Source: Acinetobacter phage YC#06. From it: a stretch of DNA of 48,885 nucleotides. The stretch lies in the sequence record ON391949.1, one strand, 5' to 3'. A program made the position numbers and the translations under genes. Below, piece by piece: positions 1 through 48,885 of this stretch; positions within the stretch are counted from its first letter, which is position 1; each line of letters starts with the position of its first letter. The notes under the pieces are model-generated. The model was not told where the DNA came from. It worked only from the letters and a program-made list of their open reading frames with translations, and ran no database searches.

Positions 1-397
1 TAAAATATTTATGTTTTTATGGTCGTCATGATTGGTGAAATCATTCCAAGGTTTGCCGCTTAAGTCAGTTACTGACTCAATAGCAAGGTTAGTAATTTCA
101 GCCGCTGTAAAATCAGATCCAGCTACACCATAGCTATCAGCTACACCGTCAAAATCGAAGCTCACGTTTAATTTGAAGCCGTCAATGCGGATAACTGCTT
201 CACCAGATTTTTCTCCAGTTTTCTTAACAGCCAGAAGTTCATATTCAGAAGCAACGACTTGCTCGCTTTCATATGAGTAATTAGAAGGGACGCTAGAATT
301 AGCAGTTCGATATTCACAAGAACTCAAGGCTACAAGTACAGCAATTGCTGTAACTCCAGTTACCTTATGCTTGTTTGAAAAGGTTTTTACGTTCATA
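1..397 (-). CDS. lipoprotein, partial (N-terminal part; continues past window start)
   Basis: Minus-strand ATG at 395-397 gives MNVKTFSNKHKVTGVTAIAVLVALSSC... with lipobox LSSC; open to position 1; not in ORF track because it runs off the edge. Confidence 0.5.
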
Positions 398-472
398 ATT
401 GATCTCGCAGTTTGCAAAAGCACATCGGACCTGGGGAGGGCGGTGTGCTTTTTTGTTGTCTGTGAGATAAAT

Positions 473-531
473 ATAAGAAAACTTATTTTTATTGTCAATA
501 AGAAATCTTATTTAAATTTAAGAAATCTTAT
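473..531. promoter_or_regulatory. OL-like operator cluster: three 14-bp palindromes ATAAGAAA(A/T)CTTAT at 473-486, 498-511, 518-531
   Basis: Perfect inverted half-sites ATAAGA/TCTTAT with 2-bp spacer; same motif recurs in the cI-cro intergenic region. Confidence 0.45.
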
Positions 532-586
532 TTTTATGCTTTAATAGACAAAAGAAAACCCACACGGGGTGGGTTCGAAGGGGGGA

Positions 587-2869
587 TTAGTTGTAATTTT
601 GAGGAAGTTCCCATAATGCTTCTGTCTTTAGACGCAATTTTTTTTGATTTTCCTTGAGACTATTCTCAATTTCCTTTATTAGTTTATGTTGTTTTACTAT
701 TTGATCTTTAACCTCTTCAGGAGGATTCGGGATCTCAATATTCAAAAACATTTCATCAGGAATACTGCGTCGTCTCTCTACACTGCCTTGCATTTTACTT
801 TTGTATATTTTTCTTAGAGAATTAGATCTCAAAATCAAATCCAAATATTCTACATTAACTTCTCGTTTTAATCTAAAGATTTTGTATGCTGGGCTTACGG
901 CAGCAGCATCGTAATATTTTTGAAATCCTAGAACACCTTCATCTATAGGGAACCCCATTACAAGTTCATTTTTAAAAACCTTTTTATACCCAGAAATATC
1001 AGAACTTGCGACTCGTTTTTTAAATTTCTCATGCTGATCAATTAAGCCATGTTCCATAGTGATACTCATAATAGGTATATTTGTATCCTCTCCCACTTTG
1101 ACTTTGCCAGACAAGGATAGGAGTTCTTTTAGTTTTATAGTTGGGAATTTTGATTTTATATGTGAATTACTATAGTGAGCATAATTATAAATATAATCAT
1201 TGCTTCTGATTAATTCTGGATTAACTTTTAAGAAACCTAATTCATTATAATATTTATCAAAGTCGCTCTTATTTAAATCAGCAAAATCTAAATTTTTTAA
1301 ATCATTTTCGTCAATTTTTCTACGGAAAGAATCTAAACTTAGGCCATCATTTGTCACATTGTAGTAAAAAACGTCAGAATTTGTTCTACCATTATGACAG
1401 TTGGTAAAGTAGAGTATATTGGTTTTAACTTTTGCATATGGCAGAAAAACTTCTTTTGGAAGTGAAACTACTGCTTTTAGTTGGGCGTTTTCAAATAAAT
1501 ACTTCCTTACTGGAGCTAAAGCGGCTTTAAAAAGAAAGCCTTCAGGTACTACTAATGCCATTCGCCCTCCTTTTTTTGTTGCTTTAAAGCAATGTAGAAC
1601 ACATACTCCATCACCATCGTTTTTAGCTAACTTATTCTCATATAAGTGAGAATAAGAAGTTTTTTGAGAAAATGGCATGTTGGTTATAACCACATCATAT
1701 TCAGATTCAATAGGGTTTTGAAGTGTGTCTATCTGGCAAATTCCACTATGCCCATCCCCATGCAGAATCATATTCATTTTTGCGAGTTTTGCATTTGAGG
1801 TAATTTCTCTTCCAAAAATAGTATTATGTTTAAGCTTGATTTCTTCACTACTATTGTTTGCAATTAAAGTGTTATCTTTTATATGATCAAATGCCTCTGT
1901 TAAAAAACCACCTGTCCCACAAAAAGGGTCATAGATCTTTTCACCATATTTAGGGTTGACTAAGTTAACAATGGTTTTAGTTATGTGACGTGGAGTAAAA
2001 TATTCTCCTAAGTCATTATTAGTTGCTGTAGCTTGCTGTAAGAAATACTCAAAAGCATCTCCTTTAATATCGGTATCTATTGATGAGAGTTTTAACTTAT
2101 CCAACTCTTTGATCATCTCTTTAACAGCAACAGGGTTGGTTAGCTGTAAATTTGTAAAAACAGAAGCACCATATTGTCTATCAATATCTTGTAGTATGTT
2201 ATTAGTTGTATTAATTAGCAAATCATTATCGAGACTTTTGAGAGAATTCCAAATACCTGTATTAGCATTCTCTGTATACAATTTTAAAAAAAGAATGTTT
2301 GCAAATTCTGAAAGCCTTTCTATACCAGCTCTTAAACCTTCACCTCTTAGTGAGTTATTTAACTTCTTGAAAACATTAATTAACTCTTTGCGAGAGACTA
2401 AAATTTCTTTAGGTGTAATATAAATACCATTTGTTTCCTGCAATATGAACTCTTTAGCTTCATTTACTCTTATTAATTCATTAACCTCATTTTCATCAAT
2501 AAATAATGGTTTTTGGGTATACAAATGCCGTGTTTCGCAGAAACCATTATTCATTGCAAATATCAAAGGTGCATCAAGCATTTCAGCATATTCGGTTGCC
2601 TGATCCAGTGCTTTTGTTAAGCTTTTTCCACCTGATTTCGTTTCAATTACACCGATTGGCCGCTTATTTTGTGAATCGAAAAGAACATAATCGGGTCTTT
2701 TTTTACTTTTCTTGAGAAACTCATTATTAACAATTCTTAAGATATCTGATTCAAAAAAGACATTTTTGTTTGGATCTTGAATGTCCAAGATCCAGCCCTT
2801 GTTAATCAAATTATTGTTAACAATAAAACGTGTATCTTGCTCAATATTAGACATATTGCATAATCCCAA
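587..2869 (-). CDS. single-polypeptide restriction-modification enzyme (HSDR_N-type PD-ExK nuclease + gamma-class N6-adenine MTase + one HsdS-like TRD); Type IIG/IIB-like
   Basis: N-terminal PDYVLFD...IGVIETK (PD-ExK); motif I DPFCGTGGF; motif IV-like TNMPF; C-terminal HsdS-like conserved IEIPNPPEEVKDQIV. Confidence 0.75.
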   Translation of the reverse strand: MGLCNMSNIEQDTRFIVNNNLINKGWILDIQDPNKNVFFESDILRIVNNEFLKKSKKRPDYVLFDSQNKRPIGVIETKSGGKSLTKALDQATEYAEMLDAPLIFAMNNGFCETRHLYTQKPLFIDENEVNELIRVNEAKEFILQETNGIYITPKEILVSRKELINVFKKLNNSLRGEGLRAGIERLSEFANILFLKLYTENANTGIWNSLKSLDNDLLINTTNNILQDIDRQYGASVFTNLQLTNPVAVKEMIKELDKLKLSSIDTDIKGDAFEYFLQQATATNNDLGEYFTPRHITKTIVNLVNPKYGEKIYDPFCGTGGFLTEAFDHIKDNTLIANNSSEEIKLKHNTIFGREITSNAKLAKMNMILHGDGHSGICQIDTLQNPIESEYDVVITNMPFSQKTSYSHLYENKLAKNDGDGVCVLHCFKATKKGGRMALVVPEGFLFKAALAPVRKYLFENAQLKAVVSLPKEVFLPYAKVKTNILYFTNCHNGRTNSDVFYYNVTNDGLSLDSFRRKIDENDLKNLDFADLNKSDFDKYYNELGFLKVNPELIRSNDYIYNYAHYSNSHIKSKFPTIKLKELLSLSGKVKVGEDTNIPIMSITMEHGLIDQHEKFKKRVASSDISGYKKVFKNELVMGFPIDEGVLGFQKYYDAAAVSPAYKIFRLKREVNVEYLDLILRSNSLRKIYKSKMQGSVERRRSIPDEMFLNIEIPNPPEEVKDQIVKQHKLIKEIENSLKENQKKLRLKTEALWELPQNYN

Positions 2870-2986
2870 TATCTACTATAAAAACTATTGGCAATCTACA
2901 CATTACACACTAAAACATCAATAAATATTACTATCTAATAAGTGATATACCCCACATTTAAAAGACTGTGTCGGGTTCACAGTTTA

Positions 2987-3202
2987 TTAATCTTTGGTGT
3001 TATTAATTTTCTGACCTAGCTTTCCTTCTTTTACCAACTGCACGACCTGCTCATTAGTAAGCACAGGAATAAAGACTTTGTCGCCAATATCTTTAGAAAG
3101 AATCTTTACTTCTTCAGCGGTTAGCACCAAAGCTTCACCATGTTTAGCAGCATCATTGATGCGAGCAATAATCTGGTTGATTGGTCGTTTTGAATTGTCC
3201 AT
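2987..3202 (-). CDS. small hypothetical protein between repressor and RM gene
   Basis: 71-aa ORF filling the gap on the same strand; no recognised motif. Confidence 0.3.
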   Translation of the reverse strand: MDNSKRPINQIIARINDAAKHGEALVLTAEEVKILSKDIGDKVFIPVLTNEQVVQLVKEGKLGQKINNTKD

Positions 3203-3216
3203 AAGTCTTCCTGTGA

Positions 3217-3981
3217 TTAATGCGAATAAGGATGTTCTTGTCTGTGCTGACTTGGCGGCACGATATCTGTAATAGCGGTAATACTTTCAACTTCGTCCAT
3301 TTCAAAGAAAAATCGCTCACCACCATTCACAGAAAGCAAACTTAAAACCCCACCATTGATGCCGACAAATTCTTTAATTGTGCATCTTCCATCCTTCAAG
3401 CACACCTGAACAAACTCATTCGGCACAAGATCTGCATCAGGGTCGCATACTACATACCAGCCATTACGAATTGCTGGAAACATTGAGTCGCCAGTGCCTT
3501 TAATGCCATAGGCTCGTGGTCCTGCTGAGTGAGTTGGAACATAACCATCACCACCGTTACCTTCGTATCCCATATCTGTGAAATACCCATCCATACCCAT
3601 CTTTGAATAGGCTTTAACAGGAACGTATCTTTTTTGGGTGGGGAATGGTTTAACAGGTGTTTCAATAAATTTAACAGCATCTTCGCTATCGGGAATATTG
3701 TATTTTTTCTTAAAAGCTTCGATATCCAGAACTTTCAATTGTGCAACAGTGCTATCCAACTTGGGACCGCTTTCATCTCCATTAGTTATATACGAAGTCG
3801 ACACTCCGAAATAAGCGGCCATTTTGCTTAATGGGTCTGCTTTAGGAGCATAAGCATCTTTCTCCCAACCAGTAACATTAGGCGCACTAACCCCAGCGAT
3901 TTTTGCCAACTCGCCTTGGGTTAATTTCTTTTCTCTTCGTAAGGCGCGAATACGCTGACCCATAGTTTCTAGATTCTTCAT
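3217..3981 (-). CDS. CI-like phage repressor (XRE HTH + S24 LexA-like autopeptidase)
   Basis: N-terminal HTH LTQGELAKIAGVSAPNVTGWE; C-terminal GDSMFP serine motif and downstream Lys; divergent from Cro-like gene. Confidence 0.85.
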   Translation of the reverse strand: MKNLETMGQRIRALRREKKLTQGELAKIAGVSAPNVTGWEKDAYAPKADPLSKMAAYFGVSTSYITNGDESGPKLDSTVAQLKVLDIEAFKKKYNIPDSEDAVKFIETPVKPFPTQKRYVPVKAYSKMGMDGYFTDMGYEGNGGDGYVPTHSAGPRAYGIKGTGDSMFPAIRNGWYVVCDPDADLVPNEFVQVCLKDGRCTIKEFVGINGGVLSLLSVNGGERFFFEMDEVESITAITDIVPPSQHRQEHPYSH

Positions 3982-4042
3982 ATAAGTTATCTTACATCTT
4001 GCAAAAATAAGTTATCTTTGTTTTAATACTAAGAAATCTTAT
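3982..4042. promoter_or_regulatory. OR-like operator region: ATAAGTTATCTT at 3982-3994 and 4007-4019, plus TAAGAAATCTTAT at 4029-4042
   Basis: Direct and palindromic repeats between divergent repressor and cro-like genes. Confidence 0.5.
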
Positions 4043-4059
4043 TTTTTGAGGTTGCACAA

Positions 4060-4245
4060 ATGACCAAACAGGAAGCTTATGAGTTGCTTGGTGTCAATGG
4101 TGTTGGCTTGGCAAAGTTATTAGGAATTGAACCACCTGCTGTTTACCAGTGGTCAAATGAAAAAATCCCTTTAGCTCGCGAATACCAAATCAGAGACTTG
4201 GCAAATGGCAAAGAGCCAATCAAACGAACTACTTCAAATGCTTAG
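4060..4245 (+). CDS. Cro-like small HTH regulator
   Basis: 61 aa, divergent from repressor, HTH-like GVGLAKLLGIEPPAVYQW. Confidence 0.6.
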   Translation: MTKQEAYELLGVNGVGLAKLLGIEPPAVYQWSNEKIPLAREYQIRDLANGKEPIKRTTSNA

Positions 4246-4254
4246 GACCTAACC

Positions 4255-4611
4255 ATGAGCAAATTATCAGTTGATATATCTGCAAGCGCCAGAAATGGCG
4301 TATCCCGCATATTGCATGGTCTTGATATAAGCAACCAAAAAGAGATTGCTGAACAATTAAAAGTTGATCCAAGCACTATTACTCGGCTTAAAACAGATAA
4401 GAAAAACAATGGCTTGAATGAAATTGAAATGTTTTGCGAGCTATTGAGCTTGCTTGGTTTAAAAGTCGTTCCTAAAGATTATCAGAGCATTGATAAAGAA
4501 CGGGTTGCTGCACTTTTAGTCATGTCTAAAAGCTGGATGAACCGTATTGAAACAGTGGATGACTTATTTCACGACGAAATCAGCGTTAAGAAAGAAAAGC
4601 TTGGATATTAA
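4255..4611 (+). CDS. CII-like HTH regulator
   Basis: Position after cro; HTH-like QKEIAEQLKVDPSTITRLK. Confidence 0.4.
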   Translation: MSKLSVDISASARNGVSRILHGLDISNQKEIAEQLKVDPSTITRLKTDKKNNGLNEIEMFCELLSLLGLKVVPKDYQSIDKERVAALLVMSKSWMNRIETVDDLFHDEISVKKEKLGY

Positions 4612-4665
4612 AAACCACTACCTGCGCGAACAGGAGTGGTTTCGCATTCACAAATTTAGGAACCC

Positions 4666-4944
4666 ATGAATATGCAAAACAATTTAGCAAATCAATCGGC
4701 TAATTACAACACACCAGAATTTATACCTGGTGACGTTGTAGTGCTTACTAAAGAGTGCCGTACTTTCAAATCAAATGATTTGTTTGAAGTTAAAAATAAA
4801 ACTTTGACTAGGTTGTGGACTATCAAATCGGAGAATCATTTGATTCTGGTTTCATCAAAAGAAATCCGTACAGCAACAGTAGCAGAGCTCAACGCTAAAC
4901 GCCGCCTAACAAAAGCTGAGCAAGCATTAGCGGAGGTGTCATGA
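4666..4944 (+). CDS. hypothetical early protein
   Basis: ORF with RBS, overlapping stop/start with next gene. Confidence 0.4.
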   Translation: MNMQNNLANQSANYNTPEFIPGDVVVLTKECRTFKSNDLFEVKNKTLTRLWTIKSENHLILVSSKEIRTATVAELNAKRRLTKAEQALAEVS

Positions 4945-5237
4945 ACAGCTTTACACACCAAATCAAAGATTCTCGCCAGCAAAGTGAAATCCAATCTTTC
5001 TATGAGCCTGCATTGCGAGTACTTGGCCACCTATTTGAGGTGAAAAAGCAAAATTTACGAAACAAGGGGTATGACGAAAATAATGCGGCGGTAACCAAGG
5101 TTGAATTTTCAGAGGCTATGGCTCGTCAATTTCGCATAACGCAGTGGTTAGCACAACAGATTGTAACCAGCTTAACCAAAGCGTGTTTGGTTGATTCGTT
5201 TGGTGGCTATGTTAAGCCAAAGGATGGTGAAAAGTGA
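4941..5237 (+). CDS. hypothetical early protein
   Basis: ATGA overlap coupling with neighbours. Confidence 0.4.
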   Translation: MNSFTHQIKDSRQQSEIQSFYEPALRVLGHLFEVKKQNLRNKGYDENNAAVTKVEFSEAMARQFRITQWLAQQIVTSLTKACLVDSFGGYVKPKDGEK

Positions 5238-5578
5238 GATATGCAGTAAGAAGAAAACAGGATATTTCCGTTTCCACCACACCGCTAGAGGTGGTAATTC
5301 CACTGGAACAACCAGTAAAGATCTATTCGGCTAAAGAATTAGCAGCTATGCCACTTTCAGTTATGAATGCCGCAATTGAGGCTCAGGAAAGATTTTATCA
5401 ACTTGAAGAATTAACCCATATGGGGGGGGCAGGCTATAGCAGTTCGCCGTCTCATGGAGAATGGGCACAAACTAATTCAGGTGAAAGAAAAGTCTCGTAT
5501 TCGCTACAAAATCAACAACGAATTTATTCCTCCAAGAATTATTCGTCAGTTGGAAATGCGCGGATTAGTGAAGCTTGA
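5234..5578 (+). CDS. hypothetical early protein, frame disturbed by a G8 homopolymer (5422-5429)
   Basis: After the G8 tract this frame gives a Ser-rich low-complexity tail, while the +1 frame reads a plausible C-terminus ...IRYKINNEFIPPRIIRQLEMRGLVKLERGK ending at 5591. Confidence 0.4.
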   Translation: MRYAVRRKQDISVSTTPLEVVIPLEQPVKIYSAKELAAMPLSVMNAAIEAQERFYQLEELTHMGGAGYSSSPSHGEWAQTNSGERKVSYSLQNQQRIYSSKNYSSVGNARISEA

Positions 5579-5649
5579 AAGGGGTAAGTAATGATTATTA
5601 TCACCACTTCAAAGCCCCTTCGAACCCCCTTCAAAGGAGATAAATAACC

Positions 5650-6543
5650 ATGCGTGACTATGGGAAAGTCTCACCACATTTCTGGACGGGAACTACGGGA
5701 AAAAAACTTCGTCAAACACCTGAAGGCTTAATTGTCGCTATGTATTTAATGACAAGCCCTCACGCGAACATGCTTGGCTTGTATTACATACCCCTTCTAT
5801 ATATTGCTCATGAAACTGGCTTGGGCTTTGAAGGGGCTTCTAAGGGGCTTCAAAGAGCCTGTGAAGCGGGGTTTTGTAGCTATGACGAAGCCACGGAGAC
5901 AGTCTGGGTGCACGAGATGGCACGTTTTCAAGTAGCTGAGTCATTAAAGCCAGCCGATAACCGCTGTAAGAACGTGCAAAAAGAGTATGATTCATTGCCG
6001 TCAAGCCCTTATTTATCAAGCTTTTTCGATAAATATGCACAAGCATTTTGTATGACTCAAAAGCGTGGCGAAAACGCCAAAATAGATAGCCCCTTACAAG
6101 CCCCTTCAAAGCCCCTTCGAAGCCAGGAACAGGAACAGGAGCAGGAGCAGGAGCAGGAACAAGAAAATACTCACACACAAAACGCGGTTGAAAATTTTTC
6201 AGCGGCCGAGGAGTCTTGGAAACCAAATCGTGAACTATTGCTGAATGTTCTTAGGACTTCACAAGTGGGTGCACAAGCAGAGCAGGTTTTAAAAATGCCA
6301 AATTATGAATTTCATCTTGGCAACTTCAATGCTCACTGGGAAAACAAAATTGATCTCACGGAAAACCAACGAACTCGAAAGTTTGCAACTTGGTTAATTC
6401 AGGAATTCACAAAGTCGATAAGACCTAAAAAACAAAACTCACCAATGAAAACTGCACCAGCAAGAGACGTAAACAGTGCTTGGGGTGATGCAAAACAGTA
6501 TGCACCAGCCACAGATGATATCGATGTAGGGGAGATGCTATGA
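5650..6543 (+). CDS. replication initiation / replisome organiser protein with internal origin-like iterons
   Basis: Position upstream of DnaC-like loader; iteron clusters and QE-repeat linker inside the gene, as in lambda O. Confidence 0.55.
   Translation: MRDYGKVSPHFWTGTTGKKLRQTPEGLIVAMYLMTSPHANMLGLYYIPLLYIAHETGLGFEGASKGLQRACEAGFCSYDEATETVWVHEMARFQVAESLKPADNRCKNVQKEYDSLPSSPYLSSFFDKYAQAFCMTQKRGENAKIDSPLQAPSKPLRSQEQEQEQEQEQEQENTHTQNAVENFSAAEESWKPNRELLLNVLRTSQVGAQAEQVLKMPNYEFHLGNFNAHWENKIDLTENQRTRKFATWLIQEFTKSIRPKKQNSPMKTAPARDVNSAWGDAKQYAPATDDIDVGEML
5823..5859. repeat. iteron cluster 3x AAGGGGCTT
   Basis: GGGCTTTGAAGGGGCTTCTAAGGGGCTTCAAAGAGCC. Confidence 0.6.
6088..6124. repeat. iteron cluster 3x AAGCCCCTT (inverse orientation); related copy at 5607-5637
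   Basis: AGCCCCTTACAAGCCCCTTCAAAGCCCCTTCGAAGCC. Confidence 0.6.
6124..6165 (+). repeat. hexanucleotide repeat (CAGGAR)x7 encoding (QE)n linker
   Basis: caggaacaggaacaggagcaggagcaggagcaggaacaagaa. Confidence 0.8.
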
Positions 6544-7310
6544 ATGCATTGAGCAAACAATTCAAAACTGAGCTGGTACAAACTAATCAGTTTTGCCCTA
6601 AACACAATGAGTTAATGGTTTTACTAATTGGTCGTCCAGTTTGCCAAACATGTGCAAATGAAGCGTATGTGAAATCACAAATTGAACACGCACACCAAGT
6701 CAACCTCATGGTACGCGAGAAACATTTTGCCGGAGCAAAACTCCCTGAGCGCCACAAGGAAAGCGGATTTAAAAATTATATGGTGAGTATCGATCCACAG
6801 AAAGAGGCTAAAGCTGCTTGCCATAAATTTGTTCAAGATTTTAATTCAGGGAAGAAGCGCAATCTGATTATGGTTGGGCGCACAGGAACAGGAAAAACCC
6901 ATCTTGCATGTGCTATTGCTCGTAACGTTTTAGACAAGCGGAGTTATGTTCGTTACGTCACCTCAGAAGACATGGCAAATGAAATTGCCACTGCATGGAC
7001 AAAGCCTGATGACAATGAAGCAAATGCAATTTTTCGCTTCACGGACTGTGATTTATTGATATTGGATGAATATGGTTTGCACGACCAACACGAGAGTCGA
7101 TTGCAGCTCGTTCATAAAGTTTTATATGCACGTTATGACGAAAAAAAGCCGACAGTTTTAATTTCCAACATGACGCTTGAGTCTACAGAAAAGGCGCAAG
7201 GTTTGAAGGAAAACTTAGGGGACCGTTTATGGTCTCGGTTTCAACATGACGGTTTGACAGTAGTTGAATGTGACTGGGATGACTTGCGTTTTGGTGGGGC
7301 AGGATCATGA
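6540..7310 (+). CDS. DnaC/IstB-like helicase loader ATPase
   Basis: Walker A GRTGTGKTH, Walker B LLILDE; follows initiator gene. Confidence 0.8.
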   Translation: MNALSKQFKTELVQTNQFCPKHNELMVLLIGRPVCQTCANEAYVKSQIEHAHQVNLMVREKHFAGAKLPERHKESGFKNYMVSIDPQKEAKAACHKFVQDFNSGKKRNLIMVGRTGTGKTHLACAIARNVLDKRSYVRYVTSEDMANEIATAWTKPDDNEANAIFRFTDCDLLILDEYGLHDQHESRLQLVHKVLYARYDEKKPTVLISNMTLESTEKAQGLKENLGDRLWSRFQHDGLTVVECDWDDLRFGGAGS

Positions 7311-7441
7311 CTAAATTCGAGATTTTAAGCTGTGGCTTACTCATTTCGTGTGTAACAGCAGTACTTAGCGGTGCGGTGGTTTGGTGGTGGTTGGCGCGTA
7401 AAGAGCTTGATGAGAAAGGAGCCAGCCATGAAAGCAACTAA
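7307..7441 (+). CDS. possible 44-aa small membrane protein
   Basis: ATGA overlap with DnaC-like stop; MTKFEILSCGLLISCVTAVLSGAVVWWWL hydrophobic. Confidence 0.25.
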   Translation: MTKFEILSCGLLISCVTAVLSGAVVWWWLARKELDEKGASHESN

Positions 7442-7850
7442 ATTGATTAGAGATAAAGGACTGCAATACGCGAAGGAAATCGTAGATTCAGCACCCGATA
7501 ACGCAACTGAATGGAACGAGGGTTATGAGTTCCAATGTGGTCAAAGTGTAGAAATCAGCCCAGCAGATCGTGAGAAGTATTTTGTAGATTTGGTTGAGCT
7601 TAAACGTCTGGTGGAGTCTTTGAAAATCATCAACGATTTAGGTGGAGTTGAGAAGCTAACGCCTGCATTCATTACGACAGATAAGCATGTTGGTTACACG
7701 CATGTTCGCATGGTGGGAAATGGGAGATTGAGCTTTCTTGATGATTTTTGCGACTTCATTCCAGATGGTTCCATTTCAATTAAGCGTGTGATGACTGCTA
7801 TCCGCGACCACGAATCAATATACGGAGGCGGTGAATCTCATGCCAACTAG
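7371..7850 (+). CDS. hypothetical protein (likely true start ATG 7428 after AAAGGAG RBS)
   Basis: Strong RBS aaaggagccagccATG at 7415-7430. Confidence 0.4.
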   Translation: MRWFGGGWRVKSLMRKEPAMKATKLIRDKGLQYAKEIVDSAPDNATEWNEGYEFQCGQSVEISPADREKYFVDLVELKRLVESLKIINDLGGVEKLTPAFITTDKHVGYTHVRMVGNGRLSFLDDFCDFIPDGSISIKRVMTAIRDHESIYGGGESHAN

Positions 7851-8262
7851 ATATAACACAGGCGAGTATAGCTACGATCTTGAATATCACTATGGAGATA
7901 TGTCAGCAAGCATGGAGATGCTTAGAGCACGTTTAATTGAATTGTTGACTCCTCATCTGTCTGGCCGTTATGTGAAATGGAGAGAAGCATATTTCACAAG
8001 GTTTACAAAGTGCGGCGGGGATTCGGGGTGGATGTTTTGTGTAGGTCCACACGAATTTCATATTGATGGGGCGTTAAGGCGCTATTACTCAGGTTCTATT
8101 GATATTACCTACAACCAGAAAGATCGATATTTCTTGGTGGGTGAGAAAAAGAAAGTCAAATGTAAGGCTTGTAAGGGGTTTGGCTTCATTCGAGATGATG
8201 GGTGGGGGCATATAGATAAATGTGAAATGTGTGATGCAGAAAAAGGAGCCAGCCATGAGTGA
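7831..8262 (+). CDS. zinc-ribbon protein (CxxCxGxG ... CxxC)
   Basis: CKACKGFGF ... CEMC. Confidence 0.4.
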   Translation: MNLMPTRYNTGEYSYDLEYHYGDMSASMEMLRARLIELLTPHLSGRYVKWREAYFTRFTKCGGDSGWMFCVGPHEFHIDGALRRYYSGSIDITYNQKDRYFLVGEKKKVKCKACKGFGFIRDDGWGHIDKCEMCDAEKGASHE

Positions 8263-8479
8263 GTTTGAGGGTAAATCTGGAAAGTGGGCTTGGGAGATTC
8301 AAAAAGAACAACAAGCGAAAGTGGAGGAGCTGCAAAAGCGTTTAGATGGGGCATTAAAAGAGACTCAATATGCTTTGCAGTATGTTGAAGAAGACATGCG
8401 CGGCAATCATGAATTTCTACAAATGGCAATGATTCGAACCCTTAAAGCTATAGAGCAAGTGCTCAAAGGTGGTGCTTGA
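8222..8479 (+). CDS. hypothetical protein (likely start ATG 8255)
   Basis: Identical RBS cassette aaaggagccagccATG at 8242-8257. Confidence 0.35.
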   Translation: MKCVMQKKEPAMSEFEGKSGKWAWEIQKEQQAKVEELQKRLDGALKETQYALQYVEEDMRGNHEFLQMAMIRTLKAIEQVLKGGA

Positions 8480-8573
8480 TGTCATCAGTCAGCATTGCTG
8501 AATACCGCAAGTTATTTCCCATAAAGAAAATAAAAAGCGCCGTTCAGCAAAGCAAGTTGCCAGACAACCAAGT

Positions 8574-8879
8574 GTGGGTGAAGTGGTTCTGGCAACGCAT
8601 TTAAGAGCATGCAAGATTGGATTTGAACAGGAATATAAGTTCCATCCTGAACGCAAATGGAGAGCAGATTTTTTAATAAAGGGTTCAAAGATTTTGATTG
8701 AGGTAGAAGGCGGGATCTGGAGCGGAGGCCGTCACACAAGAGGCAAGGGCTATTTAGGGGATATGGAGAAATACAACTCCGCAGCAATGATGGGTTTTAC
8801 AGTTTTACGGTTCAGTACAGAGCAAGTTAAGTCCGGTATGGCATTAAAGCAAATTGAATTATTAATTAAGGGTAAATAG
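8574..8879 (+). CDS. DUF559-like (Vsr-fold endonuclease-like) small protein, paralogue A
   Basis: ADF...ILIEVEGGIWSGGRH...D..K......GFTVLRF matches DUF559 pattern DF..lIElDG..H..D..R..L..G..VlRf. Confidence 0.45.
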   Translation: MGEVVLATHLRACKIGFEQEYKFHPERKWRADFLIKGSKILIEVEGGIWSGGRHTRGKGYLGDMEKYNSAAMMGFTVLRFSTEQVKSGMALKQIELLIKGK

Positions 8880-8889
8880 GAAGGCGATT

Positions 8890-9624
8890 ATGTTGGTTGA
8901 AAAGTTTGATTTTATTGAGTTACTTCGCCTTGCTATTGCTCAAAGCGAAGGTAAAGGGAAAATTACTAAGCATGTTGTTTTGGGAGAAATTGCCTTATTG
9001 CCTGCAGGTGCAAAAAAATGGGCAGAATTACTGCTTGAACGTATTGATTTTGAGCGCATTGCAGAAATCACAGAAACAAAGAAAATTTATGAGACCAGGA
9101 TAATTAATGGTAAGGAATCAAAAAAGCGTATTGGTGAAATACCGGGTAAAGTTGAAATAAAAAAAGGGGAGATTAACTCAGCTGATTTTTTCCGCGTTAG
9201 AAACGTACTAGCGGGTAAGATCCATCGTGAAATGATCAAAAAGAACTTTAAGCCAAATAATTGTCAGGGCGATTTATCAAATGTGGCCAAAGGTATTGCT
9301 GAGGTTGTTTTGCGTGGGCGATTATTTACAAAGGCAATGTGTGGCCATTGCCAGGGATTAGGCAAATTGGAGTTATTTAATGAAAAGGGATATCCAAGCG
9401 GATCTAAGTTTTGTGATAAATGCAGTGGTACGGGGAAACGCCCATATACATTGCATGAAAAAATTACGATCGCAAAATTAAAAGTGTCTAAGTCTGGTTA
9501 TTCTGAGCGATATGAACCATATGAATTAATTGCTGAAGCATGTATCGAAAATTGGGAAAACACCATTAGAACTAGCCTGGCTAGATCGTTTCATTTTGAA
9601 CCTGAAGAAATATCATTAGCTTGA
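8890..9624 (+). CDS. zinc-finger protein (CGHCQGLGK ... CDKCSGTGKR)
   Basis: Two DnaJ-type CxxCxGxG repeats. Confidence 0.4.
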   Translation: MLVEKFDFIELLRLAIAQSEGKGKITKHVVLGEIALLPAGAKKWAELLLERIDFERIAEITETKKIYETRIINGKESKKRIGEIPGKVEIKKGEINSADFFRVRNVLAGKIHREMIKKNFKPNNCQGDLSNVAKGIAEVVLRGRLFTKAMCGHCQGLGKLELFNEKGYPSGSKFCDKCSGTGKRPYTLHEKITIAKLKVSKSGYSERYEPYELIAEACIENWENTIRTSLARSFHFEPEEISLA

Positions 9625-9740
9625 CTTAAACAGAACGGTTGAGTATAAGTATTTCTAAAATGGGCGCTTTATACATGGATCGCCTGAAAAACTTAATAAA
9701 AGCTCACTAATTTTAGTGGGCTTTTTGCGTATCTAGAGCA

Positions 9741-10043
9741 TTGAAAATGGAAAACACCTGGCATGCTGACCAAGAAAAACCAGAATTACGGCCAGATGAA
9801 AAACCTTTGAATTGCCCATTTTGTGGATCTGATTCAATTTGTACGGATTCTTCACATTATGGAAAACCAGATGAAGACGGCTCTATAGCGTGGGATGCTT
9901 TCACATGGTGTCATGATTGTGGATCAAAAGGCCCTAGTGCTTGGGCGATGATCGCTTGGGATGAAAATTTTCATTACGACACTGTTTATGAAGAAAGATC
10001 AATTGTTAATTATGCTATTCGCCAGTGGAATACACGCAAATAA
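9741..10043 (+). CDS. lar: Lar-family restriction alleviation protein
   Basis: CPFCGS ... CHDCGS ... AIRQWNTRK, characteristic Lar zinc-ribbon pattern. Confidence 0.65.
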   Translation: MKMENTWHADQEKPELRPDEKPLNCPFCGSDSICTDSSHYGKPDEDGSIAWDAFTWCHDCGSKGPSAWAMIAWDENFHYDTVYEERSIVNYAIRQWNTRK

Positions 10044-10134
10044 GATTTTTAATCTCGTGAGGGGTGTTTTATAAGCACACCTCTCTTTTAGCCGGACGGA
10101 TTACGGCGCAAACGGCCCCGCTACATACTAGTTA

Positions 10135-10356
10135 TTGGCGGGGCTTTTTCTTTTTGGAGTATGTATGACTGAATTTCAAAAAATTACGCATGAGATTAGA
10201 CAGCTCCAAGTAGAGTTAAATCATTTAGGAAGCTGCAATACAAAAGACTTAACAGCAGAACAGATCGCTCACATAGATGAGCGATTTTTTTTGGCCATTG
10301 AAAAGCAAAGTAAATTAATTGCTCGTCTCAACAATAAGCCAGAGGGCTTCTTATAA
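10135..10356 (+). CDS. hypothetical small protein
   Basis: ORF after hairpin 10090-10133. Confidence 0.35.
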   Translation: MAGLFLFGVCMTEFQKITHEIRQLQVELNHLGSCNTKDLTAEQIAHIDERFFLAIEKQSKLIARLNNKPEGFL

Positions 10357-10370
10357 ATATTGGTGGTGCG

Positions 10371-10805
10371 ATGGATCCTAAAAAGTACTATATGCTCACC
10401 AGGAAAAAAGAAAGAAAACCCAAGCCAAAGAGCACACCATTACCAAAAGCCAAGCAAAACTATTTAGAGGCCGAAGCAACTCTAAAAGAAGAATTAATCG
10501 AGTTGGCCATTGGTTTTGAAAGTAAGTTTCAGCCGATCCATACCAAACACTGGCGCTTTGATTTTCATATAGTGAAATTGCGTTTGCTCATTGAAATTGA
10601 GGGTGGTCCCTGGTCTGGTGGGCGTGGTGGAAAGCTGTCAAATAAAGCATGGAGTCTTAATCGATATGATCATGCTGAAGAGATGGGTTACAAAATAGAG
10701 CGCTTTCATCCAGATTCTATTTTGTCGGGATATGTCATCAACTGGATAAAAAGTGAATTAGCGAGAATTGAAGATGGAGCAGATCAGACCATTTCCTCCA
10801 ACTGA
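10371..10805 (+). CDS. DUF559-like small protein, paralogue B
   Basis: FDF...LLIEIEGGPWSGGRG...ER paralogous to 8574-8879. Confidence 0.45.
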   Translation: MDPKKYYMLTRKKERKPKPKSTPLPKAKQNYLEAEATLKEELIELAIGFESKFQPIHTKHWRFDFHIVKLRLLIEIEGGPWSGGRGGKLSNKAWSLNRYDHAEEMGYKIERFHPDSILSGYVINWIKSELARIEDGADQTISSN

Positions 10806-11415
10806 TTTTATGGATCAGGCAGAAGAAGAGGAAGCAATTCGTTTAATACCCGCTCCAGACCTAAAGAAATGGGTTGTGGCCAACTACTTAACGATAGGTG
10901 GACCTCTTTATAACCCTGACCATGACCATATTGCTGAGCTGCTTCACGATAATGAAGAATTTTTAGCATTTGCTTGGGCCTCTTCTGCATATAAAAGTAA
11001 GCAAGCTATGGTGTTAGGTCAGTGCGAAAAAGTCATGTTCAATGTTGGTGGATGGCGTAAGGCCAGACAAGAGCAACAGATGCGTGATTGGTTTGGTTTT
11101 GTACCTACTTATTTAATAACTGTCGACGCTTCTTTCTGTGAGCGTGCAAACGATACAGAGTTCTGTTACTTACTTGAACATGAGCTTTACCACATTGGAG
11201 TGATGAGAGACGAGGACGGAGAAATTGTTTATAGCGATAGTTCTGGTCTTCCTAAGCACTATCTTGCTGGTCATGACGTTGAAGAGTTTATTGGCGTAGT
11301 TAAACGTTATGGACCAAGCAAAAATGTTAAGCGACTTATTGAAGTCGCAAAAAATCCGCCGTTTGTTTCGAATCTTGATATTTCAAAATGCTGCGGCAAC
11401 TGTGTAATCAATTGA
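10768..11415 (+). CDS. HExxH metallopeptidase-like protein
   Basis: LLEHELYHIGV motif. Confidence 0.4.
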   Translation: MKMEQIRPFPPTDFMDQAEEEEAIRLIPAPDLKKWVVANYLTIGGPLYNPDHDHIAELLHDNEEFLAFAWASSAYKSKQAMVLGQCEKVMFNVGGWRKARQEQQMRDWFGFVPTYLITVDASFCERANDTEFCYLLEHELYHIGVMRDEDGEIVYSDSSGLPKHYLAGHDVEEFIGVVKRYGPSKNVKRLIEVAKNPPFVSNLDISKCCGNCVIN

Positions 11416-11473
11416 GCCTAATGGCTCTTTTTTTTGCCCATTTTGTTATACGTAGTTATACGATGAGGAAGTT

Positions 11474-11944
11474 ATGGCGACACTAAAAGAGCCTGTGAAA
11501 ATCTTTATAGTTCAGTCTCTTGCTTGTCGTGATACACCTCAAGAAGTGGCTGAACTCGTAAAACAAGAGTTTGGCGTTGATATAGATCGTGTTCAAGTTG
11601 CAACTTATGACCCTACAAAGGTTGCTGGTAAGAACTTAAGCAAAAAGTATGTCGAACTATTTGAAAAAACCAGAGATGAGTTTGATAAAGGCTTAATTGA
11701 TATTCCAATTGCTAATAAGTACTACCGATTGAAGCAATACCAAAGACAACTTGAGAAGACTAGAAACGTCAAAACAGCCTTAAAAATTCTTGAGCAAGCC
11801 GCTAAAGACATTGGTGGTCAATTTACTAATCGCCAAGAAATTACAGGCAAAGACGGCGGACCAGTCCAAACAGTTAATTCAGAAATTCCAGTTCCAATGG
11901 AAGATTACTTAAAAGCGCGGAGGGAAGTCTTAGATGAGTACTGA
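11474..11944 (+). CDS. terminase small subunit (DUF2280-like)
   Basis: Immediately upstream of and overlapping large terminase; N-terminal HTH-like region. Confidence 0.55.
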   Translation: MATLKEPVKIFIVQSLACRDTPQEVAELVKQEFGVDIDRVQVATYDPTKVAGKNLSKKYVELFEKTRDEFDKGLIDIPIANKYYRLKQYQRQLEKTRNVKTALKILEQAAKDIGGQFTNRQEITGKDGGPVQTVNSEIPVPMEDYLKARREVLDEY

Positions 11945-13361
11945 TGCGGCTCGGGATAAAGCCATCCGGATCGAGGCGCAAGAAGATTTATATTTCTTCA
12001 CAAGGTACATGTTTAAGGAGCGCCGTGGTTATAAATGGATGCAAAATTGGCACCACTTAGAAATCTGCGAAGCTTTAATGAAAGTTTATCGCGGAGAGAT
12101 AAAGCGGTTAATTATTAACGTTCCACCACGATATTCTAAAACTGAAATTGCTGTAATTAATTTCATGGCTTGGTGTTTTGGTAAGAATCCAGACTGTGAG
12201 TTTATTCATATCAGTTACTCGGCAATGCTTGCCGCAAATAATGCCTTCCAAATACGAACTCTTGTACAAGAAGAGGCGTATAGAAAAGTCTTTCCTGAGC
12301 TTACATTGCGTGATGATAGTAAGGCTAAAGACTTCTGGAGAACTTCTCAAGGCGGTGTCTGCTATGCGACAGGTACAGGCGGTACGATTACTGGTTTTGG
12401 TGCAGGAAAACTTCGTAAAGGCTTTGGTGGCTGCATTATTATTGATGACCCACATAAAGCACATGAAGCTTCATCAAAAACTATTCGAGAAGGGGTAATT
12501 GATTGGTTTCAGAACACACTCGAATCGCGTACTAACTCGCCAGATACGCCGATCATTGTGATTATGCAGCGACTTCATGAAGATGATTTAGCTGGATGGT
12601 TGCTAGGTGATAGAAAAGACGGCGTTCCTGTAGCTGGTGGTAACGGTGAAGTGTGGGAGCATCTATGTCTTTCAGCTATTCAGGAAGACGGATCCGCACT
12701 GTGGCCAGCAAAACACAATATCCAAAAATTGAGGCTAATGGAGCAAGCAGCACCATATGTATTTGCCGGGCAGTACCGACAAATGCCATCACCGCCAGCA
12801 GGCGGTTTTTTTAAGCCCGACAATATTCAAATTGTTGATGCTTTGCCTGCGGATGTAGTGAAACAAGTTAGGGCTTGGGATTTTGGGGCTACCGAAAATG
12901 AGGGCGACTTTACAGTAGGTGTGCGAGAAGCTCTAGGCGCAGATGGTTTTACTTACATTGTCGATGTAACTAGAGGACAGCTTGGACCTGACAATGTGAA
13001 TAAGCGCTTAGAACAAACAGCAAAAATAGATGGGAAAAAAGTTTCTGTGCGTCTACCACAAGATCCCGGTCAAGCTGGTAAATCACAAGCTAGTTCATTT
13101 GTGAAGCTTCTTGCGGGTTATAGCGTGATAGCTAAGCCAATTTCAGGTGACAAGCTTACACGTGCACAACCATTTGCGGCCCAAGTTAACGTAGGAAATG
13201 TACGAATGCTCAAAGGTGAATGGAATAAGGATTTTATTGATGAGCTTCGTCATTTTCCTAATGGCACACATGACGACCAAGTGGATGCAGCTTCAGATGC
13301 GTTTAATGAATTACATGAAGGTTTTGAAGCCTTCTTTGCTGATATGGGATTTGCTCGATGA
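11934..13361 (+). CDS. terminase large subunit
   Basis: 475 aa; ATPase and nuclease-like acidic motifs IIIDDPH, HEDDLAG; followed by portal. Confidence 0.85.
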   Translation: MSTDAARDKAIRIEAQEDLYFFTRYMFKERRGYKWMQNWHHLEICEALMKVYRGEIKRLIINVPPRYSKTEIAVINFMAWCFGKNPDCEFIHISYSAMLAANNAFQIRTLVQEEAYRKVFPELTLRDDSKAKDFWRTSQGGVCYATGTGGTITGFGAGKLRKGFGGCIIIDDPHKAHEASSKTIREGVIDWFQNTLESRTNSPDTPIIVIMQRLHEDDLAGWLLGDRKDGVPVAGGNGEVWEHLCLSAIQEDGSALWPAKHNIQKLRLMEQAAPYVFAGQYRQMPSPPAGGFFKPDNIQIVDALPADVVKQVRAWDFGATENEGDFTVGVREALGADGFTYIVDVTRGQLGPDNVNKRLEQTAKIDGKKVSVRLPQDPGQAGKSQASSFVKLLAGYSVIAKPISGDKLTRAQPFAAQVNVGNVRMLKGEWNKDFIDELRHFPNGTHDDQVDAASDAFNELHEGFEAFFADMGFAR

Positions 13362-14809
13362 GTGATGTAACTTTTCAACATGCTGAATATGTTAAGAACT
13401 TGCCATACTGGCAAAAACTTGATGATGTTTGTGAAGGTGAAGATGCAGTTAAGGCTAAAGGTGAAAAATATTTGCCGATGCCAAATGCACATGATAAATC
13501 ACCTGCAAATAAAAGCGCTTATGAGGCTTATCTTACCCGTGCAGTCTTTTATGAAGTAACAGGGACTACATTAAATAGTTTAGTTGGTGCAGCTTTTGCA
13601 ACCGATCCAAGTTTTAAATTTCCTCCGGAACTTGCTCATTTAGAACGTAATGCAAATGGTGCTGGTTTAAGTACTTATCAATTGGCTCAAAATGGAATTC
13701 GCCATTTATTGAAGCATTATCGTTGTGCTTTATATGTAGATTATCCTGATGTGCCGCCAGCTCGTAATCTAGCGGAATTTAAAGCACAAAAAGCCTATCC
13801 GATGATTCATTTACTAAATGCCCTTGATGTAGTGAATTGGGATTCAGTAATGATCGATAACCAGAAAAAGCTTTGCTTAGTGGTTATACGTGAATTTAAG
13901 TCTGAGCGCGGTGCTGATGGATTTAGTAAAACCGAACAAGAGCAATATCGTGTACTTCGTTTAGAGCAAGAGGGAAATGGGGAATATATTTATTCCGTTC
14001 AGGTGTACACAAAGGGTGAAAAGGGTAACTGGGTTGGCGGAGAGAAGAAGTTTCCAACAGATTACAACGGGAATTTCTGGACCTATATACCTTTTACATT
14101 TGTAGGTGCTATTGATAACTCTGAAGAGATTAAAAAGCCTCCATTGCTCCCATTGGCTAATCTTAATTTAGCTCATTATAGAGATAGTGCGGACTTTCAA
14201 GAGTCCGTTTTTTATATGGGCCAACCTCAATATTATGCGAAGGGTGTTAATTGGGAGTGGTATGACCAAGCCAAGAAACGTGGCATCTACATTGGAGCGA
14301 AAGTACTTTTGCCTTTACCTGAAAATGGTGGTTTAGGAATTGTACAAGCCGACCCTAATACTCTTGCCCGGGAAGCGATGAAAGATAAGTGGGAAAAAAT
14401 GAAGGAGATGGGGGCGCGTTTAATTGAGAAGGGCTCGGGAAGTAAAAAGACCGCTACCGAAGCGAATAGTGATGACGCCGTTCAGCATTCAGTTCTTTCG
14501 CTCTGTGTCGTTAATATGAATGAAGCCTTGTCAGCAGCATTACGATGGGCTGCTAAGTTTGTAACGCCTAATGTGGATGTTCTGACTAAAGATGAACTGA
14601 TGTTCGAAATTAGTCAGGAATTTAACAAGCAAGGTTATTTAGCTGAGTTGGCTCGTCAATTGTTTGAAGCAGCTTTACAAGGTAGATCTTCATTCAAATC
14701 TTGGTGGGAATACAACCAAACAGGAATGTTCCCTAAACAAAAATATGAAGAAGAGCTTCAGAATGTTGAAGCAGAGCAAGATGGGACTTTAAATCAAAAG
14801 GTAGAGTGA
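13358..14809 (+). CDS. portal protein
   Basis: 483 aa directly after terminase with ATGA overlap. Confidence 0.75.
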   Translation: MSDVTFQHAEYVKNLPYWQKLDDVCEGEDAVKAKGEKYLPMPNAHDKSPANKSAYEAYLTRAVFYEVTGTTLNSLVGAAFATDPSFKFPPELAHLERNANGAGLSTYQLAQNGIRHLLKHYRCALYVDYPDVPPARNLAEFKAQKAYPMIHLLNALDVVNWDSVMIDNQKKLCLVVIREFKSERGADGFSKTEQEQYRVLRLEQEGNGEYIYSVQVYTKGEKGNWVGGEKKFPTDYNGNFWTYIPFTFVGAIDNSEEIKKPPLLPLANLNLAHYRDSADFQESVFYMGQPQYYAKGVNWEWYDQAKKRGIYIGAKVLLPLPENGGLGIVQADPNTLAREAMKDKWEKMKEMGARLIEKGSGSKKTATEANSDDAVQHSVLSLCVVNMNEALSAALRWAAKFVTPNVDVLTKDELMFEISQEFNKQGYLAELARQLFEAALQGRSSFKSWWEYNQTGMFPKQKYEEELQNVEAEQDGTLNQKVE

Positions 14810-14810
14810 G

Positions 14811-15914
14811 ATGGCAACAGATATCAAAAAACTATTTGAAGTACTCACTCAGCACCAGGCCTATCTTTATCGTGCTTCATCAAAAACGGTAAATGAGTTA
14901 TTGGCTTTATTCAATGATGATACGAGCAAGATGCTATCTAAGCTTCGGGATTTATTGGATGAGCTTAATGAGTCGGAGAAAGTTGCTTTAGCTGGTGGTA
15001 AATATACAACTTCAAATTTAAGGGAAATTAGGGATTTGATTGCCCAATGGTTTGCCAGTGTTAATTTAGCATTACCTGAAGCTTTTGCCGTTTCTGCTAC
15101 GGCGCTGGCTGTTTATGAGGCCAATTACGTAGCTAAGCTCTATGGAGCAAAAATTAATAAGCCTGATGGGGAAAAACTATTCTTATCCGCTAAAAAAGTT
15201 CCGTTGGCAGGTGGCGCTCTTGTCGATGATCTGCTTTCAAGAATTGCTGAAAGTGCCCGTCAAAAGGTTGAGTATGCAATTCGAGATGGTATTAATTCAG
15301 GCAAAACTAACCAAGAAATTGTTCAGCGTATTCGTGGTACCAAACGGCTTAACTATGAAGATGGGATCTTAAATGGTACCAAAACTGATATTGAGCGAAC
15401 GGTAAGAACTGTGCGAAGTCATGTAGCTAATCAAGCCTATCTAAATAGCTTCAACCAAATTGGCTTTGAATATGTCCGATTTGTTAGCGTTTTAGATGGA
15501 CGAACTTCTAAGCTTTGCGCTTCATTAGATGGTTCAGTGTGGGAAATAAATGATCCGGCAAAGCGAGTGCCGCCGTTACATCCTAACTGTCGCAGTATCT
15601 TGGTTCCGGTCGAGAAGGACGGTCAACTTGTTGGCGAACGGCCATTTGTAATGGACGAACGTAGAGTTAAAGACATCCCCAAAGAAGAGCGAAGCCAGTT
15701 AATAGGACAGTTAGATGCAAACACCACATTCAAAGAGTTCTTTAAGAAAACAGATGATTTCTTTCAAAGGGAGTGGCTAGGGCCAAAGCGCTTTAAGCTC
15801 TATAAAGATGGGAAATTTGATTTTGATAAGTTCTTTGATCCTGAAGGCCGTTTCTATAGCTTAGATGATTTGAGAAAGTTGGATGAAAAAGCTTTTAAAA
15901 AGTTGGGTCTGTAA
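14811..15914 (+). CDS. head morphogenesis protein (Mu F / SPP1 gp7-like)
   Basis: Position after portal; size 367 aa. Confidence 0.6.
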   Translation: MATDIKKLFEVLTQHQAYLYRASSKTVNELLALFNDDTSKMLSKLRDLLDELNESEKVALAGGKYTTSNLREIRDLIAQWFASVNLALPEAFAVSATALAVYEANYVAKLYGAKINKPDGEKLFLSAKKVPLAGGALVDDLLSRIAESARQKVEYAIRDGINSGKTNQEIVQRIRGTKRLNYEDGILNGTKTDIERTVRTVRSHVANQAYLNSFNQIGFEYVRFVSVLDGRTSKLCASLDGSVWEINDPAKRVPPLHPNCRSILVPVEKDGQLVGERPFVMDERRVKDIPKEERSQLIGQLDANTTFKEFFKKTDDFFQREWLGPKRFKLYKDGKFDFDKFFDPEGRFYSLDDLRKLDEKAFKKLGL

Positions 15915-15922
15915 TTTTTCTT

Positions 15923-16351
15923 ATGTTATATTTTTTAAAACATCAGAATTTATACAATATGAAAACAATAGCTTTTGTATGTCTAACCCTAATTTCCATC
16001 ACTTGTTTAGCTGAACCAAGTCAAAAATATCTTAAAGAATATGATCGATTGTCTGAAGCTTTGGAGTCAGCAATGGCAAATGCATATTCTTTTGATCCTG
16101 CAACTGGTCAAGTAAAACAGGCTACTCAAGGTTTAGAAGCTAAAAATAATTTATGTAGAGCTGCCCAGGCGAAACTAAACCTCACCACGTTTTTAAAAGA
16201 CAATTTAGAGGAATCTAAAGAGCTTTATAAATCTATTGATGGTGCAGAGACTCTAGATAAAAATTATCTTAGTGGACAACAGCAGGAACAACAAAATCTC
16301 GTTTCAAATTTGAAAAAAGACCTTGTTGGAACTGGATTTAACTGTGAGTAA
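15923..16351 (+). CDS. secreted or periplasmic small protein (moron)
   Basis: Signal peptide MKTIAFVCLTLISITCLA from internal Met. Confidence 0.4.
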   Translation: MLYFLKHQNLYNMKTIAFVCLTLISITCLAEPSQKYLKEYDRLSEALESAMANAYSFDPATGQVKQATQGLEAKNNLCRAAQAKLNLTTFLKDNLEESKELYKSIDGAETLDKNYLSGQQQEQQNLVSNLKKDLVGTGFNCE

Positions 16352-16449
16352 TTATTGCCGATTACAGGTAATTCTAAACTCACTTAAGACACAATTTTCA
16401 CCTATATAAGCGCCCAAATGGCGCTTTTGTCATTTATGGAGTTTGGCTT

Positions 16450-16692
16450 ATGAGTGAATCAAAAGTTAGACATTTGGTACTTAAAAGAGTTTCAGATAAA
16501 TCTTCTCATCTTGCTCTTTGTGACGAGGAAACAGGTATTCCATTAGCTGGATTAACCGCTGTAAAAATGAATTGTAGTGTTTTTGAGGGTCCAGCGACTA
16601 TCACGGCAACATTTGATGTAGGTGGTCCTCAAGGCATCCGCTTAGTTGGTGATGAACCTAGACAAAAGGTTTGGAGTGCAAAGGAAACGTAG
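16450..16692 (+). CDS. hypothetical protein
   Basis: ORF after terminator 16410-16430. Confidence 0.3.
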   Translation: MSESKVRHLVLKRVSDKSSHLALCDEETGIPLAGLTAVKMNCSVFEGPATITATFDVGGPQGIRLVGDEPRQKVWSAKET

Positions 16693-16878
16693 CGAAAGGT
16701 ACTACAAATGTCTGAAAAGCAAATCAATATGTCGGATGCTCAATATATTCTGAGCACAAAATTAATTCTGGTGCCATTTCTTCAAATTAAGATTTCAAGA
16801 GCCATGGCAATTTATGGTTTTACTTTTGAAAGATTAAAAGCGATTGCACTCATCAATTAGAACTTAATTTTTAACCTT

Positions 16879-16900
16879 AGCACCTTCGGGTGCTTTTTTT
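16879..16900 (+). terminator. rho-independent terminator
   Basis: agcaccttcgggtgc + T7. Confidence 0.6.
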
Positions 16901-16911
16901 GTGAGAAGAAA

Positions 16912-17103
16912 ATGCCAAGCCCTATTATCCAATATTTCCAATATGAACATTTACCTGAACATTTGCAGCAAGTTAGTAAGCCAATTGGTGATTTAGCTCG
17001 GCAAATGGATGAGCAACTTCCTGACGGGCCTGAAAAATCCACAGGATTAAGAAAGCTACTTGAAGCAAAAGATGCATTTGTACGCCAAGCTTTAAGTAAA
17101 TAA
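16912..17103 (+). CDS. small stand-alone ORF flanked by two terminators
   Basis: 63 aa between hairpins 16879-16900 and 17121-17142. Confidence 0.3.
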   Translation: MPSPIIQYFQYEHLPEHLQQVSKPIGDLARQMDEQLPDGPEKSTGLRKLLEAKDAFVRQALSK

Positions 17104-17120
17104 TCATTTATAGAAATGAA

Positions 17121-17142
17121 GCGTCCTAAAGGGCGCTTTTTT
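17121..17142 (+). terminator. rho-independent terminator followed by ATTGCCT motif
   Basis: gcgtcctaaagggcgc + T6. Confidence 0.55.
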
Positions 17143-17216
17143 ATTGCCTGCCGAAAGCGGATGCTAACGGCGAATCCGGGCGGATGCCCATTTTGTATAT
17201 ATAGGTTGGATGACCA

Positions 17217-17984
17217 ATGAAACTTAAAACAGTAACAATCGACGGTAAAGTTTATGCGGAAGTAGACGGTGATAAGCCGATCTATATTCATGATGACGGC
17301 AAAGAAATGCCACATGATGCACCACACTCGGTAGCAACAATTGCACGCTTAAACAATGAAGCTAAAACACATCGTGAAGCCAAAGAAGCAGCCGAAAAAG
17401 CATTAAAAGCTTTTGAAGGAATTGAAGACCCAGCGGCAGCTAAAAAGGCATTACAAACAATCCAAAATCTCGATGATAAAAAGCTGGTGGATGCCGGTGA
17501 AGTTGAGAAAGTTAAAGCTGAAGCTATCAAAGCAGTTGAGGAAAAATATGCCCCGATTGTTGCGCAACGTGATGCTCTAGAAGCCTCTTTACATAAAGAA
17601 CTTATCGGCGGTGGTTTTGCTCGTTCTAAGTACATTCAAGACAACATTGCAGTACCTGTGGACATGGTTCAGGCAACCTTTGGTCATCACTTCAAAATCG
17701 AAGAAGGCAAGGTGGTTGCATATGATCCGAACGGCGAAAAGATTTATTCACGTGTCCGCCCGGGTGAACTTGCAAATGTTGATGAAGCTTTAGAGTCATT
17801 GGTTGGTGGATACCAGCATAAAGACTTAATTCTTAAAGGTGGTAAAGGAACTGGTGGCGGTTTTCAAGGTGGGGGCAAAGGTGGAGCACCTACTGGAATG
17901 AAACGCAGTGAAATGTCTGTTTCTCAGAAAGCAGATTACATCAAAGAACATGGCAATGATGCCTTCCTAAAACTACCGAACTAA
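17217..17984 (+). CDS. scaffolding / head maturation protein
   Basis: Acidic helical protein upstream of capsid gene, Gly-rich C-terminus. Confidence 0.5.
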   Translation: MKLKTVTIDGKVYAEVDGDKPIYIHDDGKEMPHDAPHSVATIARLNNEAKTHREAKEAAEKALKAFEGIEDPAAAKKALQTIQNLDDKKLVDAGEVEKVKAEAIKAVEEKYAPIVAQRDALEASLHKELIGGGFARSKYIQDNIAVPVDMVQATFGHHFKIEEGKVVAYDPNGEKIYSRVRPGELANVDEALESLVGGYQHKDLILKGGKGTGGGFQGGGKGGAPTGMKRSEMSVSQKADYIKEHGNDAFLKLPN

Positions 17985-18011
17985 TCATTAAATATTTGGA
18001 GATAAGTAGTT

Positions 18012-18968
18012 ATGACTACAACAGTTAATTCAGACATGATCATCTATAATCAATTGGCTCAAACTGCTTATTTAGAGCGTTTGCAAGACAATTTGAACGT
18101 ATTTAATGAAGCTTCCAATGGTGCGATTATTTATCGTAATGAAATCATTCAAGGTGACTTCAATAAAAATGCATTCTACAAAGTTGGTGGTAGCATTAAA
18201 CATCGCGATGTGAACTCCAATGCAAAAGTAACTCCGGAAAAAATTGGTTCTGGTGAGTCTGTAGGCGTAAAAGTCCCATATAAATATGGTCCTTATGCAT
18301 CAACTGAAGAGGCATTTAAGCGCCGTGCTCGTACACCAGAAGAATTTGCTATGGTTGTTGGTTACGATCTTGCAGATGCATTGGTTGCAGGCCGATTAGA
18401 GTACAGTTTAGCTTCTTTAAAAGCTGCTATTTCTAGCAATCCAGACATGGTTGCGAAAGGAAGTATCGTTGTTGATGGCCGCAAAGCATTAACTCGTGGT
18501 ATGCGAAAGTTTGGTGATAAGTTTGGCCGAATTGGCTTATGGGTGATGAACTCAGATACATATTTCGATATTGTCGATGATGCTATCACTAAGCAAATTT
18601 ACGGTGAATCTGAAATCGTTATCTATGGTGGTTTACCAGGAACCTTAGGAAAGCCGGTATTGGTGACGGATGCTGTAGGTGATAACGATGCTTTTGGCTT
18701 GCAGTATGGTGCTGTAACAGTAACTGAATCACAAGTACCGGGCTTCCGAGCTTATGACATCAATGATGAAGAAAACTTAGCAATCGGTATGCGTGCTGAA
18801 GGTGCATTTAACCTAGATATTCTTGGTTATAGTTGGGATACATCGAAAGGTGAAAATCCTGACCTTACATTACTTGGTTCAAGCGCTAACTGGATTAAAT
18901 ATGCAACCAGCAACAAAATGACAGCAGGTACCTTACTTGATTTATCAGGTACAGCGACAACTGGTTAA
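18012..18968 (+). CDS. major capsid protein
   Basis: 318 aa, position after scaffold, strong RBS, terminator downstream. Confidence 0.6.
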   Translation: MTTTVNSDMIIYNQLAQTAYLERLQDNLNVFNEASNGAIIYRNEIIQGDFNKNAFYKVGGSIKHRDVNSNAKVTPEKIGSGESVGVKVPYKYGPYASTEEAFKRRARTPEEFAMVVGYDLADALVAGRLEYSLASLKAAISSNPDMVAKGSIVVDGRKALTRGMRKFGDKFGRIGLWVMNSDTYFDIVDDAITKQIYGESEIVIYGGLPGTLGKPVLVTDAVGDNDAFGLQYGAVTVTESQVPGFRAYDINDEENLAIGMRAEGAFNLDILGYSWDTSKGENPDLTLLGSSANWIKYATSNKMTAGTLLDLSGTATTG

Positions 18969-18987
18969 AACCTAAAAATTAAAACCT

Positions 18988-19015
18988 AAGGGGGCTAATA
19001 AGCCCTCTTTTTATT
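18988..19015 (+). terminator. rho-independent terminator after capsid gene
   Basis: gggggctaataagccctc + T5. Confidence 0.5.
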
Positions 19016-19032
19016 ATTAAGAGAAAAGCGCC

Positions 19033-19698
19033 ATGAAGATTATCTATACACGCATTGCAGCAGCTGCTGCATTAGAGACGGGCATTATTGCTAACCCTGA
19101 CTATTATGAAAACCCAAATTTGAAAGCAAAAGAGGTAATTATTTACGGTAATTATCCAAAGATTCAAAAGGATTACGAATCTTTAGAAGTTCCAGTTGAA
19201 GTTCGTAAGTTGGAAGAGCCACAAAAAACGACTTTGGCCACGGTAAATGTCGAGGTAGGAGTCACCCCTGAACTTCAAACTGTGATTGATGATGCAAAAG
19301 CTGAGTGTGAAAAGGTAGTTGAAGAAAACACTCAGCTTAAGCAGAAAATTGCCATCTTAGAGCAGGCCGGCGGCAACCAGTCAGAGTTGTTATCTGAGAA
19401 TTCACGATTAAAAGATGCAGCAGTCTTAGCAGATAAAGCTCTCAAAGATGCTGAAGCTCAAGTGGTCGGTATAAAAACTGAATTTGAAGCTTTTAAAAAC
19501 GATATTCCCGCAATGCAAGCACGTATTGTTGAATTGGAAGCTGGAAAATCGGCAGAAAACCCAGCTACAGAAACGGCAGCTAATGATTTTGAAAACTGGT
19601 CAAATGATCAATTAAAAGAGTATTTGGCTAGTAAAAATATTGGTTACAAGCCGTCAGCAACAAAAGCAGAACTTCTTAAATTAATCCCTAAGGAATAA
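19033..19698 (+). CDS. coiled-coil head-associated protein
   Basis: Heptad-rich sequence. Confidence 0.35.
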   Translation: MKIIYTRIAAAAALETGIIANPDYYENPNLKAKEVIIYGNYPKIQKDYESLEVPVEVRKLEEPQKTTLATVNVEVGVTPELQTVIDDAKAECEKVVEENTQLKQKIAILEQAGGNQSELLSENSRLKDAAVLADKALKDAEAQVVGIKTEFEAFKNDIPAMQARIVELEAGKSAENPATETAANDFENWSNDQLKEYLASKNIGYKPSATKAELLKLIPKE

Positions 19699-19702
19699 TG
19701 CA

Positions 19703-20092
19703 ATGAGCTTTATTACTGTAGATGACGCAAATTCAATTTTGGGCAGCGATTTTGCACCAGACAGTGATAAAGCTCGTCTGGTTAAACTGGCAAATGTCTG
19801 GATGAAAAACAGAATAGGTTTTGTACCAGATCCTATTGACCCACTTCTTAAGGATGCAGCTTGTGAAATTATCAAAGGAATTCTGGCCAAGGTAATTTAT
19901 AACGGCAAAGATCAGCAGCTGAAGCGCAAGAAAGTTAAAGCTGATTCTGTAGAGTCAGAAAAAGAATACCAAGATGGATCTGAAGCAATTTCTAGCTTTG
20001 AACAGATAGCAATTGATTTTATTGATTCACTTGATTTGAAAGATCCAAATGCAAGTTTTAATGGCTTTGGCATACCACTTTACAGGGCTTGA
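19703..20092 (+). CDS. head-tail connector protein
   Basis: Synteny. Confidence 0.4.
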   Translation: MSFITVDDANSILGSDFAPDSDKARLVKLANVWMKNRIGFVPDPIDPLLKDAACEIIKGILAKVIYNGKDQQLKRKKVKADSVESEKEYQDGSEAISSFEQIAIDFIDSLDLKDPNASFNGFGIPLYRA

Positions 20093-20462
20093 TATGGGCT
20101 TACGTGACGAAATTCAGGCAGACATTGCTGAAGCATTTAATGATGATTTGGCTGACGCCGTTCATTCATTTACTTGTGAGCGGATCTCAAAAACTAATTG
20201 GGATCCTAAAACTGAAACATATGTTGAAGTTAAAGAAAACTATTCCGGCCGAGGCGTTCTGTTTGGCTCATACAGTCAATATGAGATTCAGACGCTTGGA
20301 GTATTAGCAACGGATAAGAAGGCGACCTTGCTGCAAAATGAAGTATCCATGACACCTAAAATTGATGATGAATGGCTAACAGCTTTAGGTTCATTTCGAG
20401 TTATCCATATTCAACAAGATCCAATCAGTGCAAGCTGGAAATGTCAGCTTCGAAAAGTGTAG
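20049..20462 (+). CDS. head-tail joining protein
   Basis: Synteny. Confidence 0.35.
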   Translation: MQVLMALAYHFTGLDMGLRDEIQADIAEAFNDDLADAVHSFTCERISKTNWDPKTETYVEVKENYSGRGVLFGSYSQYEIQTLGVLATDKKATLLQNEVSMTPKIDDEWLTALGSFRVIHIQQDPISASWKCQLRKV

Positions 20463-20875
20463 GGGCTAAAATGGTTAATACCGAATATGTTCAAGAGTGG
20501 TACATCACACCTTTTCAGCATGTGCAATACACGCTTGCTAGAAATCAGCTTCACATGGATTTGTTATTTGAAGATATGGATGAAGCTGATCAATTTTTGG
20601 ATATGGGAGCGGATGCACAGGTTAGTACTTTTTCTGATGGTGCATATGCAATCGTCCAAATTGGTGATACGGCGGATAAAGACAAAATTCAAGTATATGG
20701 ATTGCTTTTACATGAAGCGGTTCACGTTTGGCAAATAGTAAAGAAGCGAATGGGTGAAAGTGAACCAAGTGTTGAGTTTGAAGCATATTCAATTCAAGCG
20801 ATCGCTCAAGACCTATTTGAAATGTACGAAGCAAGCGAGGTGAGCAATGGGGTGGAAGGGGAAAAAGCCGACTAG
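20372..20875 (+). CDS. head-tail joining protein
   Basis: Synteny. Confidence 0.35.
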   Translation: MANSFRFISSYPYSTRSNQCKLEMSASKSVGAKMVNTEYVQEWYITPFQHVQYTLARNQLHMDLLFEDMDEADQFLDMGADAQVSTFSDGAYAIVQIGDTADKDKIQVYGLLLHEAVHVWQIVKKRMGESEPSVEFEAYSIQAIAQDLFEMYEASEVSNGVEGEKAD

Positions 20876-21215
20876 TTTTAGTCTTGATGTGGCTAAAACA
20901 GCAGAAGCACATGTAAAGAATATTGTCATGGATACCGTGCAATCCTTAGTTAATTTAAGTCCTGTTGATACTGGAGCATACCGTGCTTCACATATTGTTT
21001 CGATTGGATCTGCTGACTATGGCATACGTGGACCTGAAACAAATGCTATTCAGGATGCAGCAATTCAAGCTGTAAAGATTAAATTGGGCAATTTGGTTTA
21101 TATCCAGAACAACCAGCCTTATGCAGAGCGCTTAGAAAACGGCTGGTCTGATCAAGCACCACAAGGAATTTACAACACCACCTTTACCTTTATTTCTCAG
21201 AAGTATGGCGGCTAA
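20847..21215 (+). CDS. head-tail adaptor-like protein
   Basis: Synteny. Confidence 0.4.
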   Translation: MGWKGKKPTSFSLDVAKTAEAHVKNIVMDTVQSLVNLSPVDTGAYRASHIVSIGSADYGIRGPETNAIQDAAIQAVKIKLGNLVYIQNNQPYAERLENGWSDQAPQGIYNTTFTFISQKYGG

Positions 21216-21615
21216 AATGGCAATGACTTTAGAGCAGACAAGGCAAGCTATTATCGATCGTATGCAAGCTTTTACAGGTATTACGCAAGACAGAATCCAG
21301 TATCCAAATTTTCCAGGCTTTAATGTACCTAAAGATGGTGTTTGGTGCCGCTTAACGATTGCAGGTGGTCCCAGTTTTAATTCTGGCATTGCAGATAAGC
21401 CATGTACTCGCCGTACCGGTAATATCATGATTCAATGCTTTGCACGTCCCAATTCAGGAATAATTGAAATCACAAAATTGAGTGATGCATTACTTGCTCA
21501 TTTTGAATATTTCACAATCGAACACTTAGAATGTTTGAATGGCCAATCTATTTATGCGGGTAAAGATGCTGATTTCATTCAGTATAATGTGAGCATTGGG
21601 TACAAGGTGAATTGA
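21205..21615 (+). CDS. tail completion protein
   Basis: Synteny. Confidence 0.4.
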   Translation: MAAKMAMTLEQTRQAIIDRMQAFTGITQDRIQYPNFPGFNVPKDGVWCRLTIAGGPSFNSGIADKPCTRRTGNIMIQCFARPNSGIIEITKLSDALLAHFEYFTIEHLECLNGQSIYAGKDADFIQYNVSIGYKVN

Positions 21616-21616
21616 T

Positions 21617-21835
21617 ATGTCATGTATGCTGACTTTAGAAGAAATCGAAATTAAACGGCAAGAACTGGAAAGACATCTTGAAGATGTTATGGCTGTTGAA
21701 CTGAAGAAGTGGCAAAGCGAAAATAAGCTATGTGTTTCCGATGTGAATATACGCTTGGCTAATGTTGATTGTCTCGGAGGGCCTAAACATAACGTTGTTA
21801 CTGGAGTAAGTGTTGATTTAGATTACAAACCTTAA
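21617..21835 (+). CDS. hypothetical protein
   Basis: ORF with coupled start. Confidence 0.3.
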   Translation: MSCMLTLEEIEIKRQELERHLEDVMAVELKKWQSENKLCVSDVNIRLANVDCLGGPKHNVVTGVSVDLDYKP

Positions 21836-21886
21836 ATTACTTTAATTAAATGACCGCTAAGAAGCAGTTTTTTACGTCTTTCTACT

Positions 21887-21909
21887 ACCACCTCATCGGT
21901 GGTTTTTTT
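21887..21909 (+). terminator. rho-independent terminator
   Basis: accacctcatcggtgg + T7. Confidence 0.55.
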
Positions 21910-21928
21910 ATGTCTATAGGAATCACTT

Positions 21929-22282
21929 ATGAGCAATTTTGTTTTTAAGCGTGGTGACACATTCAACTTGAACTTGCAGCTGGTTGATATGGATGAAACC
22001 CTGCAGTATCCACCGGATGATGTTCGCCGTGCAATTGATCTAACCGGTTACACCTTTACTTCACAGATTAAAGCTTTGGCTGATGGAGCAGCTGTAGCTA
22101 CCTTGACTTGTGCTGCATTAAATCAAAGTACACAGAAGGGATGGCTGAATATTAAATCTAGTGCAAGCACTGCAACTTGGCCTTTAGGGCTGTGTCAGAT
22201 GGATATTAAAGCTGTAGTTAGTGGTACTACGCAGCACACTGAAACTTTGACTTTCCAAGTGATTGACGGGGTAACAGCATAA
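21929..22282 (+). CDS. Ig-like/fibre-associated small protein
   Basis: Follows terminator 21887-21909. Confidence 0.35.
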   Translation: MSNFVFKRGDTFNLNLQLVDMDETLQYPPDDVRRAIDLTGYTFTSQIKALADGAAVATLTCAALNQSTQKGWLNIKSSASTATWPLGLCQMDIKAVVSGTTQHTETLTFQVIDGVTA

Positions 22283-23277
22283 TGGCAAATCTTGTTTTTA
22301 AATTTAGTTGGGATCACCGGCCATTCCCGTATAACTCGGCTCAGGGAAAACGGCAATTCATGCTGCCATTCGCTTCAGGCATTCCTAATCTGGCACCAAA
22401 CTTTTCGCAGGTCCAAGGTACTGCTGCAGTCTCTCAAGGTGGTACTGGGGCAACCACTGCAGCAGAAGCGCGAAATAATCTTGGTGCTGCTGAAAAAGGT
22501 GTAAATACTGACATTACTGAAATGAAAGGTTTAGCTACTCCACTTTCAGTTGCGCAAGGTGGAACGGGTGCTTCTTCTACAGCAGGTGCTCGTTTAGTTC
22601 TTGGTTTAGGTGATATAGGGACTTCTGGATTTTTTGGAAGTAAAATTAGCGAGCTATATAACAAGGTGTCGGTTCCACAATGGATAGCTGTATTAGGTGA
22701 TAACAAGTTCACTTTCCTATCAAGTGGCGACTGGCAAGCGGGGAATACAAAGAACCCACTTAATATGCCTAGCCGATATGGTTCTTTAATGTCGTATTTG
22801 GGATCAAGCTCATATGGAACGTATTCATGGCAGATTTTTAAGGCAGTATTGGGTGGACAGCTTTCCTACCGATATGGGGCAGGAAATAATGTCTGGACTA
22901 CATGGGGACACATTAAAACCAGCTTTAATACATCAGTCGATGCAAATGGGTTCTTAAAATCGGCATCACCAGTAGTGAAGTTATTTAATGATCATATTGA
23001 ACTTAATAGTGATGCAGAAAAGCAACCAATCGAATTTAAGAAAGTTGATGTAGGCGATTATTTAATTAAGGGCTCTTTAGTCTTTGCACAGGAAGGTTGG
23101 TATATCGAAGCACCTAAAGACGCAAACGGCAACACAATCGTTGCAGTAGTGTATGACACCCTAGAAAATGGTGACATCTCAATTAAAACTTACAAGCGTA
23201 AGTTTGATTTTGAACTTGCTGCTGTTGTGGCAGATCACGAGAACCCAATGGACATTCCAGAAGGCAGTAGTGTATGA
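22282..23277 (+). CDS. tail fibre protein, N-terminal/main part (frame ends inside 121-bp duplication)
   Basis: Repeated QGGTGA(T/S) motifs typical of phage fibre N-termini; stop created in second repeat copy. Confidence 0.55.
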   Translation: MANLVFKFSWDHRPFPYNSAQGKRQFMLPFASGIPNLAPNFSQVQGTAAVSQGGTGATTAAEARNNLGAAEKGVNTDITEMKGLATPLSVAQGGTGASSTAGARLVLGLGDIGTSGFFGSKISELYNKVSVPQWIAVLGDNKFTFLSSGDWQAGNTKNPLNMPSRYGSLMSYLGSSSYGTYSWQIFKAVLGGQLSYRYGAGNNVWTTWGHIKTSFNTSVDANGFLKSASPVVKLFNDHIELNSDAEKQPIEFKKVDVGDYLIKGSLVFAQEGWYIEAPKDANGNTIVAVVYDTLENGDISIKTYKRKFDFELAAVVADHENPMDIPEGSSV

Positions 23278-23384
23278 CACCCTAGAAAATGGTGACATCT
23301 CAATTAAAACTTACAAGCGTAAGTTTGATTTTGAACTTGCTGCTGTTGCCATTGTAGCTGATCTCGAAAATCCACTTGATATTC
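23143..23384 (+). repeat. tandem duplication, period 121 bp (first 85 bp identical, last 36 bp diverged)
   Basis: gcagtagtgtatgacaccctagaaaatggtgacatctcaattaaaacttacaagcgtaagtttgattttgaacttgctgctgttg at 23143 and 23264. Confidence 0.9.
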
Positions 23385-23557
23385 CAGAAGGCCGCTGGAT
23401 TGATATCCGTCTGCATGAAGAACCTGAACCAGAGCCTGAAGAGCCGTTGAGTGAAACACCAGTGGATTTCCAGCCGACTAACTTATCTCAGGCAGTTGCT
23501 GCAGCCATGAATGGCGTGGAACCGCCAGAAATCTCAGAAACAGACGAAACACTTTAA
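23168..23557 (+). CDS. tail fibre C-terminal segment in shifted frame
   Basis: Re-reads the duplicated VVYDTLENGDISIKTYKRKFDFELAAV peptide then continues to an acidic C-terminus. Confidence 0.4.
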   Translation: MVTSQLKLTSVSLILNLLLLWQITRTQWTFQKAVVYDTLENGDISIKTYKRKFDFELAAVAIVADLENPLDIPEGRWIDIRLHEEPEPEPEEPLSETPVDFQPTNLSQAVAAAMNGVEPPEISETDETL

Positions 23558-23560
23558 TAA

Positions 23561-23583
23561 CCCGCTTAAACAGCGGGTTTTTT
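23561..23583 (+). terminator. rho-independent terminator after tail fibre
   Basis: cccgcttaaacagcggg + T6. Confidence 0.6.
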
Positions 23584-23609
23584 ATTGCCTAAATTTTGGA
23601 GAACCATAA

Positions 23610-24527
23610 ATGAGTTCAGGCGCAAAAATTCGATTATATGCTTGTGAGGAAGCAGTTTTAGGAACAACTCCTGCAAATCCAGTCTGGTACACCGTTCGCC
23701 GTGTTACTGATAGTTTGACTGAAAATGTTACTACTGAAGATAGCAGTGAAGTAGTTGATTCACGTTTTCGCCAAGGCGCTGTTGTAACGGAAGCCGAAGT
23801 AACTGGTCAACTAGAGTTTGAATTATCACTAGGTACCTTTGACTTATTCTTAAATGTTCTCGCTTTCAATAACTGGGCTGCAAATGCTTTAAGTTTTGGT
23901 GGTGGAGTACGTAAGTCTCTTACCTTGGTAAAAGTCTTTGAAGATATTGGTCAAGTCTTTATTTATCGTGGTATTCAAGTGAATACAGGTGAAATGACGA
24001 TCCAGACCACAGGCAAAATCACTGGTAACTTTGGTTTAGTAGGTAGCTCATTTACGCGACAGCAGGTTAATCCTGTTACAAATCCTATTCCAGCATCGAC
24101 TCGCCCTCTGGTGAGTATGCCAAATGTTGAAAAGCTACTTATTAATGGTCAATCAATTCAGGGTAAAGCTTGTCTGCAGACACTTACCATCAACTTTAGT
24201 AATAATCTGGAAGCGATCCGTTGTATCGGTTCTGGTAAGTACACGCCTGAGTTTTACTTAGAGAAAATGATGGATATTGGCGTAAATGCTAATTTCATGT
24301 TTTCAGCAACATCTGCTTCTTGGATTGATGCTATTAAAACCCGTGATGTATTTACATTGACCTTCGATATTACAGATACCAAAGGCAGTAAGTACTCGTT
24401 TAACTTCCCGCAACTTGAAGTTAAGGAAGCAAATCACCCTGATGGTGGTGGCGATGACATTATTACAATAGATATCAATTTTGCCCAAGTGCGTACCAGT
24501 CCAACGATTGTACGTGCTCTTGTGTAA
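23610..24527 (+). CDS. major tail (tube) protein
   Basis: 305 aa immediately upstream of the G/GT chaperone pair. Confidence 0.6.
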   Translation: MSSGAKIRLYACEEAVLGTTPANPVWYTVRRVTDSLTENVTTEDSSEVVDSRFRQGAVVTEAEVTGQLEFELSLGTFDLFLNVLAFNNWAANALSFGGGVRKSLTLVKVFEDIGQVFIYRGIQVNTGEMTIQTTGKITGNFGLVGSSFTRQQVNPVTNPIPASTRPLVSMPNVEKLLINGQSIQGKACLQTLTINFSNNLEAIRCIGSGKYTPEFYLEKMMDIGVNANFMFSATSASWIDAIKTRDVFTLTFDITDTKGSKYSFNFPQLEVKEANHPDGGGDDIITIDINFAQVRTSPTIVRALV

Positions 24528-24545
24528 TCAACTTATTCAGTAACA

Positions 24546-24573
24546 AAGCCTATGGAAACCCATGGGCTTTTTT
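24546..24573 (+). terminator. rho-independent terminator after major tail gene
   Basis: gcctatggaaacccatgggc + T6. Confidence 0.5.
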
Positions 24574-24596
24574 ATTTCTAAAAATTAGAGGTTGTT

Positions 24597-25112
24597 ATGG
24601 CTTTAAAAGTCGGAATTATTAAAAGCTCAGACGTATCAAAATGGTGTGAATACAAGGGTGCTGATGGCGATGTACAGGCTGAGTTCAAAGTCCGTGGTAT
24701 CGCTTATAAGCCTTTTCAGGTAGCTATTGAACGGGCAGGAAACCAGATCTCGTCTAAAGGCTATGATGTGATGGTCAAAGATGAAGATGCCAAGCTTTAC
24801 CACGAGCTTTTAATGGATGCATGCGCGGCCCACTTAATCGAAGACTGGAAAGGTGTGGTATTTGCCGAAATCGTAGACGGTAAAACTGTTGAGTCCGAAA
24901 AGCCATATACACCTGAGAATGCCTCAAAGCTTCTTAATCTTGGTGATATTGGTATTTCAATCTGGCTATTCATTAAAGAACAGGCCCAGAAGATTCAGGA
25001 AGACGCAGACAAGGACAAGGCTTTAATTCTGGGAAAGTCATGGAGCTCTACAAATACCAAAAAACGTATGCGTCGAAAACGCCGCACGAAATCGAGCAAA
25101 TCAAGTTCTTAG
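24597..25112 (+). CDS. tail assembly chaperone (lambda gpG analogue)
   Basis: Precedes tape measure; contains slippery heptamer near the 3' end. Confidence 0.6.
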   Translation: MALKVGIIKSSDVSKWCEYKGADGDVQAEFKVRGIAYKPFQVAIERAGNQISSKGYDVMVKDEDAKLYHELLMDACAAHLIEDWKGVVFAEIVDGKTVESEKPYTPENASKLLNLGDIGISIWLFIKEQAQKIQEDADKDKALILGKSWSSTNTKKRMRRKRRTKSSKSSS

Positions 25113-25234
25113 GATTCAGGAAGACGCAGACAAGGACAAGGCTTTAATTCTGGGAAAGTCATGGAGCTCTACAAATACCAAAAAACGTATGCGTCGAAAA
25201 CGCCGCACGAAATCGAGCAAATCAAGTTCTTAGG
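24993..25234 (+). repeat. perfect tandem duplication, period 121 bp, spanning the frameshift site and the G stop codon
   Basis: 24993-25113 identical to 25114-25234. Confidence 0.95.
25031..25037 (+). other. programmed -1 ribosomal frameshift slippery heptamer G GGA AAG (second copy at 25152-25158)
   Basis: Identical to lambda G/GT slippery sequence; correct frame relationship G(0) to T(-1). Confidence 0.6.
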
Positions 25235-25481
25235 TGGCCGTATTCCGGATCCGCCAGAATATTCGTATGCGGCCGACTCTATTCTTTCGGCATTTAGTAC
25301 TATTGCCAGATCCAGACGGTATGAGCAGGGTATCCCGTTATCTTTAGATCAGCAGGCAATCAATGTCTATGCAGAGCATAATGATTTACCCGTGGCTGCT
25401 CATATTTTTAATGACTGTATTTTTGCTTTGGATAACCTGTTTCTGGATGAGTGCCATAAGAAGTTTAAGGCAAAAAAATAA
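25161..25481 (+). CDS. tail assembly chaperone T-extension (expressed as G-T fusion by -1 frameshift)
   Basis: The -1 frame from GGGAAAG reads directly into this ORF (..GKVMELYKYQKTYASK..). Confidence 0.55.
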   Translation: MELYKYQKTYASKTPHEIEQIKFLGGRIPDPPEYSYAADSILSAFSTIARSRRYEQGIPLSLDQQAINVYAEHNDLPVAAHIFNDCIFALDNLFLDECHKKFKAKK

Positions 25482-25657
25482 AATGTTTTAAAGCTTTATT
25501 CCTTAAAGCTTAATCAAGTGCGGGATATTTTAAGAAATAAACTATATACCGCACTTTTAGCATAGTATTTCTAAAATCCTTAATAGCAAGTTTGTTAAGT
25601 TGTTGAATTTTAATATTTTAAATTTCAAGGCTAGGTGTTTAAGAATGTAATTTCTAG

Positions 25658-25686
25658 TTGACATAAATGTCATTAAGAAATATTAT
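25658..25686 (+). promoter_or_regulatory. sigma70-like promoter TTGACA-17-TATTAT with palindrome AATGTCATT in spacer
   Basis: Consensus -35, 17-bp spacer, near-consensus -10, upstream of the TA-like pair. Confidence 0.45.
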
Positions 25687-25791
25687 ATTTTCAATAGTAA
25701 ATTATATCGTACGAAATATTGTTGAATCGCACGATTACTATTAATGTTAATTTTATTTAACTGATTATCTTATTCTATTTTGGAAATTATT

Positions 25792-25941
25792 ATGAAAGCT
25801 CCAGCAATGTTGGTAACACCAACTTTTGGTGTTGATTCATCTCAAAAAATTCTTCAAGAAGCTCAGAAAAAAATTACGCCAGCTCGTAAATCACGCCTTG
25901 AGCAGCTTGCTCAAATAGCAAAAAACGCATTTAAAAATTAA
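25792..25941 (+). CDS. 49-aa small ORF, putative antitoxin partner of GNAT toxin
   Basis: ATG 25792, stop 25939-25941, 15 bp upstream of GNAT gene; below 60-aa track cutoff. Confidence 0.35.
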   Translation: MKAPAMLVTPTFGVDSSQKILQEAQKKITPARKSRLEQLAQIAKNAFKN

Positions 25942-25956
25942 TTATGAGGTTTCAAT

Positions 25957-26502
25957 TTGTCCACAGAGATTAATATTTCTGAGGTCGAGTTACGAAATTT
26001 AGATTCAGTAGAAAAGCATCTTTATCAAGATTTTTGTTGTGAGCGTGAAGAGCTCAATACGTTCTTGATTGAAGATGCTTTTGATTATCATAATTATGGT
26101 TTAACCCGAACTACTTTGGTATTTCATAACGATGTACTGATTGGCTATTTTAGCTTGTCAGCTGATAAAATTGTGCTCACTCAAACAGAAATTGATGAAT
26201 TATCTTTAAATGGGGAATTTAAAGTAACTTATTTCCCTGCAGTAAAGATTACAAAACTTGCTATTCAGAAAGCTTTTGCTGGCAAGGGGTATGGTAGGCT
26301 TATTTTGGAATTAATTGAAGGCCTAGTGTATGGTCAACATATGGCTATAAGATTTTTGACTTTAGATGCTGTAAATGAGGAAAAAGTTCTTAAGTTTTAT
26401 GAGCGAAATGGATTTAATGAAAGTCTCCATGAAGCTAGACAGCAAAGACAAAAGCAAAATAGGCAAACGATATTAATGCATAAAGATATCTTTAGTGAAT
26501 AA
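25957..26502 (+). CDS. GNAT acetyltransferase, TacT/AtaT-like toxin family
   Basis: Alignable by eye to TacT: LIGYFSLSADKIV, KLAIQKAFAGKGYGRLIL (motif A), FLTLDAVNEEKVLKFYERNGF; TTG start after GAGG. Confidence 0.65.
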   Translation: MSTEINISEVELRNLDSVEKHLYQDFCCEREELNTFLIEDAFDYHNYGLTRTTLVFHNDVLIGYFSLSADKIVLTQTEIDELSLNGEFKVTYFPAVKITKLAIQKAFAGKGYGRLILELIEGLVYGQHMAIRFLTLDAVNEEKVLKFYERNGFNESLHEARQQRQKQNRQTILMHKDIFSE

Positions 26503-26523
26503 ACCACCTTCGGGTGGTTTTCC
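26501..26523 (+). terminator. rho-independent terminator after GNAT gene
   Basis: aaccaccttcgggtggtttt. Confidence 0.55.
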
Positions 26524-26581
26524 TTTATGTGACATTTAATGATCAGTTTGCTAAATTACCCCCAAATATGAGGGTATTTTT

Positions 26582-27343
26582 ATGCTTAAGGACTATCTTG
26601 GGCCTGCCGCTGAACATAAGCACAAAGCAGAACAAGCCATTAAAGAAAAGAGATTTGATGATGCTTGGCGTCATCTTAATGAGCAAAAAATAAATTATTT
26701 TCAGCACGCAAAACAATGTAATTTTACTGAAAAGCAAACTTTGGGGCTTGATGCGGTTGTGCACATCACAATGGGCAATTTACTGAGAAGAGAAGGTAAG
26801 CATTTACAAGCTTTGTATCACATTGCTTATGTTTATAAGGTAGGTAAGCTAGAGAACCCCCAAAATGACAGTAACGATGATAGGCTAAGAATCTACTATA
26901 AAAGAGCAAAGAAAGATGGTGGATTCGAGAACTTTAAACAAGGGCTTGACCTTTTTCCCAGTTATGATTATCAGTCAGTGCAACATTTCACAAGCAGCCT
27001 TTTAAATTCTGGAGACGTAAAACAAGGAGCTATTACTTCTCCTCAAATTGAGGAAAAGCCTATTACAAAAATCCCAGAAATTAATAAGAACGCTATAAAT
27101 AATAAGTTTTTGGCTGAACGCAAGAAAAAAAAGGAAGAACATATTGGGATTCCTCCTCCATTAAAAAAGCCCGAGAAGAAGCAAGTTATTCAATATGAAA
27201 AGACGAATAGCCAAATAAGTGCAACACCTGTTAGCAGTAGTTCAAAAACTGAAGGATGTAGGAGTTCGGTTTCAGGGTTCTTTATTGCAGCGACTTGCGT
27301 GGTGATAGGTTTAATTCTGCTTGTTTGGTTGCTTTCATACTAA
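26582..27343 (+). CDS. C-terminally tail-anchored membrane protein (moron)
   Basis: Single TM helix FFIAATCVVIGLILLVWLLSY at extreme C-terminus. Confidence 0.45.
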   Translation: MLKDYLGPAAEHKHKAEQAIKEKRFDDAWRHLNEQKINYFQHAKQCNFTEKQTLGLDAVVHITMGNLLRREGKHLQALYHIAYVYKVGKLENPQNDSNDDRLRIYYKRAKKDGGFENFKQGLDLFPSYDYQSVQHFTSSLLNSGDVKQGAITSPQIEEKPITKIPEINKNAINNKFLAERKKKKEEHIGIPPPLKKPEKKQVIQYEKTNSQISATPVSSSSKTEGCRSSVSGFFIAATCVVIGLILLVWLLSY

Positions 27344-27408
27344 AATAGTAAACTAGAGAATAAACACGCTACATGTTAAATTTTACTCAAAGATAATGGT
27401 TTGGGAAT

Positions 27409-27786
27409 ATGAAAAAGATTATTTTATTAGGTTTAATATTAGGTTTAGCAGGGTGTATGTCTACTGCTAATTTTTTTGAAGTGCAAGCCACCTCTGTTCA
27501 GAATAGCGGTTATTGGACCGGGCAATATGATCGATTAGTAGGAACATTAAAGTTAAATTCCGATGGAACTGGTGTTATTTGTCAGGATGGAATGGGAACA
27601 GCGAGAGTAATGTCTGTTAAAAAATCAAATGATAAACTCTATTCACAGGATGGCAGCTTCTGGAAAGTGCAAAATGAAACACTCAACTCTATGAAATTAA
27701 ATTATGCAATTGGTGGTGGTTATGAAATGAAAAAAGATGATGATTTATCTTTGGCAACACCAGCATGTAAAGAAAAATTGAAATGA
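27409..27786 (+). CDS. lipoprotein (moron)
   Basis: MKKIILLGLILGLAGC lipobox. Confidence 0.6.
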   Translation: MKKIILLGLILGLAGCMSTANFFEVQATSVQNSGYWTGQYDRLVGTLKLNSDGTGVICQDGMGTARVMSVKKSNDKLYSQDGSFWKVQNETLNSMKLNYAIGGGYEMKKDDDLSLATPACKEKLK

Positions 27787-27834
27787 ATTCAAAATGATTT
27801 GTTAAAAATTTGACTTAGATCAGGTTTTTTATTT

Positions 27835-28410
27835 TTGATTAATGACCGCCTTTTGGCGGTTTTTTATTGCCTAGAGGAAAGTAAAATGGCACAAGAATCC
27901 CGTTTGGTCATTGTTATTGATTCGCAAAATGCTGAACGTAATGCGCGTAATCTAGGCAATGAACTTGTTAGCATTGAACGTAAAGGTGAATTTGCATCTA
28001 AGTCTATGGACAGCTTGTCTGTAGCCACCAGAGCTTTAGCTGGACACATGGCTGGTTTATTAACAGTAGGTTCAGCCATTTCAAAGATGGATACATATAC
28101 TGGATTACAAAATCGCCTTAAGTTAGTCACTAACAATCAAGTTGAACTAAATAAAGCAACGGAAGACACTTTCCGAATTGCTCAAAAAACCTATTCAGCT
28201 TGGGATTCTGTGTTACAGGTTTACCAGCGTTTTAGTGATAATGCCAAAACTTTAAACCTCACAATGGATGACACAGCACGTTTAACTGAAACAGTTTCTA
28301 AAGCTGTAGCAATTAGTGGTGCAAGCGCAGAAGCTGCTGATGCAGCTTTAGTTCAGTTCGGGCAGGCCTTGGCTAGTGGAACGTTGCGTGGACACTGCTC
28401 GACTAACTGA
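27835..28410 (+). CDS. tape measure protein N-terminal fragment (true start likely ATG 27887)
   Basis: Ends just inside second copy of 121-bp repeat; the duplicated peptide DTARLTETVSKAVAISGASAEAADAALVQFGQALASGTLRG is shared with next ORF. Confidence 0.5.
   Translation: MINDRLLAVFYCLEESKMAQESRLVIVIDSQNAERNARNLGNELVSIERKGEFASKSMDSLSVATRALAGHMAGLLTVGSAISKMDTYTGLQNRLKLVTNNQVELNKATEDTFRIAQKTYSAWDSVLQVYQRFSDNAKTLNLTMDDTARLTETVSKAVAISGASAEAADAALVQFGQALASGTLRGHCSTN
27844..27866 (+). terminator. rho-independent terminator before tape measure
   Basis: gaccgccttttggcggt + T6. Confidence 0.55.
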
Positions 28411-28511
28411 AACAGTATCAAAAGCAGTTGCGATCAGTGGTGCAAGCGCAGAAGCTGCTGATGCAGCTTTAGTACAATTTGGGCAGGCTTTGGCAAGCGG
28501 TACATTACGTG
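28270..28511 (+). repeat. tandem duplication, period 121 bp, copies differ only at synonymous positions
   Basis: Copy at 28270 and copy at 28391 encode identical 41-aa peptide with about 21 synonymous differences. Confidence 0.9.
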
Positions 28512-31500
28512 GTGAAGAACTCAACTCAGTTATGGAACAAACACCAGCTCTAGCAAAGGCTATTGCTCAAGGCATGGGGATCACCGTAGGAGAGTTGCGT
28601 TCAGTTGCGGCTGAAGGAAAAATTACTTCACAAGAAATCGTTAAAGCGCTTAAAAATGTCCAAGATGAAGTTGATGCTCTTTTTGCTAAAACTGACATTA
28701 CAATTGGTCAATCATTAACTCTACTTAATAATGAAATTACTAAATTTGTAGGAGAGGCTGGTAAAGGAAGCGGAGCAGCACAGGCTTTATCAGGATCGAT
28801 TCAGTTATTAGCAAATAATTTGAATTTAATTGCAGACAGTGCATTTGCCATAGGTATTGGCTTAATGACAAAAGCCGTTTTAACAAAAACGGTTGCTGTA
28901 CAAGCGAGCATTGCTGCGTCAACCAAACAAGTGTTTGCCACAATTGCTGAACGTAATGCAAATATTGCAGCAGCAAAAGCTGAAGTGGAATCTGCGCTTG
29001 CCGAAGCACAAAGTACACAGGTGACACTAACGAACATCAAAGCTACTCATGCTCAGATCATGGCAGAAATAGAACTCGAAAAAGTTCGTTTAAAAGCCCA
29101 AATCACTGAACAAGGTCGCACGGCTACCATCACACGAATGGCTCAGCTTGGACGATTACAAGCTCAAGTTGCGTTAGAGGTTGCTGCTGCGGAAACAGCA
29201 CAGTCTGCAGCTTCATCTAGATTATCAGCAGCCTTAACAGCGCAATCTGTTGCTACTAGCCGTTTAGCTTTAGCAAAGTCAGCGCTTATGGCGATTTTTA
29301 GCCCAATGGGTTTAGCAATTGCAGCAACAGCCGCATCTTTCTATTTACTAAGCAGCAGTTCGGATGAAGTCAAAGAGTCTCTTGCAACACAATCTGACTC
29401 GGTTAGTGATTTAACAGATAAGTACATAAAGTTAAATACTGTGCAAGCATTAACAGAGGGTGTGCGGTTACGCAAAGAGATTGAGCAGCAAAATGATGCA
29501 ATTGATGATGCTAGTGGAGCTATCAAACGTTTTGCTTATATCCAAAAGGAATTATTTAAATTATCTGGCAGTGATTATGAAGATTATCAAAATGCCATTA
29601 AGTCTATTGCTACAGGTGCAAGCGATGCAGGTGATCTCTTAAAAAAGATGATTTCATCTGGTCGTTTTAGTCAGACTCAAATTGATAAACTTATTGAGTT
29701 CTCTAGTGTAGTAGCAGAATCAAAAAATAAGATTGAGCAGGGTAATACTGCTCTAAAACTCTTAAATGCTACTTCTGGACAACATGTTGAGGTAACGGCC
29801 GAATCAATTAAGCAATTAACTATTCAAACCAACTTAACAAAAGTTGCTACTCAAAATTTCACTGACATGAAAACACAAATGCTTGATTCATTACGAGCAC
29901 AAGTGGAATTCATTCGGTTAAATGGTGGTAGCGAAGAACAAGTTAAATCGTTGAATAAGGTAATCCAGGCATATTCTTTAAATCAAATTTCAGCAACTGA
30001 TGCTGTGGACAAGTTCAACAGTACTGCCAAAGTTCCTGCTGAAAATATCAAGGGGTTACAGGATTATGCTACTAAAACGGATCAGTCTAAAATTGCGTTG
30101 AATCAGGCTAATGCTGAGCTGAAGAAACAAAACGACTTACGTAATGAGTACCTAAAACAACATCAAACTGTACTTGGTGCTCAACAAGGAGAAACAAATG
30201 AATTAAATAACCAAGTCGCTGCACAAGAAAAGTTAAATAAGTTACGAGACAACGCCAACAAAGATATTCTGAAAAATGATTTTCTTATAAAAAACACTAA
30301 GGCATTTGGTGGTGGCGAAAAGGGTCTTGATAAGGCGCGTGCGGCATCAGAGTTTTATACCGACAATAAAATTCCGATGACTAGAAGTTTAACTAGTCAG
30401 GAAGCTGCAATTTTTGAGGCTTGGTATAAGAAGCAGAAGGAAGCCAAGGACTTACAAGAAAGTATTACCGAATCTAGCAGAAAGCAAACAAAAGAGGTTG
30501 AAAAACAAACCAAAGAGTCTGCCAAACAAGCTGTTCTACTTGCTGGAAATGATGAGCGAGTGAGAAATATGCTACGAGTGTATCTGGCATTTCGAAATGC
30601 AGGTTTAGGCGATAAACAAGCTCGTGTAATGACAGCTCAAGTTGGACGAGAGACTGATTTTAGAAATGAGGCAATGTTTGGTAGCCATAAGGATGAAAAT
30701 AATGGTTATACAAATACTGGATTTTTATCATGGCAAAAAAGTCGCTCAACTAAATTAATGCAGTCTTTACAAGGGCAAGGAGTCTTGGATAAAAACGGTA
30801 AAATCCAGCAAACTCAAGATGCATTAGATGCAATGGCTAAACACGCTGTGCAAGAGGCGATGACCGATAAAAGTTATAGTAAATCTAAAGCAGCTCTTCT
30901 TAATGACGATTTAGACTATCGAAGTTTAGAGAGAATTGTTGCCAAAAATTTTGTTGGCTGGGACTATGACGGGAAAAAGCTTGGCAAAGCTAAAGCTTCA
31001 CAGCATTTAGCCAAACAAGACTCTTACTATAATCAGCTTAGTAAAATTTTAGGGGATAACCCCGAAGCAGCCTCAAAAGCAATTAGTGATCTTTCGAAAT
31101 TCGAAGATGAAGCATATAAGGCACGTGCAAAAACTCTTGAGGAAATTAAGCAGCTCCAAGCAACATATGATTCAGAAACAGTTGCTAGAAGCAAAAAACG
31201 TGAGGAGGAAATCAACAAAGCAACCATTTTAGGTCAATCAAATTTAATCCCAAAAATTAATGAGCGTTATGATGCTGAAGATAAGTTAGCTCAGAAGCAA
31301 TTTGATTTTGAAGTAAATGGTTATAAGTGGACTGAGAAGCAAAAGCTTGAGTACACATATGAAATCAATTCTTTGCGATTAGTTGCTGAAGGCAAACTCT
31401 CTGAAGATCAAAGAAAGGTTGCTTTAGATGGCCTGGAATTGCAAAAGCAGCAAGAGTTAGGATTACTAAAACTTGCTCAGGAACAGCGGTTGTTTCAGGC

Positions 31501-32902
31501 TGAGCAATTCATGCTGGGAGAAATGGAGCGTATCAAAAAACGTTATGCGCTTGAGTATGATGAAATATCAAAAATCACTGATCTTGAAGAGCGTAGAAGG
31601 AAGATGAGTGCATTTCAGGCTGATTTTATTCGTAATGGTGTGGGGAATCCAACAATTGATCAGTATGATACCTCTAGTCAGTTTCTTAAATCGACAAACT
31701 ACACCAAGCCCAAGCAAACCAATATGCAAGTATTGGATGAAGATTACGCTCAAACTTATCAAAAGTTGAAAGATAATCTTGCAGCTGTTTTGGAGTCTGA
31801 AAAAGCTAGTTATCAGGAACGATTGGAGGCGGAGCGCGTATTCAAAGAAGCAAGACAGCAAATGGATAATGAGTACCACCTGAAGGCGATTGATGCAAGA
31901 AAAGCAGATCACGACAGTCAATTGCAATTATACAGTCAGATGATTTCATCTGCTTCAAGCACATGGGGAGGTTTAACTCAAATTGTTAAGGATGCGCGTG
32001 GTGAAAATTCACGCTCTTTCAAGGCAATGTTTATAGCTCAACAATCCTTTGCTATTGCTTCTGCGATTATCTCTGCTCATTTGGCAGCTACACAAGTAGC
32101 TGCTGATGCAACGATCCCATTTTTTGGGGCAAAAATTGCGGCTTCAACCGCCATGCTTGCTATGGGATATGCAAATGCTGGTTTGATTGCTGGGCAAACA
32201 ATAGCTGGATTCTCAGATGGTGGTTACACTGGATCTGGTAGAAAATATGAACCTGCAGGTATTGTCCATAAAGGAGAGGTGGTATGGTCCCAAGAGGATA
32301 TTAAACGCTGGGGCGGAGTTGGTTTAGTTGAGAAAATGCGTAAGAGTGCAAACCCTGAAGCTTTTCTCAATAACAATGCCTCGGCAGATAGTGTCATGCG
32401 CCGTGCAATGATGAGTTCTAATGCCTTTATAGAAAGCCAAAAGCAGGCTGACATCTTTAATCAACCAGTTCAAGATACTCAGATTATCTATAAGGGTAAT
32501 AGAGACACACCTAAGTTAGCTTCTTCGGCAAATTCTGACCTGTTCCATGATGGCAAGGTCTACTTCTCATCCAATGGTATAGTTCAGGATCGCTCAAATC
32601 TGGATGATGTTCAGGACTTTACTTTAGGACGTACTTCACGCCCTCAAGCTGAGATTATGCCTTCAATTGAGCAATCCTCTCCAACTATCAATTTCAAGAT
32701 TGAAGTCGTGAATCAAGTCAGTGGTGCAACTGTTGAAGCTGAACAACTGGATGAGCAAACAGTCCGGATCATTGTTAAAGATGAACTGGATAAGCAGCTT
32801 CCAAGAACGGTACCTAAGCTTGTAAGTGATCAAATCGCAAATCCAAACTCAACCATTAGTCGGTCTTTGACTGAGAATACGACAGCAAGACGGAATCGAT
32901 AA
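28376..32902 (+). CDS. tail tape measure protein
   Basis: 1508 aa, long coiled-coil regions, C-terminal hydrophobic/Gly-rich region. Confidence 0.85.
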   Translation: MERCVDTARLTETVSKAVAISGASAEAADAALVQFGQALASGTLRGEELNSVMEQTPALAKAIAQGMGITVGELRSVAAEGKITSQEIVKALKNVQDEVDALFAKTDITIGQSLTLLNNEITKFVGEAGKGSGAAQALSGSIQLLANNLNLIADSAFAIGIGLMTKAVLTKTVAVQASIAASTKQVFATIAERNANIAAAKAEVESALAEAQSTQVTLTNIKATHAQIMAEIELEKVRLKAQITEQGRTATITRMAQLGRLQAQVALEVAAAETAQSAASSRLSAALTAQSVATSRLALAKSALMAIFSPMGLAIAATAASFYLLSSSSDEVKESLATQSDSVSDLTDKYIKLNTVQALTEGVRLRKEIEQQNDAIDDASGAIKRFAYIQKELFKLSGSDYEDYQNAIKSIATGASDAGDLLKKMISSGRFSQTQIDKLIEFSSVVAESKNKIEQGNTALKLLNATSGQHVEVTAESIKQLTIQTNLTKVATQNFTDMKTQMLDSLRAQVEFIRLNGGSEEQVKSLNKVIQAYSLNQISATDAVDKFNSTAKVPAENIKGLQDYATKTDQSKIALNQANAELKKQNDLRNEYLKQHQTVLGAQQGETNELNNQVAAQEKLNKLRDNANKDILKNDFLIKNTKAFGGGEKGLDKARAASEFYTDNKIPMTRSLTSQEAAIFEAWYKKQKEAKDLQESITESSRKQTKEVEKQTKESAKQAVLLAGNDERVRNMLRVYLAFRNAGLGDKQARVMTAQVGRETDFRNEAMFGSHKDENNGYTNTGFLSWQKSRSTKLMQSLQGQGVLDKNGKIQQTQDALDAMAKHAVQEAMTDKSYSKSKAALLNDDLDYRSLERIVAKNFVGWDYDGKKLGKAKASQHLAKQDSYYNQLSKILGDNPEAASKAISDLSKFEDEAYKARAKTLEEIKQLQATYDSETVARSKKREEEINKATILGQSNLIPKINERYDAEDKLAQKQFDFEVNGYKWTEKQKLEYTYEINSLRLVAEGKLSEDQRKVALDGLELQKQQELGLLKLAQEQRLFQAEQFMLGEMERIKKRYALEYDEISKITDLEERRRKMSAFQADFIRNGVGNPTIDQYDTSSQFLKSTNYTKPKQTNMQVLDEDYAQTYQKLKDNLAAVLESEKASYQERLEAERVFKEARQQMDNEYHLKAIDARKADHDSQLQLYSQMISSASSTWGGLTQIVKDARGENSRSFKAMFIAQQSFAIASAIISAHLAATQVAADATIPFFGAKIAASTAMLAMGYANAGLIAGQTIAGFSDGGYTGSGRKYEPAGIVHKGEVVWSQEDIKRWGGVGLVEKMRKSANPEAFLNNNASADSVMRRAMMSSNAFIESQKQADIFNQPVQDTQIIYKGNRDTPKLASSANSDLFHDGKVYFSSNGIVQDRSNLDDVQDFTLGRTSRPQAEIMPSIEQSSPTINFKIEVVNQVSGATVEAEQLDEQTVRIIVKDELDKQLPRTVPKLVSDQIANPNSTISRSLTENTTARRNR

Positions 32903-32906
32903 TGAA

Positions 32907-32934
32907 CAAAACCGCCTTCGGGGGCGGTTTTTTC
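32907..32934 (+). terminator. rho-independent terminator after tape measure
   Basis: aaaccgccttcgggggcggtttttt. Confidence 0.65.
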
Positions 32935-33059
32935 AAACTTTTTAAGATTCAAAAATCTTCGTAATACTTAGAATGATTCTGAGAGAAATGATTAATTTCA
33001 TGTATCTTATAAAATAAATTCAGTAAGATTGTAGATATATCTTTTATCTTTATTAAGAC

Positions 33060-33818
33060 ATGAAAACACCAATTCCAAAAACCAAAATGGATGAGTTAGG
33101 TTCGCTGATAAACGGCTTCAAGCCTTTTGAAGTCCTTAGTGAGTTTAATTATGTAAGGTGTATGCGGTTACTTGATAGTAGTAAACAGACTGCACCTAAG
33201 GATCTTTGGCATGTTATGAAAGGGCTTATAGAGTTAAATGCTAATAATTTAAGTGAAGCAAATGAGGCAGCATTATATGTTTTAAAACATTCCAATAATT
33301 TTAGTTGTTTAAGGAATGCAATTTATATTTTTAATCATACTTTTGATTTTGATAATGTATGTAAAACAACAGATAAAATTGTAAAGCTAATTGAATTACA
33401 AAAAATGGATTCCAAAGGAATCTTACCAAGAGATCTTGGACTTATTTTCTTACTTAATGGTGAGTTATGGGCTAAGGACTCATCATTTTATAGTGAAGCT
33501 GTGTTTAATAACAGTTTTGATCATCACACTGTACTGGCTGATATCAATGATCGACTAGATATAAGTGAAAATGATTTCAAAAAGATCTCTTCTATTATCA
33601 AGAATACCGTTTTAAAGAATAATGCGAGAGTACTCAACCATGACTATAGCTTTATTGATGAAGAATTTTTATTACTTATATATATAAATAAACCTGTAAA
33701 AGAGATCATGAAAATTAACGAGGAAATTATTGAATTATGTTTTAAAGAAGGTCTTTTGACTGCATTTAACAAGATCTCATATACATTCGTTCCTTATAGT
33801 GAGGTTCTGAATGGATAA
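33060..33818 (+). CDS. hypothetical protein, first gene of two-gene moron
   Basis: AT-rich, own promoter region, translationally coupled to next ORF. Confidence 0.45.
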   Translation: MKTPIPKTKMDELGSLINGFKPFEVLSEFNYVRCMRLLDSSKQTAPKDLWHVMKGLIELNANNLSEANEAALYVLKHSNNFSCLRNAIYIFNHTFDFDNVCKTTDKIVKLIELQKMDSKGILPRDLGLIFLLNGELWAKDSSFYSEAVFNNSFDHHTVLADINDRLDISENDFKKISSIIKNTVLKNNARVLNHDYSFIDEEFLLLIYINKPVKEIMKINEEIIELCFKEGLLTAFNKISYTFVPYSEVLNG

Positions 33819-34197
33819 TAAGCTTTTAGAATATTGTAATGAAATAGCATCTGCTGAAACCTCATACCCAGATTTACAATTAAGAAATGTTATCGGTAGA
33901 GCTTATTACTTCACATTTCATGAAGCAAAATATCATCTTGAAGATAGATTGAGGTGGAAGCCAACTTCAGAAAAAGGTGGGGTTCATGCAAGGTTATATA
34001 GCAGTCTTCTCAGTTATGATTCAAATGCTAATGAACAAACTAAAATAAATGCAGAGCTAGTTTATGCAAAGATCAATTCTTTAAAAAAATTAAGAACTAG
34101 GGCTGACTATAAAATGGAAATAAAGATTACGCGCGAACTTGCAAATTTTAGTATTGAAGAAGCTAAAAGAATTTCTGAGTTATTTGAACTAATTTAA
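33811..34197 (+). CDS. hypothetical protein with HEPN-like Rx6H motif
   Basis: GRAYYFTFHEAKYH; ATG overlaps upstream stop. Confidence 0.35.
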   Translation: MDNKLLEYCNEIASAETSYPDLQLRNVIGRAYYFTFHEAKYHLEDRLRWKPTSEKGGVHARLYSSLLSYDSNANEQTKINAELVYAKINSLKKLRTRADYKMEIKITRELANFSIEEAKRISELFELI

Positions 34198-34211
34198 TTT
34201 ACAACATTTGA

Positions 34212-34240
34212 AAAAACCGACCTTAAATGGTCGGTTTTTT
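34212..34240 (+). terminator. rho-independent terminator after two-gene moron
   Basis: aaccgaccttaaatggtcggtttttt. Confidence 0.65.
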
Positions 34241-34258
34241 ATTACCTGAAGGAAAGTT

Positions 34259-34657
34259 ATGTACAAGTTAAAGCTAAATCCTCAGACCAGCGGCTATGGC
34301 GTAACACCGGGTGATGATGTGAAACGTCAGCAGATGGATGGCGGACGTGGTCGCTATTACATCGATGTAAAACGTAATAGTCATATTGTCGATGTGAACT
34401 GGAATTTAAGTAAAACCGATTTCAATAAAATGATGGCTTTCTGGCGGATCTATCAGAATAAGCCAGCTTCATTCTATGCGGATTTGGTCATAGACCAAGG
34501 AACACGTCAGCAATACCAATGCAATTTCATTCCGAACTCGTTCAAGACCAATGAAGTGAATGGCAACCTTTACCGGGTAAATGCACAGCTCGAAGTTGTT
34601 CAAAACCAGCCTAACCTTACGGCCGATATAGCTTTGATTAAGGATTGGGAGGTCTAA
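34259..34657 (+). CDS. minor tail protein (lambda gpM analogue)
   Basis: Synteny after tape measure. Confidence 0.5.
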   Translation: MYKLKLNPQTSGYGVTPGDDVKRQQMDGGRGRYYIDVKRNSHIVDVNWNLSKTDFNKMMAFWRIYQNKPASFYADLVIDQGTRQQYQCNFIPNSFKTNEVNGNLYRVNAQLEVVQNQPNLTADIALIKDWEV

Positions 34658-35163
34658 TGGATAACGAATACGCCAAGTTCTTTTTCAATCGTAAAGTCGA
34701 TGTTTATCAACTGGAATGTATTGAGCTTTCTCATCCTTCCTTTATGAACATATACCGAATAGTTCGTAATGATGATCGTGGGGTGTATGTACAACATAAG
34801 GAAGGATCCGGTCAGGTCTATTATGAATTTTTGCCAGCATCTATTCAAAGATCCGGAATGCTGGGTGATCTGGACCAGACATTAACCGTTTCTATCTCTG
34901 GTCTAGGTGATGTGATGCCAGATGAGTTTGAACGGGTAATCGAAGGGCAATATCCAGATGTAAAGCCAACCGTAAATTACCGGATTTACAGTTCAGACAA
35001 TCTGAACTCTCCAATGTTTTATTTACTTGGACTGCAACTCTCCAGTGTTGCCATGAACCATAAAGCTGTGACGTTCAAAGCTGAATCTCCACGATTAAAT
35101 ACCGCTAAAACTGGAGATATCTTTGCACTAGACCGCTTTACTGGTCTCAAGGGGGCTATATGA
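34645..35163 (+). CDS. minor tail protein (gpL analogue)
   Basis: Synteny. Confidence 0.5.
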   Translation: MGGLMDNEYAKFFFNRKVDVYQLECIELSHPSFMNIYRIVRNDDRGVYVQHKEGSGQVYYEFLPASIQRSGMLGDLDQTLTVSISGLGDVMPDEFERVIEGQYPDVKPTVNYRIYSSDNLNSPMFYLLGLQLSSVAMNHKAVTFKAESPRLNTAKTGDIFALDRFTGLKGAI

Positions 35164-35522
35164 AAAGTCATGATCATTTGCTTGATAGACAATATGACGA
35201 GGAAAACTACAACTGTGTTCATTTTGCTCATGAAGCTGCATTGGATCTATATGGAATAGACCGGGTGGAAGCACTTGAATTTTTTATGAAGCCTATTAAA
35301 GAAAAGGTATTTCTACCATCAAGGTTAAAACTTTTAAATCCACTGCCCATGCCCAAGGAAGGCTGCATAGTCGCCTTTCACTCGAGATACCGAAACAAGC
35401 CCCCACATGTGGGGCTTTTTCGTTTGGGGCGTATTTTGCATTTGCAGGAATCAGGCGTTTCATGGATGCCAATTCAAGTCGTTCAAGCATTTGGATTTAA
35501 TCGTGTGAGTTTCTATGATTAA
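35160..35522 (+). CDS. tail assembly protein K-like (NlpC/P60-type Cys/His)
   Basis: YNCVHFAHEA ... HVGLF. Confidence 0.5.
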   Translation: MKSHDHLLDRQYDEENYNCVHFAHEAALDLYGIDRVEALEFFMKPIKEKVFLPSRLKLLNPLPMPKEGCIVAFHSRYRNKPPHVGLFRLGRILHLQESGVSWMPIQVVQAFGFNRVSFYD

Positions 35523-38500
35523 GATTATTTATAAACAAGACCCTTTATCCGAAGACAAAACAATTGAACACGCCGAAACTTTGGGTCAATGGCTTACTTC
35601 AAAATATGATTATATGCCTGAACATGTCCGTATCTTTCATACTACAAGCAATATGGATCATGCCGAAATTTCATTTGCGAATGAAGTCACACCAAAGAAT
35701 GCATATGAATTAAAGCAGCTCGATTTCTTGCCAGGCACTTTCATTGTAATTGAGAATCCCAAGGGTATAGACCCCATAACTCTAGCTTGGATAGCGGTTG
35801 CTTCTATAGTTATGGGTGTGGCTGTTGCATTATTAATGCCTGTGCCCTCAATTACCCAAACCAACCAGAATAACAATCAATCCTCGTCTGCAAATAACGA
35901 ATTATCAAACCGTGAAAATAAAACTCGCGTAAATGGTCGTATCGCAGATATTTATGGTGCCGCTCACGATACCCCTGATCTGATTACTGTGCCTTACAAG
36001 GTATATGAAAACAATGTCGAAGTAGAGCATGTTGTTGGTTGTATTGGTCGTGGTCACTATAAAATTAACGGTGCATATGATGGTGAAACCAACATTGTTG
36101 ATATTGCCGGCGCATCGGTAGAAGTCTTTCGACCAGGTGTAGATATTGTTTCAGGTGAGCCATATTTTTCGCTTGGTACCGAAATTACCACGCCGCCACT
36201 AACGGTTCAGCATCAAACTTCTGTTAATGGCCAAGTTCTCCGTCCAGCAGATACACAGTCTTTAGAAGGTACGAACTACCTTCATTTTGCATATCCAAAC
36301 GAGATCCTTCGGGCATCTGCAAACAATACGGATTTAACCACTAAGTTTGTAAGTAATGACCGCGTAGAAATCACCAATGCCTCATTCACGTTTAACGGCC
36401 AGACTTATGATTTAAACGGCACTTACAGCGTTCTATCGGTAGCAGATGATCGAATGACGTTATCAAATCCGGCGGCCGTTAATGCTAACTGGTTAAAGCT
36501 TAAAGAGTTAAATAACCAACAAACTGCAGCTTTGTCACCAAAGATCAGTTCAATAGGTGAAAAATGGATTGGTCCATTCATTCTGGACAATGTTGAACGT
36601 AGCCGGGTGCTGTGTAATTTTGTGGCCACAAATGGACTTTATACCGTTTCTTCAGGTGGGAATCAGGCCGCTGTTAACGTCACGATTGAAGTTGAAGTAA
36701 CACCGGTAAATGAATCTGGTGCAGCGATTGGTAATCCGATGCTGAAGCAGATCATTTTGAAAGGTTCGGCAAAGTCGCGTCAAACCGTTGGCGCAACGCT
36801 GGATATGGTGACATTTCAAGGTCGCTGTAGTGTCCGTGCACGTCGTTTAACACCAACACCGGCGGTTACAACGGTAGTAGATGAAGTAAAGTGGCAGGCG
36901 CTTTATGGTGCTTATCCTTTGCAAAGCACAGTGTATGAACATGAAACGGTTTTTCGTGCGCGCACTTATGCAACCACTGGAGCTTTATCTGTTAAGTCCC
37001 GCAAGATCAATTTTGATCTTCAGCGGATGTTACCGACTTTTAAAAACGGCGCAATGACGACAGAGCTATTTCCAACATCAAGCTTTGCTGATGCATTGGT
37101 TTCAATGGCACTGGATGACAAGATAGGCCGCCGTACGATCGACGAAATAGATCTGGAAAATATCTATCGGACTTATAACGATGTAGTTGATTATTTTGGT
37201 ACACCACTTGCGGCTGAGTTCTGTACTACGATTGATGATACAAACCTGTCTTTTGAAGAGCTGGTCACCAATCTTTGTGATGCCGTGTTTTGTACTGCAT
37301 ATCGTCAAAATAATAAGCTCAAGCTTTATTTTGAACGTCCAACTGATAACTCGGTAATGCTATTTAACTTCAGGAATATTATTCCTGATAGTTACAAGCA
37401 TGATCTTACCTTTGGCGTGATGGATGACTACGATGGACTGATCTATGAATACACGGATCCGGCCGACGATAGTCGTATCAATATCTATCTACCGGATAAA
37501 GGGGCCAAGAACCCCAAAGAGGTGAAATCTGTAGGTGTGCGTAACAAGTGGCAAGCTCATTTTAATGCGTACCGGCTTTGGAACAAGCTTCGCTTCCAGC
37601 GCAAATCCATTACCTTTGATGCGGCACCTGAGTCAGAATTACTGGTTTTACGTGACCGGATCGCTGTAGCTGATTATCGCAATGGTATTCATCAAAGCGG
37701 TGAGGTGGTACAGCAAGAAGGTTTAATTCTCACCCTAAGCCATGATGTCGATTTCATTGCAGGCAAGAGTTATGTGATTTATTTGCAAATGGGGGATGGT
37801 ACCGTGGACCTGATTCCCGTTACGCCGGGTTCAGCCAAGAACAAAGTAGTTTTAGGGCGTTTACCGAACGGGGCCTTAAAGCTTAGTCCCGATGACTTTG
37901 TGAATACTATCTACACCGTAGTTAATGACGATACCAAAGGCTCACTGCCTTATCTGGTTGCAAAAAGAGAACCGGCTGACCAGTTCTCTAATACCATTAC
38001 TGCAATTAATTACGATGAACGTTATTACCTCAATGACAAGGACTTTATTGATGTGCCGGTTGATGATTCACCGATTTACATTCGATATGACCAGCTGGAT
38101 ATTAATCTGGCACGTTTATATCAGATGCAAAGAGGGGATTTGCCAACGACTGGAGAAATCAGTTTTGTAGTTGAAGCAGGTGCACTAGTTTCAAGTTCAA
38201 GTTCTTATCGACCGGAAACCAGATTTGTCTATAAATTCGACTATAACTCTAGTCCTGCAAAACGAGAGTATATCGTTCCAGCTGCATCAGAATTACCTGC
38301 TATTGATACTGGTGAGTTCCCACCTGATCTCGTGGTAAATTTGACTATTAAAGGTGCTGTTGTTGGACGTGGTGGAGATGGCGGGTTGCCACATTTGGCA
38401 TTTGGTGCATGGTCTACCGATCCGGATTATAACTTTACTAAAACCCGCCGTGACGGTTTTCAGGGAGCACCCGGTTTATTAAACCGGCACAGTAAACTAA

Positions 38501-38961
38501 ACCTGATTATTGATGGTGGAACTCTGGCTCGAGGCGGCTCAGGTGGTGGAGCAACACCAAGCGGTATTTATACAGGATTATCGTATGGAGTTCAGGGTAT
38601 TCCCGGTGGAGCTGGAGCACCTTTTGGTCGGGTTATGACCGGACAACCTATTACTAACGATTCACAAGACTGGCGTTGGTACTTAAATGGTGACTTTATG
38701 GTTGTCAAAGTAACCGATGCCGAAGCTTCGGTACCCGGTAAAGGTTACCGAACCCAAAATGATCGATATGGATCTCCATTGTCTGGTGATGGTGGAGGTT
38801 GGGGCCAGCGCGGTACCAAGTCCACCAATGATGGAACATGGAACTGGCAATACCATGGCACAACTGAAGGCCAGCCGGGGCCGGGTGGACCTGCAATTGT
38901 TGGGGTGGCACCACTTACAACTCAATTGATCAATGGAGGGAAAATTCTACAAACACTTTAA
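35515..38961 (+). CDS. host-specificity protein (gpI-J analogue) / central tail fibre
   Basis: 1148 aa; hydrophobic segment near residue 95-115 (gpI-like), Gly-rich C-terminal repeats. Confidence 0.65.
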   Translation: MIKIIYKQDPLSEDKTIEHAETLGQWLTSKYDYMPEHVRIFHTTSNMDHAEISFANEVTPKNAYELKQLDFLPGTFIVIENPKGIDPITLAWIAVASIVMGVAVALLMPVPSITQTNQNNNQSSSANNELSNRENKTRVNGRIADIYGAAHDTPDLITVPYKVYENNVEVEHVVGCIGRGHYKINGAYDGETNIVDIAGASVEVFRPGVDIVSGEPYFSLGTEITTPPLTVQHQTSVNGQVLRPADTQSLEGTNYLHFAYPNEILRASANNTDLTTKFVSNDRVEITNASFTFNGQTYDLNGTYSVLSVADDRMTLSNPAAVNANWLKLKELNNQQTAALSPKISSIGEKWIGPFILDNVERSRVLCNFVATNGLYTVSSGGNQAAVNVTIEVEVTPVNESGAAIGNPMLKQIILKGSAKSRQTVGATLDMVTFQGRCSVRARRLTPTPAVTTVVDEVKWQALYGAYPLQSTVYEHETVFRARTYATTGALSVKSRKINFDLQRMLPTFKNGAMTTELFPTSSFADALVSMALDDKIGRRTIDEIDLENIYRTYNDVVDYFGTPLAAEFCTTIDDTNLSFEELVTNLCDAVFCTAYRQNNKLKLYFERPTDNSVMLFNFRNIIPDSYKHDLTFGVMDDYDGLIYEYTDPADDSRINIYLPDKGAKNPKEVKSVGVRNKWQAHFNAYRLWNKLRFQRKSITFDAAPESELLVLRDRIAVADYRNGIHQSGEVVQQEGLILTLSHDVDFIAGKSYVIYLQMGDGTVDLIPVTPGSAKNKVVLGRLPNGALKLSPDDFVNTIYTVVNDDTKGSLPYLVAKREPADQFSNTITAINYDERYYLNDKDFIDVPVDDSPIYIRYDQLDINLARLYQMQRGDLPTTGEISFVVEAGALVSSSSSYRPETRFVYKFDYNSSPAKREYIVPAASELPAIDTGEFPPDLVVNLTIKGAVVGRGGDGGLPHLAFGAWSTDPDYNFTKTRRDGFQGAPGLLNRHSKLNLIIDGGTLARGGSGGGATPSGIYTGLSYGVQGIPGGAGAPFGRVMTGQPITNDSQDWRWYLNGDFMVVKVTDAEASVPGKGYRTQNDRYGSPLSGDGGGWGQRGTKSTNDGTWNWQYHGTTEGQPGPGGPAIVGVAPLTTQLINGGKILQTL

Positions 38962-38977
38962 ATCTTAAAAGAACTTT

Positions 38978-39002
38978 GAGCACCCAATTCGGGTGCTTTT
39001 TT
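38978..39002 (+). terminator. rho-independent terminator after gpJ analogue
   Basis: gagcacccaattcgggtgcttttt. Confidence 0.6.
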
Positions 39003-39028
39003 ATTGCCTAAATTTTCTGGAGATATAA

Positions 39029-39418
39029 ATGGAACCAGTTTCCACAAGCGGTTTAACAGCAATTTTAAAATTTTATGGAGCGGCAATCATGGTGACTTTA
39101 GCGGTCGCTTTAGTTGCAGCAGTAGTATTAATGACACGTATGCCACGCTCACCACAAGAGTGGGCAGTGGGCTTGATCTGTACGGTTGTATCAAGTTTGG
39201 CTGGCGGCTCATTCATTATTGTGAAGTGGGGGCTTCATGAATGGGTTACTGATGTATGGGGGATGATTGCTCTAGGTGGGTTCTTCTTTGTTTGTGGATT
39301 ACCCGGTTGGGCTTTGGTCCGTTGGATTTTTAACTTCATAGATAAACAGGAAGGTAAAACGATTGTGGAAGTGATCAAAGAGTTTAAGAAAGCCAGAAAA
39401 GACATTGAAAACAGTTAA
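39029..39418 (+). CDS. holin (three predicted TM segments)
   Basis: Three hydrophobic helices; immediately upstream of endolysin. Confidence 0.55.
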   Translation: MEPVSTSGLTAILKFYGAAIMVTLAVALVAAVVLMTRMPRSPQEWAVGLICTVVSSLAGGSFIIVKWGLHEWVTDVWGMIALGGFFFVCGLPGWALVRWIFNFIDKQEGKTIVEVIKEFKKARKDIENS

Positions 39419-39419
39419 T

Positions 39420-39440
39420 GCCGCCTTCGGGCGGTTTTTT
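39420..39440 (+). terminator. rho-independent terminator after holin
   Basis: gccgccttcgggcggtttttt. Confidence 0.6.
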
Positions 39441-39460
39441 ATTACCTAAGGGAAACCGAA

Positions 39461-40006
39461 ATGAACATTGAAAAATATCTTGAAGAGTTGATCAAGCGTG
39501 AAGGTGGATACGTAAATAACCCGGCAGACCGTGGTGGTGCAACTAAATATGGCATCACTGAAGCAGTTGCTCGAGCAAATGGATTCAAAGGTAATATGCG
39601 AGATTTACCTCTGGATGTGGCCAAAGCAATTTATCGCAAAAACTATTGGACAGCCCCACGTTTTGATCAGGTGAATATCATTTCTTCTGCTGTAGCTGAA
39701 GAGCTTCTAGACACTGGTGTGAATTGCGGTACCGGATTTGCAAAACCTCTTTTACAACGTGCTTTGAATCTCCTAAATAACCAAGGTAAAGCAGGTTGGC
39801 CAGATTTAACAGTTGACGGAATTTATGGTCCAGCAACTCTTAATGCACTCAAAACTTATCTGGCCAAACGCGGGAAAGAAGGCGAGAAAGTCTTGGTACG
39901 AGTACTTAATATCATGCAAGGTCAGCGTTACATTGAAATCTGTGAGCGCAATCCAAGCCAAGAACAATTTTTCTATGGCTGGATTGCTAATCGAGTATCA
40001 ATGTGA
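39461..40006 (+). CDS. endolysin, GH108 lysozyme with C-terminal peptidoglycan-binding domain
   Basis: EGGYVNNPADRGGATKYGIT signature of GH108. Confidence 0.8.
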   Translation: MNIEKYLEELIKREGGYVNNPADRGGATKYGITEAVARANGFKGNMRDLPLDVAKAIYRKNYWTAPRFDQVNIISSAVAEELLDTGVNCGTGFAKPLLQRALNLLNNQGKAGWPDLTVDGIYGPATLNALKTYLAKRGKEGEKVLVRVLNIMQGQRYIEICERNPSQEQFFYGWIANRVSM

Positions 40007-40194
40007 AGTACCTAATTTTACTGTGCATTCTACTCAAGACTGCACAGTTACTTCGACGTATAGTGAGGTAGTTGTAAAAGTTTATAGGTAAGTTATAGGA
40101 TTGATTGGTAATAATCTTTAAATTTTAGGGGGGGATTGTTCAGATGTAGTGTATTCTGTAAAATAAAACTTAATTATATTTTGCTTTCAATACA

Positions 40195-40875
40195 ATGAAC
40201 GATCAAGTTTTCCAATTACAAATTGTTATAAATGGAGGTTTAACCCCCATTCAATCTAAGCCAGAAACACTTGATAAATTAGTAAAAGAATTTGCTATAA
40301 ATCATTTGTTGTTTCCAAAAGAAATAACTGAACAATTAATTGAGATTAATTCTCAGGATGGTTCTCAAACAAAAAAGATAACTAAATTTATTGATTTGGT
40401 TAGTAGCAATCAAAAATGTACCTACCAAATTAGAAATGATTCACTTGTATTTTTAAATTCCTTTGAGAAAATAGAGGAATTAGAAAGTATATTTGAAAAG
40501 TTTTTTAAATCGTTTTCGGATCTGACCCCATATATAAACTATAAACAATCAAAAAGATTGGGGCTAGTTCTTATTAGGGAGGATTATAATGAGGTTACAT
40601 TACGCGAGTATTGTACTTCAGAAGAATTAGATCGAAATGTTATTGAGAATAGATCGAGAAAAGTTACTCGTTTTGCTATGGCGGAACTAAATGAAATGGT
40701 AAATTTATCTGTTTCAAAAGATTATGTAACTCATGAATCAGGAGTTTCTCGAAATACTCTAGCAAGTGTTTATGATGTTAATACGTTATCTACTAAGGAT
40801 GTTTTTAGATTTACAAGTAAGGATGTAGTAAAGTTTATAAATGCTTCAAAGAAATTTATTTTAGAATCAATGTAA
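40195..40875 (+). CDS. hypothetical protein A of AT-rich three-gene cassette
   Basis: About 27% GC, own promoter, no recognised motif. Confidence 0.45.
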   Translation: MNDQVFQLQIVINGGLTPIQSKPETLDKLVKEFAINHLLFPKEITEQLIEINSQDGSQTKKITKFIDLVSSNQKCTYQIRNDSLVFLNSFEKIEELESIFEKFFKSFSDLTPYINYKQSKRLGLVLIREDYNEVTLREYCTSEELDRNVIENRSRKVTRFAMAELNEMVNLSVSKDYVTHESGVSRNTLASVYDVNTLSTKDVFRFTSKDVVKFINASKKFILESM

Positions 40876-40885
40876 GATTTTTTAT

Positions 40886-41533
40886 ATGAACTATTCAAAT
40901 AATTTATCTAATAATACTATGTATGAAAGTGGTAATCATAAAAAGATAATCACTAAGTACGAGATTGAAACAATAAAAACGGTTTGGCAAACCGATAAGA
41001 TACAGTCTTTTTTAAAAGATTACTTAAATACAGACGTAGTTAGTATTACTGACCCCACTGTTATAGAACAAAAGATAGGGGAAGAGAGCTTAAAGCAAAT
41101 TAAAAGAGAATTTGATATTTTTAAGAATAAATTTGATAATTTTCTGAGATATGAAGATGTGCCAGTCGATTATGTTTCACCTATTGAAAATGAATTAATC
41201 AACTTTTATAAACATAGTAAAGTTGAAGTTCAAGAACAAATTAGCCAATGGATTATTGATTCTTTTGATAACACAAAGGTTCTTCTTAATATTTTAAAAA
41301 TTTTAGGTAATATTGCTCCTGATTTTATTGATCATCAATTTTTAACTAATTTTCTTATCGTTCTTAATCATAAAGATACTGAAATCAAAGAATATGCATT
41401 AAGAATTCAAGAGAAATTAATGCTTCCATCATATAATAATGTACTGAAGCACTCTAAGTTAACTCCAAAATGGATTGATGACTATAGAAAAGAATTGGTT
41501 GAATTGTATGAAGAAGATAATAAAGGTAGTTAA
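40886..41533 (+). CDS. hypothetical protein B of cassette
   Basis: 10-bp spacing from A. Confidence 0.45.
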   Translation: MNYSNNLSNNTMYESGNHKKIITKYEIETIKTVWQTDKIQSFLKDYLNTDVVSITDPTVIEQKIGEESLKQIKREFDIFKNKFDNFLRYEDVPVDYVSPIENELINFYKHSKVEVQEQISQWIIDSFDNTKVLLNILKILGNIAPDFIDHQFLTNFLIVLNHKDTEIKEYALRIQEKLMLPSYNNVLKHSKLTPKWIDDYRKELVELYEEDNKGS

Positions 41534-41539
41534 TTTAAT

Positions 41540-41725
41540 ATGACTATTTTTGTAAGAAAGATAAGTAAAGCAAAATGGCCTTCTGAAGAGGAAATTGCAG
41601 AAAAAGCACTGGATTCAGAAATTATACCTTTTGTCAGAGCCGATGCCTTAACTACTTGTTTAAAAACTTCTCAAAATACTTTATCTGTATGGGCAGAAAG
41701 ATTAAAAGAAATAAAGGCGGTCTAA
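41540..41725 (+). CDS. hypothetical 61-aa protein C of cassette
   Basis: Ends at bidirectional hairpin 41714-41732. Confidence 0.4.
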   Translation: MTIFVRKISKAKWPSEEEIAEKALDSEIIPFVRADALTTCLKTSQNTLSVWAERLKEIKAV

Positions 41726-41732
41726 CCGCCTT
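41714..41732. terminator. bidirectional hairpin between convergent cassette and leftward early block
   Basis: aaggcggtctaaccgcctt. Confidence 0.5.
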
Positions 41733-42000
41733 AAACTGTTGCAAGCTGTGCTGTATTAAGCACAGTCTTGCTTTGCTCATACTTCAAAACGTCCTTCTTT
41801 TTATATGAAACACGTCTTCCAATTTTCGAGAAAGGCAGTGATGATTGATCACAACGCATTCTAGCTAATGTCCAAGGCGAGCAATCTAAATAAAGTGCCA
41901 CAACCTCTTGAGGGAACTTCTGTTCTTCATTAGCCATTATGAAGCGATCCAAATATTCTTGTTGCTCTGCATCAGATAGATTTCTCAGATCTTTTAACAT
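41731..42000 (-). CDS. AlpA/excisionase-like HTH protein
   Basis: VVALYLDCSPWTLARMR ... RRVSYKKKDV resembles AlpA/Xis family. Confidence 0.5.
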   Translation of the reverse strand: MLKDLRNLSDAEQQEYLDRFIMANEEQKFPQEVVALYLDCSPWTLARMRCDQSSLPFSKIGRRVSYKKKDVLKYEQSKTVLNTAQLATV

Positions 42001-42354
42001 TTACTCCTCCTTACTTTCCGCTTTAACTTCTAGATCAAGACGCTCAATCTCCGCAATTAATAAAGCGGCTGCACGAACCAAATCTTGTCTTGGGCTTTTT
42101 GGTTTCCAGAAAGTATCAGCAAAAGGCCACCATCCTGCAGCATCCTCATCCATATACACTTCGGGGCCGAAATCTTTGCTGTTATAAACCCAACCTCTAC
42201 TTACTACATGATCAACGTAACAAGATGCAGCTCGTGGCAATTCATTTGCTTCATAGAGATTATCAAATTCAGGTAAATACCCTTCTTTTATAATTTGGCG
42301 TTCTCTTTCATTAAGAACATCTTTGACAGCTTGACTGCTATATAATTCACTCAT
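42001..42354 (-). CDS. hypothetical early-left protein
   Basis: Coupled with neighbours. Confidence 0.4.
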   Translation of the reverse strand: MSELYSSQAVKDVLNERERQIIKEGYLPEFDNLYEANELPRAASCYVDHVVSRGWVYNSKDFGPEVYMDEDAAGWWPFADTFWKPKSPRQDLVRAAALLIAEIERLDLEVKAESKEE

Positions 42355-42743
42355 CCCTCAGCTCCCGATTCGCTTGCCACTTCAACCATCAAAGAATAAA
42401 TAGGCGTGTAATGATCACGAGTCCCATCGCCCCAATGGAATCCACTATTTTCTAAACAGCTAACAACGCTGTCTGGAATCTCTTTCGGCACAACTACATA
42501 ACCCTCTGGCACCGCCTGAGCTTTGGCTTTTTCTAGCTCTGCATCACGATGCTTTGCACATCTAAGCCAAGCATCCCAACGGCTATTCATGTTGCTTATT
42601 TCTTTCTGAGCAATTTCAGAAGGATTGTTTGATCTAGTCATAAACAGTTCATGCTCATTACTAAAAATAATGTCTCTTCTTCCTTTGTAATATTGGAAGG
42701 TATTCAGAAAAGCCTCTCTTTCCTTATTCAAATCTAACATCAT
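42351..42743 (-). CDS. hypothetical early-left protein
   Basis: Coupled. Confidence 0.4.
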   Translation of the reverse strand: MMLDLNKEREAFLNTFQYYKGRRDIIFSNEHELFMTRSNNPSEIAQKEISNMNSRWDAWLRCAKHRDAELEKAKAQAVPEGYVVVPKEIPDSVVSCLENSGFHWGDGTRDHYTPIYSLMVEVASESGAEG

Positions 42744-42988
42744 TAGGCCCTCAAATATTCTTCTTTAGTCCACTCAACAAACTCTTTATAAAGCTGCTGC
42801 GCGGGTTTATTTAACCGGTTGTGATAGTCGATCGTTATGCGGCGCCAAGCGACTGGTACCGCATAATGTTTGGTTAGAAACATTGCTTGATCCATGCCTT
42901 GCCGGACTATTACGTAGCCCAGCAATTGCAAGTAGTACATAAAACCAAGCATGTGTTTTTGGCTCACTTTCTTGTACTGATCTTTCAT
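42743..42988 (-). CDS. hypothetical early-left protein
   Basis: Coupled. Confidence 0.35.
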   Translation of the reverse strand: MKDQYKKVSQKHMLGFMYYLQLLGYVIVRQGMDQAMFLTKHYAVPVAWRRITIDYHNRLNKPAQQLYKEFVEWTKEEYLRA

Positions 42989-42989
42989 G

Positions 42990-43949
42990 TTAGAAACCGT
43001 CCACTAATAAATAATCAGGGGGAGATTCTTGTTGAGTAGGTGTAGGATTCTCTAATTCATAGCGGCGTTTTCTCACATACCCCATTAGCTTCGGTTGAAT
43101 CTGCGGATCTCGTGCAGCCACGTCTATTTCCAAAGCATCTAGCGTTGTAAGGTCTGGTGCAGTTTGGATTTGAACCATTAAAGAGGGTGGCTCATTAGCA
43201 GATGCCTTTTCTTTTTCTAGCTCTTCAAGACGTTTGTGAGTGGCGAGAAGGATAGGCTTCATTTGTTCGTCATCCCATGTGCGGGTATAACGATAAACCG
43301 CATTTACTTCTGCAGGTGTTTTTGACTCTTTTACACGCTGTAGAAGAGCATCTAATGCCTTCTGATATTCAGGATCTACTTTAGGCTCGTTAGTTTCTGG
43401 AACTAACAGATCCTCAGATGTGGTGACATTTGTTTGTTCGGTAATAACAATTGTTGGTTGAGTTTCTGCAGAAATAACGTCGCTAGGCTTTTCTGCTTTT
43501 GATTTTTTGCCTCGCTGTTTTTTGGGCTCTTCACCAAGGCGAACAACGCTAAGATCATTATTAATTTCAAAACCGAGTGCTTTTGAAAATGCTTTTAATT
43601 GAAGCTTGGCATTTTCTGCATCACGTTGAACAAATCCTCTTTTAATAGCTTCAATGAGTGCAGCAGTTTCAAATCCTATGATATAAATTGAAGGGAGATA
43701 TGTATTGATAACAAAAACATCCTGACCCGCTTTATACTCATCAATAGTTAATGGCTTTGTGAATGTAATGCCAGCCAGTTCAATAGTTTCGATTTTGATG
43801 CAGAATTCAAAACCCGGTTTGCCAAAAACAGAAGCGGGGAATTGATCTAAGTCAGAAAAGTCCAACATGTCTCCAATAGGACGACAAAGAACAGTTTTAC
43901 CTTTTTGAAGAGCTACAAATGCTTCAGCTGCAGTGATTAGATTATTCAT
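42990..43949 (-). CDS. hypothetical early-left protein, 319 aa
   Basis: N-terminal globular domain plus acidic/Lys-rich linker. Confidence 0.4.
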   Translation of the reverse strand: MNNLITAAEAFVALQKGKTVLCRPIGDMLDFSDLDQFPASVFGKPGFEFCIKIETIELAGITFTKPLTIDEYKAGQDVFVINTYLPSIYIIGFETAALIEAIKRGFVQRDAENAKLQLKAFSKALGFEINNDLSVVRLGEEPKKQRGKKSKAEKPSDVISAETQPTIVITEQTNVTTSEDLLVPETNEPKVDPEYQKALDALLQRVKESKTPAEVNAVYRYTRTWDDEQMKPILLATHKRLEELEKEKASANEPPSLMVQIQTAPDLTTLDALEIDVAARDPQIQPKLMGYVRKRRYELENPTPTQQESPPDYLLVDGF

Positions 43950-45148
43950 GCTGTCATCCCCGTTTTAGCTAATGTTTCAATGTCTTGTTTAACTGCTGGT
44001 AGTTTTGCCTCTTCAATTTGGATAAGGGCATCTATGCCGAAGTGTTCACAAACTGTTTTCACGTCTAGGCCGCGTTCAGCTATAAAGTTTTGAAGTTCAT
44101 CTCTTTGTTGATCTGAGATACCGTTAAATTCTGGTGGACTAATCCAAGTGCCACGTTGTTTATCAAACGTGCAATTCAATGCTTTAGCTCTCATTAACAT
44201 TGCTTGGCGCATGTTCTGGTAATACATGTGTTCTTTATCAAGCGACTCAGTTAATTGATTAAGGTCACCTGCATGCTCAGCTTCTTCACAGCTTTGTTTC
44301 CAGTTTTCTAGCTCTTCTTGGGCTTTAGCTGCTGCAAGTTGTGCAGGCGTTAAGGTGTTAATGTGATCTTTAGCTTGAGTAATCAGGTCAGCCAAGAAAG
44401 TAGGATGTGCTTTAAGATCAGGCACCCATACTTCACCGGTTTCACCGCCTAAAGCACCTGAGTTTTTCGCATGATGTGTAGGCGAAGGTTTGAAATTAAT
44501 AACGCGGGCATTTTTACCTTCACCAGTAGTAACAGTTGTTAGATAACCCATGACATCTGCAATACGGTAAAGCTCGTTACGGTTTTTACCACCTAGATCT
44601 GGTCGGTAAATAATTTGATCACCGTTTTGATCTTCTGATGCGTGTGCAATGAAAACAACATCTTTACCTAAACTGATCAAAGTATTGATGTATTGCTTAA
44701 AAGTTTGGTTCGCTAAACCTTGAGCCTTTAACTTTAAAGAGCCATCTTTTTGACGGTTATTAGCAGTTAGCAATAGATGGGTTTTAATGCATTCAAGCAT
44801 TGCACCCACGGTATCAATGACTACGGTTTTATATGGTGCTAAGTCCTGCGGAGTAAGGTTTGCAACATCACTCCATTGTTGAACCTGTACAACCGCACCT
44901 CGACGTAATTCACCAGTACGGTGAGCACCACGGTCAAAGTCAAAAGAAATTGCTTTTTCCGCAGTAAAGCCCATCGATGATTTACCTAAACCCGGATCCG
45001 CGTATAGGTACACAATAATTGCTTGAACCAATAAAGTTTGGTCAGCAGTAATAATCGGTAGAGCCATTTTATTATCCTTATCTTGAGCCAGTGAAGCCGC
45101 GCTTAGTTTTATAAGCTTTGCGGTCACGTGTAGGGATGTTTGTTTCAC
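43946..45148 (-). CDS. P-loop NTPase, AAA_24/Sak4-like recombination ATPase with C-terminal extension
   Basis: Walker A-like YADPGLGKSS, Walker B VVIDTVG. Confidence 0.45.
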   Translation of the reverse strand: MKQTSLHVTAKLIKLSAASLAQDKDNKMALPIITADQTLLVQAIIVYLYADPGLGKSSMGFTAEKAISFDFDRGAHRTGELRRGAVVQVQQWSDVANLTPQDLAPYKTVVIDTVGAMLECIKTHLLLTANNRQKDGSLKLKAQGLANQTFKQYINTLISLGKDVVFIAHASEDQNGDQIIYRPDLGGKNRNELYRIADVMGYLTTVTTGEGKNARVINFKPSPTHHAKNSGALGGETGEVWVPDLKAHPTFLADLITQAKDHINTLTPAQLAAAKAQEELENWKQSCEEAEHAGDLNQLTESLDKEHMYYQNMRQAMLMRAKALNCTFDKQRGTWISPPEFNGISDQQRDELQNFIAERGLDVKTVCEHFGIDALIQIEEAKLPAVKQDIETLAKTGMTA

Positions 45149-45401
45149 GTAGCTTTATTGCGAGCTGCTTTCTGCGTTGGAAGTCGATTTCTTGTGTGAG
45201 TTCATTCCAAACTTTTGGATAGTCAGTTTGGAACTTTTCAACGTCCAAAGGTGTCTTAACTGAGTCCTTCACCTTGTAAAGAACTGAGCCATTAGCATTA
45301 GATGCGTACACTTGCCAGCCAATGCGGACAGAGTAGAGGCCCTTATCATCACGGCCTAAAAATGACTTGTAGCCGTCAGGGTGTTTTTTGAAATTAGTCA
45401 T
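45078..45401 (-). CDS. hypothetical protein
   Basis: GGAGG RBS upstream of ATG at 45399-45401. Confidence 0.4.
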   Translation of the reverse strand: MTNFKKHPDGYKSFLGRDDKGLYSVRIGWQVYASNANGSVLYKVKDSVKTPLDVEKFQTDYPKVWNELTQEIDFQRRKQLAIKLRETNIPTRDRKAYKTKRGFTGSR

Positions 45402-45473
45402 CTTTAAGCCTCCAACAACTTGTTACGTTCGATGAAGCCTCTCGAGCACACGCGCCACACGTACACCCGTTAG

Positions 45474-46683
45474 GGAAACGCTGATCAATGAGCCTGTCGT
45501 CCGCATAACGGACGAGGCAGGTTGCAATTTTCAGATTGACGTAGGAATTTGACGACATGCGAGGTGAGTTTCGCTCGTATTCGGGCCTCACTTCCCGCGT
45601 TTTTCACACACATGACGGATTGCTCCCATGAGTCGACAACAGCTGATTTTTCGCGATCACCAGGTTCGCCAGCGCGAACAGACTGAACAGCTGTGCCGTG
45701 TTCCTGGCTAGACCCTTGTAGCGCACCTTGCGATGACGAAACAGGTTCTTCACGACATGAAACGGATGCTCGACCCGGGCGCGGATCTGCGCCTTGGTTC
45801 GCTCGACCGCGATCACGAGGTCCTTCAGCGGACCTTCCTGCATCGCCCTGATCTTTCCGCGCTTGAGCGCCACGTGCCACTTCACCGTCTTGCCCTTCAT
45901 CTCCTCGCGCTTGTCCACGCCGGTGTAGCCCGCATCGCCAAACGCTTCCTGCTCATGACCGTGCAGCAGGGCGTGGGCCTGCGATACGTCCGGCTCGTTG
46001 GCCGCCGTGGTGACCACGCTATGCACCAGACCCGAGTCGGCGTCGACGCCGACATGGGCCTTCATGCCGAAATACCAGTCGTTGCCCTTCTTCGTCTGAT
46101 GCATCTCCGGGTCACGGCTCTTCCCGGCGTTCTTCGTGGACGGCGCAGCCTCGAAGATCGTCGCATCCACCAGCGTGCCTTCCTTCATCATCAGCCCGCG
46201 CTCGCACAACTCGATGCCGATCTCGTCGAACAGCTTTCGCGTCAGTGCGTGCTCGACCAGCAGGCGCCGGAATTTCAACAGCGTGGTGGCGTCCGGCACG
46301 TTCTCGCGCGCCAGGTCGATGCCCGCGAAGGCGCGCATCGCGATGCTGTCGTAGAGCGCATCTTCAAGCCCTTCGTCCGACAACCCGTACCACTGCTGCA
46401 GCAAGTAGATCCGCAGCATCCGTTCCAGGCCAATCGGCGGCCGGCCACGCTCGCCCTTCGGGTAATACGGCCCGATCACCGACAGCAGCCGCGACCAAGG
46501 GACGACCTTCTCCATCTCGGCCAGAAAGCGTTGACGCTTGGTCACCCGCTTCTTGCCCGCACTTTCCGCTTCCGCAAAACCGATCTGCCGCTGCATCGTC
46601 GTGGGTCCGTTCCGTGAGCTTCTTTCTACAACGCCCTTGGCCTCGTCAGCGATGACCGCCAAGCCGAATTGATCAGTGTTTCC
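45474..46683 (-). mobile_element. IS5-family insertion sequence, 1210 bp, 16-bp imperfect IRs GGAAACRCTGATCAAT, TSD TTAG (45470-45473 and 46684-46687)
   Basis: 65% GC island in a 40% GC background; terminal inverted repeats and flanking 4-bp direct repeat matching IS5 YTAR target. Confidence 0.8.
45604..46662 (-). CDS. IS5-family DDE transposase
   Basis: Alignable along full length to E. coli IS5 transposase (…LRIYLLQQWYGLSDEGLEDALYD…DPEMHQTKKGNDWYFGMKAHVGVD…RARVEHPF…). Confidence 0.85.
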   Translation of the reverse strand: MAVIADEAKGVVERSSRNGPTTMQRQIGFAEAESAGKKRVTKRQRFLAEMEKVVPWSRLLSVIGPYYPKGERGRPPIGLERMLRIYLLQQWYGLSDEGLEDALYDSIAMRAFAGIDLARENVPDATTLLKFRRLLVEHALTRKLFDEIGIELCERGLMMKEGTLVDATIFEAAPSTKNAGKSRDPEMHQTKKGNDWYFGMKAHVGVDADSGLVHSVVTTAANEPDVSQAHALLHGHEQEAFGDAGYTGVDKREEMKGKTVKWHVALKRGKIRAMQEGPLKDLVIAVERTKAQIRARVEHPFHVVKNLFRHRKVRYKGLARNTAQLFSLFALANLVIAKNQLLSTHGSNPSCV

Positions 46684-47349
46684 TTAGCGAGAAGGACCAC
46701 TCTGTACTCCGGTCTCACTATTTTTTCTAAAAAGATAATGTTTGAAGCAATTAAATACATTCCAAAAATTTCGACCTTGGACTACATTTTCGTACTTGAT
46801 CCAAGCGCTAAAAGTAACTTTTTGGTACAACCTTGAGCTGAAATCTGGTTCAAGGTTGAACGTTAAAGTAGAGTTGTTCTCTAGCCTATAGCATTCTTTT
46901 TGACCTGTGACGTGGTTTTCAGGTAATTTTTCAATTACAGCTCCAACCGTCTTGGATTTTATCCATAGATTCCGTCCTCCCACCTTCATTTTTGAAAATT
47001 CTTCACGCAATTTCCCAGCTTCAGATACAACTAAAGTCTTATCTGCTTTATCCTTGGTTGCGTTCAGGATTTCCTGACGGATAGAGCCAGCTCGCACCTC
47101 AAATTCAGCCTGACTCAACTTCTGATTTAGCTTGTTCTGCGTGTCTGTCTCAAGCCTCTTCACAGATTGCCGGATATTTTCAGCAGTCACATTGAGTGAG
47201 CTGATATCCACTTTGGTTCTAAGCCCTTCAGTCAAGCTTCTCACACCAGCGTCGAGCGAGTTGGCTCGTTGTTTAAAGGTCGATTCTACTGTTGAAATCT
47301 GCAACTCAACAAGCGCGTAGGGCACGTCTACAAGAAAGCATTTATGCAA
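46684..47349 (-). pseudogene. 5'-truncated ORF (beta-rich C-terminal domain, possibly fibre-like); its first 15 codons are antisense T7 RNAP sequence
   Basis: The ORF's own stop codon TAA overlaps the IS target duplication; homology break at about 47302. Confidence 0.3.
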
Positions 47350-47846
47350 GTTGTCGAGGCTGACATGCTCTCTAAGGGTCTACTCGGTGGCGAGGCGTGG
47401 TCTTCGTGGCATAAGGAAGACTCTATTCATGTAGGAGTACGCTGATATCTGCATCGAGATGCTCATTGAGTCAACCGGAATGGTTAGCTTACACCGCCAA
47501 AATGCTGGCGTAGTAGGTCAAGACTCTGAGACTATCGAACTCGGATATCAATACGCTGAGGCTATCGCAACCCGTGCAGGTGCGCTGGCTGGCATCTCTC
47601 CGATGTTCCAACCTTGCGTAGTTCCTCCTAAGCCGTGGACTGGGATATCTGGTGGTGGCTATTGGGCTAACGGTCGTCGTCCTCTGGCGCTGGTGCGTAC
47701 TCACAGTAAGAAAGCACTGATGCGCTACGAAGACGTTTACATGGATATCGTGTACAAAGCGATTAACATTGCGCAAAACACCGCATGGAAAATCAACAAG
47801 AAAGTCCTAGCGGTCGCCAACGTAATCACCAAGTGGAAGCATTGTC
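47303..47846 (+). pseudogene. bacteriophage T7 gene 1 (RNA polymerase) internal fragment, about residues 95-277, carrying GATATC hexamers at 47444, 47544, 47644, 47744
   Basis: Near-exact DNA and protein identity to T7 RNAP except at the hexamers (APE to GYQ, ITG to ISG, PEV to DIV, and a frameshifting change at the first). Confidence 0.75.
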
Positions 47847-48458
47847 TTCACCGAGATTGGCCTGAAGACCTTAGGGTCCAAGGATGCTGGTGTCCGCGCA
47901 ATCGCTCAAGACCTCGTGCGCTCTCCAACAGGGATGCAATCAGGGTCTAGCGGTAAGTTCGGTGCGACCGCTTCGGATATCCACGAGCGGCTCCACGCTA
48001 CAGACCAACGGATGTATAACCAGCTGTATGACGCTGTTGACCGTGCCATGAAGGACCCTGAGTTCTCCATCGGTGAGCAGAAGATGTCCCGTAAGGCTAT
48101 CCGTCAGGAAGTGTACAAGCGTGCTGCCTTGGCGATTGAGCGCCCAGAGCTACAGGCTGACTTGACCAAAGGTGAACGTGAGGTAATGGACTTGCTGAAA
48201 GAGCACTTCGATACCAAGCGTGAACTGATGGAACAGCCCGGTATCTTTGGCAACGCCAACGCCGTAAGCATCTTCCCCGGTAGTCGTCATAAAGGAACCT
48301 ACGTACCTAACGTGTACGATAGGGGCGCTAAGGAGCTGATGACTCAGAAGCTGGGTGGACCCGAAGGACTCTCATACGGGTCATCTGGTAGAACAGGCTG
48401 TACTTCAGCGCGTGCTTACCGTCTGCATCACGTGCCGTCTGGTAGTCCTGTCGGATAA
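47847..48458 (+). pseudogene. T7-like gp16 (internal virion protein D) internal fragment fused in frame to the RNAP fragment
   Basis: FTEIGLKTLGS...LVRSPTGMQSG.SGKFGATASDIHERLH...RAALAIERPELQ...HFDTKRELME...SIFP.SRHKGTYVP.VYDR matches T7-group gp16. Confidence 0.5.
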
Positions 48459-48870
48459 CCTCGTCACGGATAACCAAGCGGTGACTTGCCAGTACAGGCT
48501 CAAGGGTATCGCAGATACGGGCCTCTTTCATACCACGAGCACGAATCTCTTCGAGTTGCGCTGGGTGATGCTTCAGGAGCACAGGCTGGAACACGTTACC
48601 GAACATACCGTCACCGAAGTTACTCTCGAAGACCACAGTCTGCACCTGCCACTGTTTGGCTTTCTTAGCGAGGAACTCAAGGGACTTCTCTTCGTAACCA
48701 CGGGTACCTCCAGCGTCCATCAAGTAGATGTAACCGTTGAGGGTGTACAGCACGCACCAACCAGTTTCATCCTTACCGCGACCACTGGGGTCAATGACCA
48801 GAATCTTACCCTGATACGCACCAGTGTTACTGGAGGCTGTATGGAAGGAGTAAATCTCGTCACCCTTCAT
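48328..48870 (-). pseudogene. T7-like gp19 (terminase large subunit) C-terminal region fragment, antisense to the gp16 fragment
   Basis: [17 protein letters not shown] ... [10 protein letters not shown] ... GMKEARI resembles T7 gp19. Confidence 0.5.
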
Positions 48871-48885
48871 GCCAACGTTAGGAAG

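Follow-up and report, generated by a model that had tools for sequence, protein, structure and literature searches.

The 48,885-nt sequence record ON391949.1 of Acinetobacter phage YC#06, which was analysed over its full length and is termed the window throughout, contains three tandem pairs with a period of exactly 121 nt, starting at positions 23143, 24992 and 28270. These repeats are probably the seams of a composite that was stitched by coordinates, i.e. by a scripted or in-silico procedure: the positions of the seams and the identities of the alleles flanking them are directly observed, and from these we infer the procedure itself. Irrespective of whether a script or an assembler left them behind, the repeats are technical and do not constitute a real biological feature. 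The composite would comprise four colinear Vieuvirus blocks laid end to end, here designated A (1-23263), B (23264-25112), C (25113-28390) and D (28391-45413).

Three tandem pairs with a common period

The three seams break the genes of the tail fibre and the tape measure protein and, in the tail assembly chaperone, the long form that is predicted to arise by frameshifting. Since 121 equals 3 x 40 + 1, the reading frame is shifted at each of them. An initial sequence-only reading, which concerned the fibre pair, had claimed two further tandem events of the same period; these are recovered as the pairs at 24992-25233 (copies 100% identical) and 28270-28511 (84% identity, 19 mismatches). In 20 shuffled versions of the window the longest exact direct repeat measured 14-18 nt, and hence none of the three pairs is attributable to chance. 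Microhomology at the seam junctions amounts to 1-2 nt. Neither the block lengths (23263, 1849, 3278 and 17023) nor the seam positions relative to SNPs and gene ends display any regularity, barring the stop codon at 25112.

The segment spanning window positions 21000-33000 matches 49 Acinetobacter phage records, the best of which is YMC/09/02/B1251 (Vieuvirus B1251, 45,364 bp) at 99.0% identity. A BLAST comparison of the whole window with B1251 yields four pieces:

Window 1-23265 = B1251 1-23261 (piece 1, starting at base 1 of the record)
Window 23264-25113 = B1251 23139-24988 (piece 2)
Window 25111-28391 = B1251 24865-28146 (piece 3)
Window 28391-45413 = B1251 28025-45048 (piece 4)

The four pieces are colinear with B1251, and at each seam the reference steps back by 122-124 nt, which corresponds to a step of 121 nt lengthened by 1-3 nt that agree by chance. 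The B1251 record itself contains no tandem repeat.

The seam in the tail fibre gene

The fibre seam and the reading frames around it are composed of the following elements:

23143..23263, plus strand: copy 1, 121 nt, closing block A; 100% identical to B1251 23139-23259
23264..23392, plus strand: copy 2, opening block B; 85 nt as in copy 1, then an Ab1656-2-type allele
22282..23277, plus strand: truncated tail fibre ORF, 331 aa, with the C-terminus ...DIPEGSSV before the stop, which lies 14 nt into copy 2
23168..23557, plus strand: ORF in another frame that encodes, from copy 2 on, the real C-terminus of the fibre (from the ORF list and the deletion test)
23343..23354, plus strand: small second seam inside copy 2, with the hexamers CTGTTG (B1251-type) and CCATTG (Ab1656-2-type) adjacent to each other; +6 nt, i.e. 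2 codons

The sequence-only reading had described an 85-bp exact repeat followed by 36 bp of diverged homology, together making up a unit of 121 bp, and both a repeat finder and inspection of the sequence agree with it: the exact direct repeat comprises 23143-23227 and 23264-23348 at a spacing of 121 nt, and the subsequent 36 nt are homologous and diverged. It had further held that the fibre ORF meets a stop inside copy 2, that the C-terminal part is readable solely in the other frame, and that the gene encodes a tail fibre. The coordinates of the two ORFs listed above bear out the first two points. As to the third, in-silico removal of either copy yields one uninterrupted 384-aa protein, in which 23168-23557 is fused in frame, and this restored protein matches the tail fiber protein family phrog_1836 (PHROG 1836) from end to end (E 2.6e-152), with its residues 216-338 corresponding to the Pfam domain PF25670 ('Phage tail protein C-terminal domain').

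Within copy 2, the period-121 unit runs to 23384 and the homology with copy 1 extends to 23392. The diverged part is offset by 127 rather than 121 nt because copy 2 possesses 6 extra bases. These 6 nt, at 23343-23354, are missing from all seven aligned relatives, which are otherwise colinear, and a 34-mer across this small seam has no match in IMG/VR. The quasi-duplication sits at the point where copy 2 switches from a B1251/LPAB65-type to an Ab1656-2-type allele. That 121 and 6 add up to 127 at this seam may be a coincidence. Beyond the shared 85 nt, copy 2 aligns as the allele found in Ab1656-2, PhabP_R1 and Attikon1. By these alignments, the fibre pair reads as two alleles set in tandem and not as a duplication followed by later divergence.

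The seam in the tail assembly chaperone

The second seam consists of an exact pair:

24992..25112, plus strand: copy 1, 121 nt, closing block B; 100% LPAB65-type; its last 3 nt are the stop codon of ORF 24597-25112
25113..25233, plus strand: copy 2, 121 nt, 100% identical to copy 1, opening block C; B1251-identical from 25164
25031..25037, plus strand, and again 25152-25158 in copy 2: slippery heptamer G GGA AAG in the zero frame of ORF 24597-25112, as read from the sequence

Both copies are of the LPAB65 type, and the change to B1251-identical sequence occurs 51 nt into copy 2. ORF 24597-25112 (171 aa) is not truncated; instead, the seam separates it from the extension that it has in the -1 frame. 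When the ORF is fused in a model, by a -1 shift, to the frame downstream, the product matches the tail assembly chaperone family phrog_313 over residues 1-252 of 254. The G GGA AAG heptamer, which is also the slippery heptamer of the lambda G/GT chaperone genes, is the likely site of the -1 frameshift from which the long form of the chaperone arises. Accordingly placed, the seam leaves the short form intact and destroys the long form predicted from this slippage. In the B1251 annotation the short form is the only one given and is labelled 'hypothetical protein'.

The seam in the tape measure gene

The copies of the third seam are two different alleles:

28270..28390, plus strand: copy 1, 121 nt, closing block C; LPAB65/Ab1656-2/PhabP_R1 allele with 19 differences from B1251
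28391..28511, plus strand: copy 2, 121 nt, opening block D; B1251 allele
27886..28410, plus strand: N-terminal tape measure fragment of 174 aa with its stop in copy 2; ORF 28376-32902 contains the rest of the gene

The segment 27858-28390 is 100% identical to PhabP_R1, Ab1656-2 and LPAB65, and from 28391 to about 32700, i.e. over more than 4 kb, there are 0 differences from B1251. Of the 19 mismatches between the two copies, 18 affect the third base of a codon and one the first, and the longest identical run shared by the copies is 38 nt. As with the fibre seam, removing either copy in silico gives a single uninterrupted ORF.

Haplotypes among the relatives

The surroundings of the three sites were aligned with the corresponding regions of B1251, LPAB65, Ab1656-2, PhabP_R1, Abau_Attikon1, R3177 and MRostami-2023a. 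At the sites that they cover, all eight relatives compared (these seven phage records and one IMG/VR contig) are single-copy; the comparison with related fibre genes, which the sequence-only reading had proposed as a check, therefore finds one copy absent in every aligned relative. The IMG/VR contig shares with the window a haplotype switch at 25150-25240, is otherwise 87% identical to it and is single-copy. The strings across the three junctions, one per seam (ATGGACATTCCAGAAGGCAGTAGTGTATGACACC, GCAAATCAAGTTCTTAGGATTCAGGAAGACGCAGACAAGG and GCTAGTGGAACGTTGCGTGGACACTGCTCGACTAACTGAAAC), have no exact match in IMG/VR; likewise, those of the fibre and tape measure seams have none in GTDB genomes and those of the fibre and chaperone seams none in JGI metagenomes. 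Two ORFs owe their C-termini to the seams (the 331-aa fibre and the 174-aa tape measure fragment), and neither product occurs among the genes called in public assemblies.

Every seam falls on a switch between the B1251-type and the LPAB65/Ab1656-2-type haplotype. The window contains many further haplotype switches that are free of any duplication, and stitching hence accounts solely for the three large seams and perhaps for the 6-nt one. The differences between the window and B1251 are natural alleles, for the most part synonymous third-position changes, and the blocks rest on real sequence data, which is a point against the stitching account. Random or planted point mutations can be dismissed as the source of the divergence between copies: the differences are mostly synonymous and 100% identical to other records. 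Acinetobacter temperate phages of the B1251 group are highly mosaic. Among the phage collection and the IMG/VR contigs compared there is no natural genome with the haplotype of the window; 23 IMG/VR contigs carry the same 59-nt string of the portal gene, but their overall identity to the window is no more than 75-98%.

The portal gene itself displays two patches, 14110-14221 and 14584-14725, with 12 and 17 differences, almost all of which are synonymous. In the portal region all phage records listed, B1251, R3177 and Ab1656-2 among them, deviate from the window to the same extent, 3.9%, and the patches exactly match much more divergent IMG/VR prophage contigs. Across the window most clusters of differences span less than 200 nt, and these short clusters could be either a very fine natural mosaic or the consensus of mixed reads.

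Several of the public relatives are of draft quality. MRostami-2023a (OQ031491.1), designated an 'UNVERIFIED partial genome', has six N in its tape measure region, around position 7560, that align with the 121-nt unit. R3177 (YMC11/11/R3177, KP861230.1 / NC_041866) has an exact 162-bp tandem duplication at 42930-43255 (2.0 copies, 100%), which covers a terminator, a ribosome binding site and the start of the tape measure gene, the CDS being annotated in two parts (43011-43124 and 43173-47483). This duplication is absent from both B1251 and the YC#06 window and may be an uncollapsed contig overlap in the public record.

Other repeats in the window

Two further kinds of repeats were observed. 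An intergenic cassette occurs at 27846-27888, 34221-34263, 39421-39463, 23578-23612 and 38997-39031; it consists, in this order, of a GC-rich hairpin, a run of T, ATTGCCTA and a ribosome binding site, and ends on the next start codon in four of its five copies. It looks like a reused module of terminator and translation start placed between tail genes. Three short arrays of an 11-nt unit (5607-5635, 5823-5855 and 6088-6124), the last of which is followed by seven units of CAGGAA (6124-6165), are situated partly upstream of the early replication region and partly within it. Iteron-like in appearance, they are presumably common to B1251, from which the window shows no differences there.

The composite tail

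The Acinetobacter backbone ends at 45413, and the final 316 nt of B1251 are absent. This end lies 10 nt inside the next gene and, relative to the minus-strand gene at B1251 44713-45036, 12 nt upstream of its start codon. The remaining 3.5 kb are a chain of pieces from unrelated sources:

45414..48885, no strand assigned: tail of unrelated fragments, from sequence matches
45466-46687: ISBmu23 (Burkholderia), preceded by 52 nt of unassigned GC-rich sequence and with a TTAG target duplication; 99.9% identical to phage KS5
46694-47301: Streptococcus pneumoniae phage PblB fragment, prophage-derived
47302-47846: T7 gene 1 fragment, from alignment to T7
47847-48371: Klebsiella phage internal virion protein fragment
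48371-48885, minus strand: Klebsiella phage terminase fragment
47444..47749, plus strand: series of GATATC (EcoRV site) at 47444, 47544, 47644 and 47744, with a spacing of exactly 100 nt, in otherwise T7-identical gene 1

The sizes of the fragments descend from 1280 through 608, 545 and 525 to 515 nt. In the alignment to T7, the first GATATC is accompanied by an insertion of 7 nt and the other three overwrite 6 bases each. GATATC is the sole 6-8-mer in the window that forms an arithmetic progression of at least four members, and the edited T7 stretch is absent from IMG/VR. This periodic edit is plainly artificial, being the product of neither biology nor an assembler. A tail drawn from several organisms, together with the edited T7 fragment, identifies the window as a composite.

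Origin of the repeats

In the coordinate-based stitching that we consider probable, each block would begin 121 nt before the point at which the previous block stopped, in homologous coordinates, and the overlap would be left uncollapsed. Blocks A and D are of the B1251 type, and blocks B and C carry LPAB65/Ab1656-2-type alleles at their ends. Where the sources agree, such joining would give identical copies, as at 24992-25233, and where they differ it would place two alleles in tandem, as at 23143-23384 and 28270-28511. Several observations are in line with this: upon removal of a copy both the fibre and tape measure ORFs and the colinearity are regained, the overlaps are equal in length, the source changes at the seams, and the copies are distinct alleles that are present in the population. 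The sequence-only reading had favoured a technical origin over biology and had suggested, as another possibility, that the partial divergence stems from two alleles of a mixed population that were concatenated. The former is upheld by the single-copy state of the relatives, the recurrence of the same length at haplotype switches and the frames restored by deletion, and the latter by the fibre seam, where copy 1 is of the B1251 and copy 2 of the Ab1656-2 type, and by the tape measure copies, which represent two haplotypes. Artificial joins of a related kind have been described in two settings. Artificial k-mer overlaps of 127 bp on SPAdes phage contigs (PMC5923482) resemble the present repeats in being direct repeats of a fixed, non-biological length that result from the joining of pieces and are to be trimmed before annotation, and the pair at 24992-25233 is exact as they are; however, the YC#06 repeats are internal rather than terminal, measure 121 and not 127 nt, and are non-identical in two of the three pairs. 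False (heterotype) duplications, which assemblies acquire where haplotypes diverge (Kelley & Salzberg 2010, PMC2864568; Ko et al. 2022, PMC9516828), similarly consist of adjacent alleles of one locus that mimic a duplication and feign gene disruption or gain. These were described in diploid eukaryotes and are variable and usually much larger, unlike the fixed 121 nt in the phage-sized composite of YC#06.

The principal competing account, which is possible though distinctly less probable than scripted stitching, is a laboratory assembly artefact: two related Vieuvirus genomes and contaminants, present together in a lysate or sequencing run, would have been assembled on a de Bruijn graph with k = 121, the contigs, which share k bases with their neighbours in the graph, ordered on B1251 and joined untrimmed, and leftover contaminant contigs appended by size. 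The number 121 is odd and lies inside the usual range of k for assemblers, which thus permits this value. The exact pair at 24992-25233 and the tail pieces in descending length, the order in which assemblers list contigs, likewise resemble assembler output and speak against a script; to these may be added the documented k-length overlaps on SPAdes contigs and the R3177 GenBank record with its own exact 2.0-copy duplication splitting the tape measure annotation. That duplication is comparable in occurring in a Vieuvirus and in the tape measure gene, and differs in that it occurs once, measures 162 bp and has identical copies. Against the assembler stands the fact that two of the three overlaps are non-identical: the tape measure copies have 19 mismatches, and the fibre copies are exact over 85 nt before the other allele sets in. 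An overlap taken from a graph must be identical, and a k = 121 graph could not have linked the tape measure copies because their shared runs do not exceed 38 nt; the identity expected of a de Bruijn overlap is found at 24992-25233 alone. A pure k = 121 graph is therefore discarded as the sole mechanism, there being no common 121-mer between the haplotypes at 28270-28511 or 23143-23384. Scenarios of tips or bubbles at the fibre seam are rejected as well: they predict either a 157-nt period or a start of copy 2 lying 36 nt upstream, and neither is seen. Moreover, the 6-nt seam has no k-mer explanation, an assembler does not place GATATC at 100-nt intervals in T7 gene 1, and block A begins at base 1 of the B1251 record. 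The non-identity of the overlaps, this starting point and the artificial GATATC edit are the reasons for preferring joining by coordinates over joining by a graph.

Biological accounts fare considerably worse. It is improbable that the pairs are genuine tandem duplications in a defective or recombinant prophage, produced by slippage or unequal exchange between co-resident Vieuvirus genomes. The alleles of both copies are natural, the mosaicism of this phage group would provide the material, and absence from the molecule cannot be proven from sequence alone; nevertheless, such an origin needs three independent events of exactly 121 nt, all of which break genes required in tail formation, with a mere 1-2 nt of microhomology at the junctions. 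Furthermore, the differing copies are not descendants of one another, each being identical to a different extant haplotype, the junctions occur in no relative and in no public contig searched, and the window around them is an evident composite. Even less probable are hybrid genomes of two co-resident Vieuvirus prophages, in which copy-choice or strand transfer would restart a fixed 121 nt behind the point at which the template was left and thereby generate heteroallelic tandem pairs; if this were true, the unrelated tail and the edited T7 fragment would need a separate explanation. The probability is negligible that a diversity-generating retroelement (DGR), or some other system of programmed repeats, acts on the 3' part of the fibre gene. 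DGRs, such as that of Bordetella phage BPP-1, possess template and variable repeats, and the present repeat of ~120 nt, of which one copy has diverged and which lies where the C-terminus of a fibre is encoded, superficially recalls these: the BPP-1 Mtd pair, too, measures roughly 100-150 nt, has one diverged copy and occupies the 3' end of a gene for receptor binding. In contrast to it, the 62 products annotated in the colinear B1251 genome include no reverse transcriptase, the mismatches at 28270-28511 are not confined to adenines of one copy (copy 1: T9 A5 G3 C2; copy 2: A9 T6 C3 G1), the copies are tandem and break the frame, and the 121-nt period recurs in two genes that are not receptor genes.

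Consequences for the reading of the genome

The significance of the seams in this record is one of quality control only. Taken at face value, the sequence would imply a phage whose tail fibre and tape measure are both split and whose chaperone frameshift is broken, with foreign genes and a terminal insertion sequence; all of these stem from the way in which the pieces were joined. For annotation, for calls of gene gain or pseudogenes and for inferences on host range from the fibre, the single-copy sequence should be used and the window should be treated as a composite.

Follow-up and report, generated by a model that had tools for sequence, protein, structure and literature searches.

A 121-bp tandem duplication in the tail assembly chaperone cassette of an Acinetobacter phage sequence is very probably not a biological feature

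The G/GT tail assembly chaperone cassette of phage lambda uses the slippery heptamer GGGAAAG, read as G_GGA_AAG. Production of a tail chaperone by -1 frameshifting is conserved in the long-tailed dsDNA phages (Xu et al. 2004; reviewed in PMC5009743). G and GT, made at a ratio of roughly 30:1, act as chaperones for the tape-measure protein and bring in the tube protein (PMC5009743). We analyzed the corresponding cassette in the window, by which we mean the whole 48,885-nt stretch of DNA under study. Positions 1-45413 of the window are collinear with positions 1-45048 of the Acinetobacter siphophage YMC/09/02/B1251 (NC_019541 / JX403940, Vieuvirus; hereafter B1251) at ~99% identity.

The G/GT cassette and its relatives

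The cassette and the gene that precedes it consist of the following features.

23610-24527, plus strand: tail tube protein gene, directly 5' of G (Pfam PF18906 Phage_tube_2, E=3.7e-35)
24597-25112, plus strand: gene G, short form of the tail assembly chaperone, 171 aa, intact (open reading frame, relatives and PHROG 313)
25031-25037, plus strand: slippery heptamer G_GGA_AAG, predicted to be a functional -1 frameshift site (sequence; 40/40 relatives)
25161-25481, plus strand: T-domain ORF, 106 aa (PHROG 1189 and 313)

The first GGGAAAG of the window reads G_GGA_AAG in the ORF 24597-25112 and thus lies in the X_XXY_YYZ phase near the 3' end of G, whose TAG stop codon occupies positions 25110-25112. 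When one copy of the 121-nt repeat described below is removed from the window, a -1 slip at this heptamer gives a computed fusion of 254 aa, residues 1-252 of which align with positions 13-253 of the 258 positions of the PHROG 313 "tail assembly chaperone" profile (E=2e-65). The T part by itself matches PHROG 1189 and 313 in a profile search. Our local copy of Pfam returned no match for the chaperone products, and PF27119 (Phage_YdaY) is recorded on a gene G of equal length in natural genomes. The predicted junction peptide of a -1 shift at G_GGA_AAG is ...ALILGKVMELYK. No stimulatory RNA structure was predicted 3' of the slippery site (MFE -10.7 kcal/mol, z = +0.6).

We compared the cassette with 40 related loci, namely those with a complete gene. 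G measures 171 aa in 40/40 of them, each locus contains exactly one in-phase heptamer (40/40), and the -1 product GT is 253-257 aa long in every one of the 40. Natural A. baumannii genomes encode an identical 106-aa T ORF, which shares 73 nt with G and lies in the -1 frame. With the tape-measure gene starting at ~27887, G/GT is located between the tube and tape-measure genes. A moron block of 2.4 kb (acetyltransferase, lipoprotein) parts T from the tape-measure gene, and does so likewise in B1251. The sequence-only reading had proposed that removal of one copy restores a canonical lambda-like G/GT arrangement. This is borne out by the 254-aa product, which matches PHROG 313 over its full length, and by an architecture equal to that of 40/40 relatives.

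In such a cassette, translation of G (171 aa) would normally stop at the TAG. A minority of ribosomes would slip by -1 on G_GGA_AAG and continue into T, producing a fusion of ~254 aa, and this GT fusion would then join the tape-measure protein to the tail tube. Judged by its sequence, the locus without the second copy is an ordinary lambda-like G/GT tail assembly chaperone cassette from a B1251-like Acinetobacter siphophage (Vieuvirus), and the conserved, predicted -1 frameshift at G_GGA_AAG with its 254-aa GT chaperone is ordinary biology in this group of phages. The RefSeq record of B1251 (NC_019541) lists G (24472-24987), and holds no T ORF or joined GT product in 24988-25545; it could be improved by adding the T/GT product. 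Several B1251 relatives annotate a tail assembly chaperone at the G/T position.

The 121-bp repeat and its effect on GT

The repeat covers the 3' end of G and the DNA that follows it.

24993-25113, plus strand: copy 1, the last 40 codons of G with the first slippery site and the stop, plus 1 nt
25114-25234, plus strand: copy 2, the extra copy, absent from every relative
25152-25158, plus strand: second, duplicated heptamer, 3' of the G stop
25037-25147, plus strand: -1 frame from the first slippery site, truncated GT product of 183 aa (ORF 25040-25147)

A perfect 121-bp tandem duplication, with 24993-25113 repeated at 25114-25234, had been reported from the letters of the window. We confirmed it with Tandem Repeats Finder (24992-25234, period 121, 2.0 copies, 100% matches, score 486), with a repeat search (24992-25112 and 25113-25233, 100% identical) and by direct reading, which together with a three-way base-by-base comparison agrees with a 121-nt repeat. 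One G is common to the boundaries, so the phase is ambiguous by 1 nt, the coordinates given by the sequence-only reading hold just as well, and the repeated stretch measures 243 nt. The unit had also been said to contain the slippery heptamer and the stop codon of G, and both are indeed present in each copy, GGGAAAG at 25031-25037 and 25152-25158 and TAG at 25110-25112 and 25231-25233. Copy 1 matches not only copy 2 but also at least 45 IMG/VR prophage loci at 100% identity. A chance origin of the repeat is ruled out by the identity of 121/121 nt and by the finding that 121 is the sole offset with a signal.

Gene G itself is untouched by the duplication, and the damage falls on GT. From the first slippery site the -1 frame reads VMELYKYQ...IKFLG and then, in the out-of-phase copy 2, FRKTQTRTRL, before it meets a TAA at 25145-25147. 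It thus terminates 36 codons after the slip, and the resulting 183-aa product ends ...IKFLGFRKTQTRTRL at this stop, in agreement with the sequence-only reading, which had this frame end in copy 2. Ribosomes translating G cannot reach the second heptamer, as they terminate before it, at the G stop. With the -1 frame closed in copy 2 and the second heptamer past the G stop, no GT would be made by frameshifting. T begins 48 nt 3' of G in the window versus the 73-nt overlap in natural genomes, a displacement of 121 nt. Because 121 = 3x40+1, this displacement brings T into the frame of G behind a single TAG (25110-25112). The zero frame reads ...KSSKSSS, stop, DSGRRRQGQGFNSGKVMELYKYQ...KAKK, stop, with one in-frame stop and a linker of 16 codons before T. 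The T extension had been called orphaned, which holds insofar as it is separated from G, but it lies in the G frame behind just one TAG. In the window as written, a G-T fusion would be possible solely by stop-codon readthrough.

This arrangement raises the question of whether a real duplication has recoded the cassette, with T placed in the G frame and a G-T fusion (171 + 1 + 16 + 106 aa) produced by readthrough of the TAG. There is a single in-frame stop between G and T, and GT is needed at only about 1:30 relative to G (PMC5009743), a level that leaky termination could approach. If true, this would be a natural swap of -1 frameshifting for stop-codon readthrough in a tail chaperone. However, the G-TAG-T arrangement is used by no relative, and the fusion would keep the basic C-terminal tail of G followed by a 16-aa out-of-frame linker of putative compatibility. 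The fibre and tape-measure genes discussed below are broken by unrescued +1 shifts, and all arguments against a genuine duplication apply here as well. We consider recoding extremely improbable.

We next turn to the relatives, a comparison that had been named beforehand as a check of the duplication. Our set comprised 88 related loci, made up of 34 Acinetobacter phage records, 50 IMG/VR prophage contigs and 4 NCBI genome loci, and the duplication is absent from all 88. Alignment to each of the 34 matching phage records breaks into two pieces, and the span covered in the record falls short of that in the query by 121 nt. A 57-nt stretch from the start of the window's unit allele occurs exactly once per contig in 50/50 IMG/VR Acinetobacter contigs. 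The 4 NCBI genome loci encode the exact T protein overlapping G and are single-copy. BLAST searches with the repeat plus its flanks gave halves that overlap by 121 nt in the subject, with 51/51 loci single-copy. One of the relatives (L012) is 100% identical on both flanks and equals the window minus one copy. A 28-mer and a 22-mer spanning the G/GT junction are absent from viral, genome and metagenome collections. A lineage-specific natural variant is thus ruled out, all relatives being single-copy, including the one that is identical on both sides.

Sister events with the same period

An autocorrelation of the whole window (all offsets from 20 to 1000, at least 75% identity in 60 nt) gave offset 121 alone, at three sites (~23143, 24993 and 28270). 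The 48.9 kb thus contain three near-tandem repeats, all with period 121 and all within 5.4 kb. Besides the G/GT repeat these are:

23143-23384, plus strand: sister event 1, in the tail-fibre gene (PHROG 1836, PF25670), period 121
28270-28511, plus strand: sister event 2, in the tape-measure gene, period 121, copies 84% identical

All three duplications are absent from B1251, and their junctions were found in none of the viral, genome and metagenome collections. All three events damage products of tail assembly: the ORFs of fibre and tape measure undergo a +1 shift, and the GT fusion is cut short by a stop.

In the fibre event, copy 1 is of B1251 type throughout, and copy 2 consists of 85 identical nt followed by an L045-type allele. 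The fibre ORF is truncated at 23277, with its remainder in another frame, and the truncated protein (331 aa) is not on record among 153 billion gene positions. At 23349 the sequence switches abruptly from B1251 type to L045 type with a 6-nt stutter (GCTGCTGTTG|CCATTGTAGC), which is absent from B1251, LPAB65 and L045; a 53-mer across this switch is absent from viral_contigs and genome_contigs. The stutter region, 23339-23360, reads TTG|CCATTG, with the protein ...AAV-AI-VADLEN. The L045-type allele carries a 6-nt deletion ~90 nt 3' of the switch, which would fit an equal-length block replacement by coordinates.

The tape-measure event splits its gene into 27835-28410 and 28376-32902. Here copy 1 is an L045-type allele, 100% identical to 13 IMG/VR loci, and copy 2 is the B1251-type allele, again at 100%. 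The two copies differ at 19/121 positions, almost all of them third codon positions. Ten IMG/VR loci follow the window without a mismatch over 27858-28392, up to where copy 1 ends, and fall to ~80% identity beyond it; B1251 matches at 100% from 28391, where copy 2 begins. Around G/GT, 23350-25113 is 100% L045-type and 25164-27885 shows no mismatch to B1251, so that an allele switch falls inside the duplicated G/GT unit. Each 121-nt jump-back is thus found within 121 nt of a parental allele switch. The sequence-only reading had likened the G/GT repeat to events of identical period in the fibre and tape-measure genes. The autocorrelation returns 121 at all three sites, in agreement with this, but the fibre and tape-measure copies represent different natural alleles and are not simple self-duplications. 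Self-duplication followed by random drift would not yield different parental alleles in the sister copies.

Several other sources of near-tandem repeats were rejected. Random in-silico mutation of one sister copy is ruled out, since at each variant position the divergent copy carries the base of a natural allele. A TR/VR pair of a diversity-generating retroelement (DGR), brought to mind by repeats of ~120 nt in tail genes, does not fit the differences at 28270, which involve all bases, fall on third codon positions, match natural alleles and show no adenine bias; at G/GT the copies are identical, and the B1251 annotation contains no reverse transcriptase. A target-site duplication by a mobile element is ruled out at G/GT, there being nothing between the copies.

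Could slippage during replication, or else illegitimate recombination, have produced the repeat in vivo and so have inactivated GT, the carrier being a defective phage variant or a prophage in decay? The copies at G/GT are perfect, as in a recent event, the backbone is natural mosaic DNA, and cryptic prophages are known to accumulate disabling lesions. A genuine duplication is expected to have a length and breakpoints of its own, and we instead found 121 nt at three sites. That independent events would three times give exactly 121 nt within 5.4 kb, and never any other length, is not credible. The sister copies moreover correspond to different parental alleles that switch at or next to the junction without flanking identity, neither 88 related loci nor three collections contain the duplication, and the same window carries demonstrably artificial edits. 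An in vivo duplication is therefore highly unlikely. If it were real, the in-frame G-TAG-T order would represent a natural experiment on the setting of the G:GT ratio.

A composite window and the origin of the extra copy

The backbone of the window appears natural. Its differences from B1251 are clustered and biased towards third codon positions (24/24 and 12/12 in some clusters, for example), as is typical of natural allelic mosaicism, and we regard the backbone as genuine. The start of the window coincides with exactly base 1 of the B1251 GenBank record, which suggests that the window was derived from or ordered against this record and not sequenced independently. Indels of 1-2 bases relative to B1251 are found at 5422, 8146, 16798-16799, 27886 and 40128; these five may reflect either homopolymer errors of the 2012 reference or frameshifts of the window. 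The indel at 27886, located where the tape-measure gene begins, is in agreement with L045-type loci. The backbone also contains repeated intergenic modules at 27846-27888, 34221-34263 and 39421-39463 and at 23578-23612 and 38997-39031. They consist of a GC hairpin and a T-run (terminator-like), then TTATTGCCTA...GGAAA and ATG, precede the tape-measure gene, the minor-tail block, the lysis region and the tube gene, and are probably conserved terminator and ribosome-binding-site cassettes.

The 3' end of the window is of a different nature.

45414-48885, no strand: foreign patchwork in place of the last 316 nt of the B1251-like genome
Piece of the patchwork: a 52-nt GC-rich stub
Piece of the patchwork: ISBmu23, 99.9% identical to the copy in Burkholderia phage KS5, with TTAG at both flanks
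Piece of the patchwork: 608 nt of a pneumococcal-phage PblB gene
Piece of the patchwork: 545 nt of T7 RNA polymerase (T7 gene 1)
Piece of the patchwork: 525 nt of a Klebsiella phage transglycosylase-like gene, 90.7%
Piece of the patchwork, minus strand: 515 nt of a Klebsiella phage terminase, 96.9%

In the T7 piece, the hexamer GATATC (an EcoRV site) has been written over native T7 bases at 47444, 47544, 47644 and 47744, with a spacing of exactly 100 nt. These four hexamers account for every difference between the piece and T7, and the first of them is a 7-nt insertion that frameshifts the T7 RNA polymerase gene. The periodic GATATC is unmistakable as a planted motif on this spacing, since no natural or assembler process would make such edits. 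Natural transposition of ISBmu23 into the phage is unlikely, its two flanks being unrelated sequences. Together, the foreign 3' patchwork and the periodic GATATC indicate that the window is the outcome of in-silico editing or compositing.

The edits bear directly on the extra G/GT copy. The suspicion that its duplicated state is not genuine, implied by the sequence-only reading, is strongly backed by its absence from 88 loci, by a length common to three gene-breaking events, and by the other edits made in silico in the same window. We thus conclude that the 121-nt duplication is very probably not a real biological feature, and that a non-biological origin, as either an in-silico edit or a mis-join, is very likely.

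A mis-join would come about if contigs or graph segments from two related Vieuvirus prophages had been joined along B1251 with a fixed overlap of k = 121 left untrimmed. Retained assembly overlaps are a documented source of artificial duplication (PMC13577107). The length is constant at the three sites and odd, as are de Bruijn k values, and all three sites lie at most 121 nt from a switch between B1251 and L045 type, where an assembly graph would branch. A. baumannii genomes carry two such prophages, for example GCA_040796485.1, and a start at base 1 of B1251 is what a reference-ordered scaffold would show. Graph overlaps are exact, however, and copy identity is 100% at G/GT but 84% at 28270, where the copies differ at 19/121 positions in the tape-measure gene, and at 23143 it extends over 85/121 nt, with the fibre copies divergent over the last 36 nt. 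The repeats also begin after the first variant position and not at the last shared k-mer. Finally, GATATC hexamers at 100-nt intervals in a T7 fragment are not something an assembler would produce, nor would it join pieces of Burkholderia, Streptococcus, E. coli and Klebsiella phages without shared sequence. A pure k-mer-overlap artefact thus fits the G/GT site and not its non-identical sister events; we retain it as a rival and consider it unlikely. The two related Vieuvirus-like prophages of GCA_040796485.1 (L055 and L056) reside in one 4.15-Mb A. baumannii chromosome and have identical T ORFs and different moron and tape-measure regions, and such pairs show how easily short-read assemblies could yield chimeras.

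The explanation we favor is that the duplication probably stems from deliberate editing or compositing on a computer. The extra copy would have been introduced during compilation of the sequence on a computer, together with the fibre and tape-measure duplications and by one procedure. We infer this route from what can be read directly in the window and its relatives, that is from the repeat, its absence in relatives, the common period, the disruption of genes and the composite make-up of the window. Apart from the extra copy, the local G/GT sequence is pristine natural DNA (L045-type / B1251-type). Some observations count against editing: the G/GT copies are identical, as those of a young genuine duplication would be, the backbone variation is natural and biased towards third codon positions, and the single-G microhomology at the junction is compatible with illegitimate recombination. 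In addition, no software or procedure that we can name gives 121-nt jump-backs next to allele switches.

The practical value of these findings lies in quality control, as it would be a mistake to take the window for a natural phage genome. We recommend treating the periodic GATATC, the 3' patchwork and all three 121-nt events as construction artefacts or planted edits. A naive annotation would call G/GT, the tail fibre and the tape measure pseudogenes, and would wrongly conclude that the phage is defective.

Compared with known systems, the duplication shares with untrimmed-overlap assembly duplications a fixed odd length, perfect copies at G/GT and a location at allele switches, but differs from them in its non-identical sister copies and in the company of edits that no assembler makes. 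The window shares gene order and G protein length with B1251 and A. baumannii prophages. Each of the three 121-nt units is single-copy in B1251 and relatives, in contrast to the window, which in addition carries L045-type allele patches relative to B1251 and contains 3.5 kb of unrelated sequence instead of the last 316 nt of that record. As in the G/GT cassette of phage lambda, the gene is located directly 3' of the tail tube gene and 5' of the tape-measure gene, an in-phase heptamer lies near the 3' end of G, and, once one copy is removed, a -1 ORF of ~100 codons overlaps the end of G. Unlike lambda, the window cassette has a 2.4-kb moron block before the tape measure and lacks a predicted downstream stimulatory RNA structure, and in the window as written a 121-nt repeat takes the place of the overlap, so that the -1 frame ends early. 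The overlapping -1 T extension, the defining trait of such a cassette, is thus missing from the window as written and is found as soon as one copy is removed.

Follow-up and report, generated by a model that had tools for sequence, protein, structure and literature searches.

The window analyzed here is a 48,885-nucleotide stretch of DNA from Acinetobacter phage YC#06 (ON391949.1), with which Acinetobacter phage YMC/09/02/B1251 shares about 99% identity. On the plus strand, after the genes for the tail tube and the G and T parts of the tail chaperone, lie in order a promoter, a 49-aa open reading frame (ORF), a gene for a 181-aa GNAT acetyltransferase, a terminator, genes for a 253-aa protein and a lipoprotein and, on the far side, the tape measure gene. 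An earlier reading of this DNA, made from the letters alone (hereafter, the sequence-only reading), had proposed that a moron island separates the G/T chaperone from the tape measure. This proposal was borne out, and every element that it described is in place.

We identified upstream of the 49-aa ORF a putative sigma70-like promoter (TTGACA-17-TATTAT; 25,658–25,686, plus strand), which is assigned by consensus match alone (11 of 12 positions) and is the sole plus-strand site in the whole window to reach at least 11 of 12. Dinucleotide shuffling of the 310-bp intergenic region gave a site this good in 1.5% of cases (P = 0.015), in line with the strong promoter predicted ahead of the ORF and the GNAT. 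The palindrome predicted in its spacer fared less well. An imperfect palindrome (25,650–25,681) with 15-nt arms (ATTTCTAGTTGACAT and ATGTCATTAAGAAAT; core TGACAT-AA-ATGTCA) that are 80% complementary does overlap the -35 hexamer and the spacer, but it is at chance level (shuffled versions of this AT-rich region reach a match of at least 12 of 15 in 19% of cases, P = 0.19) and was not found 5' of the A. dispersus orthologues of the two genes. For these two reasons, we dropped the palindrome as a candidate operator.

The 49-aa ORF (25,792–25,941, plus strand; phrog_35294) starts with ATG, would reach 53 aa at most if an alternative TTG were used, and codes for a basic protein (pI 10.4). The GNAT gene (25,957–26,502, plus strand; phrog_1758) codes for an acidic protein (pI 5.3) and, read directly from the sequence, starts with a TTG preceded by a GAGG Shine-Dalgarno motif (25,946–25,949) and a 7-nt spacer (25,946–25,959 in all, plus strand). 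The A. dispersus copy of the GNAT also starts with TTG. Comparisons with the A. dispersus copies revealed purifying selection on both the ORF (dN/dS of 0.19) and the GNAT (dN/dS of 0.16). Furthermore, the two proteins carry complementary charges (net +6 for the 49-aa partner and net -8 for the GNAT).

Two hairpins close two separate units in the region. The hairpin of a predicted intrinsic terminator (26,501–26,520) lies 3' of the GNAT within a 55-bp segment (26,501–26,555, plus strand) common to sister phages, and in A. dispersus the GNAT is followed by a hairpin of equivalent structure that shows compensatory changes. The second, terminator-like hairpin (27,844–27,861, plus strand) precedes the tape measure gene (ATG at 27,886) at a position equivalent to that of a rho-independent terminator annotated in phage TRS1. 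A search of positions 25,000–28,200 against Rfam returned nothing above noise.

Homology to the sister phages R3177 and Ab1656-2 ends at 25,462/25,463 and restarts at 26,501–26,503, which delimits an exchangeable cassette (cassette 1; 25,464–26,500, plus strand) comprised of the promoter, the 49-aa ORF and the GNAT, with the 55-bp segment as its right joint. HicA/HicB genes in R3177 and DUF4258 plus HTH genes in Ab1656-2 lie between the identical joints in its place. These Vieuvirus cassettes have the same flanks as cassette 1 and the same layout of a promoter, two genes and the shared terminator, but their protein families are unrelated to those of cassette 1. The GNAT pair was also found in 17 Acinetobacter prophage contigs of IMG/VR, mostly in the same slot between the tube-G-T genes and the tape measure gene. 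Phage morons, in the concept of Hendrix and Juhala, carry their own promoter and terminator, sit between conserved late genes and vary among close relatives. The locus described here is a typical moron hotspot with no substantive difference from this concept, as it has a promoter and a terminator of its own (both consensus matches) and its presence varies among otherwise collinear relatives. Cassette 1 is an autonomous moron in which two genes linked in translation have a promoter and a terminator to themselves.

The two downstream genes form a second exchangeable cassette (cassette 2; 26,556–27,857, plus strand), which R3177 and TRS1 also carry and for which Ab1656-2 and Acinetobacter sp. JW have a replacement. 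The 253-aa protein (26,582–27,343, plus strand; phrog_6113, labeled 'unknown function' in PHROGs) has a single hydrophobic segment at its C-terminus (residues ~230–252), predicted to span the membrane, and its homologues are confined to Acinetobacter temperate phages. The 125-aa lipoprotein (27,409–27,786, plus strand; phrog_4487, also labeled 'unknown function') has the lipobox LAGC with Cys16 and belongs to the J517_1871 lipoprotein family (NF045606, 139.6 bits against a cut-off of 60). Hydropathy, lipobox and family match agree with the C-terminal single-TM protein and lipoprotein foreseen from the sequence. Neither protein had a relative in Pfam, PADLOC or the PDB, and neither matched a characterized exclusion protein in these databases or in PHROGs. 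Cassette 2 is a separate, envelope-directed moron.

Sequence comparisons and a structural model both place the GNAT in the lineage of the TacT/AtaT/KacT toxins. The protein scores above the gathering cut-offs of three Pfam acetyltransferase models (Acetyltransf_7, 28.8 vs. 27; Acetyltransf_1, 26.7 vs. 20.7; Acetyltransf_10, 25.3 vs. 23.6), and its AlphaFold2 (AF2) model (pLDDT of 85.5) has the GNAT topology. The 15 best distinct PDB sequences retrieved with phmmer were all GNAT toxins of toxin-antitoxin systems (E-values of 2e-9 to 5e-3), and the best 38 Foldseek chains were all AtaT2, AtaT, KacT, GmvT or TacT1-3 together with one unnamed 'bacterial toxin' entry, in agreement with the kinship to TacT/AtaT first noticed by eye. 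A profile of the subfamily set these toxins apart from other acetyltransferases: it matched AtaT2, KacT, GmvT, AtaT and TacT1-3 at E-values of 5.6e-18 to 1.4e-10 against 3.9e-6 for the best non-toxin GNAT, so that the toxins lead by about 4 to 12 orders of magnitude. Motif A for acetyl-CoA binding (Q/R-x-x-G-x-G/A) is present (Q104-K-A-F-A-G-K-G111-Y-G113), and its glycines are invariant in the subfamily. Furthermore, AtaT residues Y144, G106/G108, R95 and F30 align to Y148, G111/G113, K100 and F36; all of these are invariant in the subfamily except K100, which is nearly so. Y148 corresponds to the catalytic tyrosine of the toxins (AtaT Y144, KacT Y145, TacT Y140) and is invariant in the 37 sequences compared. 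Three other readings of the GNAT were tried and rejected: RimI (TIGR01575 at 22 bits against a cut-off of 86), a defense system (in PADLOC just E = 0.002, to an unrelated 486-aa model) and a resistance acetyltransferase (no match at trusted cut-offs).

The surface that contacts tRNA in the known toxins is altered in the phage protein. AtaT needs the basic residues H34/R37/R40 and K77/K79/K81/K82 for tRNA binding and toxicity (PMC7595197). In the sequence alignment, the alpha1 residues are replaced by D40/D43/N46 and the alpha3 residues by L82/L84/G86/E87. The alpha1 segment has a net charge of -3 compared to +1 to +4 in seven canonical toxins, and both the alpha1 and alpha3 regions are net negative across the whole proteobacterial clade but mostly positive in those seven toxins. 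The sequence-only reading had named a non-toxic GNAT that lacks the tRNA-binding basic patch on modelling as evidence against its proposal, and at the sequence level the alignment goes part of the way towards such a lack. Because the AtaT basic residues are replaced and the clade is acidic there, aminoacyl-tRNA, the default target of a GNAT of this lineage, is an uncertain target for the phage enzyme.

The small ORF and the GNAT are also paired far beyond Acinetobacter. Across four phyla, a small ORF directly precedes the GNAT of this subfamily in about 70 of the 72 loci examined (about 40/41 genome loci and 30/31 viral-contig loci), including loci of Acinetobacter, Betaproteobacteria, Pseudomonas, Lachnospiraceae, Desulfosporosinus, Treponema and Bacteroidales. 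The ORF is on the same strand as the GNAT and often overlaps it by 1–11 nt. An independent profile of the small ORF matched the upstream position in 27 of 41 loci (E<=1e-3) and none of ~6,300 other six-frame segments; in the viral contigs, the only matches were directly 5' of the GNAT. A few members of the partner family (P0239 and P0298) have no visible neighboring GNAT. P0298, which fuses a partner-like N-terminus to a HigA HTH, was set aside as a Rosetta-stone lead because its contig has no visible GNAT and its N-terminus overlaps the upstream gene. In Listeria, Bacillus and Latilactobacillus phages, the pair is flanked by the endolysin and integrase genes, and in a Bacteroides phage it adjoins the integrase. 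Small, adjacent, co-directional and coupled genes that are conserved as a pair on mobile elements make up a type II toxin-antitoxin layout.

The 49-aa protein belongs to a large family (more than 650 clusters at 90% identity; 264 representatives at 50%) that was previously without annotation and is recognizable by the signature KPIxxTPxLxGxDA...P.... The protein has no match in Pfam, NCBIfam or PADLOC, searches of the PDB with its sequence or its family assigned no family, and comparisons of its model with the PDB (Foldseek) returned noise alone. The sole suggestive PDB match was a C-terminal fragment of the antitoxin AtaR (6gtq_C), at an insignificant E-value of 0.6. HMMER found no connection between the family and DUF1778, and the profile search of a representative library that yielded the 264 clusters retrieved no canonical DUF1778-length protein with a ribbon-helix-helix (RHH) domain among the best 150. 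The absence of DUF1778 and RHH matches and a length about half the usual are consistent with the non-canonical partner anticipated from the sequence.

Profile and structural comparisons suggest, nonetheless, a weak resemblance of the family to the toxin-wrapping C-terminal half of DUF1778 rather than to its RHH half. The hhalign score of the family against the whole DUF1778 profile (21.5) was reached by 0 of 300 column shuffles. The C-terminal half matched at P = 3e-4, whereas the N-terminal RHH half scored at noise level (7.4, P = 0.5). The similarity to the C-terminal half is weak all the same (hhalign probability of 5–38%, P of about 1e-3). A larger alignment of the small ORF brought no improvement (17.7, P = 0.007). 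In KacA, a betaB(52–56)-alphaC(57–70)-PPAP-alphaD(75–86) region wraps KacT and perturbs its acetyl-CoA site (PMC6698736). The AF2 model of the 49-aa protein (pLDDT of 87.6) has an extended segment (residues 1–13), a helix (14–25), a linker (26–29) and a second helix (30–48), an order that matches the KacA region. Furthermore, PDB entries 6gtq, 7ak8, 7ak9 and 9ils show AtaT, TacT1/3 and GmvT bound by antitoxin fragments that consist of the C-terminal part only. The likeness could also be a convergence of short amphipathic helices.

We give about even chances to the reading of cassette 1 as a type II toxin-antitoxin-like GNAT pair in a reduced form, with an antitoxin that only wraps its toxin. 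The GNAT would be an acetyl-CoA-dependent acetyltransferase descended from the TacT/AtaT/KacT toxins that acetylate aminoacyl-tRNA. The 49-aa protein, a predicted stand-alone toxin-wrapping antitoxin, would be the functional and probably also the evolutionary equivalent of the C-terminal strand-helix-Pro linker-helix region of DUF1778 antitoxins alone. In KacA, AtaR, TacA and GmvA, this region wraps around the toxin, contributes a strand to the toxin's sheet and prevents both dimerization and the binding of acetyl-CoA. Lacking a ribbon-helix-helix domain, the partner would neutralize the toxin without repressing the operon, and the promoter together with the two start codons (ATG versus TTG) would determine expression levels. 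The pair would serve a lysogen as a prophage addiction or abortive-infection module, a role that fits because bona fide toxin-antitoxin cassettes replace the pair in sister phages. We infer in this way the toxicity, the physical neutralization, the target and the biological role of the pair. Against this interpretation, it is uncommon for the antitoxin of such a pair not to regulate its own expression.

Not all of the evidence points to a toxin. The GNAT could be a non-toxic lysogenic-conversion enzyme that acetylates another host or phage molecule (protein lysine, N-terminus or small molecule), with the 49-aa protein as its regulatory subunit, chaperone or substrate and the toxin likeness reflecting ancestry alone. 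The charge reversal at the tRNA-binding residues of AtaT and the overall acidity of the GNAT agree with such an enzyme, as does the non-toxin-antitoxin cargo (DUF4760 or Arc/Arc/AntA) that fills the same slot in other sister phages, and 'different physiological functions' are allowed for GNATs with short upstream ORFs that do not bind DNA (Bikmetov et al., 2022; PMC9177977). This explanation is less likely, however, for an enzyme that retains the catalytic tyrosine, the acetyl-CoA loop and K100 (the R95 equivalent), has toxins as its nearest structures by a wide margin and matches neither RimI nor resistance acetyltransferases at trusted cut-offs. Its obligatory small upstream partner and overlapping or coupled translation are, furthermore, hallmarks of a toxin-antitoxin layout, and the partner is laid out like a toxin-wrapping region.

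Two other explanations are less probable still. A ~45-residue strand-helix-helix protein would also fit an RHH monomer, and the palindrome overlaps the -35 hexamer; the 49-aa protein could then be a minimal repressor of Arc/CopG size that kept the N-terminal half, binds the palindrome and neutralizes the GNAT in a canonical autoregulated pair. We consider this improbable: Pfam models for RHH, Arc, CopG and DUF1778 matched none of 26 family members even at E<=1, whereas Arc-like proteins of comparable size in a sister phage reach E-values of 1e-10 to 6e-7; two conserved prolines lie within the N-terminal 'strand' (KPIxxTP); hhalign favored the C-terminal over the RHH half; and the palindrome is neither significant nor conserved. 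Least probable of all is a single superinfection-exclusion island of four genes acting jointly at the envelope. The genes are co-linear, both cassette 2 products are predicted envelope proteins, and B1251 and one IMG/VR prophage carry all four. The sequence-only reading had likewise grouped the four genes as one unit, but this part of it did not hold, given the terminator and shared recombination joint that separate the two pairs. Cassette 2 has different upstream cargo in R3177 and TRS1, varies in presence without regard to the GNAT pair in the IMG/VR Acinetobacter prophages and is missing from most prophages that carry the pair, and neither the GNAT nor its partner has signal or membrane segments. 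The two pairs are independently exchangeable cassettes.

The reduced toxin-antitoxin pair shares many features with the GNAT-DUF1778 systems (TacAT, AtaRT, KacAT, GmvAT and ItaRT), including the toxin lineage and fold, the catalytic tyrosine and acetyl-CoA motif, an antitoxin gene 5' of the toxin gene, carriage on mobile elements and, in the predicted layout of the partner, the strand-helix-Pro linker-helix wrapping region. Unlike these systems, the phage partner is only 49 aa long and has no RHH domain or match to the DUF1778 Pfam model (PF08681), so no autoregulation by antitoxin-operator binding is expected. The phage GNAT also differs from the DUF1778-partnered toxins in its acidic rather than basic alpha1/alpha3 regions and in a basic stretch of ~10 residues (RQQRQKQNR) inserted ahead of the final strand, and the cassette sits in a tail-gene moron slot. 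The DUF1778 partner is likewise replaced or altered in DUF4065 (PanA-type)-GNAT pairs, which illustrates the partner plasticity of the toxin family, but DUF4065 has a different, larger fold and is not found in the phage cassette. The epsilon protein of omega-epsilon-zeta is a small helical antitoxin that has no DNA-binding domain and only neutralizes, with regulation left to a separate RHH protein, omega; the phage cassette, by contrast, has no third gene. The best-fitting published description is that of GNAT toxin relatives in toxin-antitoxin-like bicistrons with short upstream ORFs lacking predictable DNA-binding domains (Bikmetov et al., 2022; PMC9177977), a likeness at the level of the description. 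The GNATs of that study fall outside its 'true TA clade', and the short ORFs were called divergent and left uncharacterized (PMC9177977). The short ORFs described here form, by comparison, one large recognizable family with a weak link to the C-terminal half of DUF1778.

More tentatively, the pair may represent a distinct and widespread phage-borne family of toxin-antitoxin or defense modules in which a 45–60 aa, wrap-only descendant of the DUF1778 C-terminus controls a charge-reversed GNAT of the TacT lineage, with a target other than aminoacyl-tRNA bound in the manner of AtaT and without antitoxin autoregulation. GNAT toxins, which have been implicated in persistence, plasmid maintenance and phage defense, form one of the major toxin-antitoxin classes, and their present family definitions and search tools depend on a DUF1778 partner. 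Should the 49-aa proteins prove to be true minimal antitoxins, a predicted role would follow for hundreds of small proteins without annotation from gut Firmicutes, Bacteroidales, spirochaetes and Proteobacteria. The family would also be a natural experiment in which toxin neutralization is set apart from operator binding, and would draw attention to a clade of GNATs that may, by their charge-reversed surface, have a new target. For the biology and therapeutic use of Acinetobacter phages, the slot between the G/T and tape measure genes of Vieuvirus-type temperate phages emerges as a hotspot where toxin-antitoxin, immunity and envelope cassettes are swapped in and out.

Upstream, the island is flanked by genes for the tail tube (Pfam Phage_tube_2, E 4e-35) and for the two parts, G and T, of the tail assembly chaperone (phrog_313); the gene downstream encodes the tape measure protein (Pfam TMP_3). 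The identity of these flanking genes bears out the placement of a moron island between GT and the tape measure in the sequence-only reading. The elements described there (a promoter with a palindrome, a 49-aa ORF, a GNAT, a protein with a C-terminal transmembrane segment and a lipoprotein) are also all present; the observation is confirmed, and its interpretation is partly supported. The genes are already known from the public record of Acinetobacter phage YMC/09/02/B1251 (NC_019541), a temperate siphovirus of the genus Vieuvirus that is 99.8% identical over 25300-28000 and in which the four genes are labeled as a hypothetical protein, an acetyltransferase, a hypothetical protein and a putative lipoprotein. 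Just past the stop of the T gene (25482-25556), we also noted two nested 13-nt inverted repeats (25495-25507/25529-25541 and 25516-25528/25544-25556), which could form a stem-loop ending the upstream transcript; there is no T-run at this site.

Three tandem duplications with a period of exactly 121 bp (23143-23384, 24992-25233 and 28270-28511) are absent from the B1251 record and split a tail gene ending near 23557, the G/T chaperone and the tape measure gene (27886-28410 and 28376-32902). Recurrence of one period in three places points to contig overlaps left untrimmed rather than to a biological cause. Furthermore, the right end (45413-48885) has no counterpart in the B1251 record and contains an IS-type DDE transposase (45604-46662, minus strand) and fragments resembling the N-terminus of a T7-like RNA polymerase (47459-47950) and the RNaseH domain of a T7-like terminase (48328-48870, minus strand). 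The window resembles a chimeric or concatenated assembly.

The 181-aa GNAT (25957-26502) passes the cut-offs of the Pfam GNAT models by a narrow margin, and comparison with solved structures makes its kinship to toxin-antitoxin (TA) toxins unambiguous. The 15 best distinct sequences in a single-sequence search of the PDB are all TA GNAT toxins (AtaT2 [7f37], KacT, GmvT, AtaT and TacT1-3), as the relationship to TacT/AtaT proposed from the sequence had implied. A profile of 26 subfamily members retrieves the same toxins at E-values from 5.6e-18 to 1.4e-10, with the best non-toxin GNAT at 3.9e-6. They also account for the 38 best Foldseek chains for the AlphaFold2 model (pLDDT 85.5), ahead of Naa60 and other GNATs with much worse rmsd. 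Aligned to AtaT, the protein has the catalytic tyrosine (Y144, here Y148), the acetyl-CoA glycines (G106/G108, here G111/G113) and the equivalents of R95 (K100) and F30 (F36). Y148, G111, G113 and F36 are invariant in the subfamily and K100 nearly so. The enzyme chemistry looks intact, and acetyl transfer is a well-supported prediction. A conserved basic insertion (RQQRQKQNR, residues 160-168), modeled with low pLDDT, precedes the last strand.

In AtaT, basic residues of alpha1 (H34/R37/R40) and alpha3 (K77/K79/K81/K82) hold the tRNA acceptor stem and are needed for toxicity (PMC7595197). The sequence alignment places D40/D43/N46 and L82/L84/G86/E87 at these positions. The charge of the alpha1 segment is +1 to +4 in seven canonical toxins and -1 to -4 in this GNAT and its proteobacterial relatives, in which the alpha3 region is likewise negative. 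The whole protein is acidic (pI 5.3, net charge -8), as is its clade, and the basic alpha3 region is retained in more distant members from Listeria and Bacteroides phages. This charge reversal, a new feature of the clade as judged by alignment, suggests that the surface with which AtaT docks tRNA has not been kept. The parallel with tRNA-acetylating toxins drawn in the sequence-only reading would therefore extend to the catalytic tyrosine and acetyl-CoA glycines but not to the tRNA-binding basic patch. Because of the reversal, aminoacyl-tRNA is a weakened candidate for the target, held by default.

The 49-aa ORF (25792-25941, plus strand) is followed by a GAGG motif, a 7-nt spacer and the TTG start codon of the GNAT. 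By itself it has no match in Pfam, NCBIfam, PADLOC or the PDB, and a word search retrieved only three close relatives, all from Acinetobacter. In nearly all of 41 genome loci of GNAT relatives, an ORF of 45-60 aa stops at most a few bases from where the GNAT begins, and overlaps of 1-11 nt are frequent. These ORFs share the pattern (M)xKP(I)xxTPxLxGxDA followed by about 10 residues, P(S/T) and a basic helix. Their profile recovers 652 clusters (90% identity) of proteins that are all small and without Pfam domains, and 264 representatives (50% identity) among 1.84 billion proteins. An independent profile, built from database proteins alone and searched against the 41 loci in six-frame translation (some 6,300 segments), matches one kind of site only, the ORF that immediately precedes the GNAT (27 loci at E<=1e-3, none elsewhere). 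The small ORF is also present at 30 of 31 GNAT loci in IMG/VR viral contigs, the exception being truncated. The pairing spans Acinetobacter, Pseudomonas, Betaproteobacteria, Lachnospiraceae, Desulfosporosinus, Treponema and Bacteroidales. The short partner is newly recognized as a large, coherent family. The Acinetobacter phage member is strongly basic (pI 10.4, +6), as opposed to its acidic GNAT. We also identified a 121-aa protein (P0298; L050 3001-3366) that joins a partner-like N-terminus to a HigA-type HTH antitoxin domain (TIGR02607, E 8e-23); its contig is a small Rep3 plasmid with no GNAT visible. The two parts may be truly fused, or the gene call may extend too far.

The AlphaFold2 model of the partner (98-sequence alignment, pLDDT 87.6) has an extended segment (1-13), a helix (14-25), a 4-residue linker containing proline and a second helix (30-48). 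In the published KacA-KacT structure (PMC6698736), the toxin-binding C-terminal region of the DUF1778 antitoxin KacA consists of betaB (52-56), alphaC (57-70), the linker PPAP and alphaD (75-86). Contact with KacT is made by pairing of betaB with one of its strands and by packing of alphaC against a hydrophobic face, and alphaD perturbs the acetyl-CoA site through R77. The secondary structure of the partner would also suit a ribbon-helix-helix (RHH) monomer, so both halves of DUF1778 were compared, using seven sequences from plasmid records and PDB alignments. The hhalign score against whole DUF1778 is 21.5, with partner residues 12-43 on DUF1778 56-85, and none of 300 column-shuffled controls reaches it (mean 8.6, sd 1.8, maximum 21.1). 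The C-terminal half alone gives P=3e-4 and the RHH half alone gives noise (7.4, P=0.5). That the partner is a minimal RHH protein is made very unlikely by this noise and by the 26 partner members, none of which matches RHH, Arc or CopG models, although equally small Arc-like proteins of a sister phage are picked up at E 1e-10. A newly recognized likeness confined to the C-terminal half of DUF1778 agrees with the non-canonical pairing anticipated from the sequence. The link is weak (hhalign probability 5-38%, P=0.007 with a larger small-ORF alignment, and no connection between the partner family and DUF1778 in HMMER), and we therefore regard homology as probable. C-terminal antitoxin fragments alone bind AtaT, TacT1/3 and GmvT in the PDB (6gtq, 7ak8, 7ak9 and 9ils), which makes a free-standing, wrap-only antitoxin mechanistically plausible.

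A sigma70-like promoter (TTGACA-17-TATTAT, 25658-25686, plus strand) matches 11 of 12 consensus positions and is the sole plus-strand site of that quality within the 48.9-kb window; a comparable one turns up in 1.5% of dinucleotide-shuffled versions of the 310-bp intergenic region. The palindrome noted in its spacer (25650-25681, core TGACAT-AA-ATGTCA) also exists, but 19% of shuffles of this AT-rich stretch yield one of at least 12/15 and none was found in the different upstream region of the A. dispersus prophage orthologue; its role is unproven. With dN/dS values of 0.19 (small ORF) and 0.16 (GNAT) against the A. dispersus copy (77.5% nucleotide identity), both genes are under purifying selection, which marks the tiny ORF as a real gene. 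Directly after the GNAT stop comes a hairpin with a T-run (26501-26520, plus strand), and a second hairpin (27844-27861, plus strand) lies ahead of the tape measure gene. Another terminator-like hairpin and T-run (25809-25823), within the first codons of the 49-aa ORF, is kept in A. dispersus (L004 3857-3871) apart from a single change in the loop; it may act as an attenuator or simply reflect the conserved MLVTPTFGV codons. Upstream of the A. dispersus pair (L004 3600-3760), repeated GTATTGAC(A/G)CG...GCGAAGT motifs overlap promoter-like hexamers; this layout differs from that of the window and may have a regulatory role.

Homology to the related phages R3177 and Ab1656-2 is lost at 25462/25463 and picks up again at 26501-26503, in a 55-bp segment holding the terminator hairpin. 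The same joints enclose HicA/HicB in R3177 and a DUF4258 and an HTH protein in Ab1656-2. In TRS1 (L051 2138-2866), a DUF4760 protein and a tiny ORF replace the GNAT cassette upstream of the same 253-aa protein and lipoprotein. In Ab11510-phi (L052 1361-4193), this slot between G/T and the tape measure holds two Arc-like RHH genes and an AntA/ORF11CD3 antirepressor, which recall the P22 immI region, and also a DUF4236 protein. The slot serves as a general hotspot for morons, with TA cassettes as frequent cargo. The downstream cassette (26556-27857) is common to R3177 and TRS1 and replaced in Ab1656-2. It encodes two predicted envelope proteins limited to Acinetobacter temperate phages, one of 253 aa (26582-27343) with a single hydrophobic segment (residues ~230-252) and one of 125 aa (27409-27786) with the lipobox LAGC and a match to the NCBIfam J517_1871 lipoprotein well above cut-off. 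Neither has informative relatives in Pfam, PHROGs or the PDB, and superinfection exclusion is a reasonable guess at their function. Across 17 Acinetobacter prophage contigs from IMG/VR, the small ORF and GNAT are never separated and the envelope genes are usually absent; in A. dispersus, the pair follows the tape measure gene instead. The moron slot of the sequence-only reading stands, but these separate occurrences divide its four genes into two independent cassettes and make a single four-gene exclusion island a very improbable reading.

The DUF1778-associated GNATs form a "true TA clade"; for GNATs outside it, found in TA-like bicistrons whose short first ORFs show no predictable DNA-binding domain, unidentified antitoxins or different functions have been the subject of speculation (Bikmetov et al., 2022, PMC9177977). 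This kind of locus had been noticed in passing; our literature search found no paper characterizing such a small ORF-GNAT pair or the genes of this phage. The main rival, in which the GNAT is a non-toxic acetyltransferase and the 49-aa ORF a small accessory protein, is possible though doubtful. The leading reading, to which we give roughly even chances, is a GNAT-class TA-like module with its antitoxin reduced to the toxin-wrapping element. A small ORF-GNAT pair also occupies the interval from endolysin to integrase in three Gram-positive phages, namely Listeria phage vB_LmoS_293, Bacillus phage phi4B1 and Latilactobacillus phage TMW 1.1397 P1, and it neighbors the integrase in Bacteroides phage BS-TP1. 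These are classic positions for lysogeny-expressed genes. The GNATs of these four phages (L087-L090) match the subfamily profile at E 1e-26 to 1e-30, with 1e-26 to 1e-29 in the three Gram-positive ones; the small ORF of BS-TP1 is recognizably of the partner family, and those of the three Gram-positive phages are too divergent to match the partner-family profiles. We infer from the TA-like reading that the GNAT is toxic and bound by its partner, which would neutralize it without repressing the operon, and that the module would act for the prophage in addiction or abortive infection.

Follow-up and report, generated by a model that had tools for sequence, protein, structure and literature searches.

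Why does the tape measure gene of Acinetobacter phage YC#06 (ON391949.1) contain two adjoining copies of the same 121 nucleotides, which encode the same peptide and differ from each other only at silent sites? The question was addressed in the whole stretch of 48,885 nucleotides that was analyzed (hereafter the window). Over positions 1-45413, the window shows about 99% identity to a Vieuvirus genome, that of Acinetobacter phage YMC/09/02/B1251 (NC_019541.1; hereafter B1251), and is colinear with it.

Structure of the repeat and its effect on the tape measure reading frame

Tandem Repeats Finder, an offset scan, and a repeat finder all indicated a spacing of 121 nt between the adjoining copies at 28270-28390 and 28391-28511. 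Direct reading of the sequence showed neither Ns nor a gap between them at 28390/28391. The features of the locus are as follows:

28270-28390, plus strand: repeat copy 1, 121 nt, Ab1656-2/PhabP_R1/LPAB65-type allele of tape measure codons 129-169
28391-28511, plus strand: repeat copy 2, 121 nt, B1251-type allele of tape measure codons 129-169
28390-28391, unstranded: seam J3, with the left piece reaching the equivalent of B1251 position 28145 and the right one starting again from 28025
27886-28410, plus strand: truncated N-terminal tape measure ORF, 174 aa, TMP_3 profile positions 2-108
28376-32902, plus strand: remaining tape measure ORF, 1508 aa, with a mechanical GTG start, TMP_3 profile positions 68-191

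Read in its own frame, each copy encodes the peptide DTARLTETVSKAVAISGASAEAADAALVQFGQALASGTLRG. The copies differ at 19 positions (84.3% identity), 18 of them third codon positions and one the first position of a leucine codon (TTA/CTA), and all 19 differences are synonymous. When 19 random substitutions were introduced per trial, the peptide was kept in 0 of 200,000 simulations. The repeat scans and the translation thus bear out two claims of a preliminary description of this DNA, namely a tandem 121-bp duplication at 28270-28511 and an identical 41-aa peptide from both copies. The synonymous-only divergence that it reported also stands, while its figures of about 21 third-codon differences and roughly 83% identity have to be replaced by those given above.

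Two repeats of about 120 nt and about 84% identity within a tail gene bring to mind the template and variable repeats of a diversity-generating retroelement. However, the substitutions are not restricted to adenines but form a mixed spectrum (T>A 6, A>T 4, T>C 3, G>A 3, C>T 2, A>G 1), every difference is silent, so that no diversification results, and the two repeats are directly adjacent. Moreover, the genome of B1251, at 99% identity, has no annotated reverse transcriptase. A repeat pair of this type is so improbable that it can practically be set aside.

Since 121 (3 x 40 + 1) is not a multiple of 3, the tape measure frame is broken. When either copy is deleted, the gene regains an ORF of 1631 aa, as long as the tape measure protein of B1251. 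The gene of the window is the B1251 gene with its one TMP_3 domain (Pfam PF20155), located at residues 63-252 of the intact B1251 protein. With a gathering cut-off of 41 bits, the N fragment scores 113.5 bits, the C fragment 149.9, and the intact B1251 protein 214.8. As the N fragment corresponds to profile positions 2-108 and the C fragment to positions 68-191, the repeat cuts one conserved domain. The split of the gene had been described correctly, including the stop at 28410 and the restart of the main ORF at the GTG at 28376, from which it runs to 32902; only the start of the N-terminal part, placed at 27887, has to be corrected to the ATG at 27886, giving 174 aa.

Could the two ORFs still be expressed as one polypeptide? 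Programmed frameshifts are used in tail gene clusters (G/GT chaperones), and the N-terminal and main ORFs overlap by 35 nt (28376-28410), so that a full-length tape measure protein might in principle arise if ribosomes underwent a programmed +1 shift of frame or bypassed one copy in a long hop. Yet the overlap, GTGGAACGTTGCGTGGACACTGCTCGACTAACTGA, in which a +1 shift would be required, contains neither a slippery heptamer nor a CUU-UGA-type site. A 121-nt hop requires matched take-off and landing codons, but the codons concerned are GGA (28390) and GGT (28511), and the take-off codon is not followed by a stop. Furthermore, the arrangement was found in 0 of 127 relatives. We therefore consider either form of recoded translation to be extremely unlikely.

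The two copies match two natural phage lineages

Copy 2 is 100% identical to B1251 (NC_019541.1, positions 28025-28145) and was also found in 3 of the 80 IMG/VR loci encoding the tape measure protein. Copy 1, which shares only 84.3% identity with B1251, is matched at 100% in nine GenBank phages, including PhabP_R1, Ab105-2phi/3phi, Ab1656-2, Acba_1, Attikon1, and LPAB65, and in 39 of the 80 IMG/VR loci. In Ab1656-2, PhabP_R1, and LPAB65, the mismatch-free match covers copy 1 together with 412 nt upstream of it. Sequence comparison delimited the two parental blocks as follows:

27858-28390, unstranded: left-parent block, 533 nt, 100% Ab1656-2/PhabP_R1/LPAB65-type
28391-32746, unstranded: right-parent block, 4.3 kb, 0 mismatches to B1251

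A tile-by-tile comparison gave 0 differences to the Ab1656-2 type on the left and 0 to B1251 on the right, with the switch at seam J3. The same two groupings occur in natural contigs: among the 80 IMG/VR loci, the left flank and copy 1 were found together in about 35, and copy 2 and the right flank in 3, while the two linkage groups were combined in none. In-register recombinants, that is, the window with either copy removed, were sought among the loci compared and none was found. Hence, within this set, removing one copy from the window yields the sequence of no natural genome. Judged by their sequences, the copies are orthologous alleles of two natural lineages, and their silent-only divergence is the result of ordinary purifying selection on such alleles in separate phage lineages.

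The preliminary description had offered two readings of the repeat, a recoded insert and an out-of-register joining of two diverged alleles, and had proposed asking whether either copy matches a different phage genome. Such a match exists for both copies at 100%, copy 1 being of the Ab1656-2 type and copy 2 that of B1251, and the Ab1656-2-type sequence on the left, the B1251 sequence on the right, and the 121-bp step-back between them correspond to the second reading. A synthetic insert, in which 41 codons had been synonymously redesigned and placed beside the original, would fit the 19 of 19 synonymous differences, and designed edits are present in other parts of the window (see below). Nevertheless, copy 1 occurs base for base in the nine GenBank phages and 39 IMG/VR loci mentioned above, with the upstream identity as well, and copy 2 is base for base that of B1251; a codon-recoding algorithm would not yield exact natural alleles. 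Because it is an exact natural allele whose identity reaches upstream, copy 1 is no designed recoding, and we regard the synthetic insert as highly improbable.

A natural tandem duplication within one genome, by slippage or unequal crossing-over, was also considered. Its copies would be identical at birth and would then diverge regardless of codon position in a disrupted gene. This candidate was rejected, since each copy is an exact match to a different natural lineage and none of the 19 differences alters the peptide.

Three 121-nt step-backs in the tail region

In the tail region, the window and B1251 have exactly three structural differences, each of them a 121-nt step-back in B1251 coordinates. 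Thus, the claim that two other events share the period of the tape measure repeat proved right, these being present at 23143-23390 and 24992-25233. The three seams and the two further events are listed below:

23263/23264: seam J1, B1251 23259 to 23139
25112/25113: seam J2, B1251 24987 to 24867
28390/28391: seam J3, B1251 28145 to 28025
23143-23390, plus strand: event 1, 121-nt step-back in the tail fibre gene, with a B1251-type copy 1 and an LPAB65-type copy 2 of 127 nt that has a 6-nt indel
24992-25233, plus strand: event 2, exact 121-nt step-back, with the seam at 25112/25113 directly after the stop codon of a 171-aa gene

All three step-backs lie within 5.3 kb, and each is found at a haplotype switch or no more than about 70 nt from one. 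To the left of seam 1 the sequence is B1251-type, with 0 differences; there it becomes LPAB65/Ab1656-2-type, and the piece that follows (23264-25112) is 99.3% identical to LPAB65 over its entire length. The copies of event 1 are identical in their initial 85 nt and represent a different allele with the 6-nt indel in the remainder, and the tail fibre ORF is truncated shortly past the seam (…PEGSSV, followed by a stop). The copies of event 2 are identical, and the switch from Ab-type to B1251-type takes place about 50-70 nt past the seam and not exactly there.

The second copy of event 2 begins right after the stop of the 171-aa gene (24597-25112), which, judging by its position, may encode a tail assembly chaperone.

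Two of the three step-backs hit essential tail genes, those for the tail fibre (seam 1) and the tape measure protein (seam 3). A length shared to the base, parent switches, and two broken essential genes without other decay make three independent natural duplications implausible. In contrast, a single overlap constant, kept unmerged between concatenated pieces, accounts for all three seams.

The tandem structure and its junctions were not found in relatives or in the collections scanned

The preliminary description had named a tandem structure shared by homologous phages as a point against its reading. No relative shares it: the 121-nt unit was present twice in 0 of 80 IMG/VR loci and 0 of 47 GenBank phages. 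An uninterrupted ORF runs over the unit in 78 of the 80 IMG/VR loci, and all 47 matching GenBank phages have it at one place in the tape measure gene. B1251 and the other relatives have a single copy of the unit in one continuous ORF of 1631 aa, whereas the window has two. Events 1 and 2 are likewise missing from all 34 GenBank relatives compared.

Exact searches with 40-mers spanning the seams gave the same picture. The positive control, the final 40 nt of copy 1, was recovered in 71 IMG/VR contigs, every one of which runs on in register as GAGAAGAACTT… The J3 40-mer had 0 exact matches in the IMG/VR, GTDB-representative genome, and JGI metagenome collections, and the J2 40-mer had 0 exact matches in the same three; for J1, the collection scanned was IMG/VR, again with 0 exact matches. 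Finally, none of three proteins whose existence depends on the seams (174, 331, and 1508 aa) was found by exact look-up in a public index that covers 153 billion gene positions.

Evidence that the window is a composite sequence

Within 1-45413, the differences from B1251 are concentrated in about 25 short dense patches (e.g. 20424-21664, with 80 mismatches), and long stretches between the patches have zero mismatches, a pattern of a block mosaic and not of scattered SNPs. The same part of the window contains a cluster of short tandem repeats at 5607-6165, with the 11-nt units CTTCAAACCCC, GGGCTTCGAAG, and AGCCCCTTCAA and (CAGGAA)x7. This cluster, which B1251 has too, is located in or beside the interval that separates B1251 genes 00080 and 00090; it is a possible iteron-like origin region.

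Beyond 45413, the last 316 nt of B1251 are replaced by a collage of fragments of unrelated phages from four host genera, starting with about 52 nt without a named source:

45414-48885, unstranded: foreign collage tail, 3.4 kb, with fragments from T7 and from phages of Burkholderia, Streptococcus, and Klebsiella
45466-46687: ISBmu23, an insertion sequence of Burkholderia, 99.9% identity (phage KS5), GC 0.64
46694-47301: S. pneumoniae phage PblB fragment
47302-47846: T7 RNA polymerase fragment
47444-47749, unstranded: four GATATC (EcoRV) sites exactly 100 nt apart, starting at 47444, 47544, 47644, and 47744
47847-48371: fragment of an internal virion protein gene, Klebsiella phage
48371-48885: terminase fragment, Klebsiella phage

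Compared with T7 gene 1, the T7 RNA polymerase fragment has only four differences, each of which creates a GATATC, and one of them is a frame-breaking 7-nt insertion. A window-wide scan for other arithmetic series of 6- to 10-mers found none besides GATATC. These edits are deliberate; they cannot stem from natural divergence. The entire window is flagged as composite or edited, and other findings derived from the same sequence call for caution.

These data also bear on the possibility that the seam belongs to a real molecule, created by illegitimate out-of-register recombination of related Vieuvirus prophages or co-infecting phages and retained as a hetero-allelic duplication in a defective prophage. 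Both parental alleles are common among A. baumannii prophages, a strain often has several such prophages, and the remaining genome is a patchwork of allele blocks, all of which would favor such an origin. Against this, the identical 121-nt offset would be demanded of three independent events, the microhomology at seam J3 does not exceed 2 nt, the junctions occur in no relative or public contig of the collections scanned, two essential tail genes are broken without other decay, and the window is demonstrably artificial elsewhere. A real recombinant is consequently very unlikely. It is even harder to credit, and in our view very improbable, that seams J1-J3 were all made in vivo between co-resident Vieuvirus genomes, by a recombination or template switch that starts anew at a constant distance of 121 nt upstream of where the exchange occurs, leaving hetero-allelic tandem joints behind.

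Origin of the repeat and comparison with known false duplications

We conclude that the repeat is very probably an artefact of sequence construction, that is, the seam of two natural Acinetobacter phage variants joined 121 bases out of register. The parents, the exact step-back, the absence of the structure in relatives, and the artificial character of the window elsewhere are direct observations. The join itself was presumably made by software or by hand and not in a cell. In the proposed course of events, a piece carrying the Ab1656-2-type allele and ending at 28390 would have been joined directly to a piece carrying the B1251 allele from 28391 on, and the 121 homologous bases by which the pieces overlap would have been left unmerged. 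An identical constant of 121 nt would have been applied at two further seams, a behavior resembling that of an algorithm and not that of a phage, as when overlaps stay untrimmed during assembly, scaffolding, or in-silico construction. As the tape measure genes of the parent lineages diverged at silent sites only, the overlap has the appearance of a silent-only tandem repeat.

In assembly terms, this interpretation has a counterpart in the heterotype false duplication, in which two haplotypes of one locus are placed side by side in an assembly (Ko et al. 2022, PMC9516828; purge_dups, PMC7203741). The window resembles such cases in that (i) the allelic versions are in tandem, with haplotype-specific bases in each copy, (ii) a gene is spuriously disrupted or gained, and (iii) the structure is missing from independent assemblies. 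The copies are different alleles of one locus, and in natural contigs each occurs together with its respective flank. Unlike in diploid genomes, the alleles come from two phage lineages and not from two chromosomes, and, again unlike in heterotype false duplications, the length is fixed at 121 nt at three seams. Moreover, there is no gap between the copies, in contrast to many scaffold-level false duplications, where a gap is frequent though not obligatory. In these terms, the best-supported classification of the tape measure repeat is a heterotype false duplication, with event 2 as its homotype counterpart.

The window can also be compared with untrimmed k-mer overlaps, which in phage and circular-contig assemblies give exact direct repeats of length k; a constant, algorithm-sized repeat length and a gene split into two ORFs are seen in both. 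An overlap in a plain de Bruijn graph is exact by construction, whereas the copies at seam 3 are 84% identical and those at seam 1 contain an indel; the length of 121 is constant at all three seams, but exactness is seen at event 2 only. A simple graph overlap with k = 121 was therefore rejected as the full explanation: it fits the exact event 2 and not the diverged events 1 and 3, for which it is insufficient alone. Seams 1 and 3 need a homology- or coordinate-based join between different haplotypes.

Exact tandem duplications that divide phage genes were also encountered in other public records. In OY976571.1 (Klebsiella phage vB_Kpl_K48PH164C1), an exact 127-nt tandem duplication at 363-616 of the segment compared divides the terminase large subunit into two annotated CDSs; 127 is a common maximum k-mer size of assemblers. 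In the related phage YMC11/11/R3177 (NC_041866.1, 42930-43253), an exact 162-nt tandem duplication is located at the start of the tape measure gene, for which two CDSs are annotated; the duplication may be an assembly artefact in the public record. Both are precedents for exact, algorithm-sized tandem repeats splitting phage genes.

Taken at face value, the locus would point to an insert that had been recoded or engineered, or to an unusual split expression of the tape measure protein, and neither holds. Nothing in the window implies that a real phage possesses a split tape measure gene. The diagnostic lesson is that a silent-only tandem repeat can be identified as a hetero-allelic false duplication if both copies, each with its flank, exactly match different natural lineages, and the recurrence of the same fixed offset at other seams is a further sign of it in this case.

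Follow-up and report, generated by a model that had tools for sequence, protein, structure and literature searches.

A candidate three-gene cargo module of mobile elements, truncated by an integrase-removing deletion in Acinetobacter phage YC#06

We analysed the 48,885-nucleotide sequence of Acinetobacter phage YC#06 (ON391949.1; hereafter the window), a Vieuvirus-type Acinetobacter baumannii siphophage that is 98.9% identical to YMC/09/02/B1251 across the region described here. The final backbone late gene encodes an endolysin (39461–40006, plus strand) with GH108 and PG_binding_3 domains (Pfam, 4.7e-25 and 8.9e-19) and is followed by three co-directional open reading frames (ORFs) of 226, 215 and 61 aa. 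A first-pass annotation, made from the sequence alone, had called these an AT-rich three-gene cassette and a candidate novel accessory or defence module. Its estimate of base composition (about 27% GC against about 40%) is borne out, with a GC content of 0.276 in the cassette and 0.405 in the remainder of the window; local values are 0.23–0.32 over 40050–41700 and approximately 0.40–0.49 in the flanks on both sides. All three ORFs are present as described, but the window holds only two intact genes, A and B, and a truncated third, C, fused to a remnant of an integrase gene, so the 61-aa ORF is a deletion chimera and not an independent gene.

Gene A (40195–40875, plus strand; 226 aa) is intact, and matches phrog_13731 (function unknown); its product is soluble, of alpha/beta type, and belongs to a family that lacks annotation, in which F33, P41, E46, R121, N170, N196, T197 and R205 are invariant across many phyla (alignment A10). 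An exhaustive HMMER search with a narrow gene A profile recovered only about seven clusters, a family that synteny later showed to be wider, and the structural model is poor (pLDDT 57). The catalytic signature of a phosphagen or protein-arginine kinase (ATP:guanido phosphotransferase) was not found in gene A: the NEEDH and C-P-x-[ST]-N-[IL]-G-T motifs and the Arg cluster are missing from the invariant set, hhalign comparison with a validated McsB/AK alignment gave a probability of 8.7% and then 2%, and weak arginine-kinase matches of the narrow profile (E = 0.08) were gone with a broad one. Gene B (40886–41533, plus strand; 215 aa; phrog_14576) is also intact and combines a hypervariable N-terminal segment of about 75 aa with a conserved, helical, HEAT-repeat-like C-terminal domain (alignment A4), its only PDB sequence match being a designed helical repeat protein (7e-5).

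Upstream of gene A, the promoter-like region reported earlier is present on the plus strand (40136–40164), consisting of TTGTTC (40136–40141), a 17-nt spacer and TAAAAT (40159–40164) and agreeing with the consensus at 8 of 12 positions. In L033, a diverged cassette copy, TTGTCC-17-TAGAAT stands at the equivalent place, and retention of the pattern TTGTyC-17-TA(A/G)AAT supports a promoter. Against this, the −35 hexamer matches the consensus at just three of six positions, a consensus promoter scan of the region does not list the site, and the region contains fewer promoter-like sites (8) than its shuffles (12.7). The G7 tract described beside the −35 element was also found (40128–40134, plus strand, with TTGTTC starting at 40136); three Vieuvirus copies have it unchanged, and diverged cassette copies lack it (alignment A12). 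A phase-variation switch was rejected for this tract, which shows no length variation and is not conserved in the diverged copies.

Downstream, a hairpin (AAGGCGGTCTAACCGCCTT, 41714–41732) occupies the interval between the positions of the integrase gene (int) and of a convergent helix-turn-helix (HTH) gene. It had been described as a bidirectional hairpin ending the cassette, but the scan recognizes a terminator only for the minus strand, where a T-run follows, the plus strand having none. The same sequence also follows int in Acba_1 and in 31 IMG/VR proviruses, and the hairpin is the backbone int/HTH-gene terminator and no part of the cassette, for which we found no terminator of its own in the window, this being the sole downstream hairpin. 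The convergent gene (41731–42000, minus strand; 89 aa; phrog_2528) was reported as AlpA/Xis-like; it is HTH_17-like and a neighbour of int in canonical prophages, although its Pfam match (1.3e-4, 22.6 bits) lies below the threshold of 27 bits.

The 61-aa ORF (41540–41725, plus strand) is made up of pieces of two genes. The first 52 codons (41540–41696, plus strand) are 100% identical to residues 1–52 of the 197-aa gene C protein of AbTJ, where the gene is full length; they retain R6, W13, D35, T43, S49 and W51 and are without the half bearing H113 and D115, and the ORF spans just positions 1–46 of 178 in phrog_10743. The remainder (41697–41725, plus strand) comprises the last nine codons (ERLKEIKAV) and the stop codon of a tyrosine integrase, identical to int positions 10269–10297 of Acba_1, whose integrase carries Phage_integrase (PF00589) and Arm-DNA-bind (PF13356) domains. 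This 3′ end is colinear with that of int and lies the same 5 nt from the HTH gene. The pieces meet at a 14-nt microhomology (ATCTGTATGGGCAG, 41683–41696, plus strand), located by three-way DNA alignment and from sequence reads; the motif ATCTGT(T/A)TGGGCAG is common to gene C and the int 3′ end with one mismatch, and a second junction allele (L079) has T at the mismatch position. By tblastn, full-length C is found in three phage records and residues 1–52 only in seven. The 61-aa ORF is the scar of a microhomology deletion that joined codons 1–52 of gene C to the integrase tail.

The layout of related prophages indicates how two such distant genes could be joined. Canonical prophages have the order attL, int, HTH gene, early genes and onwards to tail genes, holin-like gene, endolysin, A, B, C, umuDC or its remnants, and attR, so that gene C and int, placed at the attR and attL ends, are neighbours in the circular phage form. 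The HTH gene stands 5 nt from the 420-aa int in these prophages, and bacterial genes follow int; int likewise adjoins the HTH gene in Acba_1, and IMG/VR proviruses begin or end with int, gene C lying about 157 nt short of the opposite end. Measured on the AbTJ/Acba_1 layout, the deletion spans approximately 3.8 kb, joins gene C to the int 3′ end and took two thirds of gene C, a umuC fragment and IS, attP and all of int except nine codons. The earlier observation that no integrase is visible in the window is confirmed, its only trace being the nine-codon tail: comparison of int with the frame of the 61-aa ORF by phmmer gave E = 0.0068 and no other match in the window, and a homologue search of the whole window and of A1626.2 found no other integrase. 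The integrase is missing because the deletion that cut the cassette removed both attP and int.

The absence from B1251 of the int and xis genes of its temperate relative R3177 has already been noted (Turner et al. 2017, PMC5795418). That study does not describe the junction, which we define here as a deletion between microhomologies, with gene C fused to the int 3′ end. A second natural deletion is seen in Acba_1, which keeps residues 74–197 of C only, and both natural variants (the B1251 type and Acba_1) disable C, neither leaving C alone intact. The chimeric junction is also present within many complete A. baumannii chromosomes (dozens, clinical), among them CP142892.1, CP020579.1, CP134596.1, CP099989.1 and CP142102.1, a distribution that a simple account of a lytic deletion mutant does not explain. 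One 100.6-kb provirus carries the junction near its middle, suggesting a tandem-prophage origin for the chromosomal copies; searches of that contig with exact 32–35-mers found no second copy of TerL or of the endolysin.

Beyond this phage, the intact cassette consists of gene A (about 230 aa), gene B (about 210 aa) and gene C (about 160–200 aa), which abut or overlap in an operon of 1.8–2.0 kb. The order A-B-C is constant in approximately 40 independent loci, whether these lie on a prophage, a small plasmid, a chromosomal islet or a viral contig. The hosts belong to at least five phyla (Proteobacteria, Bacteroidota, Myxococcota, KSB1 and Clostridia), and the proteins are conserved to about 15–20% identity, with invariant residues. 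Both partners were detected at 11 of 13 genome loci from diverse phyla, the exceptions being Prevotella (no significant gene B match) and Haliangium (no gene A match), and the triad was present in 19 of 19 informative, diverse viral contigs. A-B-C is an obligate three-gene operon. It was not found in complete Escherichia coli genomes by a DNA-level search.

The carriers of the triad are varied. At least three unrelated prophage types have it: it lies between umuDC and int in a prophage of Acinetobacter sp. G11 and between the CI repressor and int in P2-like prophages of Aeromonas, and a second type of A. baumannii prophage carries it as well. It is the main cargo of small plasmids (Klebsiella ColE1-type, 4,375 bp, NZ_OW968434.1; Enterobacter, 5 kb; Acinetobacter RepM/MobQ), and a plasmid-like unit of about 5.5 kb pairs it with a RelB/YafQ toxin–antitoxin system. 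Defence-type neighbours occur at some loci (a toxin–antitoxin pair, GmrSD_N, a DNA methylase), and the chromosomal islet copy sits among housekeeping genes with no phage genes nearby and no defence island. In a comparison of 23 loci, the AT content of the triad nearly always exceeded that of its flanks, and the cassette is missing or replaced in other Vieuviruses. Deviant GC, a site between the endolysin and the integration module, patchy occurrence among relatives and a conserved promoter-like site are what is expected of moron or accessory cargo. The first-pass annotation is supported in that the locus is an accessory cassette of foreign, AT-rich composition in a position typical of prophage cargo, adjoining the place where an integrase would be expected; defence is a putative role.

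None of the three families is represented in Pfam, NCBIfam or PADLOC. The three window ORFs have no Pfam domain, in agreement with the first-pass annotation, their PHROG matches are to function-unknown families only, and when the window proteins, full-length C and a range of homologues were scanned against Pfam, NCBIfam and PADLOC, nothing meaningful was returned. A PADLOC-style scan had been proposed as a check on the defence label, and no PADLOC-DB 2.0 model gave a relevant match to the window proteins, full-length C or homologues from Klebsiella, Aeromonas, Acinetobacter plasmids and Enterobacter. Literature searches by accession number and by defence or ADP-ribosyltransferase topic turned up no account of the cassette. 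Because no protein has a known domain, the label of a candidate novel accessory or defence module stays reasonable.

For gene C, an AlphaFold2 model was obtained with pLDDT 85.9 and pTM 0.80. Invariant R6 is on strand 1, T43 and S49 are at strand 2 and H113 is on a later strand; D35 is a further invariant polar residue and D115 is nearly invariant. Structural neighbours of this model fall almost entirely in the ADP-ribosyltransferase (ART)/NADase-fold class (such as DarT, RES and Tpt1) and are mostly toxins of toxin–antitoxin systems. Foldseek comparison of the model with the PDB gave no significant match, gene C profile searches of the PDB found no ART, and at least 20 diverse members of the family had no match to an ART family (DarT/DUF4433, RES, PTS_2-RNA and ART among others) in Pfam, NCBIfam or PADLOC. 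The family has no invariant Glu, and an ART catalytic motif (H-Y-E, R-S-E, or a variant such as R-E-S or R-H-R-R) is not evident from its conserved residues.

Taking these observations together, we consider it probable that the triad is an uncharacterized, tripartite cargo module of mobile elements with a role in defence or addiction. The copy in this phage was broken by the deletion that removed int and attP. Such a self-contained module would most likely act as an anti-phage system of the abortive-infection type or as an addiction system. C is the putative effector, given its invariant polar residues (R6, D35, T43, S49 and H113) and a predicted model resembling ART/NADase-fold toxins; B, which is translationally coupled to C and whose helical repeat scaffold bears a hypervariable N-terminus, may be its inhibitor, a sensor or both, and A may be an accessory or regulatory subunit. 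With its effector destroyed, the remaining A and B in the window would be a relic, probably non-functional, and if all three genes are required the window copy as a whole is probably non-functional. A more specific proposal, which we put forward tentatively, is an undescribed abortive-infection system, distributed by phages and small plasmids, in which C would be a highly divergent ART/NADase-fold enzyme restrained by its helical-repeat partner B, the B N-terminus would sense infection and A, with a guanido-kinase/GS-like fold, would carry out a nucleotide-dependent step.

Several features of the triad would also suit a pure addiction module that stabilizes its carrier and has no anti-phage role, with C as toxin, B as antitoxin and A as regulator or chaperone. 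It is the main or only cargo of tiny ColE1-type and RepM plasmids, its ORFs are tightly coupled, the structural neighbours of the C model are mostly toxin–antitoxin toxins, and the two natural deletions each disable C; in neither is it left without its partners. However, some of these plasmids already carry the RelB/YafQ pair, three genes of about 200 aa are large for a toxin–antitoxin module, and the hypervariable N-terminus of B better suits a sensor under diversifying selection than a plain antitoxin. We regard addiction as the sole function as rather unlikely, and note that addiction and defence are compatible with each other.

An offensive role for the carrier appears more doubtful still, whether through anti-defence or host-takeover enzymes (compare the Alt/Mod ADP-ribosyltransferases of T4) or through phage-specific lysogenic conversion or superinfection exclusion. 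Phages and plasmids do carry ART-type anti-CRISPR enzymes such as AcrIF11, and the triad has its own promoter-like site and resides on at least three unrelated prophage types and many viral contigs. But known anti-defence genes are mostly single, small and early, and small plasmids that are not phages, as well as a chromosomal islet without phage genes nearby, also carry the triad; moreover, phage lineages that have lost gene C are viable and inducible (PMC10730860). Least probable of all, to the point of being negligible, are the ideas that the ORFs assist lysis, as spanins or a holin partner, or that they arose by chance in AT-rich junk DNA, despite the position of the ORFs directly after the endolysin and the lack of an identified spanin nearby. 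The proteins have no transmembrane or lipoprotein features (maximum Kyte–Doolittle score over 19 residues ≤1.11), and in the G11 prophage the triad lies apart from the lysis cassette, which includes a LysC-type spanin. Conservation with invariant residues across many phyla, at sites distant from lysis genes, speaks against lysis and junk alike. The absent hydrophobic segment and the copies on plasmids and chromosomes without lysis genes rule out a spanin or lysis role, and the region is not a structural module either.

If the preferred reading of a defence or addiction module is correct, bacterial immunity would gain three unannotated protein families from the triad and perhaps also a new ART-like effector branch. 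Test material is at hand in the 4.4–5-kb enterobacterial plasmids with the triad as main cargo and in A. baumannii prophages with intact or naturally broken copies, AbTJ and Ab105-1phi being sources of an intact triad. The deletion also bears on phage therapy, as the B1251-type ‘lytic’ Acinetobacter phages proposed for this use are integrase-deletion derivatives of temperate prophages and retain the CI repressor. The 61-aa ‘hypothetical protein’ annotated in such genomes is a deletion scar.

Among known systems, the triad resembles prophage cargo hotspots and morons, for example the P2/P4 hotspots (Rousset et al. 2022), in being a cassette of foreign composition with its own promoter-like site, placed between conserved modules beside the integration module, which only some relatives carry, others lacking it or having something else in its place; in Aeromonas its carrier is a P2-like prophage. 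The cargo itself matches no described system. The P2/P4 hotspots of that paper reportedly number two, and the repressor–int site of the Aeromonas P2-like triad is not known to be among them. A further likeness is to DarTG and Xre-RES/ParST/MbcTA, which also have small cytoplasmic effectors of about 160–200 aa on mobile elements, encoded by a gene tightly coupled to an upstream partner, and whose fold class accounts for nearly all structural neighbours of the gene C model. However, gene C does not match DarT (DUF4433), RES or any Pfam or PADLOC model by sequence or profile, and the triad lacks a macrodomain or Xre partner and has three genes instead of two. CmdTAC (PD-T4-9; Vassallo et al. 2022 and 2024) reportedly combines a toxin, an antitoxin and a chaperone, the toxin being an mRNA ADP-ribosyltransferase. 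It differs from the triad in gene order, the putative ART being last in the triad; PADLOC includes PD-T4 systems, yet the triad has no PADLOC match, and gene A (226 aa) does not have the size of a SecB-like protein, its poor model showing another topology. What the triad may share with CmdTAC is its overall design, a three-gene anti-phage module with one ART-fold toxin, the ART being putative in the triad.

The window matches Acinetobacter phage YMC/09/02/B1251 (genus Vieuvirus) at 99.7% over the first 4.3 kb and at 98.9% over the studied region, and the three cassette ORFs are listed as hypothetical proteins in B1251 and several related phage records. The ORFs of gene A (40195–40875, plus strand, 226 aa), gene B (40886–41533, plus, 215 aa) and ORF3 (41540–41725, plus, 61 aa), the G7 tract (40128–40134, plus) and the low GC content reported in the first-pass annotation are all real: overall GC is 0.276 in the cassette versus 0.405 in the remainder of the window, with local values of 0.23–0.32 in the cassette and 0.40–0.49 in both flanks. 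However, alignment to the related phages AbTJ and Acba_1 indicates that the supposed three-gene cassette is here two genes followed by a deletion scar.

Against PHROGs, ORF3 covers only positions 1–46 of a 178-position family, and its last 16 residues match the end of another family. Its homologue in AbTJ, gene C, is 594 nt long (197 aa), with a umuC fragment and an IS downstream. In Acba_1, the same umuC fragment and IS precede the gene for a 420-aa tyrosine integrase (int; Pfam domains found), whose stop codon lies 5 nt from a convergent 270-nt gene for an HTH_17-like, Xis/AlpA-like protein (HTH gene); in the window, ORF3 is separated from the HTH gene (41731–42000, minus) by the same 5 nt. 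By sequence reading and alignment, the window does not differ from AbTJ gene C as far as ...AATACTTTATCTGT, and from ATCTGTATGGGCAGAAAGATT... onwards it aligns identically with the end of Acba_1 int, a match that takes in the stop codon and the hairpin as well as the start of the HTH gene. The sequence ATCTGT(T/A)TGGGCAG is common to gene C and int and codes for S-V-W-A in both proteins. ORF3 is therefore a fusion of gene C codons 1–52 with the last nine codons of int.

Measured on the AbTJ/Acba_1 layout, the deletion spans ~3.8 kb. Gene C loses 145 residues from its C-terminal end and int loses almost its whole length; between them, the umuC remnant, the IS and the int-upstream region expected to hold attP are gone too. 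A phmmer search with four integrases found none in the window save the nine-codon remnant, in agreement with the first-pass annotation. A single deletion accounts for both the missing integrase and the hairpin. Int and xis, present in the temperate relative R3177, were previously reported to be missing from B1251 (Turner et al. 2017, PMC5795418), and we found no description of the gene C/int junction in that paper. Full-length C occurs in three phage records, and seven others retain residues 1–52 alone. Acba_1 displays a reciprocal decay of the cassette (positions 6108–6938), with A, B and C codons 1–73 lost. Residues 74–197 of C persist as a 103-aa ORF, and the umuC fragment and IS that follow it lead to an intact int.

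The HTH gene is present in >13,000 assembly blocks, usually beside the 420-aa int, beyond which bacterial genes begin. One contig end of the IMG/VR proviruses falls 1.26 kb from the int/HTH junction, and in several of these contigs full-length gene C ends ~157 nt from the opposite end. The cassette is therefore attR-proximal prophage cargo and adjoins attP-int only in the circular form. The original description of foreign accessory cargo at an integration-proximal hotspot is upheld in outline, although its anatomy is not.

The exact 61-aa chimera was found in 89 assembly blocks, 44 of which are megabase-scale A. baumannii chromosomes. In the chromosomes, tail and lysis genes lead without a break into A, B and the chimera, after which come the HTH gene, early genes, CI/Cro and replication genes; phage genes continue on both sides of the junction (CP142892.1, CP020579.1, CP134596.1, CP099989.1 and CP142102.1; loci L034–L039). 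An element without attP and int should not integrate alone. Junction-bearing phages, including A1626.2, arose by prophage induction and recombination in an Appelmans protocol, and some of them form turbid plaques (PMC10730860). In IMG/VR the junction occurs on one contig alone, a 100.6-kb provirus (UViG_2938851558_000004) that carries it near 53 kb, about mid-contig. We hypothesize a fused tandem double lysogen, formed when a deletion joined gene C in one prophage to int in its neighbour; packaging across such a junction would yield integrase-less B1251-type genomes. This hypothesis would fit the chromosomal copies, the induced phages and the 100.6-kb provirus alike. The mismatch within the 14-nt microhomology is A (int type) at window position 41689 and T (gene C type) at position 5150 of the provirus locus (L079), and the hairpin loops of the two differ by one SNP (C versus T). 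The two junction alleles may reflect either independent crossovers on both sides of the mismatch or later conversion.

The cassette had also been credited with its own promoter-like region and a closing bidirectional hairpin. The hexamers TTGTTC-17-TAAAAT are present (40136–40164, plus) but match consensus at 8 of 12 positions and are not listed in a promoter scan of the region, which returned fewer promoter-like sites than shuffled sequence. A prophage with a diverged cassette copy (L033) has TTGTCC-17-TAGAAT at the equivalent place; since this site is kept in a copy only ~73% identical, in which the surrounding intergenic DNA has diverged, it modestly favours a genuine promoter. The G7 tract does not vary among three Vieuvirus copies and is missing in diverged copies. 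The hairpin (41714–41732) is likewise present, but it scores as a terminator on the minus strand only and the same sequence lies 3' of Acba_1 int. Directly 3' of the endolysin stop codon, an 8-bp inverted repeat without a T-run (40020–40048; ACTGTGCA...TGCACAGT, 13-nt loop) could be where the late operon ends, before the cassette promoter; L033 has a GC-rich hairpin at the equivalent place.

Several further features were observed outside the cassette. No spanin-like genes were recognized at 39029–40006 beside the genes for a holin-like protein (129 aa) and a GH108 endolysin; a prophage of Acinetobacter sp. G11 has a LysC-type spanin pair after its lysozyme gene. A domain-free two-gene insert (180 and 59 aa) separates the holin-like gene and endolysin in A1626.2 (3632–4379) and chromosomal locus L034 (7113–7860), is absent from the window and defines another variable cargo slot in the lysis module. 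At 587–2869 (minus), between early-left genes and an adjoining CI-like repressor (3217–3981, minus), lies the gene for a fused type I/IIG-like methylase of 760 aa that combines N6_Mtase and HSDR_N domains. The chromosomal prophage copies have it too, and it may represent a second cargo gene, of accessory or defence type. The last 3.4 kb (45466–48885) are not Acinetobacter phage DNA: 45466–46687 is 99.9% identical to ISBmu23 of Burkholderia phage KS5, and the rest matches Klebsiella/Escherichia T7-like and Streptococcus phages, with T7-type RNA polymerase and terminase fragments. This looks like a foreign patchwork joined inside the last gene of a B1251-like genome.

Word-indexed searches found gene A in Acinetobacter only and B with C together on further contigs. 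Intact A-B-C operons were located in the G11 prophage (flanked by umuDC and int), Aeromonas P2-like prophages (CI repressor on one side, int on the other), a second A. baumannii prophage type (endolysin, A-B-C, umuCD, int), a chromosomal islet between an acyl-CoA dehydrogenase gene and purF, a 4,375-bp Klebsiella ColE1-type plasmid, a 5,042-bp Enterobacter plasmid and an Acinetobacter RepM/MobQ plasmid. Genomic look-up also placed the operon, together with RelB/YafQ, on a plasmid-like repeating unit of ~5.5 kb that recurs in 358 assembly blocks; one variant adjoins a GmrSD_N gene. This unit (L006–L009) also carries 172-aa and 328-aa genes and comes from metagenomes, where it was assembled as tandem repeats. 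It is labelled Paludibacteraceae in one record, yet its proteins most resemble those of Acinetobacter; it may be either a small plasmid of wide distribution or a contaminant that keeps recurring.

Scanning one genome per species for the pattern added 13 loci (Flavobacteriales, Bacteroidales, Prevotella, Saprospiraceae, KSB1, Limnohabitans, Hyphomicrobiales, Zetaproteobacteria, Haliangium and Clostridia). In 11 of these, local HMM searches placed A and B directly ahead of C; the Prevotella locus gave no significant gene B match and the Haliangium locus no gene A match. The A-B-C arrangement also held in 19/19 informative diverse viral contigs. The ORFs abut or overlap, the module spans 1.8–2.0 kb and its GC content is below that of the flanks in nearly every locus (0.35 versus 0.59 in Aeromonas). 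Strict synteny, patchy phylogeny, mobile carriers and foreign composition argue for a horizontally transferred functional unit, and the intact cassette defines an unannotated, widely distributed three-gene module.

As first proposed, none of the three proteins has a recognized domain: A, B and C gave no Pfam, NCBIfam or PADLOC match, whether as window copies, full-length C or distant homologues, and their only PHROG matches are function-unknown families. All three lack hydrophobic segments and are therefore soluble, which rules out holins and spanins. The N-terminal ~75 residues of B (40886–41110) are hypervariable among close Acinetobacter copies, whereas its C-terminal helical domain, with HEAT-like motifs, is >90% conserved among the same copies; its only PDB sequence match is a designed helical repeat protein. 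AbTJ gene B is annotated from a later start (204 aa). The gene A model is poor (pLDDT 57). A narrow gene A profile also touches arginine kinases (E 0.08), and we compared the family with B. subtilis McsB and Limulus arginine kinase (queries confirmed at ~100% identity against PDB). Membership of the arginine-kinase family was rejected: hhalign gave a probability of 8.7% for the narrow profile and of 2% for a broad one, the HMMER matches disappeared with the broad profile and the kinase signature motifs are missing. Any resemblance to the kinase fold is tentative.

The triad would act as a self-contained mobile-element cargo module, most likely an abortive-infection-type defence or addiction system. 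C would be the effector; B, translationally coupled to C and with a fast-evolving N terminus, its inhibitor and/or a sensor; and A an accessory subunit. Both natural deletion variants disable C, and C is never left without its partners, an anecdotal fit to a toxic effector. The window cassette is probably a relic because its effector lacks the half containing H113 and D115, and A and B may keep some function alone.

R6, W13, D35, T43, L48, S49, W51 and H113 of C are invariant across phyla, and K7, I8, K12, T38, C40, N46, G102 and D115 nearly so. An AlphaFold2 model from 20 sequences is confident (pLDDT 85.9, pTM 0.80). R6 lies on the first strand and T43/S49 at the second, followed by a helix. 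The model has no significant Foldseek match in PDB, where DarT recurs at probability ≤0.07 only, and profile searches of PDB sequences returned no ADP-ribosyltransferase (ART) for C. We regard an ART fold as a possible, if somewhat improbable, lead, and defence or addiction with an ART-like effector as the best-supported guess. Compared with the R-S-E motif of ARTs, C has no invariant Glu, and the sole candidate for a third element is H113-x-D115 on a later strand, while R6 and T43/S49 recall the R-S part.

Follow-up and report, generated by a model that had tools for sequence, protein, structure and literature searches.

The window (the whole stretch of DNA that was analysed, 48,885 nt, from the Acinetobacter phage YC#06 record ON391949.1) consists of a body of Acinetobacter phage sequence (1–45442, + strand) followed from position 45443 by a tail of five blocks, whose donors have hosts in Burkholderia, Streptococcus, Escherichia and Klebsiella. 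The blocks measure 1251, 608, 545, 525 and 514 nt in the order in which they are joined; all are at least 500 nt long, and five sizes would fall in descending order by chance once in 120. All junctions in the tail are blunt, with neither N spacers nor microhomology. The GC content of the tail blocks is 41–61%, against 39% in the body, and the only complete gene in any of them is an IS transposase. Apart from the block derived from phage T7, the tail blocks match their nearest database entries at 98–99.9% identity, and never at 100%.

The first tail block (45443–46693, 1251 nt, 60.7% GC) contains a complete copy of ISBmu23 (1210 nt, 45474–46683), 99.9% identical to the copy in Burkholderia phage KS5. 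The block is laid out as a 27-nt flank, TTAG, the IS, TTAG and a further 6 nt. Phage KS5 itself was ruled out as the source of the block, as the flanks differ beyond the TTAG target, and searches of the GTDB representatives did not find an origin for the 27-nt flank. The initial annotation had placed the T7-like fragments beside a high-GC IS in an Acinetobacter-type phage, and this proved correct, the position being the end of that phage. Although the IS is complete and has TTAG on both sides, it was not acquired by transposition into the Acinetobacter phage, because its left flank is GC-rich and not of Acinetobacter type, its right flank is pneumococcal, and Acinetobacter sequence never resumes after 45442. 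The pneumococcal block (46694–47301, 608 nt, antisense) is an internal fragment of a PblB-type gene from a Streptococcus pneumoniae prophage, 98.3% identical to phage IPP8; this segment occurs repeatedly within those pneumococcal phages.

The third block (47302–47846, + strand) is an internal fragment of T7 gene 1, which encodes RNA polymerase. Its 545 nt comprise 538 native and 7 inserted nt and map to positions 3675–4212 of the T7 genome (NC_001604), that is, to nt 505–1042 of gene 1 (T7 3171–5822), or about residues 169–347 of the protein. The block was compared base by base with T7, and the differences were one 7-nt insertion and 12 substituted bases in three hexamers; otherwise there were no mismatches over the 538 native positions. 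The near-identity to T7 that had been noted from the letters is thus complete apart from the changes that create EcoRV sites. At site 1 (47444–47449), the hexamer GATATC was introduced by insertion of TGATATC (47443–47449, with equivalent placements within 1 nt), which shifts the RNA polymerase frame by +1. The other three sites are overwrites of native hexamers: CACCTG at site 2 (47544–47549; T7 3910–3915, starting at gene nt 740), CATTAC at site 3 (47644–47649; T7 4010–4015, gene nt 840) and CCTGAG at site 4 (47744–47749; T7 4110–4115, gene nt 940). Comparison with the T7 protein bore out the amino acid changes listed by the initial annotation (APE to GYQ at site 2, ITG to ISG at site 3 and PE to DI at site 4) and the frame shift at the first site; its description of four 6-nt substitutions holds for sites 2–4 and has to be replaced by an insertion for site 1. 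The overwrites begin at codon positions 2, 3 and 1, respectively, and alter conserved residues. A 31-mer across one edited site is given as an example: ATCGAACTCGGATATCAATACGCTGAGGCTA.

A listing of all GATATC sites returned 17 in the 48,885-nt window, and the four at 47444, 47544, 47644 and 47744 have the exact 100-nt period that had been reported. A search of the whole window for arithmetic progressions of any hexamer, with at least four terms and periods from 10 to 1000, found this series and no other, and no progression of at least four terms arose in 30 shuffles of the window. The naive probability of a four-site GATATC ruler arising by chance is ~7e-10. EcoRV cuts bluntly (GAT^ATC) and would divide the T7 block into pieces of 145, 100, 100, 100 and 100 nt, so that the cuts lie exactly 100, 200, 300 and 400 nt from the right end of the block. 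The distance from the site 4 cut to that end is therefore also exactly 100 nt, and the suggestion that the junction falls where a fifth site would be can be sharpened: the junction is in register and coincides exactly with the position of a fifth blunt cut. The end itself reads GTC, the native T7 sequence, and a physical EcoRV product should end in GAT. A further GATATC at 47976 lies outside the T7 block and is native to the Klebsiella phage fragment that follows.

The ruler is a product of design and neither of evolution nor of chance, since the block departs from T7 at the edited positions alone and the cuts are in register with its end. The increments are exactly equal, and the changes have no coding purpose; because the edits disregard both reading frame and protein, the design would concern fragment size or marking and not polymerase function. 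The exact register of the right end suggests that it is the intact end of a designed fragment and not a random break.

Judged from its sequence, the T7 block is not a functional gene. A T7-type RNA polymerase gene would be a complete open reading frame that runs from start to stop over ~883 codons; the block holds 20% of gene 1, has neither start nor stop, and is flanked by unrelated sequence. The frame is interrupted by the insertion at 47443–47449, after which stops appear in the original frame, and the 12 designed base changes, which alter conserved residues, would likewise prevent the block from encoding a polymerase. The insertion moves the RNA polymerase frame from 1 mod 3 to 2 mod 3, and the adjoining gp16-type fragment is read in 0 mod 3. 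An in-frame fusion of the two at 47846/47847, as initially annotated, was rejected on these frames, and with it an RNA polymerase–gp16 fusion protein. An open reading frame does span the junction (47459–47950), and it reads the gp16 part out of frame.

The last two blocks were found to come from Klebsiella phage and not from T7, so that a T7 origin of all three fragments, as first proposed, holds for the RNA polymerase piece and for neither of the others. The closest match of both is the KP32-like Klebsiella Przondovirus HZJ31. The fourth block (47847–48371, + strand, 525 nt) is 99.8% identical to HZJ31, with one mismatch, and is an internal part of the gene for its 1321-aa gp16-type internal virion protein. 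The fifth (48372–48885, – strand, 514 nt) is 98.4% identical to HZJ31, is an internal fragment of the large terminase (TerL) gene, and runs to the end of the window. In HZJ31 the two regions are ~8 kb apart; in the window they abut, in opposite orientation. The initial annotation was right in placing the gp19-like fragment antisense to the gp16 piece; the overlap that it described is a chance run-on of the antisense open reading frame over 43 nt, the DNA blocks themselves abutting at 48371/48372. Nor is any of the RNA polymerase, gp16-type and terminase pieces a complete gene, as had been stated; all three are internal fragments. An Autographiviridae module would have complete, collinear genes 1, 16 and 19 on one strand and from one lineage. 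The arrangement in the window is not such a module, because the pieces are internal fragments, a Teseptimavirus sequence stands beside Przondovirus sequences, the TerL piece runs antisense and the frames do not continue across the junctions. The region 47303–48885 is not a biological element, and no mechanism underlies it; it corresponds to the three final blocks of a tail in which five unrelated sequences directly follow one another.

The edited T7 sequence was sought in public collections. All T7 and DE3 records matched the T7 block at 96.5%, as did all of the 28 E. coli genomes in which gene 1 is present (28/28). Matches at this level mean that the T7, DE3 and E. coli copies have the native bases at the ruler sites. 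GATATC hexamers at these positions were found in no T7-group sequence, and a natural T7 relative carrying the ruler was ruled out on this evidence. One of the two observations that the initial annotation had said would overturn its reading, hexamers native to a T7 relative, is therefore contradicted by every relative searched. The other, a contiguous genome with intact genes 1, 16 and 19, is contradicted by the presence of internal fragments only. The PLSDB plasmids returned no match to the edited block. Exact searches with the edited context of site 2 gave no hits in IMG/VR, GTDB genomes or JGI metagenomes, and those with the edited context of site 1 none in JGI metagenomes; a native 32-mer, used as the positive control for these searches, found 3 viral contigs. 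A recurrent public contaminant was ruled out by the absence of exact matches in IMG/VR, GTDB and JGI metagenomes together with the blank PLSDB search. The chimeric junction between the T7 and gp16-type blocks was absent from IMG/VR. Exact look-ups of the products of two chimeric open reading frames found them on record nowhere in the collections searched, and those of the edge-truncated TerL product and of a tape-measure product truncated by a duplication in the body (see below) were also empty. In the literature, no published construct with a 100-nt EcoRV design in T7 gene 1 was found.

The closest published parallels to the ruler are plasmids made as sources of size markers, pPSU1, pPSU2 and pHAPE, which resemble the block in that sites were designed into carrier DNA of no relevance in itself, at intervals of exactly 100 bp; one of the two enzymes used with the pPSU plasmids is EcoRV. 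In those plasmids, it is PstI that cuts at 100-bp steps, EcoRV giving steps of 0.5–10 kb, and the carrier is mostly lambda DNA. The carrier of pHAPE is a random sequence, and the plasmid relies on other enzymes for its steps. Neither pPSU nor pHAPE contains T7 gene 1, and the block in the window has no adjoining vector sequence. These ladder plasmids were ruled out as the source, given the different enzymes for the 100-bp steps, the different carriers and the blank PLSDB search. The block also resembles T7 gene 1 itself and its copies in lambda DE3 lysogens and expression plasmids, with which it has 538 identical nt in common (T7 3675–4212) and from which it differs in being partial and frameshifted by the 7-nt insertion.

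The body of the window was aligned to Acinetobacter phage YMC/09/02/B1251 (Vieuvirus, NC_019541), to positions 1–45048 of which it corresponds at about 99.2% identity. The window begins exactly at position 1 of NC_019541, an arbitrary reference start. The 373 mismatches occur in clusters, as short patches that resemble alleles and are common to other Acinetobacter phages and to A. baumannii prophages, and random simulated mutation of the body was ruled out on these grounds. Three tandem duplications, each with a period of 121 nt, lie at ~23143–23386, 24992–25234 and 28270–28512, with their junctions near 23265, 25113 and 28391. The copies at 24992–25234 are 100% identical and those at 28270–28512 are 86% identical; the copies of the remaining duplication are identical over the first 85 nt only. 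With just one of the three exact, a plain de Bruijn overlap of k = 121 was ruled out as the full cause of the duplications. The first copy at 28270–28512 is 100% identical to a tape-measure allele of other Acinetobacter phages, and this match stops at the junction. The duplications split the tail-fibre gene (22282–23277 and 23168–23557) and the tape-measure gene (27835–28410 and 28376–32902). The broken tail-fibre and tape-measure genes indicate that the body was stitched from overlapping pieces and would not be viable as written. At its right end, the prophage-type sequence stops at 45442/45443, 37 nt into a gene for a 146-aa protein. In A. baumannii prophages this gene is conserved beside a gene for a 107-aa protein, for which the public collection has 1625 indexed blocks.

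The edits to the T7 fragment, the unrelated fragments joined bluntly and the stitched body together support the initial suggestion of engineered DNA, a barcode or a constructed or contaminated contig. Among the forms that this could take, we favour, as probable on balance, one in which leftover or contaminant contigs were appended to a Vieuvirus assembly that had been ordered on a reference and imperfectly stitched. Short-read contigs would have been ordered on NC_019541 with overlaps of ~121 nt left unmerged, and the leftover contigs, each of 500 nt or more, would then have been appended in the assembler's descending order of size. The appended contigs may stem from other DNA that was handled in the laboratory or sequenced in the same run and was carried over at a low level; they would derive from an IS of Burkholderia type, a repeat of pneumococcal prophages, a construct with T7 gene 1 and a Klebsiella phage. 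Only carry-over sequences of high copy number would have assembled, which could account for the presence of the IS, the repeated segment of PblB, the phage DNA and the synthetic fragment of T7. In the last of these, a 538-nt piece of gene 1 would have served as neutral stuffer that received three overwrites and a 7-nt insertion, and digestion with EcoRV would release four fragments of 100 bp and one of 145 bp. We infer that the appended blocks are real assembled contaminants and not text composed in silico, and that the EcoRV design served the sizing or marking of a fragment. The identities of 98–99.9% and the derivation of two blocks from one Klebsiella lineage fit real co-sequenced DNA better than random pasting.

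The window has the features of a stitched pseudomolecule: junctions that break genes, overlaps of fixed length and size-ordered blocks that are unrelated to one another. Its closest counterparts are reference-ordered pseudomolecules to which unplaced contigs have been appended, as contig-ordering tools usually produce, and cross-contaminated or chimeric database records. In keeping with these, the order and orientation of the body contigs follow the reference, unmerged overlaps of a fixed 121 nt remain, the leftovers of at least 500 nt are ordered by size without biological continuity, and the foreign blocks favour high-copy sequences. Usual pseudomolecules differ in their N spacers, which the window lacks, and two of the three overlaps in the window are allelic, so that the history proposed here is a resemblance and not a demonstrated course of events. 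Several observations weigh against the leftover-contig explanation. The two non-identical 121-nt overlaps are unlike plain de Bruijn k-mer overlap, and a start at reference position 1 would equally suit a derived or simulated sequence. The literature yielded no published EcoRV construct that matches, the right end of the T7 block has the native GTC and not GAT, and site 1 was inserted as 7 nt whereas sites 2–4 were overwritten. That the edited T7 fragment in particular was real, unpublished designed DNA that leaked into the phage library and from there into the genome is plausible, and we put it forward tentatively, at a level short of probable. Such DNA could have been an in-house EcoRV standard with 100-bp steps, a spike-in that had been marked, or a stuffer cassette with a shifted frame.

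The principal alternative is that the window, or at least its tail and ruler, was composed in silico for simulation, benchmarking or testing, and that the molecule never existed; we regard this as possible and somewhat doubtful. It would account readily for overwrites that ignore coding, begin at nt 740, 840 and 940 of gene 1 and leave sites centred exactly 100, 200, 300 and 400 nt from the end of the block, for the uniformly blunt junctions free of N spacers and microhomology, for the start at position 1 of NC_019541 and for three duplications with an identical 121-nt period; nor does any public collection that was searched contain the edited sequence, the junction of the chimera or the products of its chimeric open reading frames. 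Against composition in silico, the blocks are 98.3–99.9% identical to phage records and none is a 100% copy of a record searched, the flanks of ISBmu23 are unlike those in KS5, and the divergence of the body and of the duplicated copies is natural allelic variation of Acinetobacter phages and not random mutation. The descending block sizes with a floor of ~500 nt resemble assembler output, and a simple overwrite script would not yield a 7-nt insertion at site 1.

Two further explanations accept the window as a real molecule. A physically real engineered phage or construct, with the EcoRV ruler as a watermark or barcode, would be in keeping with a ruler that is clearly designed, and engineered phages do carry diagnostic restriction sites. 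It is nevertheless very unlikely, as the appended pieces are truncated, internal, of mixed orientation and out of frame, with no unit that runs from promoter to stop; cloning scars, vector and selection markers are absent, and a phage in which duplications of 121 nt interrupt the essential genes for tail fibre and tape measure could not be viable. The other explanation, that of a natural mosaic, would have an Acinetobacter phage acquire T7-like genes and an IS horizontally, the spacing of the sites being due to chance or selection. In its favour are the mosaic nature of phages and the presence of an entire IS between duplicated TTAG sequences. The donors, however, have four unrelated hosts (Streptococcus, Burkholderia, Escherichia and Klebsiella), the pieces are all internal fragments, and they retain 98–100% nucleotide identity to their sources without amelioration, at a GC content of 41–61% beside a body of 39%. 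The T7 piece is moreover laboratory T7 except for the ruler, whose hexamers occur in no relative and whose probability by chance is ~7e-10, with none in 30 shuffles. A natural mosaic is effectively refuted and can be set aside for practical purposes.

The stretch is an artefact or engineered DNA and contains no new gene, element or mechanism. As it stands, the record should not serve as the complete genome of an Acinetobacter phage: its final 3.4 kb are foreign, and duplications of 121 nt left by stitching are present in three structural-gene regions. Unless it is corrected, the record could give rise to unfounded reports of gene transfer between genera, with a polymerase from T7, a terminase from Klebsiella, an IS from Burkholderia and a pneumococcal PblB. 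If the edited T7 fragment is indeed leaked designed DNA, it would be an uncatalogued laboratory contaminant for which phage and virome assemblies should be screened, and 32-mers from the edited T7 sequence offer a handy screen for the same contaminant or construct elsewhere. The value of the finding lies in data hygiene and not in biology.

Three tandem duplications (23143-23386, 24992-25234 and 28270-28512) were found in the Acinetobacter-derived body of the record (1-45442), each with a period of 121 nt. The period is not divisible by 3, and the tail-fibre and tape-measure genes are broken by the duplications. The two copies are exact in one of the three, and in one of the three the first copy is an allele found in other Acinetobacter phages. 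The duplications mark contig overlaps that were left unmerged, some of these overlaps being allelic rather than identical. The start of the record coincides with position 1 of the body's reference, Acinetobacter phage YMC/09/02/B1251 (NC_019541), a position which is itself arbitrary. At the right end of the body (45413-45442), an AbTJ-like allele stands where the reference has its final 316 nt, and the sequence is cut off 37 nt into a conserved prophage gene of 146 aa.

The block that follows (45443-46693) contains a complete ISBmu23 element of 1210 nt, bounded on each side by TTAG and 99.9% identical to the one carried by Burkholderia phage KS5. It is adjoined by a GC-rich flank of 27 nt, for which no match was found in KS5 or among GTDB representative genomes. 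This block probably derives from some high-GC bacterium, as a collapsed repeat contig. Next to it, an internal fragment of a PblB-type gene (46694-47301, 608 nt, coding on the minus strand) was assigned to a Streptococcus pneumoniae prophage, with 98.3% identity to pneumococcal phage IPP8; up to five copies of this segment occur in a single pneumococcal phage record. In the gp16-type block (47847-48371), the GATATC at 47976 is native to Klebsiella phage HZJ31 and lies off register with the GATATC series at 47444, 47544, 47644 and 47744 in the T7 gene 1 block. The sole mismatch to HZJ31, A to G, immediately precedes this hexamer (the two together span 47975-47981), an adjacency that is probably coincidental.

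Isolated indels of 1-2 nt relative to NC_019541 were located at 5422, 8146, 16798-16799, 27886 and 40128, and may be genuine differences or the result of sequencing error in one record or the other. One isolated indel lies directly upstream of the tape-measure start codon. All 373 mismatches to the reference fall inside short patches of ~10% divergence, forming 46 clusters across 3176-45395 (for example 20424-21143, 24629-24896 and 45071-45395) with kilobases of perfect identity between them. These patches reflect either mosaicism resembling gene conversion among A. baumannii prophages or an assembly that mixed the alleles of two related prophages.
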